This document shows, piece by piece, positions 1 to 64,000 of a stretch of 64,000 nucleotides of DNA. A program made the position numbers and the translations under genes. Position 1 is the stretch's first letter, and every line of letters starts with the position of its first letter. The DNA comes from Planctomycetota bacterium (lineage in GTDB: Bacteria; Planctomycetota; J058; J103): assembly GCA_026004615.1 (NCBI GenBank), contig BPJM01000001.1:763482-827481 (forward strand), read 5' to 3'. The notes under the pieces are model-generated. The model worked only from the letters and a program-made list of their open reading frames with translations, was not told where the DNA came from and searched no databases.

Positions 1-403
1 GGCCGGCGCCGAGCCCGAGCGCGGCGAGCTGGCGAGGCGGCCCAGCCGGCGCGGAGCGGCCCAGGAGCACGAGCGCGCCCGCGCTCGGCGCCCGCCCGGG
101 CTCCAGCTCCACCACGAGCAGCCACGGGCTGCGTTCCGCTCCCGCCGGCAGCGCGAGCACCAGCTCCGCCTCACCGAGCTGCACGGTGCGCGGCCAGCCC
201 TGCCCCTGCTCGATTCCGCTCACCAGACCGGGCAACCGGCGCGCCGCCTCCAGCTCGACCGAGGCGCCGATCGCCCCCGGGGCGAGCCGGAGGCGGGCCT
301 GCGGGAGCGGGCGGAGCTCGGGCTGCGCGAGCGCGCGCGGCGCCAGCGCGCAGGCGAGCAGGCCGAGCCCCAGCAACAGCGGGCCCGCAGAGCGGGCGGC
401 CAT
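1..403 (-). CDS. hypothetical secreted protein, N-terminal part (gene continues past the left edge)
   Basis: Reverse-strand ATG at 403-401, 32 nt downstream of the rpe stop. It is absent from the ORF track because the frame stays open to position 1. My translation is MAARSAGPLLLGLGLLACALAPRALAQPELRPLPQARLRLAPGAIGASVELEAARRL..., a signal-peptide-like N-terminus. No family recognised. Confidence 0.4.
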   Translation of the reverse strand, partial: MAARSAGPLLLGLGLLACALAPRALAQPELRPLPQARLRLAPGAIGASVELEAARRLPGLVSGIEQGQGWPRTVQLGEAELVLALPAGAERSPWLLVVELEPGRAPSAGALVLLGRSAPAGPPRQLAALGLGAG

Positions 404-435
404 GGCCCGGGCGGGCAGGAGGGAGCCTCGCTCGC

Positions 436-1161
436 TCACGGCCCGGTCTGCTCCACCTCGTCCACCGAGTGCTCCAGGGCCAGCGCCTCGCTGCGGCCGC
501 GCTGTGCCCCCTCGCGCAGCGCCCGGATGGCGGCGGCGGGATCGCGATGGCCGAACACGTAGCTGCCGGCGACGAAGACGTTGGCCCCGGCCGCGGCGCA
601 TCGCACCACGGTCTCGGCATCGATCCCGCCGTCGACCTCGACGTCGGCCTGCCGGCCCCAGCGCACCGCCGCCTCTGCCACCTTGTCCAGCATCGCGGCC
701 ATGAACGGCTGCCCGCCGAAGCCGGGCTCCACCGTCATGACCAGCACCAGGTCGGCGGCGGCGAGCGCCTGCGCGCAACGATCCAGGCGCGTGGCCGGCC
801 GCAGCGCGATACCCGCCCGCACCCCGCGCGCGCGGATCGCCTCGCAGGTGCGGATCGGATCCGGAGCGGCCTCGATGTGGAACGTCAGCACATCGGCCCC
901 CGCCTCGCAGAACGCTGCCACGTAGCGGTCCGGCTCCGCGATCATGAGGTGCACATCGAGCGGCACCGAGCTGACCCGCCGCAGCGCCGCCACCACCATG
1001 GGGCCGATCGTCAGGTTGGGCACGAAGTGGCCGTCCATCACGTCGACGTGGATCCAGTCGCAGCCCGCCTCCTCCAGCCGCGCCACCTCGTCGGCCAGCC
1101 GCGCGAAGTCGGCCGACAGGATCGAGGGCGCGATGCGGATCGGGCGCCGCCGTTCGCTCAC
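436..1161 (-). CDS. rpe: ribulose-phosphate 3-epimerase
   Basis: 241-aa ORF. IAPSILSADFARL, WIHVDVMDGHFVPNLTIGP, DVHLMI, MTVEPGFGGQPF and EVDGGI match the RPE TIM-barrel signature. Confidence 0.9.
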   Translation of the reverse strand: MSERRRPIRIAPSILSADFARLADEVARLEEAGCDWIHVDVMDGHFVPNLTIGPMVVAALRRVSSVPLDVHLMIAEPDRYVAAFCEAGADVLTFHIEAAPDPIRTCEAIRARGVRAGIALRPATRLDRCAQALAAADLVLVMTVEPGFGGQPFMAAMLDKVAEAAVRWGRQADVEVDGGIDAETVVRCAAAGANVFVAGSYVFGHRDPAAAIRALREGAQRGRSEALALEHSVDEVEQTGP

Positions 1162-1204
1162 CGCGGGCTCCTCCGCGAGGGTTCGCGCGCCACCGCGCGC
1201 GCCT

Positions 1205-2425
1205 TCAGTCCTTGAGCCGCGGGGCGAGCGCGGCCACCCCCGGCAGCTCTTTGCCGCCGAGGAAGTCGAGGAAGGCCCCGCCGCCGGTCGAGACGTGGCT
1301 GAGCGAGGCGGCGACGCCGAACCGCTCCAGCGCCGCTGCCGTCTCCCCCCCGCCCGCCACCACGGTCACCCCGCCGGTGGCGAGTCCCGCCAGCGCCGCG
1401 GCCAGCGCGCGCGTGCCCGCGGCGAACGCCTCGCGCTCGAACAGCCCCAGCGGGCCATTGTAGACGACGGTCCGCGCCGCCATGAGCCGGCCGATGAAGC
1501 TCGCCACCGTCTGCGGGCCGATATCGAGCCCCATCTCGTCCTCGGCGATCCGCTCGACCACGTGCGCCCGCTCGGGCTGCTCGGGCGAAGGCGCCGCGAC
1601 GTGGTCGCGGGGCAGCAGCACCTCGGTGTCGTGCTGCTCGGCGAGTGCGAGCAGCCGCGCCGCCACCTCGAGCCGCTCGGCCTCCACGCGCGAGCGCCCG
1701 ACCGGCACCCCTTGCGCCCGCAGGAAGGTATAGGCCATGGCGCCGCCGATCAGCAGCACATCGAGCCGCGGGATCAGGTGCTCCAGCAGCCCGATCTTGT
1801 CGGAGACCTTGGCTCCCCCCACCAGGAGCATGAACGGGCGGGGAGGGCTGGAGCTGGTGCGGTCGATCTGCAACAGCGGTTCGAGCGCGAGCAGCTCGCG
1901 CGCCAGGTCCGAGCCCGCCACCCCCGGGATGCGCTGCGGGATGCCGACCACCGAGGCATGGGCGCGGTGCGAGACGGAGAATGCGTCGTTGACATAGAGC
2001 TCGCCGAGGCGCGCCAGCCCCTCGGCGTAGGCCGGATCGTTCGCCTCCTCGCCCGGGTGGAAGCGGAGGTTCTCCAGCACCACGACCTCGCCGGGCCCGG
2101 GCCGGGCGCCCATGCGGGCAGCCTTCTCGCCGTCGCTCGCCGGCAAAAAGCGCACCCGGACGTCATCGCCCAGAAGCTGCTGCAGCCGCTCGGCGACCGG
2201 GCGCAGCGACAGCTTCGGATCCGGCGTGCCACGCGGCCGCCCCAGGTGCGAGAGCACGATCGGCCGCCCCCTGCCGGCGAGCGCCCTGCGCAGCGTCGGC
2301 AGACTGGCGCGCACCCGGCGGTCGTCCGCGATGGTGCCCTCGCCGCCGAGCGGCACGTTGTAGTCCGTCCGCACCAGCACGCACTTGCCGGCGAACTCCA
2401 CCTGCTCGATCGTCTTGCGGTCCAT
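1205..2425 (-). CDS. pgk: phosphoglycerate kinase
   Basis: 406-aa ORF. VLVRTDYNVPL, LSHLGRPRG, GGAKVSDKIGLLE and STGGGAFLDFLGG are classic PGK motifs. It starts 42 nt downstream of the gap stop on the same strand. Confidence 0.95.
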   Translation of the reverse strand: MDRKTIEQVEFAGKCVLVRTDYNVPLGGEGTIADDRRVRASLPTLRRALAGRGRPIVLSHLGRPRGTPDPKLSLRPVAERLQQLLGDDVRVRFLPASDGEKAARMGARPGPGEVVVLENLRFHPGEEANDPAYAEGLARLGELYVNDAFSVSHRAHASVVGIPQRIPGVAGSDLARELLALEPLLQIDRTSSSPPRPFMLLVGGAKVSDKIGLLEHLIPRLDVLLIGGAMAYTFLRAQGVPVGRSRVEAERLEVAARLLALAEQHDTEVLLPRDHVAAPSPEQPERAHVVERIAEDEMGLDIGPQTVASFIGRLMAARTVVYNGPLGLFEREAFAAGTRALAAALAGLATGGVTVVAGGGETAAALERFGVAASLSHVSTGGGAFLDFLGGKELPGVAALAPRLKD

Positions 2426-2467
2426 GGTATGTGCGGGCTCCAGCCGGCCAGCCCCCTCGGCCGCGCC

Positions 2468-3481
2468 TCAGCCGAGCGCGGCGAGCTTCCGCATGAGGTC
2501 GGCGCAGCGGTGCGAGAAGCCCCACTCGTTGTCGTACCAGGCGCAGACCTTGACCAGGCGGGCGCCGATGCGCATCGTCAGCCCGGCGTCGAACAGCGCG
2601 CTCACCGGTTCGCGCACCACGTCGCTGGAGACCACCGGGTCCTCGGTGTAGCCGAGCACGCCGGCGAGGGGGCCCTGAGCCGCCTCCCGCATGGCGGCGT
2701 TGATCTCCTGGACACTCGCCTCCCGCTCCAGCACCGCCACCAGATCGACCACCGAGCCGACCGGCACCGGAGCACGGATGGCGATCCCGTTGAGCCGGCC
2801 GTTCAGCTCCGGGAGCACCAGTCCCACCGCCTTGGCGGCGCCGGTCGAGGTGGGCACCAGGTTGAAGGCGCCGGCACGGCCGCGCCGCGGGTCCTTGGGG
2901 TGGACGAGGTCGAGCAGCGTCTGGTCGTTGGTGACCGCATGCACGGTGGTCATGAGACCTTCGGTGATCCCGAACCGCTCGTGGAGCACCTTGGCGACCG
3001 GCGCCAGGCAGTTGGTGGTGCACGAGGCGTTGGAGACGACCCGGTGCTCCGGCCCGAGGATGCCGTCGTTGACGCCGATCACGACCGTGGCGTCGACCTC
3101 GCCCTTGGCCGGGGCCGACAAGAGCACCCGGCCGGCACCCGCCTCCAGGTGCTGCGCGCACTGTTCGCGCGTGCGGAACACCCCGGTCGACTCGAGCACG
3201 ATCTGCGCGCCGAGCTCGCCCCAGGGCAGCTTGCGCGGCTCCTTCTCCGACAAAAACGGGATGCGGCGCTCGCCGACGGTCAGGGTGCCGTCCGCCAGTT
3301 CGACGCGCTCCGGAAACCGACCGTACACCGTGTCGTAGCGCAGCAGGTTGGCGAGCCCTACCGGGTCGAACGGCACATTGTTGATCCCGACCACCTCGAA
3401 CTCCGCCCGCCGCTCCCACAGGATGCGGAACACCACCCGGCCGATGCGGCCGAAGCCGTTGATCCCGACCTTGATCGGCAT
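2468..3481 (-). CDS. gap: glyceraldehyde-3-phosphate dehydrogenase (type I)
   Basis: 337-aa ORF. It has the INGFGRIGR Rossmann start, active site SNASCTTNCLAP and WYDNEWGFS near the C-terminus. Confidence 0.95.
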   Translation of the reverse strand: MPIKVGINGFGRIGRVVFRILWERRAEFEVVGINNVPFDPVGLANLLRYDTVYGRFPERVELADGTLTVGERRIPFLSEKEPRKLPWGELGAQIVLESTGVFRTREQCAQHLEAGAGRVLLSAPAKGEVDATVVIGVNDGILGPEHRVVSNASCTTNCLAPVAKVLHERFGITEGLMTTVHAVTNDQTLLDLVHPKDPRRGRAGAFNLVPTSTGAAKAVGLVLPELNGRLNGIAIRAPVPVGSVVDLVAVLEREASVQEINAAMREAAQGPLAGVLGYTEDPVVSSDVVREPVSALFDAGLTMRIGARLVKVCAWYDNEWGFSHRCADLMRKLAALG

Positions 3482-3514
3482 GCTGCCCCCCCTGAAGCCC
3501 TGGCTTGCGGCGCC

Positions 3515-3543
3515 ATGCTAGCGGCTGCGCCAGCCGGGTGCAA
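3515..3543 (-). promoter_or_regulatory. sigma70-like promoter for gap-pgk-rpe (TTGCAC-17-TAGCAT)
   Basis: The reverse strand reads TTGCAC (3543-3538), a 17-nt spacer, then TAGCAT (3520-3515), about 35 nt upstream of the gap ATG. A G-rich SD (AGGGGGGG) precedes the ATG. Motif match only. Confidence 0.35.
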
Positions 3544-3548
3544 ACCGC

Positions 3549-6312
3549 TCAGCGGTGCACGTAGACCCGCCCCTCGTAGGCGTCGAGGGTGACCTCCTCG
3601 CCGTCGCGAAGCCACAGCGTCGCGTTGCGGGTGCCGACGACGCACGGGATGCCGTGTTCGCGCGCGAGCACCGCGCAGTGCGACAGCATGCCGCCCACAT
3701 CCAGGATCACGCCGCGGGCGAGCAAGAAGGCCGGCAACCACGCCGGCGGAGCCAGGCGCGCGAGCAGGATCTCGCCGGGACGGAGCGCCAGCGCCTCGTG
3801 CAGGGTCTCGACCCGGCGAACCCGCCCCCGGACCACGCCGCCGGAGACCCCCACCCCCTGCAGATACGCCGCGTGCGCGCCGGCATGCCGCAGCCGCGCC
3901 GGGACCGGGGCGGGAGTGCCGTCGTCCCAGATGAACTTGGGCGCCTGCTGTGCGGCGGCGCGCTCGTGTTCGGCACGCCGCGCGGCGACGGTGGCGCGCA
4001 GCTGCTCGGCGGTCCCCGGCGGTGGCGCCGGCCCCTGTCCGAGCGCGGCGAGCGCCTCCTCGAACGTCAGGAAGAACACCTCGTCGGGGGCCGCCAGCAG
4101 CCCGCGCGCCGCCAGCCGCGCCCCGATCTCGCGGACCAGCGCGCGCACCCCCCTCGTAGGCCCGCAGCGCGTGAAATCGCATGTTCTCGCGGTAGGGGGC
4201 GTAGCGCTCCGCCCAGCGCCACAGAAGCCGGAAGACCAGCCCCCCCGCACAGCCGCCAGAGGCCGCCGCGGCGTGCGAGCGCCGCGCGCACCGCGGCGGC
4301 CGCCCGCGCCCGCCGCCGACGCGCCAGAGCCCGCACCTCCGCCGGCGACCGCAGCTCGCCGCGCTCGTGCGCCTGCAGGTAGCGGCGCAGCACCTGCGCC
4401 ACATACCCGGGGTCCTCGCGCCAGCGCGGCGCTGCCAGCTCGGCCTCGGTGGCCCCGAGGTGGCCGTAGCGCTCCAGAAAGCGCCGGAACGCGGCGGCGA
4501 ACGCCGCACCGCCCTCCAGGCCGGCCAGCCGCCGGGGCAACTCGGCAGGCGGGCCCTGCAGCACCGCCTGGCGCACCGCAGGGCAGCCGCCCGGCGCGCA
4601 GCGCCAGCTCGACCAGCGCGTCGTAGGCCTCCGAGGTCTCGACCCCCGGCACTGCCGCGAGCAGCTCGTCGGCCGTGCCGTGGCCGTGCTCCACGCCGCT
4701 CTGCTGCAGAAACCAGCTCAGCAGCAGATAATGCCCGCCCGCCAGCGCGGAGCCGAGCACGTGCAGCCGCAACCCGCGCTCCAGCACGTGCGCCATCCGC
4801 CCCAGCCGCCGGAGCAGGGCCCGGTCGCCGAGCCGGGCCGCCGGGGGGAAGACGAGCGCACGCAGCCGCGCCTGGAGCCACGGCACGTAGCGGTCCATGC
4901 GGCGCTGGGCGCCCAGCCAGTGGCGCGCCACCAGGGCGGCCAGGCGCACCAGCCGCCAGCTCGGCCGCACGCGCGGGAACACCAGCGCCGCACCGCCCGC
5001 CGTCTCGCCGAAAAGCAGCGCGTCGAAGATCTGCACCGGCACGCCGGGCAGCCGCTCCAGGAAGCGGCGGAAATAGCCGGTGTTGAAGTAGACGCGGCTC
5101 TGGAACAGCCGCATGGACTCGCCGGCGATCTCGCCCACCCCGAGCGCCGCGAACAGCTCGATCCGGCCGCGTTCGATCAGCGGGCGCATGAAGCTGTAGG
5201 TCAGCGGGCTGACCGGTCCCGCCAGCGCCTCCTGGGAGTTGGCCGCCGTCCACAGATCTCCCGGCGCCGCTTGGCGGGCGGGTGGTGGCGGGCCGCCGGC
5301 GCCGGCGGTGATGGGGCGCGTCTGCAGCAGCACCGGTGCACGCCCGCGCGCCGCCCACTCCACGTCCTGCGGGCCGCCGAACAGGGCTTCCAGGCGGCGG
5401 CCGAGATCGGCGAGCGCGTGCAGCAACCCCAGCGGCGGCTCCAGCTCGGGGTCCCCGCCGAGCCGCTCGACCGCCCCGGTGCGGCGGTCGATCCCGAAGC
5501 GGGCGGGGTGCACGCTGCCGGCCGCGACCTGCTCGCCCGAGCCCTCGACCAGCTCCAGCACCATCCGATCGGCATCCTGCGTCGGATCGCGCGTGAACAG
5601 GATGCCGGCCAGCTCGGCCTCGACCTGCACCTGCACCAGCACCGCCATGCGCGGCGGCTCGCCCGCGGGACCGCCGGCCACCGCGCCGGGCCCGCGGTGG
5701 CGCCAGCGACCGGCCAGCGCCCGGGCGGAGAACGCGGAGACCAGACAGGTGCGCACCGCCTGGAGCAGTTGTTCCGGCGTGCCCACGCCGAGCACGGTGT
5801 CGTGGCAGCCGGCAAACGAGAAGCGCTCGCCGTCCTCGTGGGGCGCCGAGGAGCGCACCGCCAGGCGCGAGCCGCCCGCGGCCGCGAGCAGCGCGCGGCC
5901 CGCCGCCAGCACCGCCTGCTCCGCCGGCACCGGCAGCGGCACCGGGTCGAACAGCGCCTGGAGCTCGCGCGCGGCGCGCTCGATCGCGGCGAGAGCGGGC
6001 GTCCCGTCCCCCGCCCGCTCGGCGAGCCGCGCCAGCCGGCGCCGGACCGCCTCGCCGAGCGTTGCCCCCGCCGCCGGCCGGTGCGGGCAGCGGGCTCTGC
6101 AGCCACGCCTGCAGCACCGCGGTGGTGACGACGAAGCCGTCCGGCACCTCCAACCCGGCGCGGCGGGCATGCGCGAGCCGCGCCGCCTTGGCCCCGGCGA
6201 GCGGCAGATCCCCCAGGCCGAGCTCCGCCAGGGGTACCGTCAGCGGCACCGGCTGCCCCGGCCCGCCGGTCCGCGCCAGGTCGTGCCCGCTCGCCGCCGC
6301 ACTCGAAGGCAT
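3549..6312 (-). pseudogene. PEP-utilising dikinase with PEP-synthase / rifampicin-phosphotransferase-like architecture (PPDK_N ATP-grasp plus C-terminal swivel-His domain); frameshifted as assembled
   Basis: Rebuilt from three frames. N-terminus (ATG 6312, frame of ORF 3358..6399): MPSSAAASGHDLARTGGPGQPVPLTVPLAELGLGDLPLAGAKAARLAHARRAGLEVPDGFVVT. Core (ORF 3549..6170): RLAVRSSAPHEDGERFSFAGCHDTVLGV...MAVLVQVQVEAELAGILFTRDP. Middle (ORF 4067..4576): FRRFLERYGHLGATEAELAAPRWREDPGYVAQVLRRYLQ. A further segment, LVFRLLWRWAERYAPYRENMRFHALRAYEG, lies in the first frame. C-terminus: GGMLSHCAVLAREHGIPCVVG. Frame changes fall near 6070, 4580, 4233 (C7 run) and 4150 (C6 run). Confidence 0.75.
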
Positions 6313-6517
6313 GCCGGTGCCAGCTCCTCGCTGCCGGGAGGGCCGCTCGGGGAACGCCGCCGAGTCTATCGGCGCGCGGCGCGCAGTGTCAACGCGCACG
6401 GGCGCCGGCGCCCGCAGGGGGCCCGGCGCGGCCCGGCGGGCGGTTGTAGGCGTCGGGCGGTGCTGGTATAACGCAGGCGGCAGGGTGGGGATCGCCCCTC
6501 AGCCACGGAGGTTGTCG

Positions 6518-7186
6518 TTGGGCGAGCAGCCTCGCGGCGAACGGTGGAAGCTGTTGGTGTTGCTCGCTCTGGTGGCTGCGGCGGCGGTGCTGGTTCACCG
6601 CGCCTGGGAGCCCAGCCTGGTCCACTGGCACCTCGGCACCCTGCTCCAGGATCCCGGCGACGCCGGGGCCCGGCAGGCCCTGCTCCAGCTGGGCGAGCGG
6701 CTGTATCCGTATCTGGAGGAAGACCTGGCCAGCGCCGACCCGGACCGCCGGTTCGGGGGGCTGCTGGCCATCGGGGTGCTCGATCTGCGGGGCCCGCAGG
6801 TGGACCGCATGCTCGAGGCGGCGGTGCTCGACCCCGATCCGCTGAACGCGCTGAATGCGGCGGGGACGGTGCTCGATCGCGGCCGCGCGGCCGAGGCGGT
6901 GCGGGCCTTCGCGCGGCTGCTCGACCGGCCCGAGCGCGCGGTTCGCTTCGCGGCGCGCCGGCAGCTCGCCCGGGCCAGCGGCGTGCCCTGGTGGGCGCTG
7001 GGACAGCGGGCGGGCGGCCGCGAGGAGCACGGCGCACCCGCGCGGGCGGAGCCGGAGGCGGAGCAGCCCCCCGAGGGCGGGGGCGCGGCTGTGTCGGATC
7101 GACCGCTGTCGCCCGATGGAGGTGCCGGGGAGGCAGGACCGCCGGCGGAGGACACGGACGCAGGGCCTGGCAACACCGGCCGCTGA
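6518..7186 (+). CDS. hypothetical membrane-anchored HEAT-repeat-like protein
   Basis: TTG at 6518 with GGAGG at 6507-6511, trimmed from ORF 6062..7186. It has an N-terminal TM (WKLLVLLALVAAAAVLV), then HEAT-like repeats (DPDRRFGGLLAIGVLD, LDPDPLNALNAAGTVLD, ERAVRFAARRQLA) and an acidic/Pro tail. Confidence 0.55.
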   Translation: MGEQPRGERWKLLVLLALVAAAAVLVHRAWEPSLVHWHLGTLLQDPGDAGARQALLQLGERLYPYLEEDLASADPDRRFGGLLAIGVLDLRGPQVDRMLEAAVLDPDPLNALNAAGTVLDRGRAAEAVRAFARLLDRPERAVRFAARRQLARASGVPWWALGQRAGGREEHGAPARAEPEAEQPPEGGGAAVSDRPLSPDGGAGEAGPPAEDTDAGPGNTGR

Positions 7187-7256
7187 GACGCCGTGGCTGC
7201 CGGCGCCGGGGCGCCGGCGGCGGCGAGGCCGGCACCGAGCGAGAGGTCAGGACCGG

Positions 7257-8283
7257 ATGGACCCACGCGAGATCTCCAGGACGCTCAGCGGTCTGATCCG
7301 CGGCGAGGTGACGAGCGAGCAGGCGCAGCGCATGGCGCAGCGCCGCAGGCTTCGACAGCTTCTCGGAGCTGTGCGGCTCGAGGCTGCCCGGCCGGCGCAG
7401 CCGCCACCGCAATCACCTCGCGCCACGTGCTGGAGCGACTGGAGCGCGTACGGCGCGGGGAGACCCCGCTGGACGAGCTGTGGCGCTGGGCGGACGAGCT
7501 GTATCACATCGCGCTGGCGCGGCGGGTGCAGTACGCGCCGCGCGAGGAGCGGCTGCTGAGCACGGCGCTCGCGGTCCTCAGCATCATCTGCAACCGGGCG
7601 CTGTTCCCCCTGCAGCACAAGACGGAGCGGCATCTGGAGCTGCTGCGGCGCGCGCTCAATGCGCGGCGGGGGGCTCGGACTGGACCGCATCTTCGGCCGC
7701 GCCCTTCGAGGATCTGCCGGTGGCGCATCTCGTCGACCGCTACGCCGAGGAGCTGGTGGAACCGGAGGAGACCGCGGACGACGACGAGGAGCCGGAGGGC
7801 ATCCGGCGCTGGGAGCGGCTGTCGGAGCGGGGGCGGAGCGAGGGCGAGCCGCCGCTGGAACGGCGCTGGACGGACGTGGTCATGATCGACCGGCCCTTCC
7901 GCTTCGATCAGGACGTGCTGGCGGAGGCAAACTGGGTCATCGCCTTCAGCGTCTACACCGCGGAGCTGTGGCAGGAGGACGAGGCGGAGGCAGCCGCCGC
8001 GGGGGCGCCGCGGGCCCGGCGTCGCGACCGCGTGCCGGCGCTGCAGCGCCTGGTGCCCAACTTCGACTTTGCGCGGTATCGCCCGCGCTACTGCTACGAC
8101 GTGGACGGCATCGCCGAGATCGTGCTCGAGACGCCCCAGATCGGCCGCGCGGAGGTGGTCTACGCCACCAAGCTGTTCGCGCTCGCCAACCGGGTGCGGG
8201 AAGTGTGGCTGGACGGCGAACCGGTCAAGACGCTGCTGGTGCGCCCGGGCGCCGGCGAGCGCCGCCGCCGCCGCAGCCGCTAG
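7257..8283 (+). pseudogene. hypothetical protein, frameshifted as assembled (about 3 frame changes)
   Basis: ATG 7257 gives MDPREISRTLSGLIRGEVTSEQAQRMAQRRRL. It continues in another frame as ITSRHVLERLERVRRGETPLDELWRWADELYHIALARRVQYAPREERLLSTALAVLSIICNRALFPLQHKTERHLELLRRALNARRG. It then reads GLDRIFGRA, then PFEDLPVAHLVDRYAEELVEPEE...YCYDVDGIAEIVLETPQIGRAEVVYATKLFALANRVREVWLDGEPVKTLLV (ORF 7480..8283). Shifts fall near 7400, 7668 (G7 run) and 7705. No family recognised. Confidence 0.45.
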
Positions 8284-8307
8284 ATCGCGGCCAGGGGGAT
8301 GGCGGCC

Positions 8308-9369
8308 TCACAGCCGCCGCAGCCGCCGTACGCTCTCGATACGGCGGCGCGCCAGCACCTGTGCCGCATCGTGGGTGGTGATGGCAGGATCGCTCCTGGC
8401 GATGCGGAAGATCTCCAGCAGCTTGTCATAGATCGCGTCGCACATCCGCAACGCCCGCTCCCGGTCGTAGCCGTCGATCTCGCAGTAGACGTTGATCAGG
8501 CCGCCGGCATTGATCACGAAGTCGGGAGCGTAGAGGATGCCGCGCTCCTCCAGGGCACGGCCGTGGCGTTCCTCGGCGATCTGGTTGTTGGCGGCCCCGG
8601 CGATGATCTTGCACTGCAGGCGCTCGAGCGAATCGTCGTTGATCACTCCGCCCATGGCACAGGGCGAGAAGACGTCGCACGGCACGTCGAAGATCGACTC
8701 GGGAGGCACCAGCTCGATGCCGAGCTCACTCTGCACCTGCGCGGCGCGCTCCTGGTCGAGGTCGCAGCCGGTGACGCGCGCGCCGTTGTCGACCAGGTGC
8801 TTGGCGAGCCAGTAGCCCACCTTGCCCAGCCCCTGCACCGCGACGTGCAAGCCCTCCAGGCTGGTCCGCTCCAGCGCCGCCGCCACGCACGCCTGGATGC
8901 CGCGCCACACCCCGTAGGCGGTGACCGGCGAGGGATCGCCCGAGCCCCCATGTGCCACCGAGACGCCGACCACGTGGCGCGTCTCGGCCAGCACGTATTC
9001 CATGTCGCGCACGTCGGTGCCGACGTCCTCGGCGGTGATGTAGCGGCCGCCGAGCGTCTCCACGAACCGGCCGAAGGCGCGCATCAGCGCCTCGGATTTG
9101 TCCTTCTTCGGATCGCCGATGATCACCGCCTTGCCACCGCCGAGGTTGAGCCCGGCGACCGAGGCCTTGTAGGTCATGCCCTTGGACAGCCGCAGCACGT
9201 CGATCAAGGCATCCTCCTCGGAGGCGTACGGATACATGCGCACGCCGCCGAGGGCGGGGCCGAGCGTCGTATCGTGGATCGCGATGATCGCGCGCAACCC
9301 CGAGGACTCCTCGTTGCAGAACACCACCTGCTCGTGGTTGCGGCGCTCCATCTGCTCGAAGATCAGCAT
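8308..9369 (-). CDS. Leu/Val/Phe dehydrogenase (Glu/Leu/Phe/Val dehydrogenase family)
   Basis: 353-aa ORF. It contains LRAIIAIHDTTLGPALGGVRMYPY and MTYKASVAGLNLGGGKAVIIGDP (catalytic Lys region). It also has a Rossmann GLGKVGYWLAKHL and ends YAPDFVINAGGLINVY. Confidence 0.9.
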   Translation of the reverse strand: MLIFEQMERRNHEQVVFCNEESSGLRAIIAIHDTTLGPALGGVRMYPYASEEDALIDVLRLSKGMTYKASVAGLNLGGGKAVIIGDPKKDKSEALMRAFGRFVETLGGRYITAEDVGTDVRDMEYVLAETRHVVGVSVAHGGSGDPSPVTAYGVWRGIQACVAAALERTSLEGLHVAVQGLGKVGYWLAKHLVDNGARVTGCDLDQERAAQVQSELGIELVPPESIFDVPCDVFSPCAMGGVINDDSLERLQCKIIAGAANNQIAEERHGRALEERGILYAPDFVINAGGLINVYCEIDGYDRERALRMCDAIYDKLLEIFRIARSDPAITTHDAAQVLARRRIESVRRLRRL

Positions 9370-9449
9370 CGGCAGAACCCTTCCCAGACGAGGAGCCGGT
9401 GCCCGCGCGCCCCGCGGGCGCGCGGCAGGCGCGCCACGGGCGGAACGGC

Positions 9450-9478
9450 ATGGTAGGGAGCGGGCCGCGCGCGGTCAA
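9450..9478 (-). promoter_or_regulatory. sigma70-like promoter for the dehydrogenase gene (TTGACC-17-TACCAT)
   Basis: The reverse strand reads TTGACC (9478-9473), a 17-nt spacer, then TACCAT (9455-9450), about 80 nt upstream of ATG 9369. Motif match only. Confidence 0.3.
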
Positions 9479-9535
9479 GCGGCTGGCACGTAACGCACCG
9501 CGTCAACCGGCGCCGCGCCCGCGACCGCGGCTGCT

Positions 9536-10714
9536 ATGATGCCGGGCCACAGCCCGGGGGAGGACAGCTCGATGGCGGCCCCTGCTCTGCCGCAGGCGGC
9601 GCAGCGCGCGCTGTTGCGCTGGTACCGCACCGCCGCGCGCGCGCTGCCCTGGCGGCGAACGCGCGATCCGTGGCGGGTCTGGGTGGCGGAGGCGATGCTG
9701 CAGCAGACGCGGGTGGAGGCGGTGCGGCAGCGCTACGAGGAGTTCCTCGCGCGCTATCCCAGCCCCGCGGCCCTGGCTGCGGCCGCGGAACACGAGGTGG
9801 TGGAAGCGTGGGCGGGGCTGGGTTACTACCGCCGGGCACGCGCCCTGTGGGCGGCGGCACGCCGGTGCTGCGCGCTGCATGGGGGGCGGGTGCCCGCCGA
9901 GCCGGCCGCGCTGGCGGCGCTGCCGGGGGTGGGGGCATACACCGCGGGTGCGATCGCCTCCATAGCGTTCGGCGCGGCCGTCCCGGCGCTGGACGGCAAC
10001 GCGGTGCGGGTGCTGGCGCGGTTGCTCGCGGTCACGGAGGACGTCTCCCGGGTCGCTGCCCGGCGGCGGCTCGAGACGGAGGCGGCGGCGCTGGCGCTGC
10101 GCGCGGCTGCCGAGCCGGACGGGCCGGGGGCGTGGAACCAGGCGCTCATGGAGCTGGGGGCGCGGGTGTGCCTGCCGCGTGCGCCGCGCTGCGACGCTGG
10201 CTGCCCGGTGCGGCGCTGGTGCGGCGCCGCCCGGGCCGGCATCGCGGCCGAGCTGCCGCGCAAGCCGGCCCGCCGCGCCCCGCGGCCGGTGCAGCTGGCG
10301 GTGGGCTGCACGCTCGATGCGGACCGCAGGCGGGTGCTGGTGGTGCGACGCCCGGCGGGCGGGCTGCTCGGGCTCGCCTGGGCACTGCCGGCGGTGGAGG
10401 GAGGGCGAGCGGAGCTGGGCGCCGCGCTCGGGGCCCGCGTCGGACGCGAGCTGCTGCGCTGGCGCCACGCCTTCACCCACCGGGTGTGGCACGCGCGGCT
10501 GTACCAGTGCACGCTGCACGGCGCCGCCCCGCCAGGGGCGCGCTGGCTCGGTGCCGCCGCCCTGCGCCGCCGCGGCTTTCCCACCGCCTTCCGTCCGGCC
10601 GTCGCCGCGGCGCTCGAGCTGCTGCGGGCCGGGCGCGGCGCGCATCTGGCCAGCGATCCGAGGCACGCCGCCGGCCGGCGCCAGCGAGCCGCTAGCGAAC
10701 GGCCGCGTGGCTGA
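9536..10714 (+). CDS. mutY: A/G-specific adenine DNA glycosylase
   Basis: 392-aa ORF. It has LPWRRTRDPWRVWVAEAMLQQTRV, an HhH-GPD region (LPGVGAYTAGAIASIAFG, DGNVxRV) and a 4Fe-4S loop (CLPRAPRCDAGCPVRRWC). A NUDIX-like C-terminal domain follows. The 3' end overlaps the convergent kinase gene by 23 nt. Confidence 0.85.
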   Translation: MMPGHSPGEDSSMAAPALPQAAQRALLRWYRTAARALPWRRTRDPWRVWVAEAMLQQTRVEAVRQRYEEFLARYPSPAALAAAAEHEVVEAWAGLGYYRRARALWAAARRCCALHGGRVPAEPAALAALPGVGAYTAGAIASIAFGAAVPALDGNAVRVLARLLAVTEDVSRVAARRRLETEAAALALRAAAEPDGPGAWNQALMELGARVCLPRAPRCDAGCPVRRWCGAARAGIAAELPRKPARRAPRPVQLAVGCTLDADRRRVLVVRRPAGGLLGLAWALPAVEGGRAELGAALGARVGRELLRWRHAFTHRVWHARLYQCTLHGAAPPGARWLGAAALRRRGFPTAFRPAVAAALELLRAGRGAHLASDPRHAAGRRQRAASERPRG

Positions 10715-13286
10715 ACAGCGGGATGGCGCGCAGCACGCCGCGGATCTCGGCCGCGGACTGGAAGCGATCCTCGGGCTTTTTCTCCAGGCAGCGCAGGATC
10801 AGCTCGCTCAGCTCGCGGGACACCGTGGGCTTGACCTCGTGCGGCTTGGGCGGCGGGGTGTGCACGTGGTGGAAGCCGAAGTCGCGGCCCTTGAACGGCA
10901 GCTCGCCGACGAAGATCTCGTACAGCGTCACGCCGAGCGAATAGATGTCGGTGCGGTGGTCGGTCTTGTGGCCGAGCACCTGCTCCGGCGACATGTACCA
11001 GGGCGTGCCCAGCACCCCGGAAGCGGTCTGCGTCACCCCCTCGACGACCTTGGCCAGGCCGAAGTCGAGGATCTTCGCCATGAGATCGAAGTCGCTGACC
11101 AGGATGTTCGAGGGTTTGATGTCGCGGTGGATCACGTTCTGGCCGTGCGCATAGGCCAGACCGTTGCACACCCCGATCAGGATGCCGCGCAGGGTCTCGG
11201 GGTCGGGTTTGTCCTCGCGCACGTAGCGGCGGAGGTTCTTGCCCGAGACGTACTCGAGCGTCATGTAGTAGCCGTCCGCGGACTCGCCGAAGTCGAACAA
11301 GGTCACGATGTTGGGATGGTTCATGCGGGCCGCCGACTTGGCCTCGCGCAGAAAGCACTCCACGGCGGCGGGGAAATCCCGGATGTGGCTCGAGAGGACC
11401 TTGTAGGCGACCATGCGATCGAGCAGCGTGTCGTGGCACTTGTAGACCACGCCCATGCCGCCGCGGCCGAGCTCCTCCAGGATCCGGTAGCGGCCCTGCG
11501 CGAATCCGTTGCGCCGTTGCTCGCCCCGGGTGGCGAAGCCGGCGCCCGGCGGCCGCTCGCCCTCGACGAACGCCTGGGTGCGCCGGGTCTCCAGCGGCGA
11601 TTCGTCCTGCTCGTCCCCGCTCGCGGCGGGGCCGGGCCGCGCCCCAGCGGGATCGCCGCCCGGCGCCGCGGCGCGCGCGCCGCCGCCTGCCGGTGCCACC
11701 GCCGCCACCGCCGCGGGCGGCGCGAGCGCCTCGAGCCGCTCGGCGGCGTCCCGATAGGCGCGGTCGTGCCGCAGCACCTCGCGGTAGGCAGCAGCCGCGC
11801 GTTCTCGCTCCGCCAGGGCCTCCAGGGCGCGGGCGCGGGCATAGTGCAGCTCCGCGGGCGGCAGGCCGTGGCCGTCCGCGGCGAGCGCCGCCTCCAGGCA
11901 AGCCAGCGCTTCGCGGTGCTCGCCCAGCTGCGCGTGCACGAGTCCGAGCAGCGCCTGGGCCCGCGCCTGGTCCTTGGCCCCAGGTGCCACCTGCCGCAAG
12001 CACGCCGCCGCCTGCTCGAGCTGGCCCAGCCGCAGGTAGCACTCGCCCGCCTCGACCTGGTGCCCCATGCGCTGCAGCAGCTCCGCCCGCCGCCGCTCGT
12101 CGCCGAGCGTCTCGGTGCAACGCAGCGCCTCGTGCAGTCGCCCCGCCTTCTCGAACAGCTGGCTCGCCAGGTCGTAGCGCCCCTTGCGCGCGTGCAGCGC
12201 CGCCGCCTGACCCGGATCCCCGGCCTTCTCGTAGCACTCGGCGGCGAGATCGTATTCGCCCATCTCCTCGTAGCACTGCGCGGCCAGCCGCAGCTCACCC
12301 GCCTGGGCGTAGTGGCGCGCGGCGCTGTGGTACTGGCGGTTGCGCCGCGCCAGCTCCCCGCGCAGCCGCGAGGCGCGCAGCATCTCGCCCTGCTTCTCCA
12401 GCACCGCCGCCGCCCGGTCCTCGCGGCCGGCGCGCACGAACAGATCGACGGCGCGGTCGGCCTCTCCCAGCTGGAGCGCCATCTCGGCGGCGCGCTCCAG
12501 CCGCCCGGTGCGCACCAGGAACTGGAAGGCGCGACGGCGTTGGCCGGCCCGGCAGTAGCGCTCGACGATCTTGTCTTCCAGCTCGCGCGCCTCGTTCTGC
12601 ACCGGCATGCCGCTGCGCAAGGACAGCCCTGCCACCACCCCGTGGTAGACCCGTTCGTACAGCTCCGCCGCCTCGGTCGCGCGCCCGAGCCGGTCGTACA
12701 GCTCCGCCGCCACGTCCCATTTCTGCAACTCGCGGAACAGCACCGCCGCCTTCGCCAGCTCGCCGGCCTTGAGGTACATCTGCGCGGCGAGGATCTTGCG
12801 CCCCGCGCGGGTGTAGTTCAGCTCGGCACGCTTGAGATCGCCCGCCTCGCGCCACAGCGCCGCCGCCTCCTCGTACAGGCCGGCGGTCTCGTAGAGCGCC
12901 GCGGCGGCGGAGGCGTGCCCGCGGCTGGCCAGCACCTCGGCGGCGCGGTGCGGCAGGTCGGCGAGCCGGTAGTGCTCGACCGCCAGCTCCGCCTCGCCGG
13001 CGGCGCAGTACAGGTCGGCGGCGCGCGCGTGCTCGCCGCGGCGGGCAAGCCGGCGCGCCTGGGCGCGCAGCCGCCGCGGGGTGGGTTCGCGGTTCTTGAG
13101 CCGGGCGGCGATGGCGGCGATCGCCTGCAGCGCCAGGCTACCGGCGAGCAGCAACAGCACGAGTTGGACCGCCCACTCGGTGCGGACCAGCTCCACCAGG
13201 CGGGCCACGGCGCTCGAGCCGGCCTCGGCGGCACTCCAGGGCAAGAGCCACCACTCCCCGATGTGACACGCGGTTGCGTCCGGCAT
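10692..13286 (-). CDS. membrane-anchored TPR-repeat Ser/Thr protein kinase (Hanks type, kinase domain C-terminal)
   Basis: ORF 10692..14267 trimmed to ATG 13286 (MPDATACHIGEWW). It has a TM (VQLVLLLLAGSLALQAIAAIAARL), about a dozen TPR-like repeats and a Pro/Ala linker. The kinase domain follows: GRGGMGVVYK, MVAYK, HRDIKPSNIL, DFGLAK, GTPWYMSPE. Confidence 0.85.
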   Translation of the reverse strand: MPDATACHIGEWWLLPWSAAEAGSSAVARLVELVRTEWAVQLVLLLLAGSLALQAIAAIAARLKNREPTPRRLRAQARRLARRGEHARAADLYCAAGEAELAVEHYRLADLPHRAAEVLASRGHASAAAALYETAGLYEEAAALWREAGDLKRAELNYTRAGRKILAAQMYLKAGELAKAAVLFRELQKWDVAAELYDRLGRATEAAELYERVYHGVVAGLSLRSGMPVQNEARELEDKIVERYCRAGQRRRAFQFLVRTGRLERAAEMALQLGEADRAVDLFVRAGREDRAAAVLEKQGEMLRASRLRGELARRNRQYHSAARHYAQAGELRLAAQCYEEMGEYDLAAECYEKAGDPGQAAALHARKGRYDLASQLFEKAGRLHEALRCTETLGDERRRAELLQRMGHQVEAGECYLRLGQLEQAAACLRQVAPGAKDQARAQALLGLVHAQLGEHREALACLEAALAADGHGLPPAELHYARARALEALAERERAAAAYREVLRHDRAYRDAAERLEALAPPAAVAAVAPAGGGARAAAPGGDPAGARPGPAASGDEQDESPLETRRTQAFVEGERPPGAGFATRGEQRRNGFAQGRYRILEELGRGGMGVVYKCHDTLLDRMVAYKVLSSHIRDFPAAVECFLREAKSAARMNHPNIVTLFDFGESADGYYMTLEYVSGKNLRRYVREDKPDPETLRGILIGVCNGLAYAHGQNVIHRDIKPSNILVSDFDLMAKILDFGLAKVVEGVTQTASGVLGTPWYMSPEQVLGHKTDHRTDIYSLGVTLYEIFVGELPFKGRDFGFHHVHTPPPKPHEVKPTVSRELSELILRCLEKKPEDRFQSAAEIRGVLRAIPLFSHAAVR

Positions 13287-13387
13287 GATAGGATATGCGG
13301 GGCCGCCCGTCCACGCGGGCGCGGCCAGGGGGCGGCCCGCTCGGCGCCGCCTCGAGTTGCGGAGCCACACCGCGGCTGCTGGCGCGC

Positions 13388-14218
13388 TCAGTCCCGAGTG
13401 CGCGGAGCGGTGCGGGCGAAGCGCAGGAGCTGGCGGAGCGCGCGCCGCAGGTCCTGGGGCAGGGGCGCGCGCACCCGGATCGCGGCGTCGGGGGCGGGCA
13501 GGGGCGAGCAGCCGGGCTCGGGCGCTGGCAGCAAGAGCTTCCAGGCATGCAGCGCCGGACGCTGCACCAGCGGTCGCTCCGCCCGGCCGCGCGCGGGCCG
13601 GTAGCCGGGCTTGAGCGCGGACAACCGCAACCCCTCGCGCTCGGCCCCGCCGTACAGCGGGTCGCCCACCAGCGGGTGGCCCAGCTGGCGGAGGTGCACG
13701 CGGAGCTGGTGCTGGCGGCCGGTCTCGGGCCACAGCGCGAGCAGCGCGTGGCGGCGGAACGGCACCAGCAGCCGCCAGCGCGTGCGCGCCGCACGCGGGC
13801 GTGGGGCGCCGGGGCGCAAGCGGCCGGGGCGGGCCACGCGCATGCGGCTGCCGCCGCGCGGGTCTCGCTCCAAGGGCGCGTCGATCTGTCCGGCCAGCGC
13901 CTGCGGCACGCCCTCGACCAGCCCGAGGTAGGTCTTGACGACGCGGCGCTGCTGGAAGGCCAGCGACAGGGCGCGGTGCGCCGCGGGGTTGGTCGCCACC
14001 ACCAGGCAGCCGGTCGTGTCGCGGTCGAGCCGGTGCACCACCAGCACGTGTTCCACCCCGAGCGCGGCGGCGGCTGCCTCCAACAGCGGCGTCCTGCCGC
14101 CGGGCCGGTTGCGCTCGCCCGCGACCGCCAGGCCGGCGGGCTTGTCGAGCACCGCCCAGCCCTCGGCGCGCCAGAGCAGTCGCAGGGTGGGCGGCCGGCG
14201 GTGGGGCGGCACGTTCAT
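13388..14218 (-). CDS. RluA-family pseudouridine synthase
   Basis: 276-aa ORF with LDKPAGLAV, HRLDRDTTGCLVVA (catalytic Asp motif), KTYLGLVEG, GRQHQLRVH and HAW. Confidence 0.85.
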   Translation of the reverse strand: MNVPPHRRPPTLRLLWRAEGWAVLDKPAGLAVAGERNRPGGRTPLLEAAAAALGVEHVLVVHRLDRDTTGCLVVATNPAAHRALSLAFQQRRVVKTYLGLVEGVPQALAGQIDAPLERDPRGGSRMRVARPGRLRPGAPRPRAARTRWRLLVPFRRHALLALWPETGRQHQLRVHLRQLGHPLVGDPLYGGAEREGLRLSALKPGYRPARGRAERPLVQRPALHAWKLLLPAPEPGCSPLPAPDAAIRVRAPLPQDLRRALRQLLRFARTAPRTRD

Positions 14219-14315
14219 ACCACCGCGGCTGCGGCCGCGCTGGGGCAGGAGCGGTCGCGGCGCGCACCGGCCGCGGCCGTGCAGGCTCGCGCTCCTCGTT
14301 CCACCGGCGCAGCCC

Positions 14316-16613
14316 CTACGCCAGGCGCCGCTTGAGCACGAATGCCACCGCCTCCTTGGCGCACGCCAGGCAGTAGCCCATGCTCCCGGTCATGCGCTCG
14401 ACCATGTGCTCGACCCGCCGCTGCCGGGGCGGGTCGAGCAGCGACCACTCCTCGGTCTGATAGCGCAGGAAATCGTGCAGCGTCCGGTCGATCTGCTTGT
14501 CGCGGGCGCGGTAGAAACCGGCCTTGAGCTGCTTGAAGAGGTCGGCGAACAGCTCGCGCATCTCGATCCGCTTGCCGGGGTTCTCGATCGAATGGGCGGC
14601 GATGCGGGTCACCAGGTTGCGGCGGAACTCCGACGGCTCGTCCCGGATCCCGATCGTCTCCTCCACCCGGCGCATGAGCTCCTCGTCGGGACGCTCCAGC
14701 GCCCCGGTCTGCCGGTGCGGCACCTTCTCGCCGCGCACGAACGCCCGCACGTGCACGAAGTAGTCGTCGAACAGCCGGTTGTATTCCTCGGCCGGCACCA
14801 GCTCCATGGCGTCCTGGATCTCCTCTTCGACCAGGCGCAGATATTCGTTCTCCACGTCGTCGATGAAGCGCGGGCAGTCGTTGTAGCCGGCCTGGGGCGT
14901 GATGCGGAGGAAGTCGTATACCGAGACGTCCTTGACCAGCTCGCGCAGTCCCTTGAAGACCGCAAGCGGTGACAGGCAGGGAAACTCGGGATAGGCAGCC
15001 ACGTCGGCCAGCAGCGTCAGCATCTCGCGCGGCGAGGCGCCGCGCCGCCCCTCGTAGGCGGCATCGAGGATCCCCTCGAACTCCTCCTCGTGGTCGTCGT
15101 ACTCCGAGCGGATCCGGTCGTAGTGGGCGAGCAGCTCGCGCCGCTCCTGCTCGGTGAACTGCTCGGGGGCGCGACGGCGGTCGTACAGATACGCCTTTTC
15201 CAGCGGGCTGAGGCGGCCGACCAGGTTGCCGACCGCGCCCGGGTAGTTCTTGGCGCGCGGCCGCCGCAACCGCGTCAGCACCGCCCACAGCGCGGTGACG
15301 AATCCGGTGTGCGGAGCGACGTGCTTCTCGCGGCCGATCGCCTCCAGCTGCTCGCGGTAGATCTTCTCCTCCTGCGAGAAGGAGAGCAGGTACGGCACCT
15401 TGATCAGCTCGAAGCGCGCCTTGAACGAGCTGAAGTCGGGATCGCGCTTGAACAGGCACAGGTTCTTCTCGTTGGCGGTCGCCAGCATGGCGACGTCGAG
15501 ATAGGCCATGAGCCCGGGCAGCGACACCGTGTTCTGCTCGATCGTGGTCAGCAGGTACTTGTGGGCCTCCAGCGGCCGCTTGAAGAAGTCGGAGTAGACC
15601 ACGATGCCGCGGTTGGCGTCGATCAGATCGCCGACCGGCTCCAGCAGCGAGGTGTTGCGGAGCACGGTCGGGATCTGGTGTCGCGCCTCGGGGTTGAGAG
15701 GGCGCGCGGTCGCATCGACGTTGCGCTGCGGCTCGATGGTGATCGCCCCTTGCCGGTAGCGCTTCGAGATGAAGAAGCGCTCGACCTGCACGTGCTGCAC
15801 CACCCGGTTCCAGTCGCCCTGGTAGACCGTGAGCAGGGTGTCGTAGATCTCGCGGCACTTTGGACAGAGCTCGCCGGCCAGGGCATGGGTGGGCGGTTCG
15901 GTGCCGGCGAGGCCCGCGTACGCGAACGCCTCGCGGAGCACGCGCGCCCGCTCCTGCTCCGGCAGCAGGAAGATCGGGTTATCGCGCAGCTCGCACGGGA
16001 TGCGCGCGCTGATCTCCTCGGGTTCCAGGTAGGCGTAGGTGTCGGTGCGGCGCGCGACCGAGGTCTCACCGAAGCCGAGCCGGTCGCGCTCCAGCGCGTC
16101 GCTGAACACCCAGTTGAAGGTATACAGGGCCCCCTCCGGGGTGCGGGAGTAGACCTCCAGCCCGCGGATCAGACACTCCACCGTGGTGGACTTGCCCGAG
16201 CCGTTGGGGCCGTGCAGCATGAGCAGCTTGTCGACGCGCCCCTTGTCGGCGAAATGGCGCAGATACTTGACCAGCTCGGCCTGGGCGCGCTCCTGGCCGT
16301 GGACCCGTCCCCGCCCGTCGGCGGCGGGCAGGTCGAACACCTTGTAGCGCCACCTCACGTCCCCGGCGGTCGGCGGCGCCGGCTCCCGCCCGAGGTACTC
16401 CAGCATGTCGACGATGTACTGGGCGGCGTTGCGGACGTGGCGCCGCGGATGCTCGTACAGATCCTCGAGGAACTCCCCGAACGACTTGACGATCTGCCCC
16501 TGGCGGAACTCCTGTTCCACCCGCGCCGCCACGCGCCGTACGATCTGGTTGACGTCGATCGGGTGCCGCCGGCGTTCGTCCGCACCGCCGCCTGCGCCGG
16601 GCTCAGGGATCAT
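14316..16613 (-). CDS. prkA: PrkA-family serine protein kinase (AAA-type)
   Basis: ORF 14316..16880 trimmed to ATG 16613 (MIPEPGAGG). It has Walker A (LMLHGPNGSGKST) and PrkA-like blocks (YTFNWVF, CPKCREIYD, RFFISKRYRQGAITIEPQ) plus a long PrkA C-terminal region. A weak TTGACG-17-TAGAGA motif ends 7 nt before the ATG. Confidence 0.85.
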   Translation of the reverse strand: MIPEPGAGGGADERRRHPIDVNQIVRRVAARVEQEFRQGQIVKSFGEFLEDLYEHPRRHVRNAAQYIVDMLEYLGREPAPPTAGDVRWRYKVFDLPAADGRGRVHGQERAQAELVKYLRHFADKGRVDKLLMLHGPNGSGKSTTVECLIRGLEVYSRTPEGALYTFNWVFSDALERDRLGFGETSVARRTDTYAYLEPEEISARIPCELRDNPIFLLPEQERARVLREAFAYAGLAGTEPPTHALAGELCPKCREIYDTLLTVYQGDWNRVVQHVQVERFFISKRYRQGAITIEPQRNVDATARPLNPEARHQIPTVLRNTSLLEPVGDLIDANRGIVVYSDFFKRPLEAHKYLLTTIEQNTVSLPGLMAYLDVAMLATANEKNLCLFKRDPDFSSFKARFELIKVPYLLSFSQEEKIYREQLEAIGREKHVAPHTGFVTALWAVLTRLRRPRAKNYPGAVGNLVGRLSPLEKAYLYDRRRAPEQFTEQERRELLAHYDRIRSEYDDHEEEFEGILDAAYEGRRGASPREMLTLLADVAAYPEFPCLSPLAVFKGLRELVKDVSVYDFLRITPQAGYNDCPRFIDDVENEYLRLVEEEIQDAMELVPAEEYNRLFDDYFVHVRAFVRGEKVPHRQTGALERPDEELMRRVEETIGIRDEPSEFRRNLVTRIAAHSIENPGKRIEMRELFADLFKQLKAGFYRARDKQIDRTLHDFLRYQTEEWSLLDPPRQRRVEHMVERMTGSMGYCLACAKEAVAFVLKRRLA

Positions 16614-16857
16614 GCGCTCATCTCTAGCGCCGCCTCGCCGGGGCGTCAACTCGCGCCGCGCGCCCGCTGCGCGGCGAGCGGGCGCAGCTTGCCTCCCGCA
16701 CGGCGGTTGCGGCCGGAGCCGGCCCGGGGTGTCGGAGCCAGCCGGTACGCTCGCAGCCGGCGTGGCGCCGGCCGGGCGGCTTCGGCGCGCGGGCGGGCTC
16801 GGGTCCGCCGGGCGCGGCCGCGGCGCCGGCGGCGCGGTGGCATGGGGGGGCAAGACG

Positions 16858-17514
16858 ATGCGGCTGCCAGCGCTGGGCACGCTCTGTCGCTACCAGGTCG
16901 AGGGACGGCCGGGCGGCGGGATCGAGGCGGTGGTGGAGCGGCTCGAGCGCAACCGCTTCCTGCCGCTGGAGGAGGCGGTGGAGGAGGAGGAGCGCACCGG
17001 CTGGATCACGGTGGAGCACCTGCTGGACACCGCCTTTCGCCCCGAGAAGGTCCAGCTCGGCCCCTACCTGGTGTTCGCGCTGCGGCGCGACCGCCGGCGC
17101 GTGCCGGCGGCGCTGCTGCGTGCCCACCTGCGGATGGAGGAGCTGGCGCACCAGAGCGTCGCCGGCCGGCCGTTCGGGGCGCGACAGCGGCGCGAGGTCA
17201 AGGCGCGGCTGCGCGACGAGCTGATCCGCAAGGTGTTGCCCGCAGCGGCGAGCTGGCCGGTGGTCTGGCGGCCGCGCGAGCGGCTGCTCTGGTTCGGGAC
17301 GCTGGCGGCGAAGGCGAACGAGCTGTTCGCGGCGCTGTTCGAGCGCACCTTCGAGCTGAAGCTGAGCCCGCTCGGTCCCGCGGCGCTCGCGCGGCGGCTC
17401 GGGGGCGAAGCGCCGGAGCTGGCGGCGCGGCTGGCGGCGCTGCGCCCAGCGGTGCTGCATGCCCCGGCCCCGGCGGAGCCCGCACCGGCGCCGGCGCTCG
17501 CCGGGGTGGCCTGA
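16858..17514 (+). CDS. RdgC-like recombination-associated protein, N-terminal-type part (putative)
   Basis: ATG 16858, trimmed from ORF 16405..17514. The pattern GWITVEHLLDTAF...YLVFALRRDRRRVPAALLRAHLRMEE...REVKARLRDELIRKVLPAAASWPVVW...LLWFGT...ANELFAALFERTF resembles the first two-thirds of RdgC. Recognised from memory and unverified. Confidence 0.5.
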   Translation: MRLPALGTLCRYQVEGRPGGGIEAVVERLERNRFLPLEEAVEEEERTGWITVEHLLDTAFRPEKVQLGPYLVFALRRDRRRVPAALLRAHLRMEELAHQSVAGRPFGARQRREVKARLRDELIRKVLPAAASWPVVWRPRERLLWFGTLAAKANELFAALFERTFELKLSPLGPAALARRLGGEAPELAARLAALRPAVLHAPAPAEPAPAPALAGVA

Positions 17515-17573
17515 GCGAGCCGGCGGCCGGGGGGCGAGCGCGAGGAAGCGGGCTGGCGGGAGGCGGTGCGGGC

Positions 17574-18065
17574 ATGACCGAGGCGGCGTTGGGGCGAGAG
17601 TTCTTGACCTGGCTCTGGTTCCGCTGCGAGGTGGACGGCGGGACGTTCCCCCTGGAGCAGGGGGGCGAGCTGGGCGTGGTGTTCGGCGAGTACGTGCGGC
17701 TGCTGGCGCCGGGGGAGCGCGCCGAGGAGCACACGGTGCGGCGCGCCTCGCCGCACCGTGCGTCCGAGGCCCGGCAGGCGCTGCGCGCTGGCAAGCTGGT
17801 CGCCGCGGCGCGGCTGGAGCTGGGGACCGCCGAAGGGAGCTACGCGGTGACGCTGGACGCCGACACCTTCGGGCTGCGCGCGGCGCGCTACCCCGGGGTC
17901 GAGGGAGCGGACGAGACCGAGCGCTCCGAGGAGCGGCTGGCGCGCACCGAGGAGTTGCTGGCGTTGCTCGACGAGCTATTCGCGCGTTTCCTGGCGGTGC
18001 GGCTCACCCCGGCGTGGGAACAGAGCGAGCTGCCGGCGATGCGGGCCTGGGTCGCGAGCAGCTGA
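17574..18065 (+). CDS. RdgC-like protein, C-terminal-type part (putative)
   Basis: ATG 17574, comprising the last 164 codons of ORF 15090..18065. GREFLTWLWFRCEVDGGTF...SEARQALRAGKLVAAARLEL...YAVTLDADTFGLRAARYP...EERLARTEELLALLDELFARF resembles the RdgC C-terminal third. It may be one gene with 16858..17514, split at a G-run near 17530. Confidence 0.45.
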   Translation: MTEAALGREFLTWLWFRCEVDGGTFPLEQGGELGVVFGEYVRLLAPGERAEEHTVRRASPHRASEARQALRAGKLVAAARLELGTAEGSYAVTLDADTFGLRAARYPGVEGADETERSEERLARTEELLALLDELFARFLAVRLTPAWEQSELPAMRAWVASS

Positions 18066-18106
18066 GAGCCGCACCCGGCACGAGTGTCGAGTCCTTCGCG
18101 CCGCGG

Positions 18107-18136
18107 TTGCCTCCCTCCGGGGGCTGCCCGTATCAT
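18107..18136 (+). promoter_or_regulatory. sigma70-like promoter for the FHA-GAF histidine kinase gene (TTGCCT-18-TATCAT)
   Basis: TTGCCT at 18107-18112, an 18-nt spacer, then TATCAT at 18131-18136, about 75 nt upstream of ATG 18212. Motif match only. Confidence 0.3.
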
Positions 18137-18211
18137 CGGGAGGTCGTGCGGCCGCGCCCCCTCGGCCGGAGGGGTGTCCGCCCGGTGTCTGCGCAGACGA
18201 GCCCGGAGCCC

Positions 18212-20086
18212 ATGGCATACCTGATCATCCGCAGCGAGGAGCAGGGCGAGGTCAAGTTTCCCCTGGGCGAAGCGCCGGTCTACATCGGCCGCTCCGCGGA
18301 CAAGGACATCTGCCTGCGCGACCTCACGGTCTCCAACGCCCATGCCAAGATCGTGCGCGACGGCGGGGCCTACCGCGTACGCGATCTCGGTAGCACCAAC
18401 GGCACCTACGTCAACGGCGAGCTGGTGCGCGATGCGCCCCTGCACGACGGCGATGTCTGCCGCGTCGGCAACACCGAGATCGTGTTCGTCGACGCCGAGT
18501 ACGAGGCAGAGCGCAGTGGCTCGTATGCCAGGGGCGGCGACCGGCTCCGGCCACCCACCTCCGACACCGGGCTGGAGGACCTGTTCGCCCACACGGTCTC
18601 GCTGAGCCTGGACGAGATCGAGACGGACGTGCTCACCCCGGCGAAGCTGGCTCGCGCCGGCCGGCCCCCTCAGCCCGAGCAGCGGCTGCAGCACCGGATC
18701 TCGGTGCTCTACCGGCTCGGCAAGCAGGCCAATCGGCTGGAGCGGTTGGAACGGTTCTTGCCAACGCTGGCGGCGCTGGTGCGCGAGGCTATCGGCGGCG
18801 ATCGCGCCTTCGTGATGCTGCTCGATCCGCAGAGCGGGGATCTGGTGCCGCGCGCCTATGACGGGGTGCCGGGCGGCGACCGCAAGGGGATCAGCTCCAC
18901 CATCCTGCAACGCGTCATCGCCGAGCGCAGCGCGGTGTTGACGCACGATGCGCTGACCGACCCGCGCTTCAGCCACGGCGAGTCGATCGCCATCATGCGC
19001 ATCCGCAGCGTCATGTGCGTGCCGCTCGGGGTCAAGCAGTCGGTCTACGGCGCGCTGTATCTGGACTCGCTCTCGCAGTCCAGCGCCTTTTCCACCGACG
19101 ATCTGCGACTGCTCGGGGTGATCGGCAACCAGGCGTCGATCATCCTGCGGAACATCCAGCTGTTCGAGGAGCAGCGCCGCGCCAACCTCGAGCTGCGCAA
19201 GGCGCAGGAGCAGCTGGCGGCGTGGAACAAGGAGCTCGAGCGCAAGGTTGCAGAGCGCACCGCCGAGCTGCAGCAACAAGCCGAGGAGATCCGGCGGCTG
19301 GCGGAGCTGAAGGACGAGCTGCTGGGCATCGCAGCGCACGATCTGCGCACACCGCTGACCATCATCCACGGCTACGCCCAGATCATCGGCATGGGCCTGC
19401 GGAGCGGACTGCTCGACCCCGAGCGGCTGCTCGAGGACGTCCAGGCGATCGAGCGGACCTCGCTCGAGATGACGAATCTGCTCAACGATCTGTTGGACGT
19501 ACGCAAGATCGAGGCGGGTCGCATCCGCGTGGTGCCCGAGCCGACCGATCCGCACGAGCTGGTCTACGGCTGCTTCCACCTCCACGAGCTGTGGGCGCGC
19601 TCCAAGGGTATCCGGCTCCAGCTGGAGATGCCCGATGGCCTGCCGCCGGTCCTGTGCGACGGCAAGCGGATCCAACAGGTGCTCAACAACCTGATCTCCA
19701 ACGCCATCAAGTTCTCGCACGAGGGCGACACGGTCACGGTCGGGCTCGTGCCGCGCGGCGAGCAGGGCCTGGAGTTCCGGGTCGAGGACACCGGACAGGG
19801 GATCGCGCCCGAGGACCTGCCGCGGCTGTTCGGCCAGTACGAGGAGATCGGCAGCAGCCGGCCGACCGGCGGCGAGAAGAGCTCCGGGCTGGGGCTCGCC
19901 ATCGCCAAGAAGCTGGTCGAGCTGCACGGCTCGCGCATCGAGGTCCAGAGCACCGCCGGCCAGGGCAGCCGCTTCGCCTTCACGCTGCCCTGGGTGGACG
20001 GGCACGGTGCCGCCGCTCCCCGCGGGGGCCAGCTGCCGGCGAGCTCCAGCCAGCCCGTGGACCCCCCGGCCCCGGCCGCGTCCTAG
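18212..20086 (+). CDS. cytoplasmic sensor histidine kinase with N-terminal FHA and central GAF domain
   Basis: ORF 17459..20086 trimmed to ATG 18212 (MAYLIIRSEEQG). It has an FHA domain (VYIGRSADKDICLRDLTVSNAHAKI...LGSTNGTYVNG) and a GAF-like segment (GGDRAFVMLLDP...SVMCVPL...YGALYLDS). A coiled coil is followed by the HisKA H-box (ELLGIAAHDLRTPLT) and HATPase N/G boxes (NLISNAIKF, EDTGQGI, GLGLAIAKKLV). No TM segment. Confidence 0.85.
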   Translation: MAYLIIRSEEQGEVKFPLGEAPVYIGRSADKDICLRDLTVSNAHAKIVRDGGAYRVRDLGSTNGTYVNGELVRDAPLHDGDVCRVGNTEIVFVDAEYEAERSGSYARGGDRLRPPTSDTGLEDLFAHTVSLSLDEIETDVLTPAKLARAGRPPQPEQRLQHRISVLYRLGKQANRLERLERFLPTLAALVREAIGGDRAFVMLLDPQSGDLVPRAYDGVPGGDRKGISSTILQRVIAERSAVLTHDALTDPRFSHGESIAIMRIRSVMCVPLGVKQSVYGALYLDSLSQSSAFSTDDLRLLGVIGNQASIILRNIQLFEEQRRANLELRKAQEQLAAWNKELERKVAERTAELQQQAEEIRRLAELKDELLGIAAHDLRTPLTIIHGYAQIIGMGLRSGLLDPERLLEDVQAIERTSLEMTNLLNDLLDVRKIEAGRIRVVPEPTDPHELVYGCFHLHELWARSKGIRLQLEMPDGLPPVLCDGKRIQQVLNNLISNAIKFSHEGDTVTVGLVPRGEQGLEFRVEDTGQGIAPEDLPRLFGQYEEIGSSRPTGGEKSSGLGLAIAKKLVELHGSRIEVQSTAGQGSRFAFTLPWVDGHGAAAPRGGQLPASSSQPVDPPAPAAS

Positions 20087-20437
20087 CCGCCGAGCTGGAT
20101 CGGGCTGCATCGACGGTCATGGGCGACGCCGCACGCTTGCCGAGCGTCAGGGAACTGCCGCGGTTGGCGCCGGCTACCAGGCCGCGTTCGCACCTCGGCA
20201 GCAGACGCCCTCGGACGACGGGATCGAGCCGGAAGCGACGCGGCGAGCGCGCGACGACGACGCGCGAGCTCTGTGCGTGAGCGCAGGCCTGGCCCTGCTC
20301 GTATTCCGCCCGACGCTGTCCGCGGGCTCGGCCCAGGATCGCGTTCGGCTGTCGCATTGCAACGCCGGCCTGCGTGCTCGATCATTTGGCCGGTGGCCGA
20401 ACGCCGCATCGCTGACGGCCGAGTCGGAGGGTCCGCA

Positions 20438-20905
20438 ATGGCAGGGGCAGGCGAGCAACACGAGCGGGAGCTGTTCGGCGTGCGCGCGATCAAGAAGGGC
20501 TATGCCACCGAGGAGCAGGTGCTGGCGGCGCTGCGCGCGCAGTACAACGCCAAGGTGCTGCTCGGCCGGCACCTGTTCCTGGGCGAGGTGCTGCTGCTGC
20601 ACGGCGTGCTGAGCCCGCGCCAGCTCGCGGAGTTGTTGCGCGAGACCGGCGAGCTGCACGAGGAGGCGGAGGACGTGCACAGCGGCCGGTTCTTCGGCGA
20701 CGTGGCGGTGGAACTCGGCTTCTGCACCCCCCAGCAGGTCTTCACAGCGCTCAACATCCAGGCCGAGGAGGACCGGCGGGGCGAGCGGCACCGGCTGATC
20801 GGCGAGATCCTGTTCGAGCTGGGCTATCTCAGCGCGGAGCAGGTCCGCCAGGTGGTGGCCCACCTGGTCGACCGGATGCAGGAGCCCGTGGTCTCGGACA
20901 GCTAG
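20438..20905 (+). CDS. hypothetical protein with MshEN/T2SS-E-N-terminal-like repeats (uncertain)
   Basis: ATG 20438 with GGAGG at 20426-20430; 155 aa. It carries three repeats of a motif such as GYATEEQVLAALRAQ, LGEVLLLHGVLSPRQLAELL and IGEILFELGYLSAEQVRQVV. Family assignment is tentative. Confidence 0.55.
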   Translation: MAGAGEQHERELFGVRAIKKGYATEEQVLAALRAQYNAKVLLGRHLFLGEVLLLHGVLSPRQLAELLRETGELHEEAEDVHSGRFFGDVAVELGFCTPQQVFTALNIQAEEDRRGERHRLIGEILFELGYLSAEQVRQVVAHLVDRMQEPVVSDS

Positions 20906-20920
20906 CGTCCCGAGGGGAGA

Positions 20921-21268
20921 TCAGCCGCCGCGCCGGCCGCGCCAGGCGCTGTAGGCGAGCACCACCGCGCCAACCCAGCTCAGCACCGCGCCGGTGACCG
21001 CGACCCAGTAGCGCAGCGCCATGCCGAAACGGTAGTCGTCGAACGTCCGGAGCAGGAGCTTTTTGCGCTCCTCATCGGCGGTGTTCTGGATGTGGTCGTG
21101 CAGCGCCAGCTCGCTCGCCCCCAGCACCGCGACCGACAGCCCCACCGCCAGCACGCCTGCCACCAGCAAGGCGAGCCCGATCAGGCGACGGCGCCAGGGC
21201 GAGACCGGGCGCCTGCCCGCGGCGGCACCACCGGTGGCGCCCTGCCCCGACTGCTCGCTCCCCCCCAT
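20921..21268 (-). CDS. small membrane protein (2 predicted TM helices)
   Basis: 115-aa ORF. TM1 is LIGLALLVAGVLAVGLSVAVLGA and TM2 is YWVAVTGAVLSWVGAVVLAYSAW, with a charged loop (EERKKLLLRTFDDYRF). No family recognised. Confidence 0.45.
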   Translation of the reverse strand: MGGSEQSGQGATGGAAAGRRPVSPWRRRLIGLALLVAGVLAVGLSVAVLGASELALHDHIQNTADEERKKLLLRTFDDYRFGMALRYWVAVTGAVLSWVGAVVLAYSAWRGRRGG

Positions 21269-21492
21269 CGCTCTCTCCCCTTGCCCGCGCGGCCTTGACA
21301 GCCCCGGCGCGCTCTCCTAGCCTTGCCGCGCGGGCATCGGGTGCGGCGCCGCGGCCAGGTCGCGATGCGATCCAGCGCGGCGAGTCTAGACACGGGGTGC
21401 GGCAGCGTCAAGGCCGCGGCACCGGCGGCGGGCCAGAGCGCGGGCACAGGCGGAATCCGGCTCCGGTGGCGGCGAGCGAACACGGCTGGCGC

Positions 21493-22797
21493 ATGGCAGA
21501 GCGGACCACGTGCCCGCGGCGGCGGCCGGGCAGCGCAGCGCTGCTCGTGCTCGCCGCCGCGTTTGCGGCCGGTTGTCTGACCCGCCAGAGCGTACGGCCG
21601 CTCGCGGACGACAGCGGCCGGCCGGTGGCGCTGGAGTACCGCTGCCCGGTACGGGTGCTGGACGCCGCGAGCGGCCAGCCGCTCGCCGGCGCGGTGGTCT
21701 ATCTGGGCAACGACGAGGACCCGGTGGTCCAGATCGCCTGGACGGACGGCGCCGGGCAGGCGCTGCTCGCCCAGCGCTATGCTCGCGGCTCCACGATCGT
21801 GCACGAGCGGACGGTGCTCGGGTTGTTCGCCACCGAGGTCGGCACCGAGGTGCGCTACCCGCGGTTCGTGCTCCGCGCCGCCCGGGCTGGCTACCTGCCG
21901 GTGCAGATGCAGTTCGGCAGCGAGGCGTTCGGACCGCAGGTGGAGCTGGGACCCGCCGGCGCATTCGTGCAACTGTCGGCGCCGGCTGCCCTGGCGCTCG
22001 AGCGGGTGCCGGCCGGCGCCCCGCCCATGCGCCACGTGGCGCTGTTGTTCGCGGCACCTCCGCGCGCGGCGGTTCGCCTCGGCGCTCGCGGTGCAGCATG
22101 GGACGAGCGCTACCTCCGGGTGGTGGCCGGCGGCCAGATCACGGCGAGCCTGGATGCGTGCGTGCGAGCACTGCTCGGCCCCGCCGGGCAGCGGATCGCG
22201 ATCGCCGCCTCGGTGCCAGCCGCGCACTCGGTCTTCCAGCACGAGCTGGAGGCACTCCTGGGGAGCTGCGACGAGGTGCACTACGTACCGCCGCTGGGCG
22301 CCGCGCTTCGCCTCGGCGAGGTCGAGCAGAGCACGGGGCCGCCCCAGCCCGAGCTGCGGGAGCAAGAGCGCGCGTTGCGGCTGCTGGTAGCGCGGCTGGG
22401 GCTGGTGGCCGAGCGGCCCGAAGCGCGGCCGGCGGCGTGGCGCCGAATCGACGGCGCCACGAGCGGTGCGGCGCCGGCGCCGGAACCCGACGGCGCCGCG
22501 GCGCGTTTTCTCGACGCGGTGCGGGGCTGGGCGGCGCTCGAGGACGAGGCGGAGGTCCGGGCACACCTGCCAGCGCTGGCGCTGGCGTTCGCGGCGGCGG
22601 TGGAGAGCAACCGCCCCGAGGCTGCCAGGCGGGCGGCACACGCGGTGCTGCACGCCCTGCACCACCGCACCGGCCCCCATCGCACCCTCGGTGTGGTGTG
22701 CGGTCCGGAGGTCGCCGTCGCGCTGGAACGGCTGCTGCGCGAACGCGGCTATCGCGTGCTCGCCGAGACGTGGCTGCCGGCCTGGCAGCTGCGCTGA
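21493..22797 (+). CDS. hypothetical lipoprotein
   Basis: ORF 21295..22797 trimmed to ATG 21493. MAERTTCPRRRPGSAALLVLAAAFAAGC is a signal peptide with a lipobox Cys. A weak TTGACA-17-TAGCCT motif lies at 21295-21323. No family recognised. Confidence 0.55.
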   Translation: MAERTTCPRRRPGSAALLVLAAAFAAGCLTRQSVRPLADDSGRPVALEYRCPVRVLDAASGQPLAGAVVYLGNDEDPVVQIAWTDGAGQALLAQRYARGSTIVHERTVLGLFATEVGTEVRYPRFVLRAARAGYLPVQMQFGSEAFGPQVELGPAGAFVQLSAPAALALERVPAGAPPMRHVALLFAAPPRAAVRLGARGAAWDERYLRVVAGGQITASLDACVRALLGPAGQRIAIAASVPAAHSVFQHELEALLGSCDEVHYVPPLGAALRLGEVEQSTGPPQPELREQERALRLLVARLGLVAERPEARPAAWRRIDGATSGAAPAPEPDGAAARFLDAVRGWAALEDEAEVRAHLPALALAFAAAVESNRPEAARRAAHAVLHALHHRTGPHRTLGVVCGPEVAVALERLLRERGYRVLAETWLPAWQLR

Positions 22798-22935
22798 GCA
22801 GGGGCCATGCGCGGTGCCGGACGGCCCGACAGCGCGGCGAAGCGGCGGGCGGCCTGGAGGTCTCAGCGAGGGCGCGGCTAGCCTGGAAAGGAGTGAGACC
22901 GCCGGGCCGGAGCTGGCCAACGGGGGAGGAATGCG

Positions 22936-24384
22936 ATGCACGGCCGAACAGGGTCAAGGCGATCGCTTCGGGTCGGGTTCAGGCAACTGGCGGGAGCGCG
23001 GCTCGCCGCCGCCGCAGCGCTGTGCGCCGCGGCAGGGCTGCTGTCGGCTGCCAGCGCCCAGGTCGCAGCACCGCCGGCGAGCTCCGAGACCGCGCGCAGC
23101 CAGTATCTCGAGGTACACTTCCCCGCCGGGCAGCGGCCGCTGGCGGAGCGACTGCTGCGGGAGGGCGAGCGCGCGCTGCAGCTGTACGCGCGCTACCTCG
23201 ACCAGCGGCTGCCGCGCGAGAGGCTGCGCTGCTTCCTCTACGCGACCGAGGCGGAGTACCAGGCGGCGGAGGCCGCGCGCACCGGCGGCATCTTCAAGAC
23301 GAACCTGGCGTTCACCCACGCGGCCACCAGCGAGGTCCACATGGTGATCCAGCCCCGGCTGGAGCGGCTGGCCGGGACCGGGCCCGGCATGCTCGAGGGG
23401 CTGTTTGCGCACGAGCTGGCCCATGCCCTGCAGTACCGGGTCTTTCCCAGCTACGACGAGTTCCCCGACTGGCTGTCCGAGGGCATGGCGGAGCTGTTCG
23501 CCGAGCGCGCGCTGGGGGACTCCAGGCACTGCGCGGCACAGGTGCCCTGGTTCGGGGTGCGCGTGCACGAGGTGCTGGAGGCGCTGGACGAGGGGCGCTT
23601 CGTGCCGGTGGAGCGGTTGCTGACCGAGGGGCTGGTCGAGCAGGACCCCGCGCTGCGCGACCTCAAGTACGGCGAGGCGTGGGCGCTGTGCCGCTTCCTG
23701 GACGATCCGGTCAACGGCGAGCAGACCCGCTTCCGCGACTTCGTGCTCGAGGTGGCGCGCATGCCGCGCGGGGGGCGCCCCCTGGTGGAGCAGGCCCGGG
23801 AGCGGTTCCTCGCGCTGTGGCCGGATGTGATCCGGCTGGAGCGCCGGCTGATCGCTTACCTGCGGGAGCTGGCACCGCAGTGCCCGCCGTGGCAGGTGCC
23901 CGGACGCGAGCTGCGGCTGCTGCCGGACGGAGGGCTGGTGTGCGAGTCGTTCCCGGGCAACGCCATGATGGCGCTCTCGACCGCGCCGCGGCGACTGGGA
24001 GGGGTGGCGCGGATCGAGGCCGAGGTGATGATCGCGCCGCTCGGCCACCGGCAGGCGGATGTGTTCTTCGCCTACCGGGGACCGCTCGACGCGTACAAGG
24101 TCGCCTTCGGCGCCGGCAACCCGCCTTTCGTGACCCTCATGCGCAACCAGGGCGGGCGGTGGCAGAGCCTGCGCAACGAAAACCTACCCCCGGGCACCCT
24201 TCAGCCCGAGCAGCCGGTGCGGATCACGATCGACATCGACGTCGCGCGCGTCGCGGTGCGCGTCGGCGAGCGCCCGGTGCTGCGCTACACGGCGGAGGCG
24301 AGCGCCATCGGCGGCGGCCGCTGGGGCATCGGTTGCTACGACGGGCGCGCCATCTTCCGCCAGGTGAGCGGGCGCTCGTACTGA
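22936..24384 (+). CDS. secreted putative gluzincin-type metallopeptidase (HExxH) with C-terminal LamG/DUF1080-like beta-sandwich
   Basis: 482-aa ORF with a signal peptide (AAAALCAAAGLLSAASAQ). FAHELAHAL (HExxH) is followed by LSEGMAELF. The C-terminal ~150 aa end GGGRWGIGCYDGRAIFRQV. Family names (DUF1570-like, DUF1080-like) are from memory and unverified. Confidence 0.65.
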   Translation: MHGRTGSRRSLRVGFRQLAGARLAAAAALCAAAGLLSAASAQVAAPPASSETARSQYLEVHFPAGQRPLAERLLREGERALQLYARYLDQRLPRERLRCFLYATEAEYQAAEAARTGGIFKTNLAFTHAATSEVHMVIQPRLERLAGTGPGMLEGLFAHELAHALQYRVFPSYDEFPDWLSEGMAELFAERALGDSRHCAAQVPWFGVRVHEVLEALDEGRFVPVERLLTEGLVEQDPALRDLKYGEAWALCRFLDDPVNGEQTRFRDFVLEVARMPRGGRPLVEQARERFLALWPDVIRLERRLIAYLRELAPQCPPWQVPGRELRLLPDGGLVCESFPGNAMMALSTAPRRLGGVARIEAEVMIAPLGHRQADVFFAYRGPLDAYKVAFGAGNPPFVTLMRNQGGRWQSLRNENLPPGTLQPEQPVRITIDIDVARVAVRVGERPVLRYTAEASAIGGGRWGIGCYDGRAIFRQVSGRSY

Positions 24385-25158
24385 TCAGCCGGCGGGGCGG
24401 GCTCCGGCCTGGCGCAGATCCGGGCCGCCGCTTTCATCGCGGCGGCGCGCCGCCTCCATGAGCAGGCCCTCGACCGCGAGCACGCACTCCTGCTCGCCCG
24501 CGGGACCGGCCAGGAACTCGAAGTAGCCGTCGGTCAGCGCCAGCAGCCGCAGCGCCGCCTCTTCGCCGCGCAGCTCGCCGCAGCGCGCCCGGATCAACTG
24601 CCCCCTGCGGAAGGCGAGCAGCCCCTGCTCGGCGCCGGCCTGCACGTGCAGCACCCCGTCCTTCTCGTTGAGGCCGATGAGCTGGCAGATCTCCAGGAGC
24701 TCGCCGCCCGCGAACCGACCGCCGAGGCTGCCGCGGCGCGGGGTCTGCTCCAGGGTTGCGCGCGGCAGGTCGGTGGTGATGGAGAAGTCCGACTGGGCCT
24801 CCTCCAGCAGGTTGCCGATGTCGCCGGTGTAGACCCGATACTTGAGCTGGAACGGCCCGATCCAGATCGAGTCGCCGTCGGCGAGCAGATGCTCGGTGAT
24901 CAGCGCACCGTTGACCCGGGTGCCGTTGCGCGAACCCAGATCGCGGATGGCGAAGCGACCTTCCCCGCGCTGGCCTCCCTCGCCCTCCCGCACCCATTGC
25001 ACGATCGCGTGGCGGCGCGAGACGTGCTCGGAGGGCAGCGGGAAGTCGCTGCCGGGGTCTCGCCCCAGGGTGTACGAGCGGCCGCGCCGCAGGATGCGGA
25101 CACTGGGGCTGAAGACCGGCGAGACCAGGCAGTGACTCACCATCGGCATGGACCGCAT
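24385..25158 (-). CDS. FHA domain protein with C-terminal DUF4388 (PATAN-like) domain
   Basis: FHA: YTLGRDPGSDFPLPSEHVSRRHAIV...IRDLGSRNGTRVNG...GDSIWIGPFQLKY. C-terminal part: GGELLEICQLIGLNEKDGVLHVQAG...EEAALRLLALTDGYFEF. The start is uncertain, with in-frame ATGs at 25158, 25149 and 25143. The stop abuts the convergent gene's stop (TGATCA). Confidence 0.7.
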   Translation of the reverse strand: MRSMPMVSHCLVSPVFSPSVRILRRGRSYTLGRDPGSDFPLPSEHVSRRHAIVQWVREGEGGQRGEGRFAIRDLGSRNGTRVNGALITEHLLADGDSIWIGPFQLKYRVYTGDIGNLLEEAQSDFSITTDLPRATLEQTPRRGSLGGRFAGGELLEICQLIGLNEKDGVLHVQAGAEQGLLAFRRGQLIRARCGELRGEEAALRLLALTDGYFEFLAGPAGEQECVLAVEGLLMEAARRRDESGGPDLRQAGARPAG

Positions 25159-25246
25159 GGCAGAGCCCGCGGGGCCTGAAATCGACGTCCGGCAGGGCAC
25201 ATCGCCGACCCCCCGTCGCCGGCGGCCGAGTCCATGCCTTCAGGCC

Positions 25247-27358
25247 CTAGGAGGCCATCCGCTCGAGCTCATCGAGCGCCGCCTCCAGCTCCTCGCGCAG
25301 CTCGGCGTTCTCGCTGCGGAGCTTCTCCAGCTCGGCGGCCACCTCGGGAGGCAGCTCGCCGGCGGCCGCCGGAGCTGCCCGCGCCTGCTCGAGCTCCTGC
25401 TCCAGCCGCGCGATCTCTTCCTCGGCGGCGGCGAGCGTCGCCTCCATCTCCTTGAGCCGCTGCGCCTCGCCGCCCGCGGCGGCGGCGGCCTGCCGGGCCG
25501 CCTCCAGCTCCTGCTCCAGGCGCGCGTTGTCCTCCTGCGCCTGCGCGAGCTGCTGCTCCAGCTCGGCCAGCCGGGCGGCCTCGCCGGCCGCGGCCCGCGC
25601 CTGCTCGAGCTCCGCGGCCAGGCGCTCCAGCTCGTCGCGGGCGCGCCCCAGCTCGCGCTCCAGCTCCGCCGCGCGCTCGGCCCCGGCGGCGGCGGCGGCC
25701 AGCTCCGCCTCCAGCTCCGCGGTGCGCTGGCGCACCGCCTGCAGCTCGCGCTCCAGCTCCGCGGCGCGATCCGCCTGCGCGGCCGCCGCCTGCGCCGCCT
25801 CGAGCTCCGAGCGCGCCTGCGCGAGCTGCTGCTCCAGCTCGCGGGCGCGCGCTTCGGCTGCCTCGGCCCGCTGCTCGATCTGCTGGAGCTGTTCCGGCGC
25901 GATCGCGCTCTGGCGCGCCTGCACCAGCTCGGCCTCGAGCTCGCGCACCCGCGCCTGGGCTGCCTCGGCGCGCTGCTCGGCGGCCGCTGCACGTTGCTCG
26001 GCTGCCTCCACGCTGCCGCTCGCCTCGGCGGCCTTGCGCTCGGCCTGCTCCAGCTTCTCGGTCAGCTCCGCCACCCGTGCGGCCAGCGCCGCGCTGGCCG
26101 CACGTAGCGACTCCCCGCCCTCGCTCGCCCGGGCCGCCTGGGCGGCGCGCTCCTCCGCCTCGTGCGCGCGCCGTTCGGCAGCCGCCAGCCGCTCCTCCAG
26201 CTGGGCCAGCTCCTCGGCCTGCGCGCGGCTGAGCTCGGCGGCGAGCTGCTTCTGGCGCTCCAGCTCCTGCTCCAGCTCCGCGAGCCGGGCCTGGGCCGCC
26301 TCGGCGGCAGCACCCCCGCCGGCGGCCGCCTGCGCGGCGCGCTCCTCCGCCTCGTGCGCGCGCCGTTCGGCAGCCGCCAGCCGCTCCTCCAGCTGGGCCA
26401 GCTCCTCGGCCTGCGCGCGGCTGAGCTCGGCGGCGAGCTGCTTCTGGCGCTCCAGCTCCTGCTCCAGCTCCGCGAGCCGGGCCTGGGCCGCCTCGGCGGC
26501 AGCACCCCCGCCGGCGGCCGCCTGCGCGGCGCGCTCCTCCGCCTCGTGCGCGCGCCGTTCGGCAGCCGCCAGCCGCTCCTCCAGCTGGGCCAGCTCCTCG
26601 GCCTGCGCGCGGCCGAGCTCGGCGGCGAGCTGCTTCTGGCGCTCCAGCTCCTGCTCCAGCTCGGCGAGCCGGGCCTGGGCCGCCTCGGCGGCAGCACCCC
26701 CGCCGGCGGCCGCCTGCGCGGCGCGCTCCTCCGCCTCGTGCGCGCGCCGTTCGGCAGCCGCCAGCCGCTCCTCCAGCTGGGCCAGCTCCTCGGCCTGCGC
26801 GCGGCTGAGCTCGGCGGCGAGCTGTTTCTGGCGCTCGATCTGCTGCTCCAGCTCCGCGATGCGCGCCTCGGCGGCAGCCGCCCCGCCACCGGCCTGCTGC
26901 GCCTGTGCGAGCTCCTGGCGCAGGCGAGCGATCTCGGCCTGCGCCTCCGCGAGCTTCTGCGTCAGCGGCGCGGTCGCGGCGGCGACGGCGCTGGCGATCG
27001 CCTCCGCGCTGGGGGCGGCTGCCTCGGGCGCGGCGGTGGCGGCGGTGCTGGGCGGCGCCGTCGCATCCTCGGCGTAAAACCGCACCTTGGTCTTGCCGAA
27101 CCAGATCAGATCGCCGTCGTTGAGCGCGATCTTCTGCACGCGCTTTTTGTTGACCCAGGTGCCGTTGGACGAACCGAGGTCCTCGATCCAGAACCGCTGG
27201 CCGTCGAAGCTGAGCGCGGCGTGGTCCCAGCTCACCCAGGGGTCGCGGATCGAGATCGGTGCGCTCTTGCGGCTGCCGATCACGATCGGCTCGGCGCTCG
27301 CGGGTACGTCCACGACCTCGCCTTGCCGTTTGCCGTACAGGATCTGGATCTTGGCCAT
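25247..27358 (-). CDS. FHA domain protein with ~600-aa Ala/Glu/Gln/Arg-rich coiled coil containing 64-aa tandem repeats
   Basis: ORF 25247..27523 trimmed to ATG 27358 (MAKIQILYGKRQG), with SD GAGGGAGAG immediately upstream. FHA: IVIGSRKSAPISIRDPWVSWDHAAL...EDLGSSNGTWVNK...GDLIWFGKTKVRF. The rest is heptad-like (AELEQELERQKQLAAEL...). Confidence 0.8.
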   Translation of the reverse strand: MAKIQILYGKRQGEVVDVPASAEPIVIGSRKSAPISIRDPWVSWDHAALSFDGQRFWIEDLGSSNGTWVNKKRVQKIALNDGDLIWFGKTKVRFYAEDATAPPSTAATAAPEAAAPSAEAIASAVAAATAPLTQKLAEAQAEIARLRQELAQAQQAGGGAAAAEARIAELEQQIERQKQLAAELSRAQAEELAQLEERLAAAERRAHEAEERAAQAAAGGGAAAEAAQARLAELEQELERQKQLAAELGRAQAEELAQLEERLAAAERRAHEAEERAAQAAAGGGAAAEAAQARLAELEQELERQKQLAAELSRAQAEELAQLEERLAAAERRAHEAEERAAQAAAGGGAAAEAAQARLAELEQELERQKQLAAELSRAQAEELAQLEERLAAAERRAHEAEERAAQAARASEGGESLRAASAALAARVAELTEKLEQAERKAAEASGSVEAAEQRAAAAEQRAEAAQARVRELEAELVQARQSAIAPEQLQQIEQRAEAAEARARELEQQLAQARSELEAAQAAAAQADRAAELERELQAVRQRTAELEAELAAAAAGAERAAELERELGRARDELERLAAELEQARAAAGEAARLAELEQQLAQAQEDNARLEQELEAARQAAAAAGGEAQRLKEMEATLAAAEEEIARLEQELEQARAAPAAAGELPPEVAAELEKLRSENAELREELEAALDELERMAS
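26133..26835. repeat. about 3.7 near-identical tandem copies of a 192-bp (64-codon) unit inside the FHA coiled-coil gene
   Basis: The string ctcgtgcgcgcgccgttcggcagccgccagccgctcctccagctgggccag recurs at 26159, 26351, 26543 and 26735, an exact 192-bp period. The protein unit is QKQLAAELSRAQAEELAQLEERLAAAERRAHEAEERAAQAAAGGGAAAEAAQARLAELEQELER. Only isolated substitutions separate the copies (e.g. S to G). Confidence 0.9.
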
Positions 27359-27438
27359 CTCTCCCTCGACAACCCTCCGCGCGCCCGTGCCACCTGCCGG
27401 GCGTGCGGCCCGCGCCTTGGCTGCGTCCGGTCGCTCGC

Positions 27439-27468
27439 TATCTAGCGATGTTCGCGAGCGGTTGTCAA
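27439..27468 (-). promoter_or_regulatory. sigma70-like promoter for the FHA coiled-coil gene (TTGACA-18-TAGATA)
   Basis: The reverse strand reads TTGACA (27468-27463), an 18-nt spacer, then TAGATA (27444-27439), about 80 nt upstream of ATG 27358. The -10 region overlaps a short inverted repeat (cgcta-tc-tagcg). Motif match only. Confidence 0.4.
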
Positions 27469-27538
27469 CCCGCTCAGCGAGGCGGCGCGCAGCCGGCGGC
27501 CGCTGGCCCTGCGGGGTTCGCACCGAGGCTGGGCCGCG

Positions 27539-27567
27539 TTGACCGTGCCGGGGCGCCCGACTACGAT
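27539..27567 (+). promoter_or_regulatory. sigma70-like promoter for the acyltransferase-epimerase pair (TTGACC-17-TACGAT)
   Basis: TTGACC at 27539-27544, a 17-nt spacer, then TACGAT at 27562-27567. It is divergent from the promoter at 27439-27468. Motif match only. Confidence 0.35.
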
Positions 27568-27599
27568 GGCGGCGGTTGCTCGGGGGTCGCCCGATTCCG

Positions 27600-28445
27600 A
27601 TGCCGCTCTACTTCGGCGTCCAGAGGCTGGTGCGGCGCGCGCTCGACCGCCTGGTCGATGCGCGGGCGGCGGCGCGCCTGCGCGAGATCCCCAATCGCCT
27701 CAACGAGTATGGCTACGACGCGTGGGGCTTCAATCCGGAGTGGGCGAAATACTTCTTCACCATCGCGGCGTGGCTGTACCGGTACTACTGGCGCGTGGAG
27801 GTGCACGGCATCGAGCACGTGCCGCGCGGGCGGGTGCTGCTGATCGCCAACCACGGCGGGCAGTTGCCGGCGGACGGCTTCATGCTGGCGACGGCCCTGC
27901 TCCTGGAGGGCCGGCCGCCCCGGCTGGTGCGCGGGATGGCGGAGCGATGGTTCCCGACCCTGCCGTTTTTCAGCTGGGCCATGCCGCGCTTCGGCCAGGT
28001 CGTCGGCAATCCCCACAACTGCGTGAAGCTGCTCGAGAACGAAGAGGCGGTGATGGTCTTCCCGGAGGGCGTGCGCGGCTCGGGCAAGCTGTTCCGGGAC
28101 CGGTACCGGCTCATGGAGTTCGGGCACGGCTTCATGCGGCTGGCGCTGCGCACCCGCACCCCGATCGTGCCGGTCGGCATCATCGGCAGCGAGGAACAGG
28201 CGCCCTCTTTCGCCGATCTCAAGCCCCTGGCCCGGCTGCTCGGCTTTCCGTACTTCCCGCTGGGGCCGACGCTCGGGCTGCCCCTGCCGACCAAGTACCG
28301 GATCTACCTGGACGAGCCGCTGGTGTTCGAAGGCGATCCGGACGAGCCGGACCGGGAGATGGCGAAGAAGGTCGAGGTCGTCAAGGCGAAGATCGCGCGG
28401 CTGTTGCACTACGGGCTGGCGAGTCGCAAGGCGGTGTTCTGGTGA
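27600..28445 (+). CDS. lysophospholipid / 1-acyl-sn-glycerol-3-phosphate acyltransferase family protein
   Basis: ORF 27576..28445. I prefer ATG 27600 (MPLYFGVQRL) because the predicted transcription start is near 27574. Motifs are LLIANHGGQLPADG (acyltransferase His/Asp block), VMVFPEGVRGSGK and PIVPVGIIGSEE. Confidence 0.8.
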   Translation: MPLYFGVQRLVRRALDRLVDARAAARLREIPNRLNEYGYDAWGFNPEWAKYFFTIAAWLYRYYWRVEVHGIEHVPRGRVLLIANHGGQLPADGFMLATALLLEGRPPRLVRGMAERWFPTLPFFSWAMPRFGQVVGNPHNCVKLLENEEAVMVFPEGVRGSGKLFRDRYRLMEFGHGFMRLALRTRTPIVPVGIIGSEEQAPSFADLKPLARLLGFPYFPLGPTLGLPLPTKYRIYLDEPLVFEGDPDEPDREMAKKVEVVKAKIARLLHYGLASRKAVFW

Positions 28446-29626
28446 GCGCGGGCCATTCGGAGCGGACACCACGGCTGGAGGCGAACGGCGCGGCGGCCGG
28501 CGCCGGTGCCGCCGGGGGCCAGCCCGCCGCGGCTCCGGGCGGGACTCGGGCGGCAGCCGAGCGCGGCAGCGAGGGCGCGCCCGGGGGCGATGCCGGGGGC
28601 GCGGCGCGGGGCGAGCCTTCGCGCGAGCAGCGGCTCGCGGCGGCGTTCGTGCCGCCCATGCCGGGCGTGCTGGAGGCAGCGCCGCGCACCGGCCGCCGGC
28701 GGCTGCTGATCACCGGTATCTCCGGCGGTCTGGGCAAGGTCGTCTTCCGCCAGCTGCGCGAGCGCAAGCACGACGTCGACATCGTGGGACTGGCGCGTTC
28801 GCCGTTGCACGACGTCTTCCGCGGCGAGGTCGAGATGCACGTGGTGGACCTCACCCAGAACCGCGCCGAGGACGTCTTCCGCGAGGGCGAGTTCGACACG
28901 GTGGTGCACCTGGCGTTCGAGGATGACCCCCGGCGGCCGGCCGCCGAGCGTTACAAGGGCAACGTGATCGGCACCATGCGGCTTCTCGATTGGTGCGCGC
29001 GCTATGCGGTGCGCAAGGTCGTCGTGGCCACCAGCGCCATGGTCTACGGGGCACACCCGGACAACCCGACCCTGATCGACGAGGACATGCCGACGCGGGC
29101 GGACCAGAACTGGTCGATGCTGCGCGACCTGGTCGAGGCCGACCGCTATGTGGTGGCATGGATGTGGAAGTACCCCGAGGTCGAGACCACCCTGTTGCGC
29201 CCGGTCCACGTGCTCGGCCCGACGGTGGCGAGCGCCTTCCAGTTCTACCTGACGCGCCCGCTGGTACCGGTGATCGCGGGCTTCGATCCCATGACCCAGG
29301 TCGTGCACGAGCAGGACGTGGCGCGGGCGGTGGTGCTGGCGGTGGACAGCGAGGCCTGGGGCGTGTTCAACATCGTCGGGCCCGGGGCGCTGCCGGTGCA
29401 GGAGATCCTGGAGCAGATCGGGGCCGAGGTCGCGCCCCTGTCCACCACCGCCGTGCGGGCGCTGTTCCACGCGCTGTGGCGGCTCAAGCTGGTGCCGCTC
29501 TCTCCGCATCTCGTCGACTTCTTGCGCTACCCGCTGGTGGTCAGCGGCGACAAGGCGGAGCAGCAGCTGGGCTACCGGCCGCGCATCCCGCTCGCCGACA
29601 CCCTCGCCAGCGTGCGCTGGCGCTAG
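28442..29626 (+). CDS. NAD-dependent epimerase/dehydratase family (extended SDR) protein
   Basis: A GTG at 28442 overlaps the upstream TGA (GTGA coupling), in frame with ORF 27539..29626. A Gly/Ala-rich leader is followed by the Rossmann motif LLITGISGGLGKV. Later blocks are VVHLAF, VVVATSAMVYGAHPDNP and FNIVGPG. An internal start (MPGVLEAAP, near 28660) is also possible. Confidence 0.75.
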   Translation: MSAGHSERTPRLEANGAAAGAGAAGGQPAAAPGGTRAAAERGSEGAPGGDAGGAARGEPSREQRLAAAFVPPMPGVLEAAPRTGRRRLLITGISGGLGKVVFRQLRERKHDVDIVGLARSPLHDVFRGEVEMHVVDLTQNRAEDVFREGEFDTVVHLAFEDDPRRPAAERYKGNVIGTMRLLDWCARYAVRKVVVATSAMVYGAHPDNPTLIDEDMPTRADQNWSMLRDLVEADRYVVAWMWKYPEVETTLLRPVHVLGPTVASAFQFYLTRPLVPVIAGFDPMTQVVHEQDVARAVVLAVDSEAWGVFNIVGPGALPVQEILEQIGAEVAPLSTTAVRALFHALWRLKLVPLSPHLVDFLRYPLVVSGDKAEQQLGYRPRIPLADTLASVRWR

Positions 29627-29816
29627 CGCCCCGACCCGCCTGCGCCCCTGGCTGCGATCGGGGGGCGCAGCGGGCAGGCGGGCGGTACGCGCGACGGAGC
29701 TGGCAGGTAGGATCGCGGCAGCGGGCCGCCACTTCGCGGGCTGCCCGCGGGCGCGGTGCGCGCGGTGGTCAACTCCGGGCCGCGCGCGGCGTCCGGGATG
29801 GTGGCGGGCCGGGCGC

Positions 29817-32220
29817 GTGGCCGGCGGCGGAGCTGGAGCAGGCGTGGCGAAGCGGGAGCAGAGCGGGTGCGGAGGCGCGCGCGCGGCGGCGGCAGCAGCA
29901 GCGCGCGAGCAGGTCTGCGGGGTGGTCGAGCGCGTCAGCTACCACGACGAGGCGAGCCAGTTCACCGTCGCCCGGCTGCGGTGCGACGAGGGCGGGGCGA
30001 GCAGCGAGCGGGCGGTGGGCGGCGGTGGCGGGGGCGGGGGCGCGCGGGCCGCCGTCACCATCGTCGGTCGCATGCCGGCGCTCCAGGAGGGGGAATGGGT
30101 GCAGTGCGAGGGCCGCTTCGTCGATGACCCGCAGTGGGGCCGGCAGTTCCAGGTCACCAGCTGCGAGGTCGCCTCGCCCACGACCGCCCACGGCATCCAG
30201 CGCTACCTCGGATCGGGGCTGGTCAAGGGGGTGGGACCGGAGCTGGCGCGCCGGATCGTCGAGCGGTTCGGCGAGCGCACCCTGCAGGTGCTCGAGACCG
30301 AGCCCGAGCGGCTGCGCGAGGTGGAGGGGATCGGGCGCAAGCGGCAGCGCCAGCTCATCGAGGCGTGGAACGAGCACCGCGCGCTGCGCCGCATCATGGT
30401 CTTTTTGCGGGGCCACGGCATCGGGGCAGCGCACGCCATGCGCGTGTGGCGGAGCTACGGCGAGGCGGCGATCGAGCGCGTCCGCGAAAACCCCTACCGG
30501 CTGGCGGCGGAGATCTGGGGGATCGGCTTCGGGACGGCGGACCGGCTGGCGCGCGCGCTCGGGGTGCCGGCGGATGCGCCGGCGCGTGCCGAGGCGGGGC
30601 TGCGGCACGCGCTGGAGCGCGCGGCGGACGAGGGACATGTATGCGTGCCGCGCCAGGAGCTGCTCGTGCGCGCGACGGAGCTGCTGGGGGTCGGCACCGA
30701 GGGGTTGGAGCAGGCGCTCGACCGGCTGGTCGCCGCCGGCGCGGTGCGGCAGGAGGCGCCGGGCTCGTCCGGCCCGCACGTCTATCTCTGCCATCTTCAC
30801 GCCGCCGAATGCGGACTCGCCGAGCGGCTGGCGGCGCTGCAGCGCGCGCCCTCGGCGCTGCCGCCGATCCGGGTGCCCGAGGCCATCGCGTGGGTGGAGC
30901 AGCGGCGCGGGGTGGTGCTGGCCCCCAGCCAGCGGCACGCGCTCGCGCTCGCGCTCGGCAGCAAGGTGTGCGTGGTGACGGGAGGACCGGGTGTCGGCAA
31001 GACCACGATCGTGGCCTGCCTGCTCGAGATCGTGCGCGCCAAGCGGGGGCGGGTGCGGCTGGCGGCGCCGACCGGGCGCGCCGCCAAGCGGCTGCAGGAG
31101 GCTACGGGCCACGAGGCGATGACGGTCCACCGGCTGCTGCGCTGGAACCCGCGCGCCCGCGACTTCGAGTATGGGCCGGAGCACCCCCTGCCGGACTGCG
31201 ACCTGCTGGTGCTGGACGAGACCTCGATGGTGGACGTGCTGCTCATGCACCGGCTGTTGCTCGCGCTGCCGGCAGCGGCCCATCTGGTGCTGGTGGGTGA
31301 TCGGGACCAGCTGCCCTCGGTCGGTCCCGGCAGCGTGCTCGCCGACATCATCGCCTCGGGCGCGGTGCCGGTGGCACGGCTGACCGAGGTCCACCGCCAG
31401 GCAGCGGGCTCGGCCATCGTGGCGGGGGCGCATGCGGTGAATCGGGGCGAGCTGCCGGCGCTGCGCGAACTGGGAGCGGGCGCGGATCTGTGCTTCGTCG
31501 AGGCCGGCCGGCCCGAGCTGGCCCTGGCGGCGATCTGCGACCTGGTGGCGCGCGTGTTGCCGGGTCGCTTCGGGCTCGACCCGGTGCGCGACATCCAGGT
31601 ACTGGCACCCATGCACCGCGGTGCGTGCGGGGTGCAGGCGATCAACGAGCGGCTGGGCGAGGTGCTGCGTCCGGCGGGGGCCGCGGGCGGGGGGGGTGGC
31701 CGGGCGGGCGATCGTGCGGCAGGGACGGCGCTTCGCCCGCGGCACCAAGGTCATCCAGCTCCGCAACGACTACGACCGCGACGTGTACAACGGCGACATC
31801 GGGGTGGTGGCACGGGTGGACCCCGAACAGGACGAGCTGGAGGTGGCGTTCGACGATCGGCGCCTGCGCTACGCCGGCTCCGATCTCGATCAGCTCGACC
31901 TGGCGTTCGCGGTCTCGATCCACAAGAGCCAGGGCAGCGAGTATCCCTGCGTGGTGGTGCCGCTGCTGACGCAGCACTACATGATGCTGCAGCGCAATCT
32001 GCTCTACACGGCGATCACGCGCGGGCGGCGGCTGGCGGTGCTGGTGGGCCAGCGGCGGGCGGTCGTGATCGCGGTGCGCAACGACCGCACGCAGCGCCGC
32101 GGCTCGTTCCTCGACGTGCGGCTGGCGGCGGCCGTGGCGGCGGGACCCGGCCTGGTGGCAGGCGCGGGCGCGCCGGCACGAGCAGGGCCGGGGGCGGCCG
32201 GGGCTGGGGGCGCGCAATGA
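29817..32220 (+). pseudogene. recD2: RecD2-type SF1 DNA helicase (ATP-dependent RecD-like), one frameshift at a G8 run as assembled
   Basis: ORF 29817..32267 holds the N-terminal OB-like part, HhH (GVGPELARRIV), Walker A (VVTGGPGVGKTT), LLVLDETSMVD and LVLVGDRDQLPSVGPG. After the G8 run at 31689-31696 the true frame moves to ORF 31621..32220. That frame reads GTKVIQLRNDYDRDVYNGDIGVV, AFAVSIHKSQGSEY and LLYTAITRGRRLAVLVG. The exact start (GTG 29817) is uncertain. Confidence 0.8.
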
Positions 32221-32236
32221 CACGGTGGTGCGCGTC

Positions 32237-32265
32237 TTGCGCGGTGTCGGGCCGGCGGATAATAT
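32237..32265 (+). promoter_or_regulatory. sigma70-like promoter for rho (TTGCGC-17-TAATAT)
   Basis: TTGCGC at 32237-32242, a 17-nt spacer, then TAATAT at 32260-32265. It lies about 50 nt upstream of GTG 32319, which is preceded by GGAGG at 32309-32313. Motif match only. Confidence 0.35.
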
Positions 32266-32318
32266 GAAGCCGAGTTCCAACCGCATCGCAGCCACCCTTC
32301 CCTCTGGCGGAGGCCCAC

Positions 32319-34083
32319 GTGGCGGAGGCGCAGTCCAAACCGTCACCCGACGGCGCGGCAATCGACCAGCAGTCCGGCGCGGCGCGTGCCGGTGTGGAGG
32401 CGGCGCCCGGGGGCGCGGAGGCGGCGCCGGCAGGCAAGGGGGAGGTGGGCCCGCCGTCGGGTGAGCCCGGCGCGGAGCCGGGGGCTTCGGGGCGTGGCCG
32501 CCGCCGCCGTCGGCGCGGTCGGGCAGGCGGGCTCGCGGTGCAAGGCGAGGAAGAACGGCAGGTCATGGAAGAGCGCAGGGACGGGGCGAGGCCCCAGGAC
32601 AGCACGGATCAGGACCGGGAGGGCACCACGGTGGCGGCTGCGGCCGAGAGCGCCGAGGCCGGCGAGCGAGGCGCGCGCGAGGAGCGGCGCGGACGGCGCG
32701 GCCGGGGCCGCCGGGAGCGGGGCCACCAGCGGGGCGAGCGGCCAGAGCGAACCGAGCGGTCGGAGTCAGCCGACGGCGAGGAGGCGGCAGGTGGCGGGGT
32801 CGCGGCGGAGGCGCTGCCCGAGATCCGGATCGCGGACCTGCACCACATGTCGGTCAAGCAGCTCATCGAGCTGGCGAAGAGCGAGGGGGTGCAGGATACC
32901 GGCGGGCTCAACAAGTCCGATCTGATCAACAAGATACTGCGCGAGCGGGTGCGCAAGCGGGGCAGCCTCTACGGCGAGGGCGTGCTCGAGGTCCTGCCCG
33001 ACGGGTTTGGCTTCTTGCGCTCCGCGGAGTACAGCTATCTCGCCTCGCCGAACGACATCTACGTCTCGCCGTCGCCAGATCCGGCGCTTCGGCCTGCGCA
33101 CCGGCGACACCGTCGCGGGCCAGATCCGCCCGCCCGAAGGACTCGGAGCGCTACTTCGCGCTGCTCAAGGTCGAGGCGGATCAACGGCGAGGACCCGGAG
33201 CGGCCCGCGACCGGATGCTCTTCGACAACCTGACGCCCGCTCTACCCCAACCGAGCGCCTCAACCTCGAGGTGGGACGCCGACCAACTACTCGATGCGGA
33301 TCATCGACCTGCTGACCCCGATCGGGAAGGGGCAGCGCGGCCTCATCGTCGCGCCGCCGCGCACCGGGCAAGACGGTGCTCCTGCAGAAGATCGCCAACG
33401 CCATCACCACCAACCACCCCGAGGTGTCCTCATCGTGCTGCTGATCGACGAGCGGCCCGAGGAGGTCACCGACATGAAGCGCTCGGTGCAGGGGCGAGGT
33501 GATCTCCTCGACCTTCGACGAGCCGGCCCAGCGCCACGTCCAGGTGGCCGAGATGGTGATCGAGAAGGCCAAGCGCCTCGTCGAGCACGGCAAGGACGTG
33601 GTGATCCTGCTCGACTCCATCACCCGCCTCGCCCGCGCCTACAACACCGTGGTGCCCGCACTCGGGCAAGATCCTCTCGGGCGGCGTGGACTCCAACGCC
33701 CTGCACACGCCCAAGCGCTTCTTCGGCGCGGCCCGCAACATCGAGGAGGGCGGCTCGCTCACCATCATCGCCACCGCGCTCATCGACACCGGCTCCGCAT
33801 GGACGAGGTGATCTTCGAGGAGTTCAAGGGCACCGGCAACATGGAGCTCCACCTCGACCGGCGCCTGGCCGACGGCGGATCTTCCCGGCGATGGACATCC
33901 AGCGCTCGGCACCCGGAAGGAGGAGCTCCTGCTGCCCCCAGGAGCTCAACCGCGTGTGGGTGCTGCGCAAGGTGCTCTCGGCCGCTGAACCCGGTCGACG
34001 CCATGGAGTTCCTGCTCGACAAGATGCGAAGACCAAGTCGAACGCCGAGTTCCTGATGACCCTCTCGCCGGCCGCCCGCCTGA
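32319..34083 (+). pseudogene. rho: transcription termination factor Rho with a ~165-aa Arg/Gly/Glu-rich N-terminal extension; riddled with about 17 single-base indels as assembled
   Basis: Rho segments appear in all three forward frames (ORFs 32319..33233, 33007..33315, 33294.., 33499..34056). Early and central blocks: [99 protein letters not shown]. Late blocks: [89 protein letters not shown]. The 3' end is approximate because the stop is not recoverable with certainty. Confidence 0.85.
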
Positions 34084-34224
34084 GGCGACGGCGCTGCCCG
34101 GCGGCACCTGGAGCGGGGGGGAGCCGGGAATGGCCCGCGGCCTGGCCGGCCTTTGCCGTGCCGGTTGCGCTGCTCACCGCGCCGCGAGCGACCGGCTCGC
34201 GTGCGGTCCTCGCCCGGGTGCCGA

Positions 34225-34253
34225 TGGACAGCGGCCCGGCCGCTGACTACACT
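34225..34253 (+). promoter_or_regulatory. sigma70-like promoter for the PAP2 gene (TGGACA-17-TACACT)
   Basis: TGGACA at 34225-34230, a 17-nt spacer, then TACACT at 34248-34253. Downstream lie GGAGG (34278-34282) and GTG 34290. Motif match only. Confidence 0.3.
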
Positions 34254-34289
34254 CTGCGCTCTGCGGGCCCCGGGGGTGGAGGGGGCGAG

Positions 34290-35110
34290 GTGGACCACGA
34301 CCGGTCAGGGCACGGCGAGGGCGCGATCGCCGAGGCGGTGGCGCCGGCCCTGCGAGAACGAGGAGAACCTCGGCAAGCGGCTGGCGCTGATCGGCAGCGC
34401 GGTCGCGGTGATCTGCCTGTACTTCGTGATCAACCGCTATTCGGTCGGCCGCCCCTCGTGGACGGTGGCGCTGCCGATCGACGAGCGGATCCCATTCGTG
34501 CCCTGGTGGCAGATCTTCTACTTCGGCTATCTGTTCTTCCTGCTCATCCCCGTGGTGCAGATCCGGGACCTGGGGTTGTTGCGCCGCGTGGTAGTGGCGT
34601 TCGTCTTCGTGCAGCTGGTGGCGTACGCGGTGTTCCTGCTCATGCCCGGTGCGCATGGAACGTCCGTACGACTTTCCGCTCGATGGCTTCTGGGCGTGGG
34701 GGGTGGCGTTCACCTACGCCATGGACCCGCCCTACAACGCCTTCCCCTCCCTCCATCTGGGCAATGCCGTGCTGACGGCGCTGGTGGCCTGGCGGCTCGA
34801 TCGGGCGGCGGGCGTGCCGTTTCTGCTCGGGGCGTTTCTGATCGCGCTGTCGACGCTGTTCACCAAGCAGCACTACGTGCTGGACGTGGTGGCGGGAGCG
34901 GCGCTCGCCTACGCGAGCTATCGGCTGTTCGTGCGCGAATGCGGTGAGCGACCCGGTGGACCGCACCCTGCTCTATCCGCGGCGCTACCTGCTCGTGGTC
35001 CCGGCGCTGTACGGCGCGGTGCTCGCTCGTCTTCTACGCGCTCTACCGCCTGGGCTGGCAGCCCTTCGAGTGGCCGCTGGAGCGCTGGGACGGTCGCGGC
35101 GGGCGGCTGA
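34290..35110 (+). pseudogene. PAP2-superfamily membrane protein (PAP2_C / phosphosphingolipid-synthase-like), about 4 frameshifts as assembled
   Basis: Segments lie in three frames. They are [25 protein letters not shown]...[22 protein letters not shown]...[16 protein letters not shown] and [45 protein letters not shown]...FTKQHYVLDVVAGAALAYASYRLF, then DPVDRTLLYPRRYLLVVPALYGAVLA. Shifts fall near 34335, 34645, 34940 and 35025. Both ends are approximate, and the 3' end runs into repeat array A. Confidence 0.5.
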
Positions 35111-35200
35111 GCGCGGTACGGCGGGCCTGCCTGGCGGGTCCAGTCCCGGGCCGGACCCGCCGCCGCACACCGCGCCGGGGCGCCGCCACCTCGTCGGTCG

Positions 35201-36852
35201 CTCTCCCCTCCGGGCAGAGAGTCGGACACCTTCTGGCTCCCTCTCCCCTCCGGGCAGAGGGCCGGACACCTTCTGGCTCCCTCTCCTCTCCGGGGAGAGG
35301 GTCGGACACCTTCTGGCTCCCTCTCCCCTCCGGGGAGAGGGGTCGGACACGTTCTGGCTCCCTCTCCTCTCCGGGGAGAGGGTCGGACACCTTCTGGCTC
35401 CCTCGCCCCTCCGCGCAGAGGATCGGACACCTTCTGGCTCCCTCTCCCCTCCGGGGAGAGGGTCGGGGTGAGGGGGCGGGGCGTACTGGCTCCGCTCTGC
35501 GAGTCCCCCCTCACCCTAGCCCTCTCCCCCGCTTGCGGGGGAGAGGGGATCCAGAGGGGAGCGCCCTTTTTTTCTCCCTCGCCCCTCCGGGCAGAGGGTC
35601 GGACGCCTTCTGACTCCCTCGCCCCTCCGGGCAGAGGATCGGACGCCTTCTGGCTCCCTCGCCCCTCCGGGCAGAGGGCCGGACACCTTCTGGCTCCCTC
35701 TCCCCCTCCGGGGAGAGGGTCGGGGTGAGGGGGCAGGGCATACTGGCTCCGCTCTGCGAATCCCCCTCACCCTAGCCCTCTCCCCCGCTTGCGGGGGAGA
35801 GGGGATCCAGAGGGGAGCGCCCTTTTTTTCTCTCTCGCCCCTCCGGGCAGACGGCCGGACACCTTCTGGCTCCCTCTCCCCTCCGGGGAGAGGGTCGGGG
35901 TGAGGGGACAGGGCGTACTGGCTCCGCTCTGCGAGTCCCCCTCACCCTAGCCCTCTCCCCCGCTTGCGGGGGAGAGGGGATCCAGAGGGGAGCGCCCTTT
36001 TTTTCTCTCTCGCCCCTCCGGGCAGAGGGTCGGACGCCTTCTGACTCCCTCGCCCCTCCGGGCAGAGGATCGGACGCCTTCTGGCTCCCTCGCCCCTCCG
36101 GGCAGAGGGCCGGACACCTTCTGGCTCCCTCTCCCCTCCGGGGAGAGGGTCGGGGTGAGGGGGCAGGGCGTACTGGCTCCGCTCTGCGAGTCCCCCTCAC
36201 CCTAGCCCTCTCCCCCGCTTGCGGGGGAGAGGGGATCCAGAGGGGAGCGCCCTTTTTTTCTCTCTCGCCCCTCCGGGCAGAGGATCGGACGCCTTCTGGC
36301 TCCCTCGCCCCTCCGGGCAGAGGATCGGACGCCTTCTGGCTCCCTCGCCCCTCCGGGCAGAGGGCCGGACACCTTCTGGCTCCCTCTCCCCTCCGGGGAG
36401 AGGGTCGGGGTGAGGGGGCAGGGCATACTGGCTCCGCTCTGCGAGTCCCCCTCACCCTAGCCCTCTCCCCCGCTTGCGGGGGAGAGGGGATCCAGAGGGG
36501 AGCGCCCTTTTTCTCCCTCGCCCCTCCGGGCAGAGGGTCGGACGCCTTCTGGCTCCCTCGCCCCTCCGGGCAGAGGATCGGACGCCTTCTGGCTCCCTCT
36601 CCCCTCCGGGGAGAGGGTCGGGGTGAGGGGGCGGGGGGGCGTACTGGCTCCGCTCTGCGAGTCCCCCTCACCCTAGCCCTCTCCCCCGCTTGCGGGGGAG
36701 AGGGGATCCAGAGGGGAGCGCCCTTTTTCTCCCTCGCCCCTCCGGGCAGAGGGTCGGACACCTTCTGACTCCCTCTCCCCTCCGGGCAGAGGGCCCGGAC
36801 ACCTTCTGGCTCCCTCTCCCCTCCGGGGAGAGGGTCGGGGTGAGGGGGCGGG
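35201..36852. repeat. repeat array A: modular nested-palindrome array (six 28-nt perfect palindromes, 40-bp hairpin units, T5-7 runs, inverted 12-mers)
   Basis: The 28-mer ccctctcccccgcttgcgggggagaggg occurs at 35520, 35776, 35951, 36206, 36471 and 36677. ggggtgaggg(g/a)(g/a) occurs 7 times, each followed after about 29 nt by ccccctcaccctag. The 40-bp unit ctc(t/g)cccctccggg(c/g)agagg..cggac.ccttctg.ctcc occurs in runs of 6, 3, 1, 3, 3, 2 and 2 copies. Confidence 0.95.
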
Positions 36853-36926
36853 GCCGCCGCTGGAATACCCCGCTCGTGCTCGCGGATACTGCATCGACGA
36901 CGGACGCAGGCCGGGGGCGCGAGGCG

Positions 36927-37490
36927 GTGGCGAGCGGCGGCGGCACGGCAGAGGGCGCGGCCGAGCGGCGGCGGGCCGAGTTCGAAGAGCTGGTGCTGCC
37001 CCATCTCGACGCCATGTACCGGGTGGCGGTGCGGCTCGGCGGGCGGGAGCGCGCCGAGGACGCGGTCCAGGAGGCGGTGCTGCGCGCCTGGCGCTACTAC
37101 GCCACCTTCCAGCAGGGAGCGGAGGTCCGCCCCTGGCTGTTCGCGATCCTGCGCAACGTGGTCTACGAGCGCGGGCGGCGGCAGCGGCGCCGCCTGAAGA
37201 CCTCGAGTCTGGATGCCTATGGCGCAGACAACGTCGTCGCCCCAGCCCGCCTGCCCCTGGACGAACGGATCCGCGACGAGGCGATCCTGGCTGCCCTGGA
37301 GCGGTTGCCCCAGGACTACCGCGCCGTGGTGGTGCTGGCGCTGATCGAGGATCTCAAGTACCGCGAGATCGCCGAGGTGCTGGGCATCCCGATCGGCACC
37401 GTGATGAGCCGCCTGCACCGGGGGCGCAAGCTGCTGCGCTACTTCCTGGGGCAGTATGCGGCGGAGGCGGGGGTGAGCCAGGCCGGGTGA
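36927..37490 (+). CDS. ECF-type RNA polymerase sigma-70 family factor
   Basis: This is the 3' part of ORF 36690..37490, whose 5' part is repeat sequence. Region 2 reads FEELVLPHLDAMYRVAVRLGGRERAEDAVQEAVLRAWRYYATFQ...RPWLFAILRNVV. Region 4 reads LERLPQDYRAVVVLALIEDLKYREIAEVLGIPIGTVMSRLHRGRKLL. The start is uncertain, with GTG 36927 or GTG 36876 both possible. Confidence 0.75.
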   Translation: MASGGGTAEGAAERRRAEFEELVLPHLDAMYRVAVRLGGRERAEDAVQEAVLRAWRYYATFQQGAEVRPWLFAILRNVVYERGRRQRRRLKTSSLDAYGADNVVAPARLPLDERIRDEAILAALERLPQDYRAVVVLALIEDLKYREIAEVLGIPIGTVMSRLHRGRKLLRYFLGQYAAEAGVSQAG

Positions 37491-37501
37491 GGACCGGGAC
37501 C

Positions 37502-38266
37502 ATGCAGTGCCACGAGGTGCAACAGCTGCTGTCGGCCTTCGTCGATGACGAGCTGGACTGCTGCCGCTCGCACCAGATCGACCAGCACCTGGAGCGGTGT
37601 GCCGGCTGTCGCGCCGAGATGGAGCAGATCCGGCTGCTCGATGCGCGCGTGCGTGCGGCGGGCCGGAGCGAGAGCTGCCCGCCGGCGCTGCGCGAGCGCG
37701 TGCGGGCGGCGCTGGCGGCGGAGCTGGCGGCAGGCGCCGGGGCGGCGCGCCGCCGCCGGCTGTTCGCGCGGCTGGTGCGCTACGGCGGGCTGGCCGCCGC
37801 GGTGCTGGTGGCGGCGGTGCTGGGCGTGGGGCTGGCGCCGGGGCCGGCCTCCGCCGAGCTGCTCGCGCACCATGTCGCCTGTGTCGGGATGGGCGGCCCG
37901 GCGGTGCAGACGGTGGCCGACGCGCGGATCCTCTGCCGTTCGGTCGCGGTGGGCGATCTGGTGCCCGATCTCAGCGGGTGCGGCTACCGGTTCATGGGCG
38001 GCAAGGTGTGCGAGGTCGGCGGGCTCAGGGCCGTGCATCTGGTCTACGCCGATGGGTCCGGGCACCAGGTCTCGCTCTACGGGATGCGGCGGCTGGGCGG
38101 GTTTCTGCGGGCGGGCGCGCGCTTCGAGCTCGAGGAGGGCCGCGGGGTGCTGCGCGTGCGCCTGGGGCTGGACCGGGAGTGCGCGGCGGTGCTGACCGCC
38201 GGCGATTGCCCCGAGCTGCGGCGCGCGCTGCTGGCCCAGCTCGCCGGCGGCGAGGGCGGCAACTGA
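37502..38266 (+). CDS. anti-sigma factor (zf-HC2 type), single-pass membrane protein
   Basis: ATG 37502 lies 11 nt after the sigma stop; ORF-track start 37487 is an alternative. The zinc motif is MQCHEVQQLLSAFVDDELD...HLERCAGCRAEMEQI (H-x3-C-x2-C). The TM is YGGLAAAVLVAAVLGVGLA, followed by a C-terminal extracytoplasmic domain. Confidence 0.7.
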   Translation: MQCHEVQQLLSAFVDDELDCCRSHQIDQHLERCAGCRAEMEQIRLLDARVRAAGRSESCPPALRERVRAALAAELAAGAGAARRRRLFARLVRYGGLAAAVLVAAVLGVGLAPGPASAELLAHHVACVGMGGPAVQTVADARILCRSVAVGDLVPDLSGCGYRFMGGKVCEVGGLRAVHLVYADGSGHQVSLYGMRRLGGFLRAGARFELEEGRGVLRVRLGLDRECAAVLTAGDCPELRRALLAQLAGGEGGN

Positions 38267-38348
38267 GTTGGAGTTGCGCCGCCGCCGGGGAGGCGCGCCG
38301 GGCGCGGGCCCGCCGGCCCTGGCCCTGCTGCGGCGGGCAGCAGCTGGC

Positions 38349-39485
38349 TCAGCGGAGGGCCGTCGCGCGCGCCCGCCGCGCGGCGTCGACGAGTGCGCTG
38401 GCGGCGCGCTCGACCTCCTCCGCCGTCGTCTCCGGCCCCAGCGACAGGCGCACCGCGCCGCGCGCCGCGGCGCGGTCGTGGCCCATCGCCAGCAGCACGT
38501 GCGAGGGCCGCGCCGCGCCCGAGGCGCAGGCGGAGCCCCCGGAGACGGCGACCCCCTCCAGGTCGAGCAACAGCCGCAGCGCCTCGCCGTCCACCCCGGG
38601 AAAGCCGAGGTTGAGGGTGTTGGGCAGGCCGGTCTCGGGATCGCCGTGGACCTGCACCTGGGGCAGCGCGGCGCGCACGCGCGCGAGCAGCTCGTCGCGC
38701 AGCCGGCGCACCTGGGGCATGCGCGCCAGGCGCTGGGGCACGAGCGCCGCCGCGGCCCCGAAGCCGGCGATCCCGGGCACGTTCTCCGTCCCGGCGCGCC
38801 GCTCGAACTCCTGGCTGGCGGCGAGCGGGGGCGCGAACGGGACCCCGGTGCGGATCCACAGCGCGCCGGTGCCCTTGGGGCCGCCGATCTTGTGCGCCGA
38901 CAGCGCCAGCAGATCGGCCCCCCAGGCCGCGACCTGGACCGGTTCCTTGCCGAGCGACTGGACGGCGTCGGCGAACAGGAGCGCCCCGTGTTCGTGCGCG
39001 AGCGCGGCCAGCGCCGGCACGTCCTGGCGGGTGCCGGTCTCGTTGTTGGCGCTGTGCACCGCGAGCAGCGCGGGCCGGGGGGCCTCGGCCAGGGCGCGGG
39101 CAACGGTCGCGAGCGCGAGCCGCCCGCGCCGATCCACCGGCAGCTCCAGGGCCACCAGCCCGCGGGCGGCAAGCGCGCGGGCGGCCGCGAGCACGGCGCT
39201 GTGTTCGGCGGCGGTGTAGAGCACCGCGCGGGCGCCGAGGCCGGCTGCGGCCCCTGCGAGTCCGAGCGCACACGCCTCGGTGCCGCCCGAGGTGAACACG
39301 ATCTCCGCTGGTGCCGCCCCGATCGCGGCGGCGAGCTGCTCGCGCGCCTGCTCGATGGCGGCGCGCGCCCGCCGGCCGGCGGCGTGCTGGCTGGAGGGAT
39401 TGCCGGCCAGCTCCAGCGCCGCCGCCACCGCCGCCCGTACCTCGGGCAGGGTGGGCGTGGAGGCGTTGTGGTCGAGGTAGATCAC
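38349..39485 (-). CDS. cysteine desulfurase (NifS/IscS class V aminotransferase family)
   Basis: 378-aa ORF. It has MIYLDHNASTP, FTSGGTEA, SAHKIGGPKGTGAL (PLP Lys), RAGTENVPGI and GSACASG (active-site Cys). Confidence 0.9.
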   Translation of the reverse strand: MIYLDHNASTPTLPEVRAAVAAALELAGNPSSQHAAGRRARAAIEQAREQLAAAIGAAPAEIVFTSGGTEACALGLAGAAAGLGARAVLYTAAEHSAVLAAARALAARGLVALELPVDRRGRLALATVARALAEAPRPALLAVHSANNETGTRQDVPALAALAHEHGALLFADAVQSLGKEPVQVAAWGADLLALSAHKIGGPKGTGALWIRTGVPFAPPLAASQEFERRAGTENVPGIAGFGAAAALVPQRLARMPQVRRLRDELLARVRAALPQVQVHGDPETGLPNTLNLGFPGVDGEALRLLLDLEGVAVSGGSACASGAARPSHVLLAMGHDRAAARGAVRLSLGPETTAEEVERAASALVDAARRARATALR

Positions 39486-39661
39486 CGCGTCCGTCCTCGC
39501 GCGCCGCCCTCGCTGCCGGGCTTCGCGCGGCTACCCCGCCGCGCGGGCGGCTTCCGACACCATACACGGCACGCGGCCACCCCGAAAGGAAGCCAGGTGG
39601 GGAACCCCACCTGCCACCCCGGACCGGCTTCTTGCTCCGGCCTCCGGGGAGCGAACCGGCA

Positions 39662-40815
39662 CGAGGGGGCAATGCGCGCTGCGCCTGCCCTTCCCGCACC
39701 CCCTCACCCCAACCCTCTCCCCCGCGAGCGGGGGAGAGGGTGTCCGGGCCTCGCGCGGCGGCGCTCGCTTCTCCCTCTCCCCTGCGAAGATTCTTCCCTC
39801 CCTCTCCCCACCGGGGATTCTTCCCTCCCTCTCCCCTGCGGCGATTTTCTTCTCCCTCTCCCCACCGGGGAGAGGGCCGGGGTGAGGGGGCAGGGCGCGC
39901 TGCGCCTGCCCTTCCCGCACCCCCTCACCCCAACCCTCTCCCCCGCGAGCGGGGGAGAGGGTGTCCGGGCCTCGCGAGGCGGCGCTCGCTTCTCCCTCTC
40001 CCCCGCGAGCGGGGCAGAGGGTGTCCGGGCCTCGCGCGGCGGCGCTCGCTTCTCCCTCTCCCCTGCGAAGATTCTTCCCTCCCTCTCCCCACCGGGGATT
40101 CTCCTCTGCCTCTCCCCTGCGGGGATTCTCCCCTCCCTCTCCCCACCGGGGAGAGGGCCGGGGTGAGGGGGCAGGGCGCGCCGCGCCTGCCCTTCCCGCA
40201 CCCCCTCACCCCAACCCTCTCCCCCGCGAGCGGGGGAGAGGGTGTCCGGGCCTCGCGAGGCGGCGCTCGCTTCTCCCTCTCCCCTGCGGGGATTCTTCCC
40301 TCCCTCTCCCCACCGGGGATTCTCCTCTGCCTCTCCCCTGCGGGGATTTTCTTCTCCCTCTCCCCACCGGGGAGAGGGCCGGGGTGAGGGGGCAATGCGC
40401 GCTGCGCCTGCCCTTCCCGCACCCCCTCACCCCAACCCTCTCCCCCGCGAGCGGGGGAGAGGGTGTCCGGGCCTCGCGCGGCGGCGCTCGCTTCTCCCTC
40501 TGCCCTGCGGGGATTTTCTTCTCCCTCTCCCCACCGGGGAGAGGGCCGGGGTGAGGGGGCAGGGCGCGCTGCGCCTGCTCTTCCCACGCCCCCTCACCCC
40601 AACCCTCTCCCCCGCGAGCGGGGGAGAGGGTGTCCGGGCCTCGCGCGGCGGCGCTCGCTTCTCCCTCTGCCCTGCGGGGATTCTCCCCTTCCTCTCCCCT
40701 GCGAAGATTCTTCCCTTCCTCTCCCCACCTGGGATTCTCCTCTCCCTCTCCCCTGCGGGGATTCTCTTCTCCCTCTCCCCACCGGGGAGAGGGCCGGGGT
40801 GAGGGGGCAGGGCGG
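39662..40815. repeat. repeat array B: same palindrome family, subfamily with centre GA and 29-30-bp sub-repeats
   Basis: ccctctcccccgcgagcgggggagaggg occurs at 39713, 39934, 40215, 40436 and 40613, with a one-mismatch copy at 39994. gagggccggggtgaggggg plus a 29-nt linker (ca(g/a)(g/t)gcgcgctgcgcctgcccttcccgca) plus ccccctcaccccaaccctc recurs 5 times. Sub-repeats such as ctctcccctgcggggattcttccctcc and ctctccccaccggggattctcctctgc also occur. Confidence 0.95.
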
Positions 40816-40949
40816 CGAGGCTGGCCCGGGAAACCCGCGCGGGCCCTGGCGGGTAGCTCCTTTCCGCACGCCCCGCCATCCCCTATGCTGGCGCCCCGGG
40901 CGCCTGCACGAGCGGGCGCCCGGGGCCCAGAGCACGGAGGGCTGCCGCC

Positions 40950-41744
40950 ATGCTGCGCATCTTCGATCCGCACGTGCACATGTACGCGCGTACCACCGAT
41001 GACTACGAGATCATGGCGCTCGCCGGCATCGAGCGCATCGTGGAGCCGGCGTTCTGGCTCGGCCAGCCGCGCAAGCGCCCCGGCACCTTCTTCGATTACT
41101 TTGAGCACCTGCTCGAGTTCGAGACGGAGCGGGCGGCGCAGTACGGGATCGACCACTGGGTGACGATCGCCATGAATCCGCGCGAGGCCAACGACGAGGA
41201 GCTGTGCCGCGCGGTGCTGGCCGAGCTGCCGCGCTATCTCGACCACCCGCGGTGCGTGGCGGTGGGCGAGATCGGCTTCGACCGGATCACGGAGGCCGAG
41301 GAGCGAGCGCTGCGCGCGCAGCTCGAGATGGCGCGCGAGCGCGGACTGCCGGTGCTGATCCACACCCCGCACCACCGCAAGAAGGAGGGCACCGAGCGCA
41401 CGCTGGCGGTGCTGCGCGACATGGACTACGACATGGACATGGTCCTCATGGACCACAACACCGAGGAGACGATCGGGCTGTCGCAGCGGGCCGGCTGCTG
41501 GTGCGGCCACACGGTCTATCCCATCACCAAGCTCTCGCCCGAGCGCGCCACCGCGATCCTGCAGCAGTACGGCACGCGCCGCATGCTGATCAACAGCGCG
41601 GCGGACTGGGGTCCGTCCGATCCGCTGAGCGTGCCGAAGACGGTGCGCGAGATGCGCCGGCGCGGCTTCACGGACGAGCAGATCGCGGAGGTGGTCTGGG
41701 ACAACCCCCATCGCTTCTTCGCCCGGGGCGGCCTGGCGGTCTGA
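40950..41744 (+). CDS. TatD-family metal-dependent hydrolase
   Basis: 264-aa ORF. It has FDPHVHM (HxH metal motif), VAVGEIGFD, LPVLIHTPH and INSAADWGPSD. Overall it looks like a TatD-related amidohydrolase-fold protein. Confidence 0.75.
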   Translation: MLRIFDPHVHMYARTTDDYEIMALAGIERIVEPAFWLGQPRKRPGTFFDYFEHLLEFETERAAQYGIDHWVTIAMNPREANDEELCRAVLAELPRYLDHPRCVAVGEIGFDRITEAEERALRAQLEMARERGLPVLIHTPHHRKKEGTERTLAVLRDMDYDMDMVLMDHNTEETIGLSQRAGCWCGHTVYPITKLSPERATAILQQYGTRRMLINSAADWGPSDPLSVPKTVREMRRRGFTDEQIAEVVWDNPHRFFARGGLAV

Positions 41745-41770
41745 GCGCCGCCGGCGCGCTCGGCGGCCGC

Positions 41771-42277
41771 TCACGTCACCGCGTTCAGGTAGCGGATGAT
41801 CTCCCCGGGGCTGCGGGCGCGCCGCAGCTCGGCGGCCGCGTCGTGGCGCGCGAACAGCTCGCCGATCCGCTTGTAGACCTGGAGGTAGGTCTTGTCCTCG
41901 TAGGGAGGTGCCACGATGGCGAGGAACAGATCCGCCTCCTGTCCTGGTTCGTCGCCCCACGGGATGGGGCGGTCGGCGACGCCGATCGCCATCGCCAGGC
42001 CGCGCGCCTGCATGGTGCGCACGTGCGGCAACGCCACCCCCTGGCCGAGGTACATGTGGTGGCGCTTCTCGCGGTGGAACAGGTCGTTGAGCAGCTTGTT
42101 GGGGTTGTTGACCTTGCCGCTCCGGTCGAGCCGCTCCACCAGCCGGCGCAGCACCTCCAGCTTCAGCTCCTCGCGCTGCCGGCGGCTGAGCGGCGCACCG
42201 TCTTCGCCCTCGAGCACCAGGTCCTCGTCGAGGTGCAGCCGGATGTAGTCCTCTTTGAGGTAGCGCGTGAGCTGCAT
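41771..42277 (-). CDS. PTS EIIA type-2 (PtsN / nitrogen-regulatory IIA-like) protein
   Basis: 168-aa ORF. GQGVALPHVRT carries the phosphorylatable His motif, followed by LFLAIVAP. It lies immediately downstream of the 977-aa hypothetical on the same strand. Confidence 0.7.
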   Translation of the reverse strand: MQLTRYLKEDYIRLHLDEDLVLEGEDGAPLSRRQREELKLEVLRRLVERLDRSGKVNNPNKLLNDLFHREKRHHMYLGQGVALPHVRTMQARGLAMAIGVADRPIPWGDEPGQEADLFLAIVAPPYEDKTYLQVYKRIGELFARHDAAAELRRARSPGEIIRYLNAVT

Positions 42278-42396
42278 ACCGGCCCTGCTGCCTGCGCGCG
42301 CCGAGCGCGGCGAAGATCGCCACTATACAACAGCGGGGCCGCCGCGCAATGCGGCGGCCCCGGTGCGGGGGCGCTGGCGGGCGGGGCGCCGCCGGC

Positions 42397-45331
42397 TCAG
42401 TCCGCGCGCAGCTTCAGCACCGAGCGGGACCAGACCTTGCCGCCCTCGCCGGGGCCCCAGCCCATGGCCGCGAAGTCCAGCCACCGGGCCAGCTCGTCGC
42501 TGATCCCCCGGATGGTGCTGGCGACCGCCTCCGCGCGCTCGGCCTGCCACGCGCGCACGGCCTGCTGGTATTCCTCCAGGGCGCGCTGGTACTCCTCCAT
42601 GTCGCCTTCGGGGCCGGGCCACTCGGGGGGCTCGAGGTGCGAGGGGGGCCGTGCCGGCGAAGGCCGGCGCCAGGACCGGCGCGTACTCGCCGGCCAGCCG
42701 CGCCAGCCCCGCCAGGTCCACGTGCACGCTCGCCGAGCTCGCACCGCCCAGCGCCTGCTGTGCGCGCGCGCGGCGGGGCGAGTCCGCAAGGCTGCGCGGC
42801 GGCTGGCCACCGCCGGCCGCGCCCGCCGCGCGGGCGGCGGCCCCCAGCACCGCCTCGGTGCTCGAGGAGGCGATCAGCATGCCGCCCGGCAGGATTGCGA
42901 ACGCCGGGCGGAGCGTGCCCCCGGTCTTCTCGACGACGCCCTCGCGCGCAGGCGGCTCGACCACGTGCACCGTGACCCCGCCCGCGGCCTGGAGCTCGAG
43001 GTGGCGCGGCATACGCGCGCGCTCCCGCTCGGTGGCCTCGGGCGGAGGTGCCGGCGCCACCGCCTCCAGCAGCGCCAGCAGCGCGCGCTCGACCACCTGG
43101 GGCTCATCGAGCGTCCAGGTGAGGGTGAACGCCGGCACCGCCACCGCACCCTCGGGCGCCCCGGCCGGCAGCGCCTGCGGGGCGGCCGACAGCGTCAGCT
43201 CGCCGCCGAGGGCGGGGATCAGCTCCTGCTCCACATCGATGCCGGTGTTCTGGTGGAACTCCGCCAGCGCCGCCTCGAGCTCGGGCTGCTCGGAGGCGGG
43301 CACGAACCGCCGCACGAGCTGCCAGAGCGCCTGCGGCTCGAAGCGCCAGGAGACGTCCAGCACGGTGTCGGCCGGCAGCAGTCTCCAGCCGGCGAACGGA
43401 CCGGCGGGCTGCAGGTACAGCCCCTGGACGGCGGTGTTCGGCTCGGAGCCGAAGTCCGTGAGGCTGACCGACTCGAAGGTGGTGAACCCATCGCGGATGT
43501 AGTTGGCCGAGACCGCGACATCGCCGGTGAACAGATCCGTCAGCGCGCGCAGGGGCTCCGCCTCCGGCCCGCGCACCGCGCCGCGGAGCATCTCCAGGTA
43601 GCGGGCGTAATCGAAGCGGAACAGACTCCAGTACCCCGCGGGCAGCGCCGGCTCCTGCCAGCCGGCGCCGAGCGCGCTCGCATCGGCCTGTGCCAGCTCG
43701 GCCGCGGCCGTGCAGTCGGTGGTGACGAGCAGCGTGTCACCGAGCCGGACGATCGCAGCTGCAGGGGCGAGGCTGGTGTGCATCTGTCCGCTCTCCTCGT
43801 CCCAGGAGAAACGCCGGTTCACCAGGACGGCGAGCGGCCGCACGCCGGCCAGGTGCACGTACGCTTCGGCGTACTCCTGGTCCTGGGCCGCCTGCTCGGC
43901 CAGCACCGCCATCGCGATGGCTTCGGCGAGCTGGAGCAGTGGCGGCAGCTTCACCGCCACCGTGAACACCGGTACGTCGCGGGCCCCCAGCCGCTCGTCG
44001 ATCTGGAGATCCGTGCCCTGGAGCATGGCGCGGAACCACTCCGGCACCGGGGCGGAAGCCTGCGGCGCATCGAGGCTGAGCGCGACCGCACCCGGGGCCA
44101 GCGCATCGAGCGCGCCGCTGAGCGCCTTCCAGAGCAGCCGGCGCTCGAGCCGCGTGTGGAGCTCCATCCCCTCGGGCACCGGCGGCAGCTCTAGCTCGAG
44201 GTCGAACATGTCGGCCAGCCGTTCGGGCTGATCGAGCGCGCCGGCGAGCTCTCGGTACCACTGCGCCTGACGGATCCTCTGCCACAGCGGCGAGCGCGCA
44301 AACTGCTGCACCAGCGGGCGGAGGTCGGCCATCTCGAAATACAACGCGCGGCCCTGGGCCGGCACCAGTGCGCGGAGCGGCGGCGAGGCGGTATCGACGA
44401 GCAGCTCGTCCGCGCTGCGCGAGCTGGCCAGGCCGGCGGCATACAGGTCTCCCCCCGGCACGAGCAGCGCCGCCGCCAGCGCCGGCACCGGCTTGAGCGT
44501 GCGCCCGAGCACCGCGTGCAGCCTGCCGGTGTAACGCCGGCCGCCCAGCTGGGCGAGCAGCTCCCCGCTGCGCACCCGCTCGAGGTCCAGCCACAGCTGG
44601 AGCACGGCGTCCTCGGGCAGGCGCGCCAGCTCGGCGGCGTAGCTCTCGCGGCGGCCCAGGCTGCCCGCGCCCGCGGCGTTGGCGTGGTCGATCGCGCGCT
44701 CGATCGTCTCGCGCGCGTCGCTGGCCACGAAGACGTCGCGCAACAGGGCGTAGTAGCTGCGCGCGTCCTCCCCGCCCGGCTCGCTCGCGCCCAGCGCGTA
44801 GATCTCGAAGCCGCCGTAGCTCGCGATCGCGGGCACGCTGCCCTCCCCGAAGTAGCGTTCGGTCAGCACCCTGGCCAGGGCGGCGGGGTTGTCGACCGCC
44901 AGCGCCTGGAGCAGCGCCGGGGTATCGACCCGGTAGGCGCTGATCCAGGAGGGACGACCGGTCTCGCGGTCGACCCGGATGCCGAAGCCGAGGTCGCGGC
45001 CGATGAACTTCAGGTAGGTGTCCAGCCCGGGCGCGAGCCCGAGGCGTTCGGCCCGCTCGGCCAGCAGGCGCTCGAAGCCGTGGTCATCGAGCGCCAGCAG
45101 CGACTGCACCAGGCGCGAGTGCTCCAGGTCCTGATAGGAGGGGTGTTGCCGGAGCTGCTGCCAGCGCGCGCCCAGCGCGGGCGCCCGCACGAACAGCACC
45201 ACATCGTCGGGCAGCACCTCGGCGATGCTCTTGACGGGTAGCGTCGCGTTGGCCAGCGCCAGCGCGATGCCGCCGGCGAGCAGGGCCGGCGTCGCGACCA
45301 GCGCGAGCCCGATGCGCCATCGTCTGGACAT
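42397..45331 (-). pseudogene. large N-terminally anchored/exported hypothetical protein (~977 aa), one frameshift as assembled
   Basis: ORF 42323..45331 begins MSRRWRIGLALVATPALLAGGIALALA. After the run at 42643-42648 (C6 in gene sense) the plausible C-terminus is in ORF 42397..42810. It reads PPSHLEPPEWPGPEGDMEEYQRALEEYQQAVRAWQAERAEAVASTIRGISDELARWLDFAAMGW. It is possibly DUF3352-like, but this is unverified. Confidence 0.6.
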
Positions 45332-45385
45332 GATGATTCCTCCCTCCCCCCCGTGCGTGAGCTGTGGCCAGTGAAGCAGAGCGCG

Positions 45386-45415
45386 ATCTTAGCCCCCACA
45401 GCTCTTTCCTGTCAA
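45386..45415 (-). promoter_or_regulatory. sigma70-like promoter for the 977-aa hypothetical gene (TTGACA-18-TAAGAT)
   Basis: The reverse strand reads TTGACA (45415-45410), an 18-nt spacer, then TAAGAT (45391-45386). It lies about 50 nt upstream of ATG 45331, which is preceded by GGGAGGGAGG. A 9-bp inverted repeat (gagctgtgg/ccacagctc, 45359-45404) overlaps the -10 and start region. Confidence 0.4.
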
Positions 45416-45550
45416 CACCTGCTGGCCCGCGCCTGGTGGCCGAGCCGATGGGGCGGAGGTTGTTCCCGGTGGTGGGGGCTGCTAGGGTGGGGCGCTCGGG
45501 TCCCCCTGCAGGGCCTGGGGCGGGGACCCCGGCGCGGAGGGAAGGCGATC

Positions 45551-46342
45551 ATGCAGCGTGCGACAGGCGAGCGAGCCGAGGATGCAGCCCCCCTTCGCGG
45601 GCGCGTGGGGCTCATCACCGGCGCCTCGAGCGGGATCGGGCGCGCGACGGCGGTCGCGCTCGGGCAGCGGGGCATGCGGCTGACGCTCACCGCACGCCGG
45701 CGCGAGCGGCTGGAAGAGGTGGCGGCCGCGGTCGAGCGCGCGGGCGGGCAGGCCCTGGTGGTGCCGGCGGATGCGCGCGCCGAGCCCGAGCTGCGCGCGG
45801 TCTTCGCGCGGAGCGATGCGCGCTGGGGGCGGCTCGATGTGCTCGTCAACGCCGCCGGGCTCGGACTGCCGGGCGGTTTTCTCGATCCCGATCCCGCGGC
45901 GGCGGCGCGCGCCTGGCGCGCGATGTGGGAGGTCAACGTGCTGGCGCTGTGCGTGGCGACGAGCGAGGCGCTGCGGCGCTTCGATCCGGTGCGCGGCGGG
46001 CACGTGGTCCACATCGCGAGCATGGCGGCGCACCGCGTGCCGCCGGGCGGAGGGTTCTACGCCGCGACGAAACACGCGGTGCGGGCGCTGACCGAGGCGC
46101 TGCGCCAGGAGCTGCGCGAGGCGAACAGCCCCAGCCGCGTCACCGCGATCTCGCCGGGCTATGTCGCCACCGAGTTCTTCGAGGTCTACTACGGCGAGGC
46201 CGAGCGCGCGCACCAGATCCTGGGTCGCTTCCGCGTGCTGGAGCCGGAGGACGTCGCCCGCCAGGTCGTGCACGTGCTGGAGCAGCCGCCGCACGTGGAG
46301 ATCCACGACGTGCTGCTGCGCCCGACCCCGCAGCCGACCTAG
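45551..46342 (+). CDS. short-chain dehydrogenase/reductase (classical SDR)
   Basis: ORF 45353..46342 trimmed to ATG 45551 (MQRATGERA). It has TGASSGIGRA, NAAG and the catalytic motif YAATKHAV. Confidence 0.85.
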   Translation: MQRATGERAEDAAPLRGRVGLITGASSGIGRATAVALGQRGMRLTLTARRRERLEEVAAAVERAGGQALVVPADARAEPELRAVFARSDARWGRLDVLVNAAGLGLPGGFLDPDPAAAARAWRAMWEVNVLALCVATSEALRRFDPVRGGHVVHIASMAAHRVPPGGGFYAATKHAVRALTEALRQELREANSPSRVTAISPGYVATEFFEVYYGEAERAHQILGRFRVLEPEDVARQVVHVLEQPPHVEIHDVLLRPTPQPT

Positions 46343-46572
46343 GGGCCGCCGGGGCGCCCTGCACCGGAGCCGTCCGCGGAGCGCCGCGGGCGCGGCGCGC
46401 CCTTGTCCCCTCCCCCAGCCCTCGGCCCGCACAGGGCGCAGGGAGCGGAGGCGAACAGCTCCGGCTCCGTTCCCGGAGGGCAGGCGGTGGGACAACGGCG
46501 AGCGCTACCGTACGGCGCCGCGCGCGGCTGGGCGCGCCGCCCCAGAGCACGCCCTCCCCGCGGATCGCTCGC

Positions 46573-47586
46573 TCAGCGCTCGAGCCGATAGCGCTCGCCC
46601 TCGGCGCTCACCTCGCCGCGCTCTTGCAGGTAGCGGAGCGAGCCCAGCACCGAGACCTGCGCGAGCGCGAGCAGGTGCGCGGGCACCTCGCCGGCATACA
46701 GCCGTTGCACGAGCTCTGCGGCGCTCAGGCCCTCGGGGGCGGCGGCGAGCGCGCGGCGGATCTGCTCCAGCCGCATGAGGCGGTGGCGGCGGATGGCCTC
46801 CAGGCGCGCGCGCGGTGCGGTGACGGGCGGGCCGTGGCCGCCGAAGATGGCCGACACGGGCTCGAGCGCCGCCAGCCGTTCGATGGTGTCCAGATAGTCG
46901 GCGAGCGAGCCGTCCGGCGGTCCGACCACGACCGTGCCCTCGCCGAGCACCGCATCCCCGGTGAACAGCCAGCCGCGCGCGGGCACGTGGTAGGCGAGGT
47001 GGTCGGGGGCGTGGCCGGGGCTCGGCACCGAGACCAGCTCCAGCCCCCCGAACACCAGCCGCTCGCCGCCCGCGAGCGGGCGAAAGCGGAGTTCCGGGTC
47101 CGCGCCGAGCGGGGGCGGCGCCGCCGGCGCGGCGTACACCGGCGAGCCGTGGCGCGCGGCGAGCGCGCGCGCGCCGCCGCCGTGATCGGGGTGGCGGTGC
47201 GTGAGCAGGATCGCGGCGAGCGGGCGGCCGGCGATCGCGCTCGAGATCGCCTCCACCGACAGCCGTGTGGCGTAGCCGCTGTCGATGAGCACCACGGCAG
47301 GGCGGGCCGGCGGCCGCTGCTGCCCGCCCGCGGGGCGGGTGCCCGCGCCTGCGCCCGCAGCCGCGGCCGGGCAGGCGCCTGCTCCCGCGCCCCGCCCGGC
47401 GCCGGCGCCTGGGCCTGCGGCCTGCTCCGCCGCCGGACCGCACTCGATCACATACGCGCGCACCGGCATGCCCTCGGCGGACAGCCACGGGCTGCGTTCC
47501 GAGGGCAGCACCACCGCCTCCAGGCCGGGGGCGAGCGCCTCGATCGCCGGCACCGGTTGGGGCTGTTTGTCGCTCGCCGGCGGCAT
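46573..47586 (-). CDS. MBL-fold metallo-hydrolase with a C-terminal winged-helix-like tail
   Basis: 337-aa ORF. It has LTHRHPDHGGG (HxHxDH), SPGHAPDH and FTGD. A Gly/Ala-rich insertion lies in the N-terminal part. Confidence 0.8.
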   Translation of the reverse strand: MPPASDKQPQPVPAIEALAPGLEAVVLPSERSPWLSAEGMPVRAYVIECGPAAEQAAGPGAGAGRGAGAGACPAAAAGAGAGTRPAGGQQRPPARPAVVLIDSGYATRLSVEAISSAIAGRPLAAILLTHRHPDHGGGARALAARHGSPVYAAPAAPPPLGADPELRFRPLAGGERLVFGGLELVSVPSPGHAPDHLAYHVPARGWLFTGDAVLGEGTVVVGPPDGSLADYLDTIERLAALEPVSAIFGGHGPPVTAPRARLEAIRRHRLMRLEQIRRALAAAPEGLSAAELVQRLYAGEVPAHLLALAQVSVLGSLRYLQERGEVSAEGERYRLER

Positions 47587-47601
47587 GGCGGCGCCTGGGC
47601 T

Positions 47602-49737
47602 TTAGCCGCCGCGGCGCGGGGGCAGCGCCGCGCTCAGCCCGCCGGCGGCAGGCAGATACGCCCCCAGGGTGTAGTCGCGCACCATCCGCTCGGCGTTGAA
47701 GCGCCAGCCCAGCGCCTGCATGGCGTGCTTGACGCGCGCGATCCAGCGCCGCGGCAGCCCCTGGGCGTCGCGCTCGTAGAACAGCGGCGCCACCTCCTCT
47801 TCGAGCACGCGGAAGGCGTCCTCGCGGTCGCGCGCATCCTGGAGCGCGGGGTCGCGGTGGGTGTGGCCGCGGCCGATCGCGAAGCCGGCGCGCCCGTCGT
47901 AGGCCTCGGCCCACCAGCCGTCGGGGATCGAGATGTTGAGCCCGCCGTTGAGCACCACCTTCTGGCCCGAGGTGCCGCACGCCTCCAGCGGCCGCCGCGG
48001 GTTGTTGAGCCAGGCGTCCACGCCCTGCACCAGCTGCCGCCCGACGTGCATGTTGTGGTTCTCGATGAAGACGATCCGGCGGCTGAAACGCGGATCGCGA
48101 CTGACGGCGTCGATGCGCTGCACGAACGCCTTGCCGCCCTCGTCGTGGGGATGCGCGCGGCCGGCGAAGATAAACTGCACCGGGCGCTCGGGATGGTTGA
48201 CCAGCCGGTCGAGCCGCTCCAGGTCATCCAGGAGCAGGGTGGCGCGCTTGTAGGTGGCGAACCGGCGCGCGAATCCGATCGTGAGCACCCCTTCGTCGAG
48301 CGGCACGGGTTCCAGGGGGCGGCCGAGCCGCGCGCGGAAGGCCTGGACGTGGCGGCGCACCCACGCGAGCAGGCGGGCCTTGAGCACCAGGTGCAGCTCC
48401 CACAGCTCGCCGTCCTCGATGGCGGCGATGCCCTGCCAGGCCTGCGGCTCGGCGCGGCCGCGGCGCCACTCGGGCCCGAGCCGCAGCTCCAGGAGCTCGT
48501 GCATCTCGGGCGCCATCCAGCTCTCCACGTGGACCCCGTTGGTGATGTGGCCGATCGGCACCTCCTCTTCCGGGCGCTCCGGCCAGAGCACGCGCCACAT
48601 GCGGCGGGTAACCTCGGCGTGCAGCGCCGAGACGGCGTTGCGGTGGCGGGCGAGCCGCAGCGCCAGCACCGTCGGCAGAAACGCGGCGCCGTGCTCCTCC
48701 GGCCGCACGCGGCCCAGCCCCAGCAGCTCCTCCAGGGGCATGCCCAGTCCGGCGGCGAGCGGTGCCAGGTGGGCGGCTGCCAGCTCGGCGGGAAAATGGT
48801 CGTGGCCGGCCGGCACCGGGGTATGGGTGGTGAACACCGCCCGGCGGCCGACCTCCGCCAGCGCCTCGCGGCCGTCCAGTCCTTCGCGCTCGCGCAGCTG
48901 GCGCGCCGCCTCCAGCAGCGCGAACGCGGTGTGGCCCTCGTTGAGGTGGATCACGCTCGGCTCGATGCCGGCGGCCTGGAGCATCCGCATCCCGCCGACG
49001 CCGAGCAGCAGCTCCTGCTGGATGCGCACCCGCATGTCGCCCCAGTACAGCCGCGCCGTCAGCTCGCGGGCCGGCTCGGGGTTGTCCGGGTCCTGCGCCG
49101 TCAGCAACAGCAGGCGCGAGCGGCCGACCATGGCCTGCCGCGCGCGCAGCACCACGGTGGACTCGGGCAGCTCCACCCGCACCCGCAGCGGTGTGCCGTC
49201 CGGGCTCGTCAGCTCGTGCAGCGGCAGCTCGTCCAGCGGCACCCTCTCGACCGGGTCCTGCTGCCAGCCCGAGGCGTCCAGCCGCTGGTGCACGTAGCCC
49301 TGGTGGTAGATGAGGCCAAGGCCGACGATCGGCACCCCGAGATCGGAGGCCGCCTTGAGGTGATCCCCGGCCAGGACCCCCAGGCCGCCGGAATAGATCG
49401 GCAGCGACTCGTGGATGCCGAACTCGAAGCAGAAGTACGCGACCGGCGCGGCATTGAGCGGCCCGCCGTGCAGCGCCCCCCAGGCGCCGTTGCTCTCCAG
49501 GTAGTGGTTGAGCTCGCGCACCGCGCGGTCGATGCGCGCCAGCATCTCCAGGTCGTGCACCCGCTCGGTGAGCACCTCGGGGTCGATGCGGCGGAGCAGC
49601 GCCACGGGGTTGCGGTGGCAGGCGCGGTAGAGCTTGGCGTCGAGATCGCGGAAGATGAACCGAACGTCGCGGTGCCAGGACCACCAGAGGTTATTCGCCA
49701 GCGCCCACAGTTTGGCGATCACGTCGTTGTCGGCCAT
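47602..49737 (-). CDS. glgP: alpha-glucan (glycogen/maltodextrin) phosphorylase, GT35
   Basis: ORF 47602..49767 trimmed to ATG 49737 (MADNDVIAKLW). It has YFCFEFGIHESLPIYSGGLGVLAGDHLKAASDLGVP and the PLP-Lys block EACGTSGQKVVLNGG. Confidence 0.9.
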   Translation of the reverse strand: MADNDVIAKLWALANNLWWSWHRDVRFIFRDLDAKLYRACHRNPVALLRRIDPEVLTERVHDLEMLARIDRAVRELNHYLESNGAWGALHGGPLNAAPVAYFCFEFGIHESLPIYSGGLGVLAGDHLKAASDLGVPIVGLGLIYHQGYVHQRLDASGWQQDPVERVPLDELPLHELTSPDGTPLRVRVELPESTVVLRARQAMVGRSRLLLLTAQDPDNPEPARELTARLYWGDMRVRIQQELLLGVGGMRMLQAAGIEPSVIHLNEGHTAFALLEAARQLREREGLDGREALAEVGRRAVFTTHTPVPAGHDHFPAELAAAHLAPLAAGLGMPLEELLGLGRVRPEEHGAAFLPTVLALRLARHRNAVSALHAEVTRRMWRVLWPERPEEEVPIGHITNGVHVESWMAPEMHELLELRLGPEWRRGRAEPQAWQGIAAIEDGELWELHLVLKARLLAWVRRHVQAFRARLGRPLEPVPLDEGVLTIGFARRFATYKRATLLLDDLERLDRLVNHPERPVQFIFAGRAHPHDEGGKAFVQRIDAVSRDPRFSRRIVFIENHNMHVGRQLVQGVDAWLNNPRRPLEACGTSGQKVVLNGGLNISIPDGWWAEAYDGRAGFAIGRGHTHRDPALQDARDREDAFRVLEEEVAPLFYERDAQGLPRRWIARVKHAMQALGWRFNAERMVRDYTLGAYLPAAGGLSAALPPRRGG

Positions 49738-49882
49738 GGTGTGCGCCTCAGCGGGCAGCGGCGGCACCGCGCACGAGCGGGTGGCCGCGCGCCGCTGCCA
49801 CCGATCCGTCGGTCGCGGCCAGCATAGCCGCGGGCCCCGTCAGCCCCAAACCCCCCCGCGCGCGCCGCGCGCCCCTGCTCGC

Positions 49883-52703
49883 TCAGTGCTCGCCGGCCGC
49901 CTCGAGCCGCTCCAGCCCCCGCTGCGCCTCGGCAAGCCCGGGCGCGAGCTCCAGCGCCCGGCGGTAGGCCTGCGCGGCGAACTGCCGCCACTGCGCGGCG
50001 CTCTGGAGCGCGCTCTGGACGGCGGGCTGCTCGTTCAGACGCGCGAGCAAGGCCACGTACCGCTCGCCCTGCTGGATCCCGGGGGCGAGCTGTTCGAGCC
50101 AGCGCTCGCGCAGGGCGGCGGCCTGTTCGGCGTACTGCCGGGCCCGCTGCTCGCGCTCGCCTCCGAGCTGCGCGTAGGCGCGTGCGGCGTCCTCCTTGCG
50201 GCCCTGCTGCAGCCGCACGCGCGCCAGCTTCTCCAGCACCCGCAGCTGGCCGCCCTCGAAGTCGCGCCAGTTGCCGCGCAGCGCCAGCTCGTACTGCTCG
50301 GCGGCCTGTTCCCACTGCTGGCGGCGCACCGCGATGTCGCCGAGGGTCTCGTGCGGCGGCGCGAAGTGCACGATCCCGCGGTCGGGCAGCGTGTAGCGCT
50401 CGACCGCGCGCCCGGCGATCTGTTCCGCCAGCTCGAGCATGCCGAAGTCCAGCGCCGCCTCGGCGGCGTCGCGCAGGAAGTAGGCGTTGTTGGGGTCGAT
50501 CTCGAGCGCTTTCTGGTAGGCGGCGATCGTGGCCTCGGGACTGGCGCCCGGCGGGCTGAGCAGCGCGAGCTGGTGCAGGGTGCGGGCGTAGTTGGCGTGG
50601 TTGTAGGCGTTGACCGGCACCAGCGCGAGCGAGCGCGCGTGCGCCTGGAGCGCCCGCTCCAGCAGCGCCCGCCGCTCCGCGGGTGCACTGGCGGTCATCC
50701 CCGCCTGCAGGTAGGCGGTGCCGAGCTGCACCCAGTATAGCTCCTTGGTCGGATCGAGCGCGACCGCGCGCTCGAGCGCCGGGATCGCCTCCCGGTACCG
50801 GCCGGCGTTGTTGAGCGTGCGGCCCTCGCGGCAGGCGGCGTTGGCGCGAAAGGGGATCACGACCGCGAACCAGATCGCCACCCCGAGCAGCGGCCAGACC
50901 AGGGCCTGGGCGGCGCGCGCCCGCCACAGCCGGTCCGGGCGCACCCAGGGGCGCGGCAGGTTGGGGGCGGTGGCGGTGTCGTCGTCGGCCGGCTGCGGCG
51001 GGGGGCCGGCCCCGGCGGGCGGCGGCGCGGTGAGGGCGCGATACGCCGCCAGCGCGAGCGCGAGCATGGCGGCGAGCAGGAGCAGCTTCGCCGGCCCGCC
51101 ACGCCCGGCGGGCGCGGCGAGCATGTACACCATGAAGCCGAGCCACGCCGCCAGCACCAGCACCGCCCCGAGCCCCAGCGGCGGCAGCAGTGCCACCGGC
51201 CCGGCGCCGCCGGTGGCGCCGGCGGGGCGCGGGCGGCCGCGGGCGGAGCCCCCGGCGCCGGGCGCTGCCGCCGGCGCTGGGGCTGCTGGCGCCGCCGCCT
51301 CCTCCTCGGGCTCCGGGGCCTCGTAGCCGGCGAGCGCGGCCAGGATCGCCGCATACGAGACCATGAGCGTGCCGCAGCCGGCGACGGTGAAGCTGAAGAA
51401 GTCCTGCGCGTAGAATCCCACCAGCCCGGCACCGATCGCGACGACCAGCGCCCGGGCGTCGGGGCTGGGGGCGCGGCGCAGCGCGCGGCGGAACGCCAGC
51501 CCCAGCGCGGCGGTGAGCAGCCCCAGCGCCAGGAGGCCGAGCGTGCCCTGGGTGGCCGCGATGTGCAGCAGTTCGTTGTGGGCCTTGGTCGGGGTGCCGT
51601 TCCACTCCACGTGCCAGTACTCGGGGGTGCGCCGCGGCATGAAGGCGAGCTGGAAGCAGTCGAGCCCCACCCCGGCGACGGGGGCATCGCGGTACATCTC
51701 GAGTGCGGCGCGCCAGATGTGCCAGCGCGACTCCTTGCCCGGCTCGGCGAACAGCCGCTCCACCCGTTCCTGCACCCCGCGCAGGATGTTGCGGCCCTCG
51801 GGGACCAAGGTCAGAAACGCCACCAGGGTGGCCACCAGGCCGATCGCCACCACCGCGCCCAGCACCCGAGTGCCCGTGCGCTCGCGCACCCCGCCACCAG
51901 CCGAGCAGCAGCGCGGCGAAGGTCAGGGCGAGCGCTCCCCAGGCACCGCGCGAGACGCTCGCCACGACGACCACCCAGCCGACCACCACCACCGCGCCGA
52001 GCCCGGCAGCCACTCCAGGCCGGCGGTGGCGCCAGGCGCGGACCGCCAGGTAGGCGAGCGCCGGGAATGCCATGACCAGGAAGGCGCTCAGGAAGTTGGG
52101 GTGGCCCATGGTGGCGAACACCCGCAAAAAGCCCCCGAAGTGCGCGGTGCGGCCCCAGTCGATGGGATCGATCCCGAGCAGCTGGATGACCGCGTAGGTG
52201 CTGGCCCCGGTGGCACCGAGCGCGCTCGCCCACAACAGCCCCCGCGCTTGGCGCACGTCGCGCACCAGCTCGCGGGTCGCGAAGAACAGCACCGCGTAGG
52301 CGAGCATGGTGAGCAGGCCGGCGAAGCTCTCGTGGGCACCGAACAGCGAGGTGGCGCGGTTGATGGTCCAGATGGTGGAGGCGAGCGAGGAGCCGAGGAA
52401 GGCGAGCACGCCCCAGGCGACCGGGTCGCGCGCGAGCGAGGTGACCAGCCGCCGCCAGCGGATGGGCTCGCCGGCGGGACGGGCGAGTGCGCGCCAGAGC
52501 AGGCTCGCACCGCCGAGTGCGAGCAGCGCGAGCGCCACCAGGCGCAACAGCATGACCTTGTTGTACTCGAAGACCTCGACCGTCAGTGCCGAGAACACCA
52601 GCGGCGACAGCGCCAGGTGCAGCACCAGCAGTGCGTAGCCCGCGCGGCGCGTCAGCGTGACGTGCCGGCGAATCGGTGCCTCGGTGGGCCTGGGCGGGGG
52701 CAT
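49883..52703 (-). pseudogene. O-antigen-ligase-like (Wzy_C) polytopic membrane protein fused to a C-terminal TPR domain; one frameshift as assembled
   Basis: The N-terminal membrane part is in ORF 49719..52703 (LVLHLALSPLVFS..., MGHPNFLSAFLVMAF...). After about 51892 the true frame is ORF 49883..51889. That frame reads RWHIWRAALEMYRDAPVAGVGLDCF...KAHNELLHIAATQG, a Wzy_C-like block. More TM helices follow, then TPRs (GRYREAIPALERAVALDP, YARTLHQL, AIAAYQKALEIDPNNAYF). Confidence 0.7.
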
Positions 52704-52963
52704 GGCGTCGCGACCCTGCTCGTGCTCTCGGAACCGTGCGCTACTGCGACGAAGCAGCCATGTATATCAGACCGGCACCTGGCCGGCCACCCGCTGGTGT
52801 CCTTGCCTGCAGGGCGCGCGCCTTTTGCCTGCCGGGTCGTCCCGGCGGCGAGCAGACGCGCCTGCCGCCGGCCTCCCCGCAGAGCGGTCGGCCCTTGCCG
52901 GCCCTCTCCCCTCCAAGGAGAGGGCCGGGGTAAGGGGGACGGGTGCGGGCGGTGCGGGGGTCT

Positions 52964-52996
52964 GCTGCGGCTGCGGCTGCGGCTGCGGCTGCGGCT
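52964..52996. repeat. hexanucleotide microsatellite (GCTGCG) x 5.5 inside the array C linker
   Basis: gctgcg is repeated head-to-tail from 52964 to 52996. The homologous linkers at 54190-54205 and 54700-54725 carry only 1-3 copies. Confidence 0.9.
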
Positions 52997-53040
52997 CTAG
53001 GCCCCCTCACCCTGACCCTCTCCCCCGCAAGCGGGGGAGA

Positions 53041-53456
53041 GGGAATCCGGAGAGGCGCGGGGAGGGGTGGATCAGAGGCGGAGGCGGCGGAAAGGGAATC
53101 CGGAGAGGCGCGGGGAGGGTGGATCAGAGGCGGAGGCGGGGGAGAGGGAATCCGGAGAGGCGCGGGGAGGGTGGATCAGAGGCGGAGGCGGCGGAAAGGG
53201 AATCCGGAGAGGCGCGGGGAGGGTGGATCAGAGGCGGAGGCGGCGGAAAGGGAATCCGGAGAGGCGCGGGGAGGGTGGATCAGAGGCGGTGGCGGCGGAA
53301 AGGGAATCCGGAGAGGCGCGGGGAGGGTGGATCAGAGGCGGTGGCGGCGGAAAGGGAATCCGGAGAGGCGCGGGGAGGGTGGATCAGAGGCGTGGCGGCG
53401 GAAAGGGAATCCGGAGAGGCGCGGGGAGGGTGGATCAGAGGCGGAGGCGGGGGAGA
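53041..53456. repeat. eight tandem copies of a 52-bp unit (gggaatccggagaggcgcggggagggtggatcagaggcggaggcggcggaaa)
   Basis: gggaatc starts at 53041, 53094, 53146, 53198, 53250, 53302, 53354 and 53405, a period of 51-53 bp. The period is not a multiple of 3. Confidence 0.9.
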
Positions 53457-53533
53457 GGGGATCAGCGGCGGAAGCGGGGGAGAGGGGATCCGGAGGGGCG
53501 ATCGCCCTCTTGCTCCCCTCTCCCCGGAGGGGA

Positions 53534-54052
53534 GAGGGCCGGGGTGAGGGGGCAATGCGAGGGGCGGCGCGTGGTGTTGCTCCGCGCCCCCTGGCGGCTC
53601 CCCGTGGTGTGTCCGCCGTCCTGGCCGACAGGGGGCAAGGGTATCCTCCTCTCTGTTCCCCGGGGGTGAGCGAGCCGTCGGGAGTGAGGGAGCGACGAGA
53701 GGACCATGCACGAGCGGGCGCGGGAGCTGAGAAAGGAGCAGACCGAGGCGGAGGCGGTGCTGTGGCGGCGGCTGCGCCGGCGACAGCTCGAGGGGTGGAA
53801 GTTTCGCCGGCAGCACCCGGTCGGACCCTACGTGGTCGACTTCGTCTGCCTGGCGCGCCACCTCGTGGTGGAAGTGGACGGTGGCCAGCACATAGAACGG
53901 GCGGAGTTCGACCGGCGCCGAAGTCGCTTCTTGCAGAGCCGCGGTCTTCGGGTTCTCCGCTTCTGGAACAACGAGGTGCTGGGCCAGCTGGAGGCTGTTC
54001 TGGAGACGATTCGGCAGGCGCTGCTGCAACCGGCCCCCTCACCCTAACCCTC
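53534..54052 (+). mobile_element. putative full-length unit of the palindrome family: 19-nt inverted arms bracketing the DUF559 gene (hypothesis)
   Basis: The left arm gagggccggggtgaggggg (53534-53552) and right arm ccccctcaccctaaccctc (54034-54052) are 16/19 complementary. They enclose 481 nt containing the DUF559 ORF. In 15 other copies the same arms enclose only 29-63 nt. Confidence 0.3.
53706..54047 (+). CDS. DUF559 endonuclease-domain protein (Vsr/PD-(D/E)xK-like)
   Basis: 113-aa ORF reading ARELRKEQTEAEAVLWRRLRRRQLEGWKFRRQHPVGPYVVDFVCLARHLVVEVDGGQH...RRRSRFLQSRGLRVLRFWNNEV, the typical DUF559 pattern. The last codons and the TAA (54045-54047) lie inside the repeat arm ccccctcacccTAAccctc. 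Confidence 0.85.
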   Translation: MHERARELRKEQTEAEAVLWRRLRRRQLEGWKFRRQHPVGPYVVDFVCLARHLVVEVDGGQHIERAEFDRRRSRFLQSRGLRVLRFWNNEVLGQLEAVLETIRQALLQPAPSP

Positions 54053-54845
54053 TCCCCCGCAAGCGGGGGAGGAGGGAATCCGGAGGGGCGCGGGGGAGAG
54101 GGAATCCGGAGGGCGGTCGCCCTCTTGCCCCCTCTCCCCTCCGGGGAGAGGGCCGGGGTGAGGGGGCAGGTGCGGGCGGTGCGCCGGTAGCCGCTGCGGC
54201 TCCTCCTCCGGCCCCCTCACCCTAACCCTCTCCCCCGCAAGCGGGGGAGAGGGGATCAGAGGCGCAAGCGGGGGAGAGGGAATCACAGGCGGAGGCGGGG
54301 GAGAGGGGATCAGCGGCGGAAGCGGGGAGAGGGAATCAGCGGCGGAGGCGGGGGAGAGCGGATCCGGAGGGGCGGTCGCCCTCTTGCCCCCTCTCCCCGG
54401 GGAGAGGGCCGGGGTGAGGGGGCGGTGCGGGCGGTGCGCGGAGCCGCTGCGGCTCCTCCTCCGGCCCCCTCACCCTAACCCTCTCCCCCGCAAGCGGGGG
54501 AGAGGGGATCAGAGGCGCAAGCGGGGGAGAGGGAATCCAGGCGAGAGGCGGGGGGCAGGGAATCAGCGGCGGAAGGCGGGGGAGAGGGAGATCAGCGGAC
54601 GGAGGCGCGGGGGAGAGGGGATCCGGAGGGGCGGTCGCCCTCTTGCTCCCTCTCCCCGGAGGGGAGAGGGCCGGGGTGAGGGGGCGGGTGCGGGCGGTGC
54701 GGCGGGACTGCTGCGGCTGCGGCTGCCGCTCTGTGCCCCCTCACCCTGACCCTCTCCCCCGCAAGCGGGGGAGAGGGGATCACAGGCGCAAGCGGGGGAG
54801 AGGGGATCAGAGGCGCAAGCGGGGGAGAGGGGATCGGATCGGAGC
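54034..54845. repeat. repeat array D: same palindrome family (centre AA), four units with 24-30-bp half-palindrome sub-repeats
   Basis: ccctctcccccgcaagcggggga(g)gaggg occurs at 54048 (variant), 54226, 54479 and 54750. Sub-repeats such as gatcagaggcgcaagcgggggagaggg fill the units. The units end in ccctctcccc..ggggagagggccggggtgaggggg at 54157, 54410 and 54674, followed by 45-51-nt linkers. Confidence 0.95.
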
Positions 54846-54863
54846 CGTCCCGCCGCGCGGCTC

Positions 54864-54974
54864 CTTCGCTTCCCCGCTCGCTCGTTAGGGCGTCACGCCC
54901 CGCAGATCACGCTCGTCTAGCAGCGGGTTGATCGCGCCCTTCGCTCCCCCGCTCGCTCGCTAGGGCGTCACGCC
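54864..54974. repeat. degenerate about 75-bp tandem duplication of the 3' end of the giant ORF (two 36-nt copies, 34/36 identical)
   Basis: cttcgcttccccgctcgctcgttagggcgtcacgcc (54864-54899) matches cttcgctcccccgctcgctcgctagggcgtcacgcc (54939-54974). On the reverse strand both read GVTP plus a stop (TAA and TAG). Confidence 0.8.
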
Positions 54975-56852
54975 TGCCTGGGTGATCCGCCGGTCGAAGG
55001 TGATCCCGGGCCCGAACACCAGCTCGAAGGTCTGGTCCAGCGGCACCGGCAGGAACCGCGCGCGCAGGATCAGCGCGTAGCGTCCGGCCGGCATGTCGAA
55101 CCGGCCGTCGCCGTCCACCGAGTTGAGCAGCAGCGAGCCGTTGGGTCCGCGCTCGAGCACCAGCGGCAGCTGCTGGGGGTTGCCGACCTGGTCGAAGCGG
55201 ATCAGCGCGGTCTCGTCCGGATCGAGGAACAGATCCTCGGCCGGCAGGCTCGCCCCGCCCGGGCGCACCGCGAGCGAGAACCGCCCCGAGGCCGGCACGA
55301 CGAAGAAGAACTCGTTCTCCAGGCCGTCGAAGACGAACTCGGTGGCGAGCTCGCTCTCCTGGTCGATGGGGACTCCTTCCGGACCGAGGTTGAGCACATC
55401 GCCGAGCGCGTTCGGCCGCACCGGCGCGTCGTCGCCCGCCTCGAACGGGTTGATGTTCACCGCGACGGTGAAGGTCCCGCCCGCGGTGGCGCTGCGGGCC
55501 GTCACCACCAGGAAGAAGACCCGGTTGGTGCGGCTGCCCCGCAGCTGGGCGTACAGGCTCGGTCCCGCCTCGCCGAAAAAGTCGTCCCGCACGCGGATCG
55601 TCCGGCCGGCCGGCGAGAGCAGCTCGACGATCGGATCGAACGAGCTGGACTGCACGGTGATGATCGCCTGGCTGATTGCGGGCTCCACCCCGGTGTCCGG
55701 GATCTCGAACGCCAGCAGCCGCTGGCCGCCCGCCTCGAGCGTGGTCGTGGTGGCGGGGCGCTGGGTCGTGATATCGAGCAGCAGCGGGTCGCCGGCGCGG
55801 ACCCGCGGCAGGTTGGCGCCGTTGTCGAAGATCACGTTGGTGGTGTACGCCATGGTGGGCGCCACCGCGACGCGCTGGTTGTTCGCCTGGGCGGCGGCGG
55901 TCTCGACCGGGGTCTCCAGCGGATCGGTGGCCTCGAACACCTTCAGCAGTTCCAGGCGCAGCTCGAAGCGGCCGGCGATGTCCGCGGTGAACGTCACGCT
56001 GCGGCTGAGCGGGCTCTCCACCGCCGCCGGCGGGACGGCGAACGTGCCCGTGCCGAGCACCACCGCGCTGCTGCCGCTGCCGCGCACGATCCGGTAGCGG
56101 GCGGTGAGCGTGGTGGTGACCGGCTGGTTGAGATTGCTCAGCACCACCGAGCCGACCACGGGCTGGCCGACCAGGACCGCGGTCGGGGCCTCGAAGCGGG
56201 TGATGACGAGGTCGAGATCCGCCGGCGGAGGCGGGGCGGCGGCGAACAGCTGCACGCGCCGCGCAGCCACCGCGGTGTTGTTCTTGTCGTCGAGCTCGCG
56301 CAGCGGCCGCAGGCCGTCGTTGACCCGCGCGATCAGCGTGTAGACCCCCTCGCTCAGCGTCGCGCCCTCCGCCACCGGCACCACCGGCCCGGCGTCGCCC
56401 CCCTCGCTCACCACGCGCTGCGCCGCTCCGATCTCCAGCTGGGGGGTGAACTCGAGCGTGCGGACGCGGAAGGCGGTGCTGTCGATCGAACGCGTGCGCG
56501 AGAGGTACCAGGAGATCTGGAACGGCTGCGCGGTGAAGTCATCCCCCTGGTTGATCACGTTGAGCCGGAGCCGGCCCTCATCGCCCAGGAAGACCACCCG
56601 CACATCCGAGGTCCCGGTGATCGTCTCCAGCATGGCGACGGCTGGGCCGTCGGCCGAGGAGGCGACGAGGTCCGGCTGCGTCAGGTCGGGGCCGCCGCCT
56701 CCGCCGCCGCCCGCGATCGCCAGCAGCAGCGCCGCCCACACCCCGGCCGCGCACCCGCTGCTCATCACGAGCAGGCCGCACAACACCGCCACCCCCAGCC
56801 AGCGGCCGGGGCCGCCGGTCGTGCTGCGCCTGTGCGCCCCGTTACGCGCCAT
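54960..56852 (-). CDS. C-terminal module / possible separate lipoprotein: CARDB-like and pre-peptidase-C-terminal-like beta-sandwich domains
   Basis: An in-frame ATG at 56852 is preceded by GGAGGAG. MARNGAHRRSTTGGPGRWLGVAVLCGLLVMSSGC is a signal peptide plus lipobox. CARDB-like blocks follow (LNVINQGDDFTAQPFQISWYLS...GVYTLIARVNDGLRPLRELDDKNN, then a second copy). No stop separates it from the upstream module, so it may be part of one 3000+ aa protein. Confidence 0.55.
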   Translation of the reverse strand: MARNGAHRRSTTGGPGRWLGVAVLCGLLVMSSGCAAGVWAALLLAIAGGGGGGGPDLTQPDLVASSADGPAVAMLETITGTSDVRVVFLGDEGRLRLNVINQGDDFTAQPFQISWYLSRTRSIDSTAFRVRTLEFTPQLEIGAAQRVVSEGGDAGPVVPVAEGATLSEGVYTLIARVNDGLRPLRELDDKNNTAVAARRVQLFAAAPPPPADLDLVITRFEAPTAVLVGQPVVGSVVLSNLNQPVTTTLTARYRIVRGSGSSAVVLGTGTFAVPPAAVESPLSRSVTFTADIAGRFELRLELLKVFEATDPLETPVETAAAQANNQRVAVAPTMAYTTNVIFDNGANLPRVRAGDPLLLDITTQRPATTTTLEAGGQRLLAFEIPDTGVEPAISQAIITVQSSSFDPIVELLSPAGRTIRVRDDFFGEAGPSLYAQLRGSRTNRVFFLVVTARSATAGGTFTVAVNINPFEAGDDAPVRPNALGDVLNLGPEGVPIDQESELATEFVFDGLENEFFFVVPASGRFSLAVRPGGASLPAEDLFLDPDETALIRFDQVGNPQQLPLVLERGPNGSLLLNSVDGDGRFDMPAGRYALILRARFLPVPLDQTFELVFGPGITFDRRITQAGVTP

Positions 56853-59800
56853 CTCCTCCACGCTCCCGCCACCGTGTTGCCTGCGGTCCCAGGCGGCCTT
56901 GCCGCTGCTCGCCGGGCTTGCTCCCGCAGCCCACGCGCGCACCGAGCGCAGCCCTCGCCGGTGTGCCCCCAGCCGCAGGGCGAGCAGCACCAGCGCGAGC
57001 AGCCCCAGCGGCAGCAGCCCGCCGAGCGGCTGCCCGCGCCCGCTCGCCGCACCCGCCACGAGCGAGCAGCCGCCGCTCGAGCCGCCGCCCTTGTTGCCGC
57101 TGGCGGCGCCGCCGCTGCCCGGGGTGTCGGTGACGAAGAACGCGGCGCTCGCCGGCAGGCTGCGCAGCACGAGCCCGTCGCTGGTGGTCACGAACAGCTC
57201 GAACTCGTACTCCCCGGCCGCCAGCGGCACGAGTCTCCGCTCGGAGCTGGTCTCCTCGCGGCCGGCGAACACGCTCGGCAGGCCCCGGGTCTGCACGAAG
57301 CGGAAGCGCAGCTGGCGCGGCGGGCTGTTGGGGTCGCTCGAGTTGCGGCCGCTCAGCCGCACCTCGGTGCCGACGGTGGTGTCGGCCACGGGCTCGATCA
57401 CCGCCACCGGCAGCCGGTCGGTCGCGCTCTCGGCGGCGAACGTCACCCGCGCCCGGTCCCAGTTGCGGGTCGCGGTGTCGATCACCGTGACCTCGTAGGT
57501 GTAGACCCCCGGCAGCTGCGGCACGACCGCGGTCGAATCGCCGTCCGGATCGGCCACAGCGGTGAGCGGTCCGCCCACCTGGCGCCAGAGGAACCGGAGC
57601 CCGGTGCTGCCGGAGCCGGTGCTGTCGGTCGAGCCGCTGGCGTCGAGGGTCACCGGGGTGCCGACGTTCACCGTCGCGGCGGCCAGCGGCGCGATGACCG
57701 CCCTGGGAGCGCGCGGGTTGGCCGAGCCGGTCGAGACCACCGGCAGGTGCAGCTCGAACGGCCGCCCGGCGACCTCGCCCCGGTTGCGCCCCGTCAGCCG
57801 GAAGCTGTAGGTGCCCGCCATGGGCGGCACGAAGCTAGCGGTATCGCCGCTCGGGTCGATCGTGACTGTCGGACCGCCCGTCTGCTCCCAGTCGTAGCCG
57901 GCCACGCGCGGCACGCCCTGGCTCTGCGAGCCGTCGAGCGTAAGCCGCCGCCAGCGCTCGCCCGATTCGAGCACGCTGTCGCCGTCGGTATCGAGCGCCC
58001 CCACCGTGGGCTCGAACCGCGCGAACGGCGGGATCTCGGGCGGGCTCGCCTGGTCGTCCACCACCACCACCTGCACCCGCGCCGGCGGCGAGGTGTGGGT
58101 GCCATCGCTCACCCGCAGCTCGAAGGTGAGCACGCCGGCGTTGCCCGGGGCGATGAAGCTCGGGCGCGCCGCGGTCGGATCGTCGAGCACCACCGGCTCG
58201 CCGGCGAGCTGGCTCCAGGCGAAGCTCAGAGCATCGCCGTCCTCGTCGGTGCTCAGCCGCCCATCCAGCGTCACCGTGGAGTTGACGCGCACGACCTGGT
58301 CCAGACCCGCATCGGCGGCCGGCACGTGGTCGGCTGGCGCCTGCACCACGATCGTCACCGAGGCGGTGTCGCTCTGGGCGCCGGCGGCCGAGCCGTCGCG
58401 CACCTCCAGGTCGATCCGGTACACGCCGGCGGGCACGCCGGCGGCGATCCCGACCGTGGGCGCCGGGGAGGTGGACGTCACCCCGCCGTCGAGGGTGATC
58501 CCGGCCGGCGTACCGGAAGGCCGCCGCCACTCGAAGCTCAGGCTCCCCTGCAGATGCAGGCCATTCGGATCGCTCGAGCGCGAGCCGTCGAGCACGAAGC
58601 TCGTGCCGGGCGCGAGCACGATCGGCCCCGGATCGACCTCGGCCACCGGCGGCAGATCGACGATCGTCAGCGTGAAGGTGCGCTGCAGCTTGTTGCCGGG
58701 CAGGACCGCCAGGCCGAGCGGGACCTCGGACAGCGTCACCTCGAGCCGGAAGGTGTAGTTGCCCGGAGTCAGCGCGATCAGGTCGAGTTGTGCGCTCGCC
58801 AGATCCGCTCCCAGCGCCGCCGTCGTGGCTCCTGTGACCTGCTGCTCCACCGGGCGGAGCATCTGCAGCGGGATGGCCGGCGTGGCGAGGTCCGTCGGAT
58901 AGCTGCTCGGGCCGGTGAACGCGCTCACCGCGATCGCACTGACCTTGGAGCGGTCGAGCAGACTCGGTGCGAAGTCCAGCCGCACGAAGCCCGGACGCAC
59001 GGCGTCGACGCGTCCGTCCCCGATCAACGGGTCGGTCTCGCGCACGCGCAGAAGCCCGTTGTTGCCGAGGCTATTGGCGACGTTCACCGCATTCGTGAAG
59101 AAGGCCGGCATGGCGTTGGCGCCTGCTGCGCTTGCGGAGGTGTCCTGCAGCAGATTGCGCGTGAAGTTGTCGGCAAACAGAAGTGTCGGGGTGCGCAGGT
59201 CCCCGGCCAGGCCGTTCAGCTCGATGAACAGCTTGTTGCCGTCGGCGAAGACCACGCCCGTGGAGCCCGCGAGCAGATCCTCGCCATCGGCCGACAGGAC
59301 CACCAGATCGGCGAGCTCGCCGACGCTACCGCCGTCGGTGCCCTCGATCTCGACGCGCTCGGGTCCGAAGCCCAGCGCCCCCGACGCATCGCCGGACTGT
59401 GGCAGGATGCGGACCCGGCGTCCCGCGCCGCGCGACGCAGTGCGGATGACGAAACGCCCCTGCTCGAAATCGGCCGTGCCGAGGCTGCCGAGCGCGAGTC
59501 GCAGCTGGATCAGCACCGTCTCCACGCTCGGCGCCCCCGGCATGGTCGCCGTCACCGTGGCGGGAGTCCCGCCATTGGACACCTCGATGGTGAGCTGCTT
59601 GTTCGCAGCCGCCGCGAGGTTGGGCGTGGTCCCCAGCGGCGCACTCACCGCCACCCCGTGCCCGGCGGCGAAGGCGATGTCCTCGGAGAAGGTCGCCTCG
59701 AGCAGATCGGGTGTGCCGTTGTTGTCCAGGTCGAGCACCCGCACCGACAGCAGCACCGGTGGTGCGCGATCGACGACGGGGGTGAAGCTCCCCGAGAAGC

Positions 59801-62800
59801 TGATCCCCGCGGGCAGGCCGGGGATGGGCGGCCCCTGCAGCGTGAAGGCCGAGGCAGGTCCGGTGGCCGGGATACCCGGCGTGAAGAGCACCTCGACGGT
59901 ATGGTCGCCCACGGCGCGGACGGCGCTGCCGGTGCGCTGGACGCTCGCCCCCTGGCGCACGAAGGTGAGGAGGAAGGAGGTCGGGTTGAGCGCCGCCACC
60001 CCGGCCGGATCGAGCGTGGCTCCCAGGCCCGGATCGAACTGGATCTGGACGCGGTCGATCTGACCGGTGCCGAGCGAGTCCTGCAGTTCCACGGCCGTGA
60101 CGACGAGCTGGCCCTCGGTGACCTCGAAGCCGGCGCTCGCAAACGCGGTCACGTTCGAGGGAGCGACGCCGACGCCGCGCAGCAGCCGGACCTCGGCGCG
60201 GCGGAGGTCCTGCGCAGTCGGGGTGGGCGGGGTCGGCTCGGAGCTGCGCACCGAGAAGACTGCGATCCCGTGATCGAACGCGAGCGCCCCGCTTGCGAGG
60301 GCGTTGAGGTCCGCGGCGGTATCCGCGGGGCCCGGGCCGCTCGGGTCGAACAACTCGCCTTCGAAGAACAGCGCATCCCGGCCCTGCGGGGGCGCGCTCG
60401 CCCCGCCCTGGGCGAAGTCGGGATGCAACCGCAGACTTTGCGCGGTCAGCGTGCTCTGGGGGGTATCGGTGAGCACGTCAAAGCTGCTGTCGGTGCCGCT
60501 CACTGCGGCCTGACCGGAGCGCAACAGATAGCGGCGGAACTCGCCCAGCCCCCCGAGTTCCTCGACGCGGCTGCGGCTGGTGGCCTGGCCGGCCGCGGCC
60601 TGCAGGCCCGCCTGGATCGCCGTGCGGATCTCGGCGATGGTGAGTTTGTCCTGCAGCTCCACGGTCAGCGGACTCTCTCCGTTGACCTGTACCTTCAAGG
60701 GATTGGAGCCCAGCAGCACCGTGGCGGCGTCCACGGCGGACAGCGCGATCCCGTAGCGCTGGCCCACCGGGTTGCTGCCGCCCGAGCCCTCGAAGGAGTT
60801 CGGGTCATCGAGCACGCGCAGGATCAGCGCATCGTCCTGTCCGAGGTCCTTTTCGTGCTCGAAGTTCCAGTTGCCGTGCCTGTCGACCGCGAGTGCGATC
60901 ACATCGAAGGGGGCGTCCTCGGGCTGCGTGCGCGGGCTACCGGCGAGGTAAGGGGTGGTCGTCATGGCTTGGGGGGCGCTCGCCGCCTTCTGGCCCGGCT
61001 GCAGGGTCTGGCCGGGCAACAGCAGCGCCACGGCAAAGGTCTTGCCGGGCGACACGTCGTAGGCGCTCGAGGACAGGCTGCTGAACGGGCTATTGGAGAC
61101 TTCGTTCCCGCTGGTGTCGATATGGACGGCCCTCAGCCGGTGGTCGAGCCGCGCCAGGAAGCTGCGTACGTCGAGCTCGGCGACCCCCGCAACCGGCCCG
61201 GCGCTGAACTGCGCGGGCTCGGCGATCTGCGACGGCCCTTCGGGCGAGCCGCTCACCAGATCGCTCGCGCGCACGGGATCCGGCTCGATCCCAGCAGGCC
61301 CGGCCGCCGGCCGCACCTGCACGCGCGGGTAGCTCGGCGCGGTGGTCCCGATCCCGGTCGCCACGTTGAAGAACTGGTCGGTGAGCGCCACCCGCACTGG
61401 GTAGTCGGTGCCCGCATCGTCGACCACGAAGCGCGGGGCGGCGCTGAGCGAGACCGCCGTCGCCAGGCTCCGATTCCGCACGCCCTGGAACAGCACCTCG
61501 CGCGCGGTGGCGGTGACGTCCTCGGGGTGGATGCTGCCCGGACCGAGCAGCGTCACCAGGTTCACCGCGGTGCCATGGGCCCAGGCGACGCTGTCCGCCT
61601 TCTTCAGCAGCCCCCGGCCGGAGGTATCCCCGCCCTCGCCGGACAGGCCGGCCTGGACGTCGGTGACCCTGAGCCGCACGCGCTGGTTCGCCGCCAGCGG
61701 TTCGTTGCGCGACGCCTTGGTGTTCTCCACCAGCAGGCTATAGCGGCCGCTGGCGTCGAAGGTGGCGTTGATCGTGGCGGTGCCGGAGGTGTCGTCCCGG
61801 ACGAAGGCGCCGGCGCCGCTCAAAAACAGGTTGGAGAAGTCGCCCGGGCGCGCCGCCAGCTCCTGGCTGAAGGCGGCATCGTCATTGAGCAGCTCGACGA
61901 GCATGCCGGTCGGCGGCTGGTAGTTGGGGATCGGCTCATCCTCGATGTTGCGCGCCTCGATGACGATCTGCACCGCCTCGCCCGCGATCCGGTCCTTGGC
62001 GCCCTGGACGCTGAGCGCGAAGTCGAAGAGCCCCTTGGGAGCCGGCGGGGCCGACAGCCGCGCCGGCACGGCGTTGGCGGCGGGGGCGTTGCCGGCCAGG
62101 TCGAGGAAGTTGGGGCTGGTGTCCTTGAAGCTCACGGCCGCGGTGCGGGTCGTAGGCTGCGCGCCCGCCGCGCCCTGGGTGATGGTCAGGCCGCTCGTGC
62201 CCGAGGAGGAAGGCGGATTGAACGTGCCGGGGGCGAGCGTCAGACCGACCGTGACGAAGTCCGCGGTCGTGGAGACCGTGCTGAACGCGACCGGCTCGCT
62301 GAAGGTCAGCGCCAGGGTGTCGTCGGTCAGCGCCGCGGTGAGCTGGTTGTCGTAGACGGCCTTGGTGATCACCGGGCCCGCCTTGTCGACCGTGGCCGTG
62401 GTGACGCTCGCCAGCGGCTGCTCGCTGTGGTCGATCACCCCGCCGGTCGTCGGCTTGGTGTAGATGACCGTCTTGGACTCGGTCCCCGGCACCTGCCCGG
62501 CATCCGCGAACTCGAGCCAGACGATCTGGTCGTTCGCCACGTCGGCGGTGCTCGTGACCTGCGCCACCGCTGCCGCCGAGGCGAGCTGGCTGGGCGAGAG
62601 CGTGCCGATCTTGAACTGCGCCAGGCTCGCGGCCACGCTCGCATCCACCACGGGCTCGTTGAACTCGACCCGCAGCAGATCGACGCTGCCGTCGGGCTGC
62701 CCGTAGGTGCCGTCGCTCGACTTCACGTCGTAGGACGTGATCCCGTTCATGGCGAGGAGGGGCGCGGTCTCGTCGTTCCAGCGCACGATCCCGCCGCTGA

Positions 62801-64000
62801 TCGAGCTACCCGGCTGCTCGCCGCTGCCCGGGTCGCTATCGAACGCATCGCCCCACAGGTTGCCGATGGTGGCGGCGTTGTCGGCGATCGAGCCGGTGAA
62901 CTGGGAGCTGAACTTGATCGTGCCCCCGCCCCCTGCCCCGGTCACCTTCACGTTCGTGCCGCTGCCGGGCACGTTGGTCGTGCCGTCGGTGAACACCACG
63001 TTCGCATAGGTGGGGTTGGTGCTGACCTGGCCGAACCGGAGGCCGATGCCCGTCGGTCCCCCCTGCACCCGGACCCGCCCGTTGGCGAAGCCGGCCAGGT
63101 TGGTGGTGTCCGGGAGCTGGATGCCGCTCGAGGGCGCCAGGATCGTGAACCCGCTGGTAGCGTCGAGCGAGCCGCTCGCCGTCACCTCGAAACTGCTCGT
63201 CGGGTCAGCCGTGAGCGTGGCGCCGCTGAGCATCATGGCGCCCGAGATCGTGGCGGTCGTGCCCGCGGCCAGGCTAAGCTCCGAGCCCGCCCCGGAGATC
63301 TGGACCGCGGTGCCAGTTGCGACCTCCAGGCTCGCGCCGCTCACCGTGAGCTTCTTGCCGTTGGCGGCGAAACTCCCCTGCAGAAGCTTGACGCTGCCCT
63401 GGGCCGTGGTGGCGCCGGCTAGGCTGAACGGCCCGGTGCCGTCCAGGGTCAGGTTGCCGTAGCTGGCCGCGGTGACGACCGTCGAGGCGCCGCCCTTGTA
63501 AACCACGGTGGAGCTGGCGTCGAAGCTCGTCGAAGCTGCACTGAGGGGAGTGCCGCTCTGTACCAAAAACAAAGTGGTGTTGGCTTGAAGCGCAAGCGAT
63601 CCCGTGAGGGACACCTTCCCCGCCGTGATCGCCGAATCCGTGGTGATGGTCGCCGTGTCCCCGGTGATCGCGTCGGTGATCGTCATGCTCCCGCCGCTCG
63701 CGACGGTGATCTCGCTCGCGCTCACCAGATCCAGCGTCTTGATCCCGGTGATCTGGCCGTCCAAGTTGACCAGCACGTCGGCGCCGTCCTGCAGCTGGAC
63801 CGTGGCGGTGCCGGCGCTGTCCTTGAGCACGGCGCTGCCGGCGGCCCCACTACCGTCGCCGACCTGGAGCTTGTCGTTCGTAGTCCCGGAGATGATCAGG
63901 TCCTCGCCCGCCAGATCGAGCGTGCCGTCGTCGATGAACACCGAGCTCGCAACGGTGAGCGGATCCACGAGCGAAAGCTTCCCCCCCGGCTTGACGACCC
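56853..64000 (-). CDS. giant surface protein (partial; 5' end beyond the right edge): beta-helix-like N-region, Ig/PKD-like repeats, Cys-containing sorting-signal-like TM segment
   Basis: This is the upstream part of ORF 54960..63968, and the frame remains open to 64000 (..VVKPGGKLSLVDPLTV..). It has Gly/Thr/Ser/Ala-rich beta-helix-like repeats (GGSMTITDAITGDTATITTDSAITAGKVSLTGSLAL). At least five PKD-like modules follow (SFEWRRPSGTPAGITL..., SFAWSQLAGEPVVLDDPTAARPSFIAPGNAGVLTFELRVSDG, YDWEQTGGPTVTIDPSGDTASFVPPMAGTYSF, FLWRQVGGPLTAV...PGVYTYEVTVID). It ends SSGGCSLVAGAASGRGQPLGGLLPLGLLALVLLALRLGAHRRG. Confidence 0.75.

Follow-up and report, generated by a model that had tools for sequence, protein, structure and literature searches.

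The window analysed here is a stretch of 64,000 nucleotides from a contig of a Planctomycetota bacterium. A short arm recurs in it in inverted pairs, and between the arms of one such pair lies a complete gene for a nuclease of the DUF559 family. This arrangement raises the question of whether the gene and the repeat belong together and, if they do, what kind of element they form and how it could spread.

The cassette and the gene-less pairs in the window

A search of both strands of the window for the arm GAGGGCCGGGGTGAGGGGG, allowing up to 3 mismatches, gave 33 matches (17 left and 16 right), while dinucleotide shuffles gave an expectation of 0.23 +/- 0.47 with a maximum of 2. The features that these arms delimit are collected in Table 1. 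The first-pass annotation of this DNA had described one long pair with an intact ORF between the arms and the stop codon inside the right arm. All of this was seen: the arms at 53534-53552 and 54034-54052 are 16/19 complementary and 481 nt apart, and the last codons of the ORF (P-A-P-S-P) as well as its TAA (54045-54047) fall within the right arm.

Table 1. Positions of the DUF559 cassette, its parts and the arrays of gene-less pairs in the window.
Feature	Position	Strand	Description
Whole cassette, ~560 bp	53516-54076		DUF559 gene between two inverted BoxC/triplex-motif ends
Left end	53516..53552	+	Hairpin CCCTCTCCCC-gga-GGGGAGAGGG, spacer CC, G-rich arm GGGGTGAGGGGG; BoxC/TM-type C-block, G-block, G-block
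Leader, 153 nt, left arm to ATG	53553..53705	+	GAGAGGA ribosome-binding-like stretch ahead of the start codon
DUF559 gene, 113 codons + TAA	53706..54047	+	Predicted product: Vsr-fold PD-(D/E)xK-superfamily nuclease with intact catalytic residues
Right end	54034..54076	+	C-rich arm CCCCCTCACCC, spacer TAA (= stop codon), hairpin CCCTCTCCCCCG-caag-CGGGGGAGGAGGG
Array A	35201..36854	+	Six gene-less pairs, loops 28-31 nt, plus unpaired left end at 36830
Array B	39665..40807	+	Five pairs, four of them complete (29-nt loops) and one with a truncated left arm (39665-39717); left end at 40789 without partner
Array C	52897..53515	+	One gene-less pair (~52897-53043), 63-nt loop with (GCTGCG)5.5
Array D	54130..54776	+	Gene-less pairs at ~54130-54252, 54388-54505 and 54648-54776; loops 45, 42 and 51 nt

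The 19-nt arm is only one part of a longer end, in which a hairpin is followed by the arm; the general form of the left end is CCCTCTCCCC-n3-GGGGAGAGGG-yc-GGGGTGAGGGGG. Except for its spacer, the right end of the cassette is the mirror image of the left end, and apart from the spacer the two are complementary over ~24 nt. The spacers of paired ends are systematically non-complementary, C-A oppositions included. Two strings that had been quoted as shared with the short copies were found again, GGGGGCAATGCG at 53548 and also at 39665 and 40388, and CCGGCCCCCTCACCCTAA at 54030 and also at 54208 and 54461. These strings extend beyond the arms by just 7 nt and 4 nt; the 7 nt that open the leader, caatgcg, also follow left arms of array B. 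No sigma-70-like promoter was detected between 52600 and 55000, and an Rfam scan revealed neither a match nor an intron. An integron attC site was ruled out by inspection, the ends being without R'/R'' core sites (GTTRRRY).

The short pairs had been counted as 15 copies with loops of 29-63 nt. Fourteen of them are complete pairs (six in array A, four in B, one in C and three in D), but the 15th, at 39665-39717, has a truncated left arm, and the loops range from 28 to 63 nt. The left arms at 36830 and 40789 have no partner. A cassette formed by the left arm at 36830 and the right arm at 39699 was considered and rejected; the two belong to neighbouring arrays with ordinary genes between them (according to the ORF translations an ECF sigma-like ORF, a downstream ORF and a cysteine-desulfurase-like ORF).

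The pairs of array A are interleaved with 40-nt hairpin repeats, with tandem periods of ~175-431 nt and a folding z of -6.5, and those of array B are separated by 27-nt C-block repeats (folding z = -7.8). After the single pair of array C a 52-nt G-block repeat runs for 8.3 copies (53031-53463) and leads up to the left end of the cassette. In array D the outer flanks correspond to those of the DUF559 unit, 27-nt tandem G-block repeats lie between the pairs, and each unit folds as three consecutive hairpins (z = -5.7). The 15 short copies do not represent as many independent, dispersed insertions of the MITE type; they lie at three intergenic loci, as tandem duplications whose periods are ~167-281 nt. 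The idea that their short linkers are internally deleted derivatives of the gene cassette received at most marginal support. Aligned locally to the interior of the cassette, the loops scored no better than shuffles, and an end-anchored split alignment gave a marginal signal, with p of 0.005-0.015, in three of seven loops (two from array D, one from array B), the rest being not significant. The p values of the array D loops against the cassette ends were 0.015, 0.005 and 0.35.

The identity of the gene was confirmed by an HMM search. The ORF matched the Pfam profile DUF559 (PF04480) with an E value of 8e-41 and 138.8 bits (cut-off 20.6), residues 3-106 of the protein corresponding to profile positions 5-108 of 109. 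Eight residues (D45, E56, D58, G59, G60, H62, F86 and W87) are invariant in alignments of 22 and of 30 sequences and all occur in the window protein; N88, which it also contains, is invariant in the smaller alignment and at least 90% conserved in the larger one. Both the D...ExDGGxH acidic/His core and the RFWN motif of DUF559 are present. The solved DUF559 structure PDB 3HRL (N. gonorrhoeae NGO0050) matched the protein with an E value of 6e-30. When an AF2 model of the protein (pLDDT 84) was submitted to Foldseek, 3HRL came first, followed by the homing endonuclease I-Bth0305I (3R3P_B; E 2e-4, TM 0.67/0.76) and then by Vsr (1VSR; E 1.4e-2), which suggests a related fold. The scores for the Vsr mismatch endonuclease profile TIGR00632 (19.3 bits) and the YcjD equivalog profile NF007294 (117.4 bits) were below the curated cut-offs of 97.85 and 218 respectively, and a PADLOC scan for defence systems returned only a sub-threshold match.

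The window protein is 100% identical to KatS3mg102_0635 from a Planctomycetota MAG, while the best homologue of the left neighbour gene of the cassette is 50-54% identical. A tblastn search of the 64-kb window found no further DUF559 remnants. The DUF559 gene is rare both on plasmids, where 33 of 72,556 records (for the most part megaplasmids or chromids) have it, and in phages, with 2 records. To our knowledge DUF559 is a large nuclease family that has a solved structure and no assigned role; we also know of no function for either YcjD, the E. coli member of the family, or NGO0050.

The BoxC motif and its association with DUF559 genes

Repeats of the BoxC/PIT/TM type have been catalogued since the 1990s; their copies number from tens to hundreds in E. 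coli, Neisseria, Pseudomonas, Microcystis and many further bacteria. We know of no established function, origin or spreading mechanism for them. Holder et al. (2015, PMC4666352) reported the BoxC/PIT/TMECO intrastrand triplex motif from E. coli and from over 260 further genomes, and Kaplan et al. (2016, PMC5100583) presented it as a G-quadruplex-hairpin-duplex switch. The authors of the triplex study, the most thorough one on these repeats, "never found ... remnants of transposases or integrases" (PMC4666352).

As the criterion for BoxC we used a C-block, a G-block and a second G-block of ~9-12 nt, separated by loops of 1-6 nt, together with closeness to the 37-nt E. coli consensus. The ends in the window have this block structure and sequence, and the E. 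coli BoxC CCCCTCGCCCC-ttt-GGGGAGAGGG-tta-GGGTGAGGGG is nearly identical to them. Judged by sequence, the repeat of the window is the known BoxC/PIT/TMECO triplex motif and not a new family. In E. coli the published pairing rule combines a TTA-type with a CCG-type second loop (PMC4666352). Every left end in the window has YCGG at this position, while the right ends, read as reverse complement, have CTAG, TTGG, TTAG or TCAG (YYRG). The second loops differ between the two ends in 18 of 22 cassettes and in 16 of 16 metagenome pairs. About 60% of the ends contain a G4 pattern, which refers to the sequence pattern only.

The association of gene and motif extends far beyond the window. Hairpin-plus-arm ends in inverted orientation bracket the gene in 64 of 81 loci of the DUF559 subfamily (~79%), which come from many phyla with a GC content of 40-74%, in agreement with the expectation that other DUF559 genes would be flanked by the same arms. 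The left-end architecture was found upstream of DUF559 in 72 of the 81 loci. Each side carries a pyrimidine-rich/purine-rich hairpin, with the G-rich arm after the left hairpin and its complement before the right one; a few loci have a reversed layout, with the hairpins inside and the arms outside. As in the window, most right ends extend over the last codons of the gene, and the stop codon is often provided by the spacer of this end. The GC content of the ends is near 0.72 regardless of that of the host, even in hosts with 40% GC.

Furthermore, the two ends of one locus resemble each other more than they resemble the ends of other loci. This holds for the arm plus spacer (9.0 vs 6.5 of 16) and for the long-range stem (7.4 vs 5.8 of 9), and in both cases none of 2000 permutations reached the observed value. 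The similarity of the TIRs did not co-vary with protein identity (Spearman 0.07; Mantel 124/1000). A reverse census of GGGAGAGGGTTAGGGTGAGGG gave 112 assessable metagenome occurrences, of which 95 were solo, 14 formed short pairs and 3 flanked DUF559, so that ~3% were linked to the gene. No recurrent cargo other than DUF559 was seen between motif pairs in this material, and distant solo ends enclose ordinary genes. The gene-less copies far outnumber the gene-bearing ones, and the comparison with REP/RAYT or autonomous/non-autonomous pairs that had been suggested for the window is therefore apt.

The E. coli protein YcjD (b1289) belongs to the same family and is 50% identical to the window protein. 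The codons for its C-terminus, ...SPSP, form a C-block hairpin, with a full BoxC ~170 nt downstream; unlike in the window, the canonical left end has been lost. E. coli genomes have 23-33 BoxC copies vs one ycjD, and lineages without ycjD still have BoxC copies. At the site between tldD and aaeR a BoxC copy is fixed, with 5419 of 5426 E. coli genomes having it. For this reason the 1-31 places per genome found with a 71-nt BLAST query reflect divergence as much as copy number, and they were left out as evidence of mobility.

Together, these data support the view that DUF559 and the arms belong together. Since the gene-plus-repeat unit recurs across many phyla, the nuclease is the first candidate partner gene for BoxC repeats. 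The literature that we searched on DUF559, COG2852, ycjD and Vsr-like nucleases in combination with MITEs or mobility contained no proposal of a link to BoxC and, in line with the first-pass annotation, no described mobility role for DUF559; the link appears to be new.

Insertion sites and possible modes of spread

Pairs of related copies define the borders of the unit. Between loci L006 and L013 (90% identical) and between L013 and L055 (87%) homology is confined to the region between the outer hairpin edges plus 0-5 nt, and the flanks are unrelated. The copy L008 is 70% identical to these three and comes from a host with 41% GC vs ~60% in the others; again homology stops 0-5 nt outside the hairpins. 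MetG proteins with an internal cassette (826-910 aa) occur in Gallionellaceae, Ferriphaselus, Propionivibrio and Methylocaldum, while the empty allele, in relatives that are 92% identical over the shared part, encodes 704 aa. In-frame cassettes were also found within HsdS, EarP, PriA and an MmeI-like gene, all of them in relatives of the window cassette and not in the window. The Pfam domains of the MetG-DUF559 fusions include no intein domain. The comparison of these loci, in which the insertion polymorphism and the unrelated sites come from taxa other than the source organism, shows at the sequence level that the cassette is a conserved discrete unit that occurs in many phyla and at unrelated sites, some of them in frame within essential genes. 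With regard to the polymorphism of copies and insertions that had been asked for, filled and empty MetG alleles exist between close relatives in other taxa; the tldD-aaeR copy in E. coli is fixed.

No target-site duplication was found above control, and the flanking direct repeats at 57 loci resemble those of a chimeric control; homing or recombination would be expected to give this result, DDE transposition would not. One Gallionella MAG contains two copies (L019 and L045) that are just 67% identical. With this divergence, and with no near-identical copies seen at dispersed sites, nothing points to recent activity.

Our preferred reading, to which we assign a probability of about one half, is that the window contains one intact compact selfish cassette, made up of DUF559 and inverted BoxC ends and situated inside a tandem array, which spreads in a homing-like manner. 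In this scheme the nuclease, probably as a dimer, would recognise the near-palindromic pair of ends or an extruded non-B structure (hairpin, cruciform, triplex or G-quadruplex) and would nick or cut at the recognised ends. Host recombination repair could then use the 35-45-bp ends as homology and copy the gene and/or the motifs into other copies of the motif. Decay of the gene would leave short pairs and solo ends behind, and slippage at the structured ends may have created the tandem arrays of the window. Apart from the association, the matching ends and the discrete borders of the unit, this reading has in its favour the intact catalytic residues, the rank of a homing endonuclease above Vsr among the closest folds, and a Caulobacter protein with a DUF559 domain that damages DNA in vivo (PMC12907096). 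A more tentative generalisation is that the DUF559 proteins are the missing partner enzymes of BoxC/PIT/TM. They would then define a widespread, unrecognised class of selfish elements with a Vsr-fold nuclease of ~110 aa and structured inverted ends, which spread without a transposase or target-site duplication, shed many gene-less ends and sit in frame in essential genes without a splicing element.

Several observations speak against the selfish cassette, namely the independence of TIR and protein similarity, the lack of recent activity, the fixed tldD-aaeR copy of E. coli, the few loci with a reversed layout, and in the window the tandem nature of the gene-less pairs and the marginal resemblance of their loops to the cassette ends. 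Moreover, the DUF559 locus of Xanthomonadaceae is syntenic, which points to vertical inheritance. This synteny and the lack of visible recent duplicates would also suit a RAYT-like caretaker, that is a nuclease retained by the host and inherited mostly vertically, which makes, disperses or maintains the BoxC/TM repeats of its own genome, a role proposed for RAYTs with respect to REPs, while its gene rarely moves. The same can be said of the inverted repeat copies at both sides of the gene, a feature of RAYT genes as well, and of the many repeats per gene in the window, in E. coli and in the metagenomes. We nevertheless regard such a role as unlikely. A gene that rarely moves is difficult to reconcile with a discrete unit whose sites are unrelated between related genomes, with cassettes inside essential genes for which close relatives have empty alleles, and with at least two divergent copies in one MAG; the persistence of BoxC in E. 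coli lineages without ycjD also speaks against a caretaker.

Less likely still is a relation by position alone, in which the BoxC/TM motifs are fragile, recombinogenic landing sites for small transferred genes, and DUF559 is a Vsr-like nuclease of the repair or restriction type that does not act on the motif, for example as the partner of a cytosine methyltransferase like VsrA of Caulobacter. TM loci in E. coli are indeed more rearranged than control sites, a sign of local instability (PMC4666352), and ycjD occupies a site where other lineages have eefRABCD (PMC12817139). A Caulobacter protein with a DUF559 domain has a functional tie to a methyltransferase (PMC12907096). The independence of protein and TIR similarity is a further point in favour of this explanation. 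It does not, however, predict that the motifs have fixed positions relative to the ORF and inverted orientation in ~79% of loci across phyla, that homology stops exactly at the outer hairpin edges, that no other recurrent cargo lies between motif pairs, or that the ends retain their high GC content in AT-richer hosts.

The least probable explanation is a device at the RNA level, in which the inverted ends pair in the transcript around the ORF and regulate how a potentially toxic nuclease mRNA is stabilised, processed or translated, while the gene-less pairs are stabiliser or terminator-like elements; the strong hairpins of the short units (z = -5.7 to -7.8), the ~24 nt of complementarity and the lack of an internal sigma-70-type promoter are compatible with it, but the mismatched spacers, the missing Rfam match, the absence of promoter or terminator activity of TM motifs in earlier work (PMC4666352) and the copies inside MetG and PriA, which need transcription and translation straight through, are not, and the discrete unit at unrelated sites is left unexplained.

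The selfish cassette makes three predictions, namely that the nuclease is active on TM DNA, that the conversion of empty pairs depends on it, and that gene and repeat are co-distributed. The finding links two orphans, the BoxC/PIT/TM repeats and the DUF559 nucleases. It also accounts for the recurrent ...PSP.P.GRG/GEG... peptides in the annotation of DUF559 proteins and of interrupted host proteins. If the reading is correct, the few proteins that propagate short bacterial repeats would be joined by another class of enzyme, and there would be a second case, after the palindromic elements of Rickettsia (RPEs), of palindromic DNA that is tolerated inside proteins.

Comparison with known systems

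The ends of the cassette share with BoxC/TM the order of C-block, short loop, G-block, 3-4-nt loop and G-block, and the occurrence as solo copies and inverted pairs. In the literature this motif is gene-less, always intergenic and without a mobility gene, whereas here it brackets DUF559; relatives of the window cassette carry it in frame within genes, and the window has large tandem arrays with extra block repeats of 27, 40 and 52 nt.

RPEs resemble the related loci in that palindromic repeats are tolerated in frame, in our case in MetG, PriA, EarP, HsdS and the MmeI-like protein. They have no sequence relationship to the cassette and encode no protein, and the in-frame copies were seen only in relatives of the window. 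Pairs of MITEs and autonomous transposons likewise have terminal inverted repeats and comprise many short gene-less copies and few gene-bearing ones. In contrast to them, the cassette has neither a DDE or other transposase nor a target-site duplication, and the short copies of the window are tandem units.

The likeness to REP/RAYT is closer. Both consist of a single small gene between inverted copies of a short structured repeat that is far commoner than the gene, and both show inverted doublets, BIME-like clusters and no target-site duplication. The enzyme in the window is, however, predicted to be a Vsr-type PD-(D/E)xK nuclease and not an HUH Y1 (IS200/IS605-like) transposase. The repeat differs in sequence and structure, and copies of the DUF559 cassette as such occur at unrelated sites and within coding genes.

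The EDxHD (Vsr-like) homing endonucleases, with the prototype I-Bth0305I (PMC3239194; PMC2677866), offer the parallel for the protein. The DUF559 gene differs from them in that it lies in no group I intron or split intein, and no recognisable element splices out its in-frame copies. The window protein has only 113 aa without extra DNA-binding domains, and its gene is flanked by a multi-copy structured repeat instead of a single-copy host gene target. In spite of these differences the two groups appear to share the catalytic fold and a similar acidic/His pattern, and both are without target-site duplication. On the basis of the AF2 model, I-Bth0305I, a homodimer that cuts a pseudopalindromic site beside its own insertion point (PMC3239194), is the nearest functionally characterised structural relative of the window nuclease.

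Arms, arrays and the DUF559 gene in the window

The 19-nt arm GAGGGCCGGGGTGAGGGGG is matched 33 times on both strands of the window (G+C 73.7%) with three or fewer mismatches, compared with 0.23 ± 0.47 matches expected by chance from dinucleotide-preserving shuffles. Pairing of neighbouring left and right arms gave 14 complete short pairs, i.e. facing ends without a gene, with loops of 28-63 nt. The arms at 53534-53552 and 54034-54052, in contrast, are 481 nt apart and enclose a 113-codon ORF (53706-54047), whose terminal codons (P-A-P-S-P) and TAA stop fall within the right arm. The arms, the long pair, the ORF and the recurring strings described in the first-pass annotation were all confirmed, and the two strings that it quoted were found again where it had placed them. 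Each arm is only part of a longer end. The left end reads CCCTCTCCCC-n3-GGGGAGAGGG-yc-GGGGTGAGGGGG and consists of a 10-bp hairpin and then an arm that almost repeats the 3' half of this hairpin; the right end is the mirror image. On folding, the short unit gives three consecutive hairpins (z = -5.7 to -7.8).

The 15 short copies counted earlier are not 15 independent insertions. They are tandem duplications with periods of ~167-281 nt in three intergenic regions, and between them lie single blocks repeated in units of 27, 40 or 52 nt. The blocks amplified between the pairs are the G-block (52/27 nt), the whole hairpin (40 nt) and the C-block (27 nt), and these stretches have a likeness to half-site arrays. 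In array C, the loop of the pair holds a perfect (GCTGCG)5.5 microsatellite (52964-52996), to which GCTGCGGCT runs in the array D loops are related. A single cassette formed by the arms at 36830 (left) and 39699 (right) was rejected, since each is part of its own array and ordinary genes separate the two neighbouring arrays.

The outer flanks are common to the array D units and the DUF559 unit, which therefore form one array with one filled and three empty units. These data are compatible with either deletion of the gene from the empty units or its insertion into the filled one. The idea that the short copies arose by deletion from the gene-bearing unit came out weak. Loops of the gene-less pairs aligned to the cassette interior no better than shuffled loops. 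When the alignment was anchored at the arms and split over both cassette ends, array D contributed two marginal loops (p = 0.015 and 0.005) and array B one (p = 0.015), and the remaining loops were not significant.

The ORF product matches Pfam DUF559 (E = 8e-41), as had been proposed, and keeps all family-invariant residues (D45, E56, D58, G59, G60, H62 and the RFWN motif). It falls below the NCBIfam cut-offs for Vsr and for the YcjD equivalog. In a sequence search it matched PDB 3HRL, a DUF559 protein from N. gonorrhoeae (E = 6e-30). The same entry is the first structural neighbour of its AlphaFold model (pLDDT 84; E = 1e-8); the homing endonuclease I-Bth0305I, through its catalytic domain, comes second (E = 2e-4), ahead of Vsr (E = 1.4e-2). 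As a homodimer, I-Bth0305I cleaves a pseudopalindromic site beside its own insertion point (PMC3239194). VsrA, a DUF559-domain protein of Caulobacter, causes DNA damage in vivo in cells that lack a cytosine methyltransferase (PMC12907096); DNA nuclease activity in cells can therefore be assigned to at least some members of the family.

Elsewhere in the window, a 192-nt tandem repeat (26132-26859; 3.8 copies, 98% identity) lies near repeats of 93 and 114 nt with abundant CTCCAGC/GCC (also at 25388-25843). The region is possibly coding and repetitive, and is unrelated to the cassette. Judged from composition only, the 3002-codon ORF downstream of array D appears to contain repeated Ig-like or adhesin-like segments. 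The translation of the O-antigen-ligase-like gene looks frame-shifted after ~270 aa.

Features of the window and of loci in other genomes (L numbers)
Feature	Position	Strand	Remark
Array A			6 complete short pairs
Array B			4 complete short pairs
Array C			1 complete short pair
Array D			3 complete short pairs
Additional copy	39665-39717		truncated left arm
Unpaired left arms	36830 and 40789		
Tandem single-block repeats	35201-36621, 39771-40788, 53031-53463, 54239-54364, 54492-54623, 54760-54835		
O-antigen-ligase-like gene	49719-52703		on the other side
3002-codon ORF	54960-63968	minus	directly downstream of array D
sapF-ycjD-fabI	L081 4030-4840	minus	E. coli K-12
MetG cassette	L045 1240-3720; also L043, L064, L076		L045: Gallionella MAG, JABEVG010000049
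In-frame copies (MmeI-like, HsdS, EarP, PriA)	L019 1303-4713; L007, L012, L016; L022; L075		
Opposite arrangement	L207 1390-1900; L208 1420-1850; L075		L207, Synechocystis plasmid; L208, Deinococcus plasmid

Identity of the repeat

The DUF559 gene of E. coli, ycjD, adjoins the motif CCCCTCGCCCC-tct-GGGGAGAGGG-tta-GGGTGAGGGG, which is repeated in 5,426/5,426 complete E. coli genomes and also occurs as solo intergenic copies (e.g. tldD/aaeR, ytfQ/ytfR, zntA/tusA). A full-text literature search with the motif sequence identified the repeat. By this sequence match, the window family is an already known element, called BoxC in the 1990s (33 annotated copies in K-12), PIT elements by the Maher laboratory in 2000, and TMECO, a G/C-rich intrastrand triplex motif, by Holder et al. 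in 2015 (PMC4666352). Kaplan et al. (2016, PMC5100583) cast it as a G-quadruplex-hairpin-duplex switch. For TMECO, Holder et al. reported 23 copies in K-12 and occurrence in >260 genomes; promoter or terminator activity was not found, local instability was higher, and traces of transposases or integrases were never encountered (PMC4666352). Neither PMC4666352 nor PMC5100583 mentions DUF559 or ycjD.

In inverted pairs, the TTA-loop type is always partnered with the CCG-loop type (PMC4666352). The window pairs follow this rule: left ends are all YCGG, and right ends, read as reverse complement, are CTAG, TTGG, TTAG or TCAG (in summary YYRG). Within a pair, the two ends nearly always have unlike 3-4-nt spacers (the second loop), with differences in 18/22 cassettes and 16/16 metagenome short pairs; this agrees with the E. 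coli rule from the literature, by which type A always pairs with type B. The arms are therefore complementary at only the 16/19 positions first reported.

G-block, spacer and arm together supply four G-tracts (GGGG-AGA-GGG-CC-GGGG-TGA-GGGGG at 53526-53552). Among 63 loci, a G-quadruplex pattern occurs in 38 left and 39 right ends; the predicted quadruplex would compete with the end hairpin.

At the ycjD locus, the gene terminus is a C-block hairpin, followed by a fragment duplicating a DUF559 3' end (METVLENIRQGLNR...) and a complete BoxC. The upstream side carries another, perfect 16-nt inverted repeat (CACCTCATTCTGACAA...TTGTCAGAATGAGGTG). ycjD takes the site held by the eefRABCD efflux operon in other phylogroups (PMC12817139).

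DUF559 cassettes in other genomes

The window comes from a Planctomycetota MAG (KatS3mg102). Close relatives of the gene next to the window cassette were not found in the genome collections searched. Bracketing by the arms was checked on DUF559 homologues, scanned with one genome per species. This gave 80 loci of 50-63% identity, distributed over Pseudomonadota, Thermodesulfobacteriota, Dehalococcoidia, Nitrospirota, Latescibacterota, Zixibacteria and further groups. A pyrimidine-rich/purine-rich hairpin flanks the gene on either side in 64 of 81 loci, the window included, with a G-rich arm after the left hairpin and its complement before the right one. Most of these DUF559 genes are bracketed by the same kind of ends. 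The right end mostly overlaps the final codons, and its spacer (CTAA, CTGA or CTAG) often provides the stop, as in the window. Ends vary among loci (e.g. GGGAGAGGG-ttag-GGTGAGGG, GGGGGAAGG-ttgg-GATGGGGG, GGGGAGGG-ttgg-GTGGGGATGG) and match better within than between loci (0/2000 permutations reach the observed value). They have ~72% G+C while host G+C spans 40-74%. In a minority of loci, e.g. plasmid copies of Synechocystis and Deinococcus, the order is reversed, so that the hairpins adjoin the gene and the arms lie distally: C-arm and hairpin precede the gene, hairpin and G-arm follow it. In a reverse census of metagenome contigs with the exact 21-mer GGGAGAGGGTTAGGGTGAGGG, 95 of 112 assessable occurrences were solo ends, 14 short pairs and 3 flanked DUF559; recurrent cargo other than DUF559 was not found among them.

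Homology between elements of different MAGs stops 0-5 nt beyond the left hairpin on one side and 0-5 nt beyond the right hairpin on the other, and the flanks are unrelated (L006/L013, 90% identical; L013/L055, 87%; L008 against all three, 70%, with host G+C of 41% vs ~60%). L006 has two tandem DUF559 cassettes (2950-3375 and ~3540 onward), each preceded by the same flank of ~45 nt or longer (...aagactataacttagcgaaaggttttggcttttcc), which also precedes the L055 cassette.

In Gallionellaceae, Ferriphaselus, Propionivibrio, Methylocaldum and others, the whole cassette lies in frame in MetG, after the catalytic core and before the C-terminal tRNA-binding domain, giving products of 826-910 aa. The empty allele has 704 aa in relatives 92% identical over the shared part; one relative (P0141) retains a solo end only, with a second short element elsewhere in MetG. 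In the Gallionella MAG, the left end is translated as PLPSPSGRGAGGEG, followed by DUF559 and the right end as PAPSPLTPLPEGEG. Further in-frame copies reside in HsdS (type I), the EF-P rhamnosyltransferase EarP, the PriA helicase and an MmeI-like type IIL enzyme, whose single ORF carries a full cassette, a short pair and also two solo ends, each in frame.

Mechanism and relation to known systems

The conserved unit of gene plus ends, its discrete boundaries at unrelated sites, the filled and empty alleles, the absence of target-site duplications above a chimeric-flank control and the large surplus of gene-less ends suggest a homing-like cycle as the likeliest mechanism, with a probability of about 0.5. 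The nuclease would recognise the near-palindromic end pair, or a structure extruded by the ends, and break the DNA. Recombination repair with the 35-45-bp ends as homology would then transfer copies of the gene, of the ends, or of both from one motif copy to another. Pairs and solo ends would be left where the gene is lost, and slippage at the structured ends could produce the window arrays.

Several observations temper a claim of mobility. Vertical inheritance is indicated by synteny of the loci in Xanthomonadaceae; two copies within one Gallionella MAG are only 67% identical; one E. coli BoxC copy, that between tldD and aaeR, is fixed in 5419/5426 genomes; plasmids and phages rarely carry the gene; and similarity of the terminal repeats does not track protein identity. 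A RAYT-like caretaker of the repeat is an unlikely alternative to the homing-like cycle, a gene hitch-hiking at fragile sites is somewhat less probable still, and a regulatory stem acting at the RNA level is improbable.

The BoxC/PIT/TMECO repeat and the DUF559 family are each already known. The literature searched contained no report of their physical association, of the discrete cassette or of its in-frame location in essential genes, and the association runs counter to an explicit published negative on mobility genes near these motifs. The unit first noticed in the window is real and points to something larger than was proposed for it. It is similar in kind to REP/RAYT systems and to free-standing homing endonuclease genes, but represents a different combination of enzyme and repeat.
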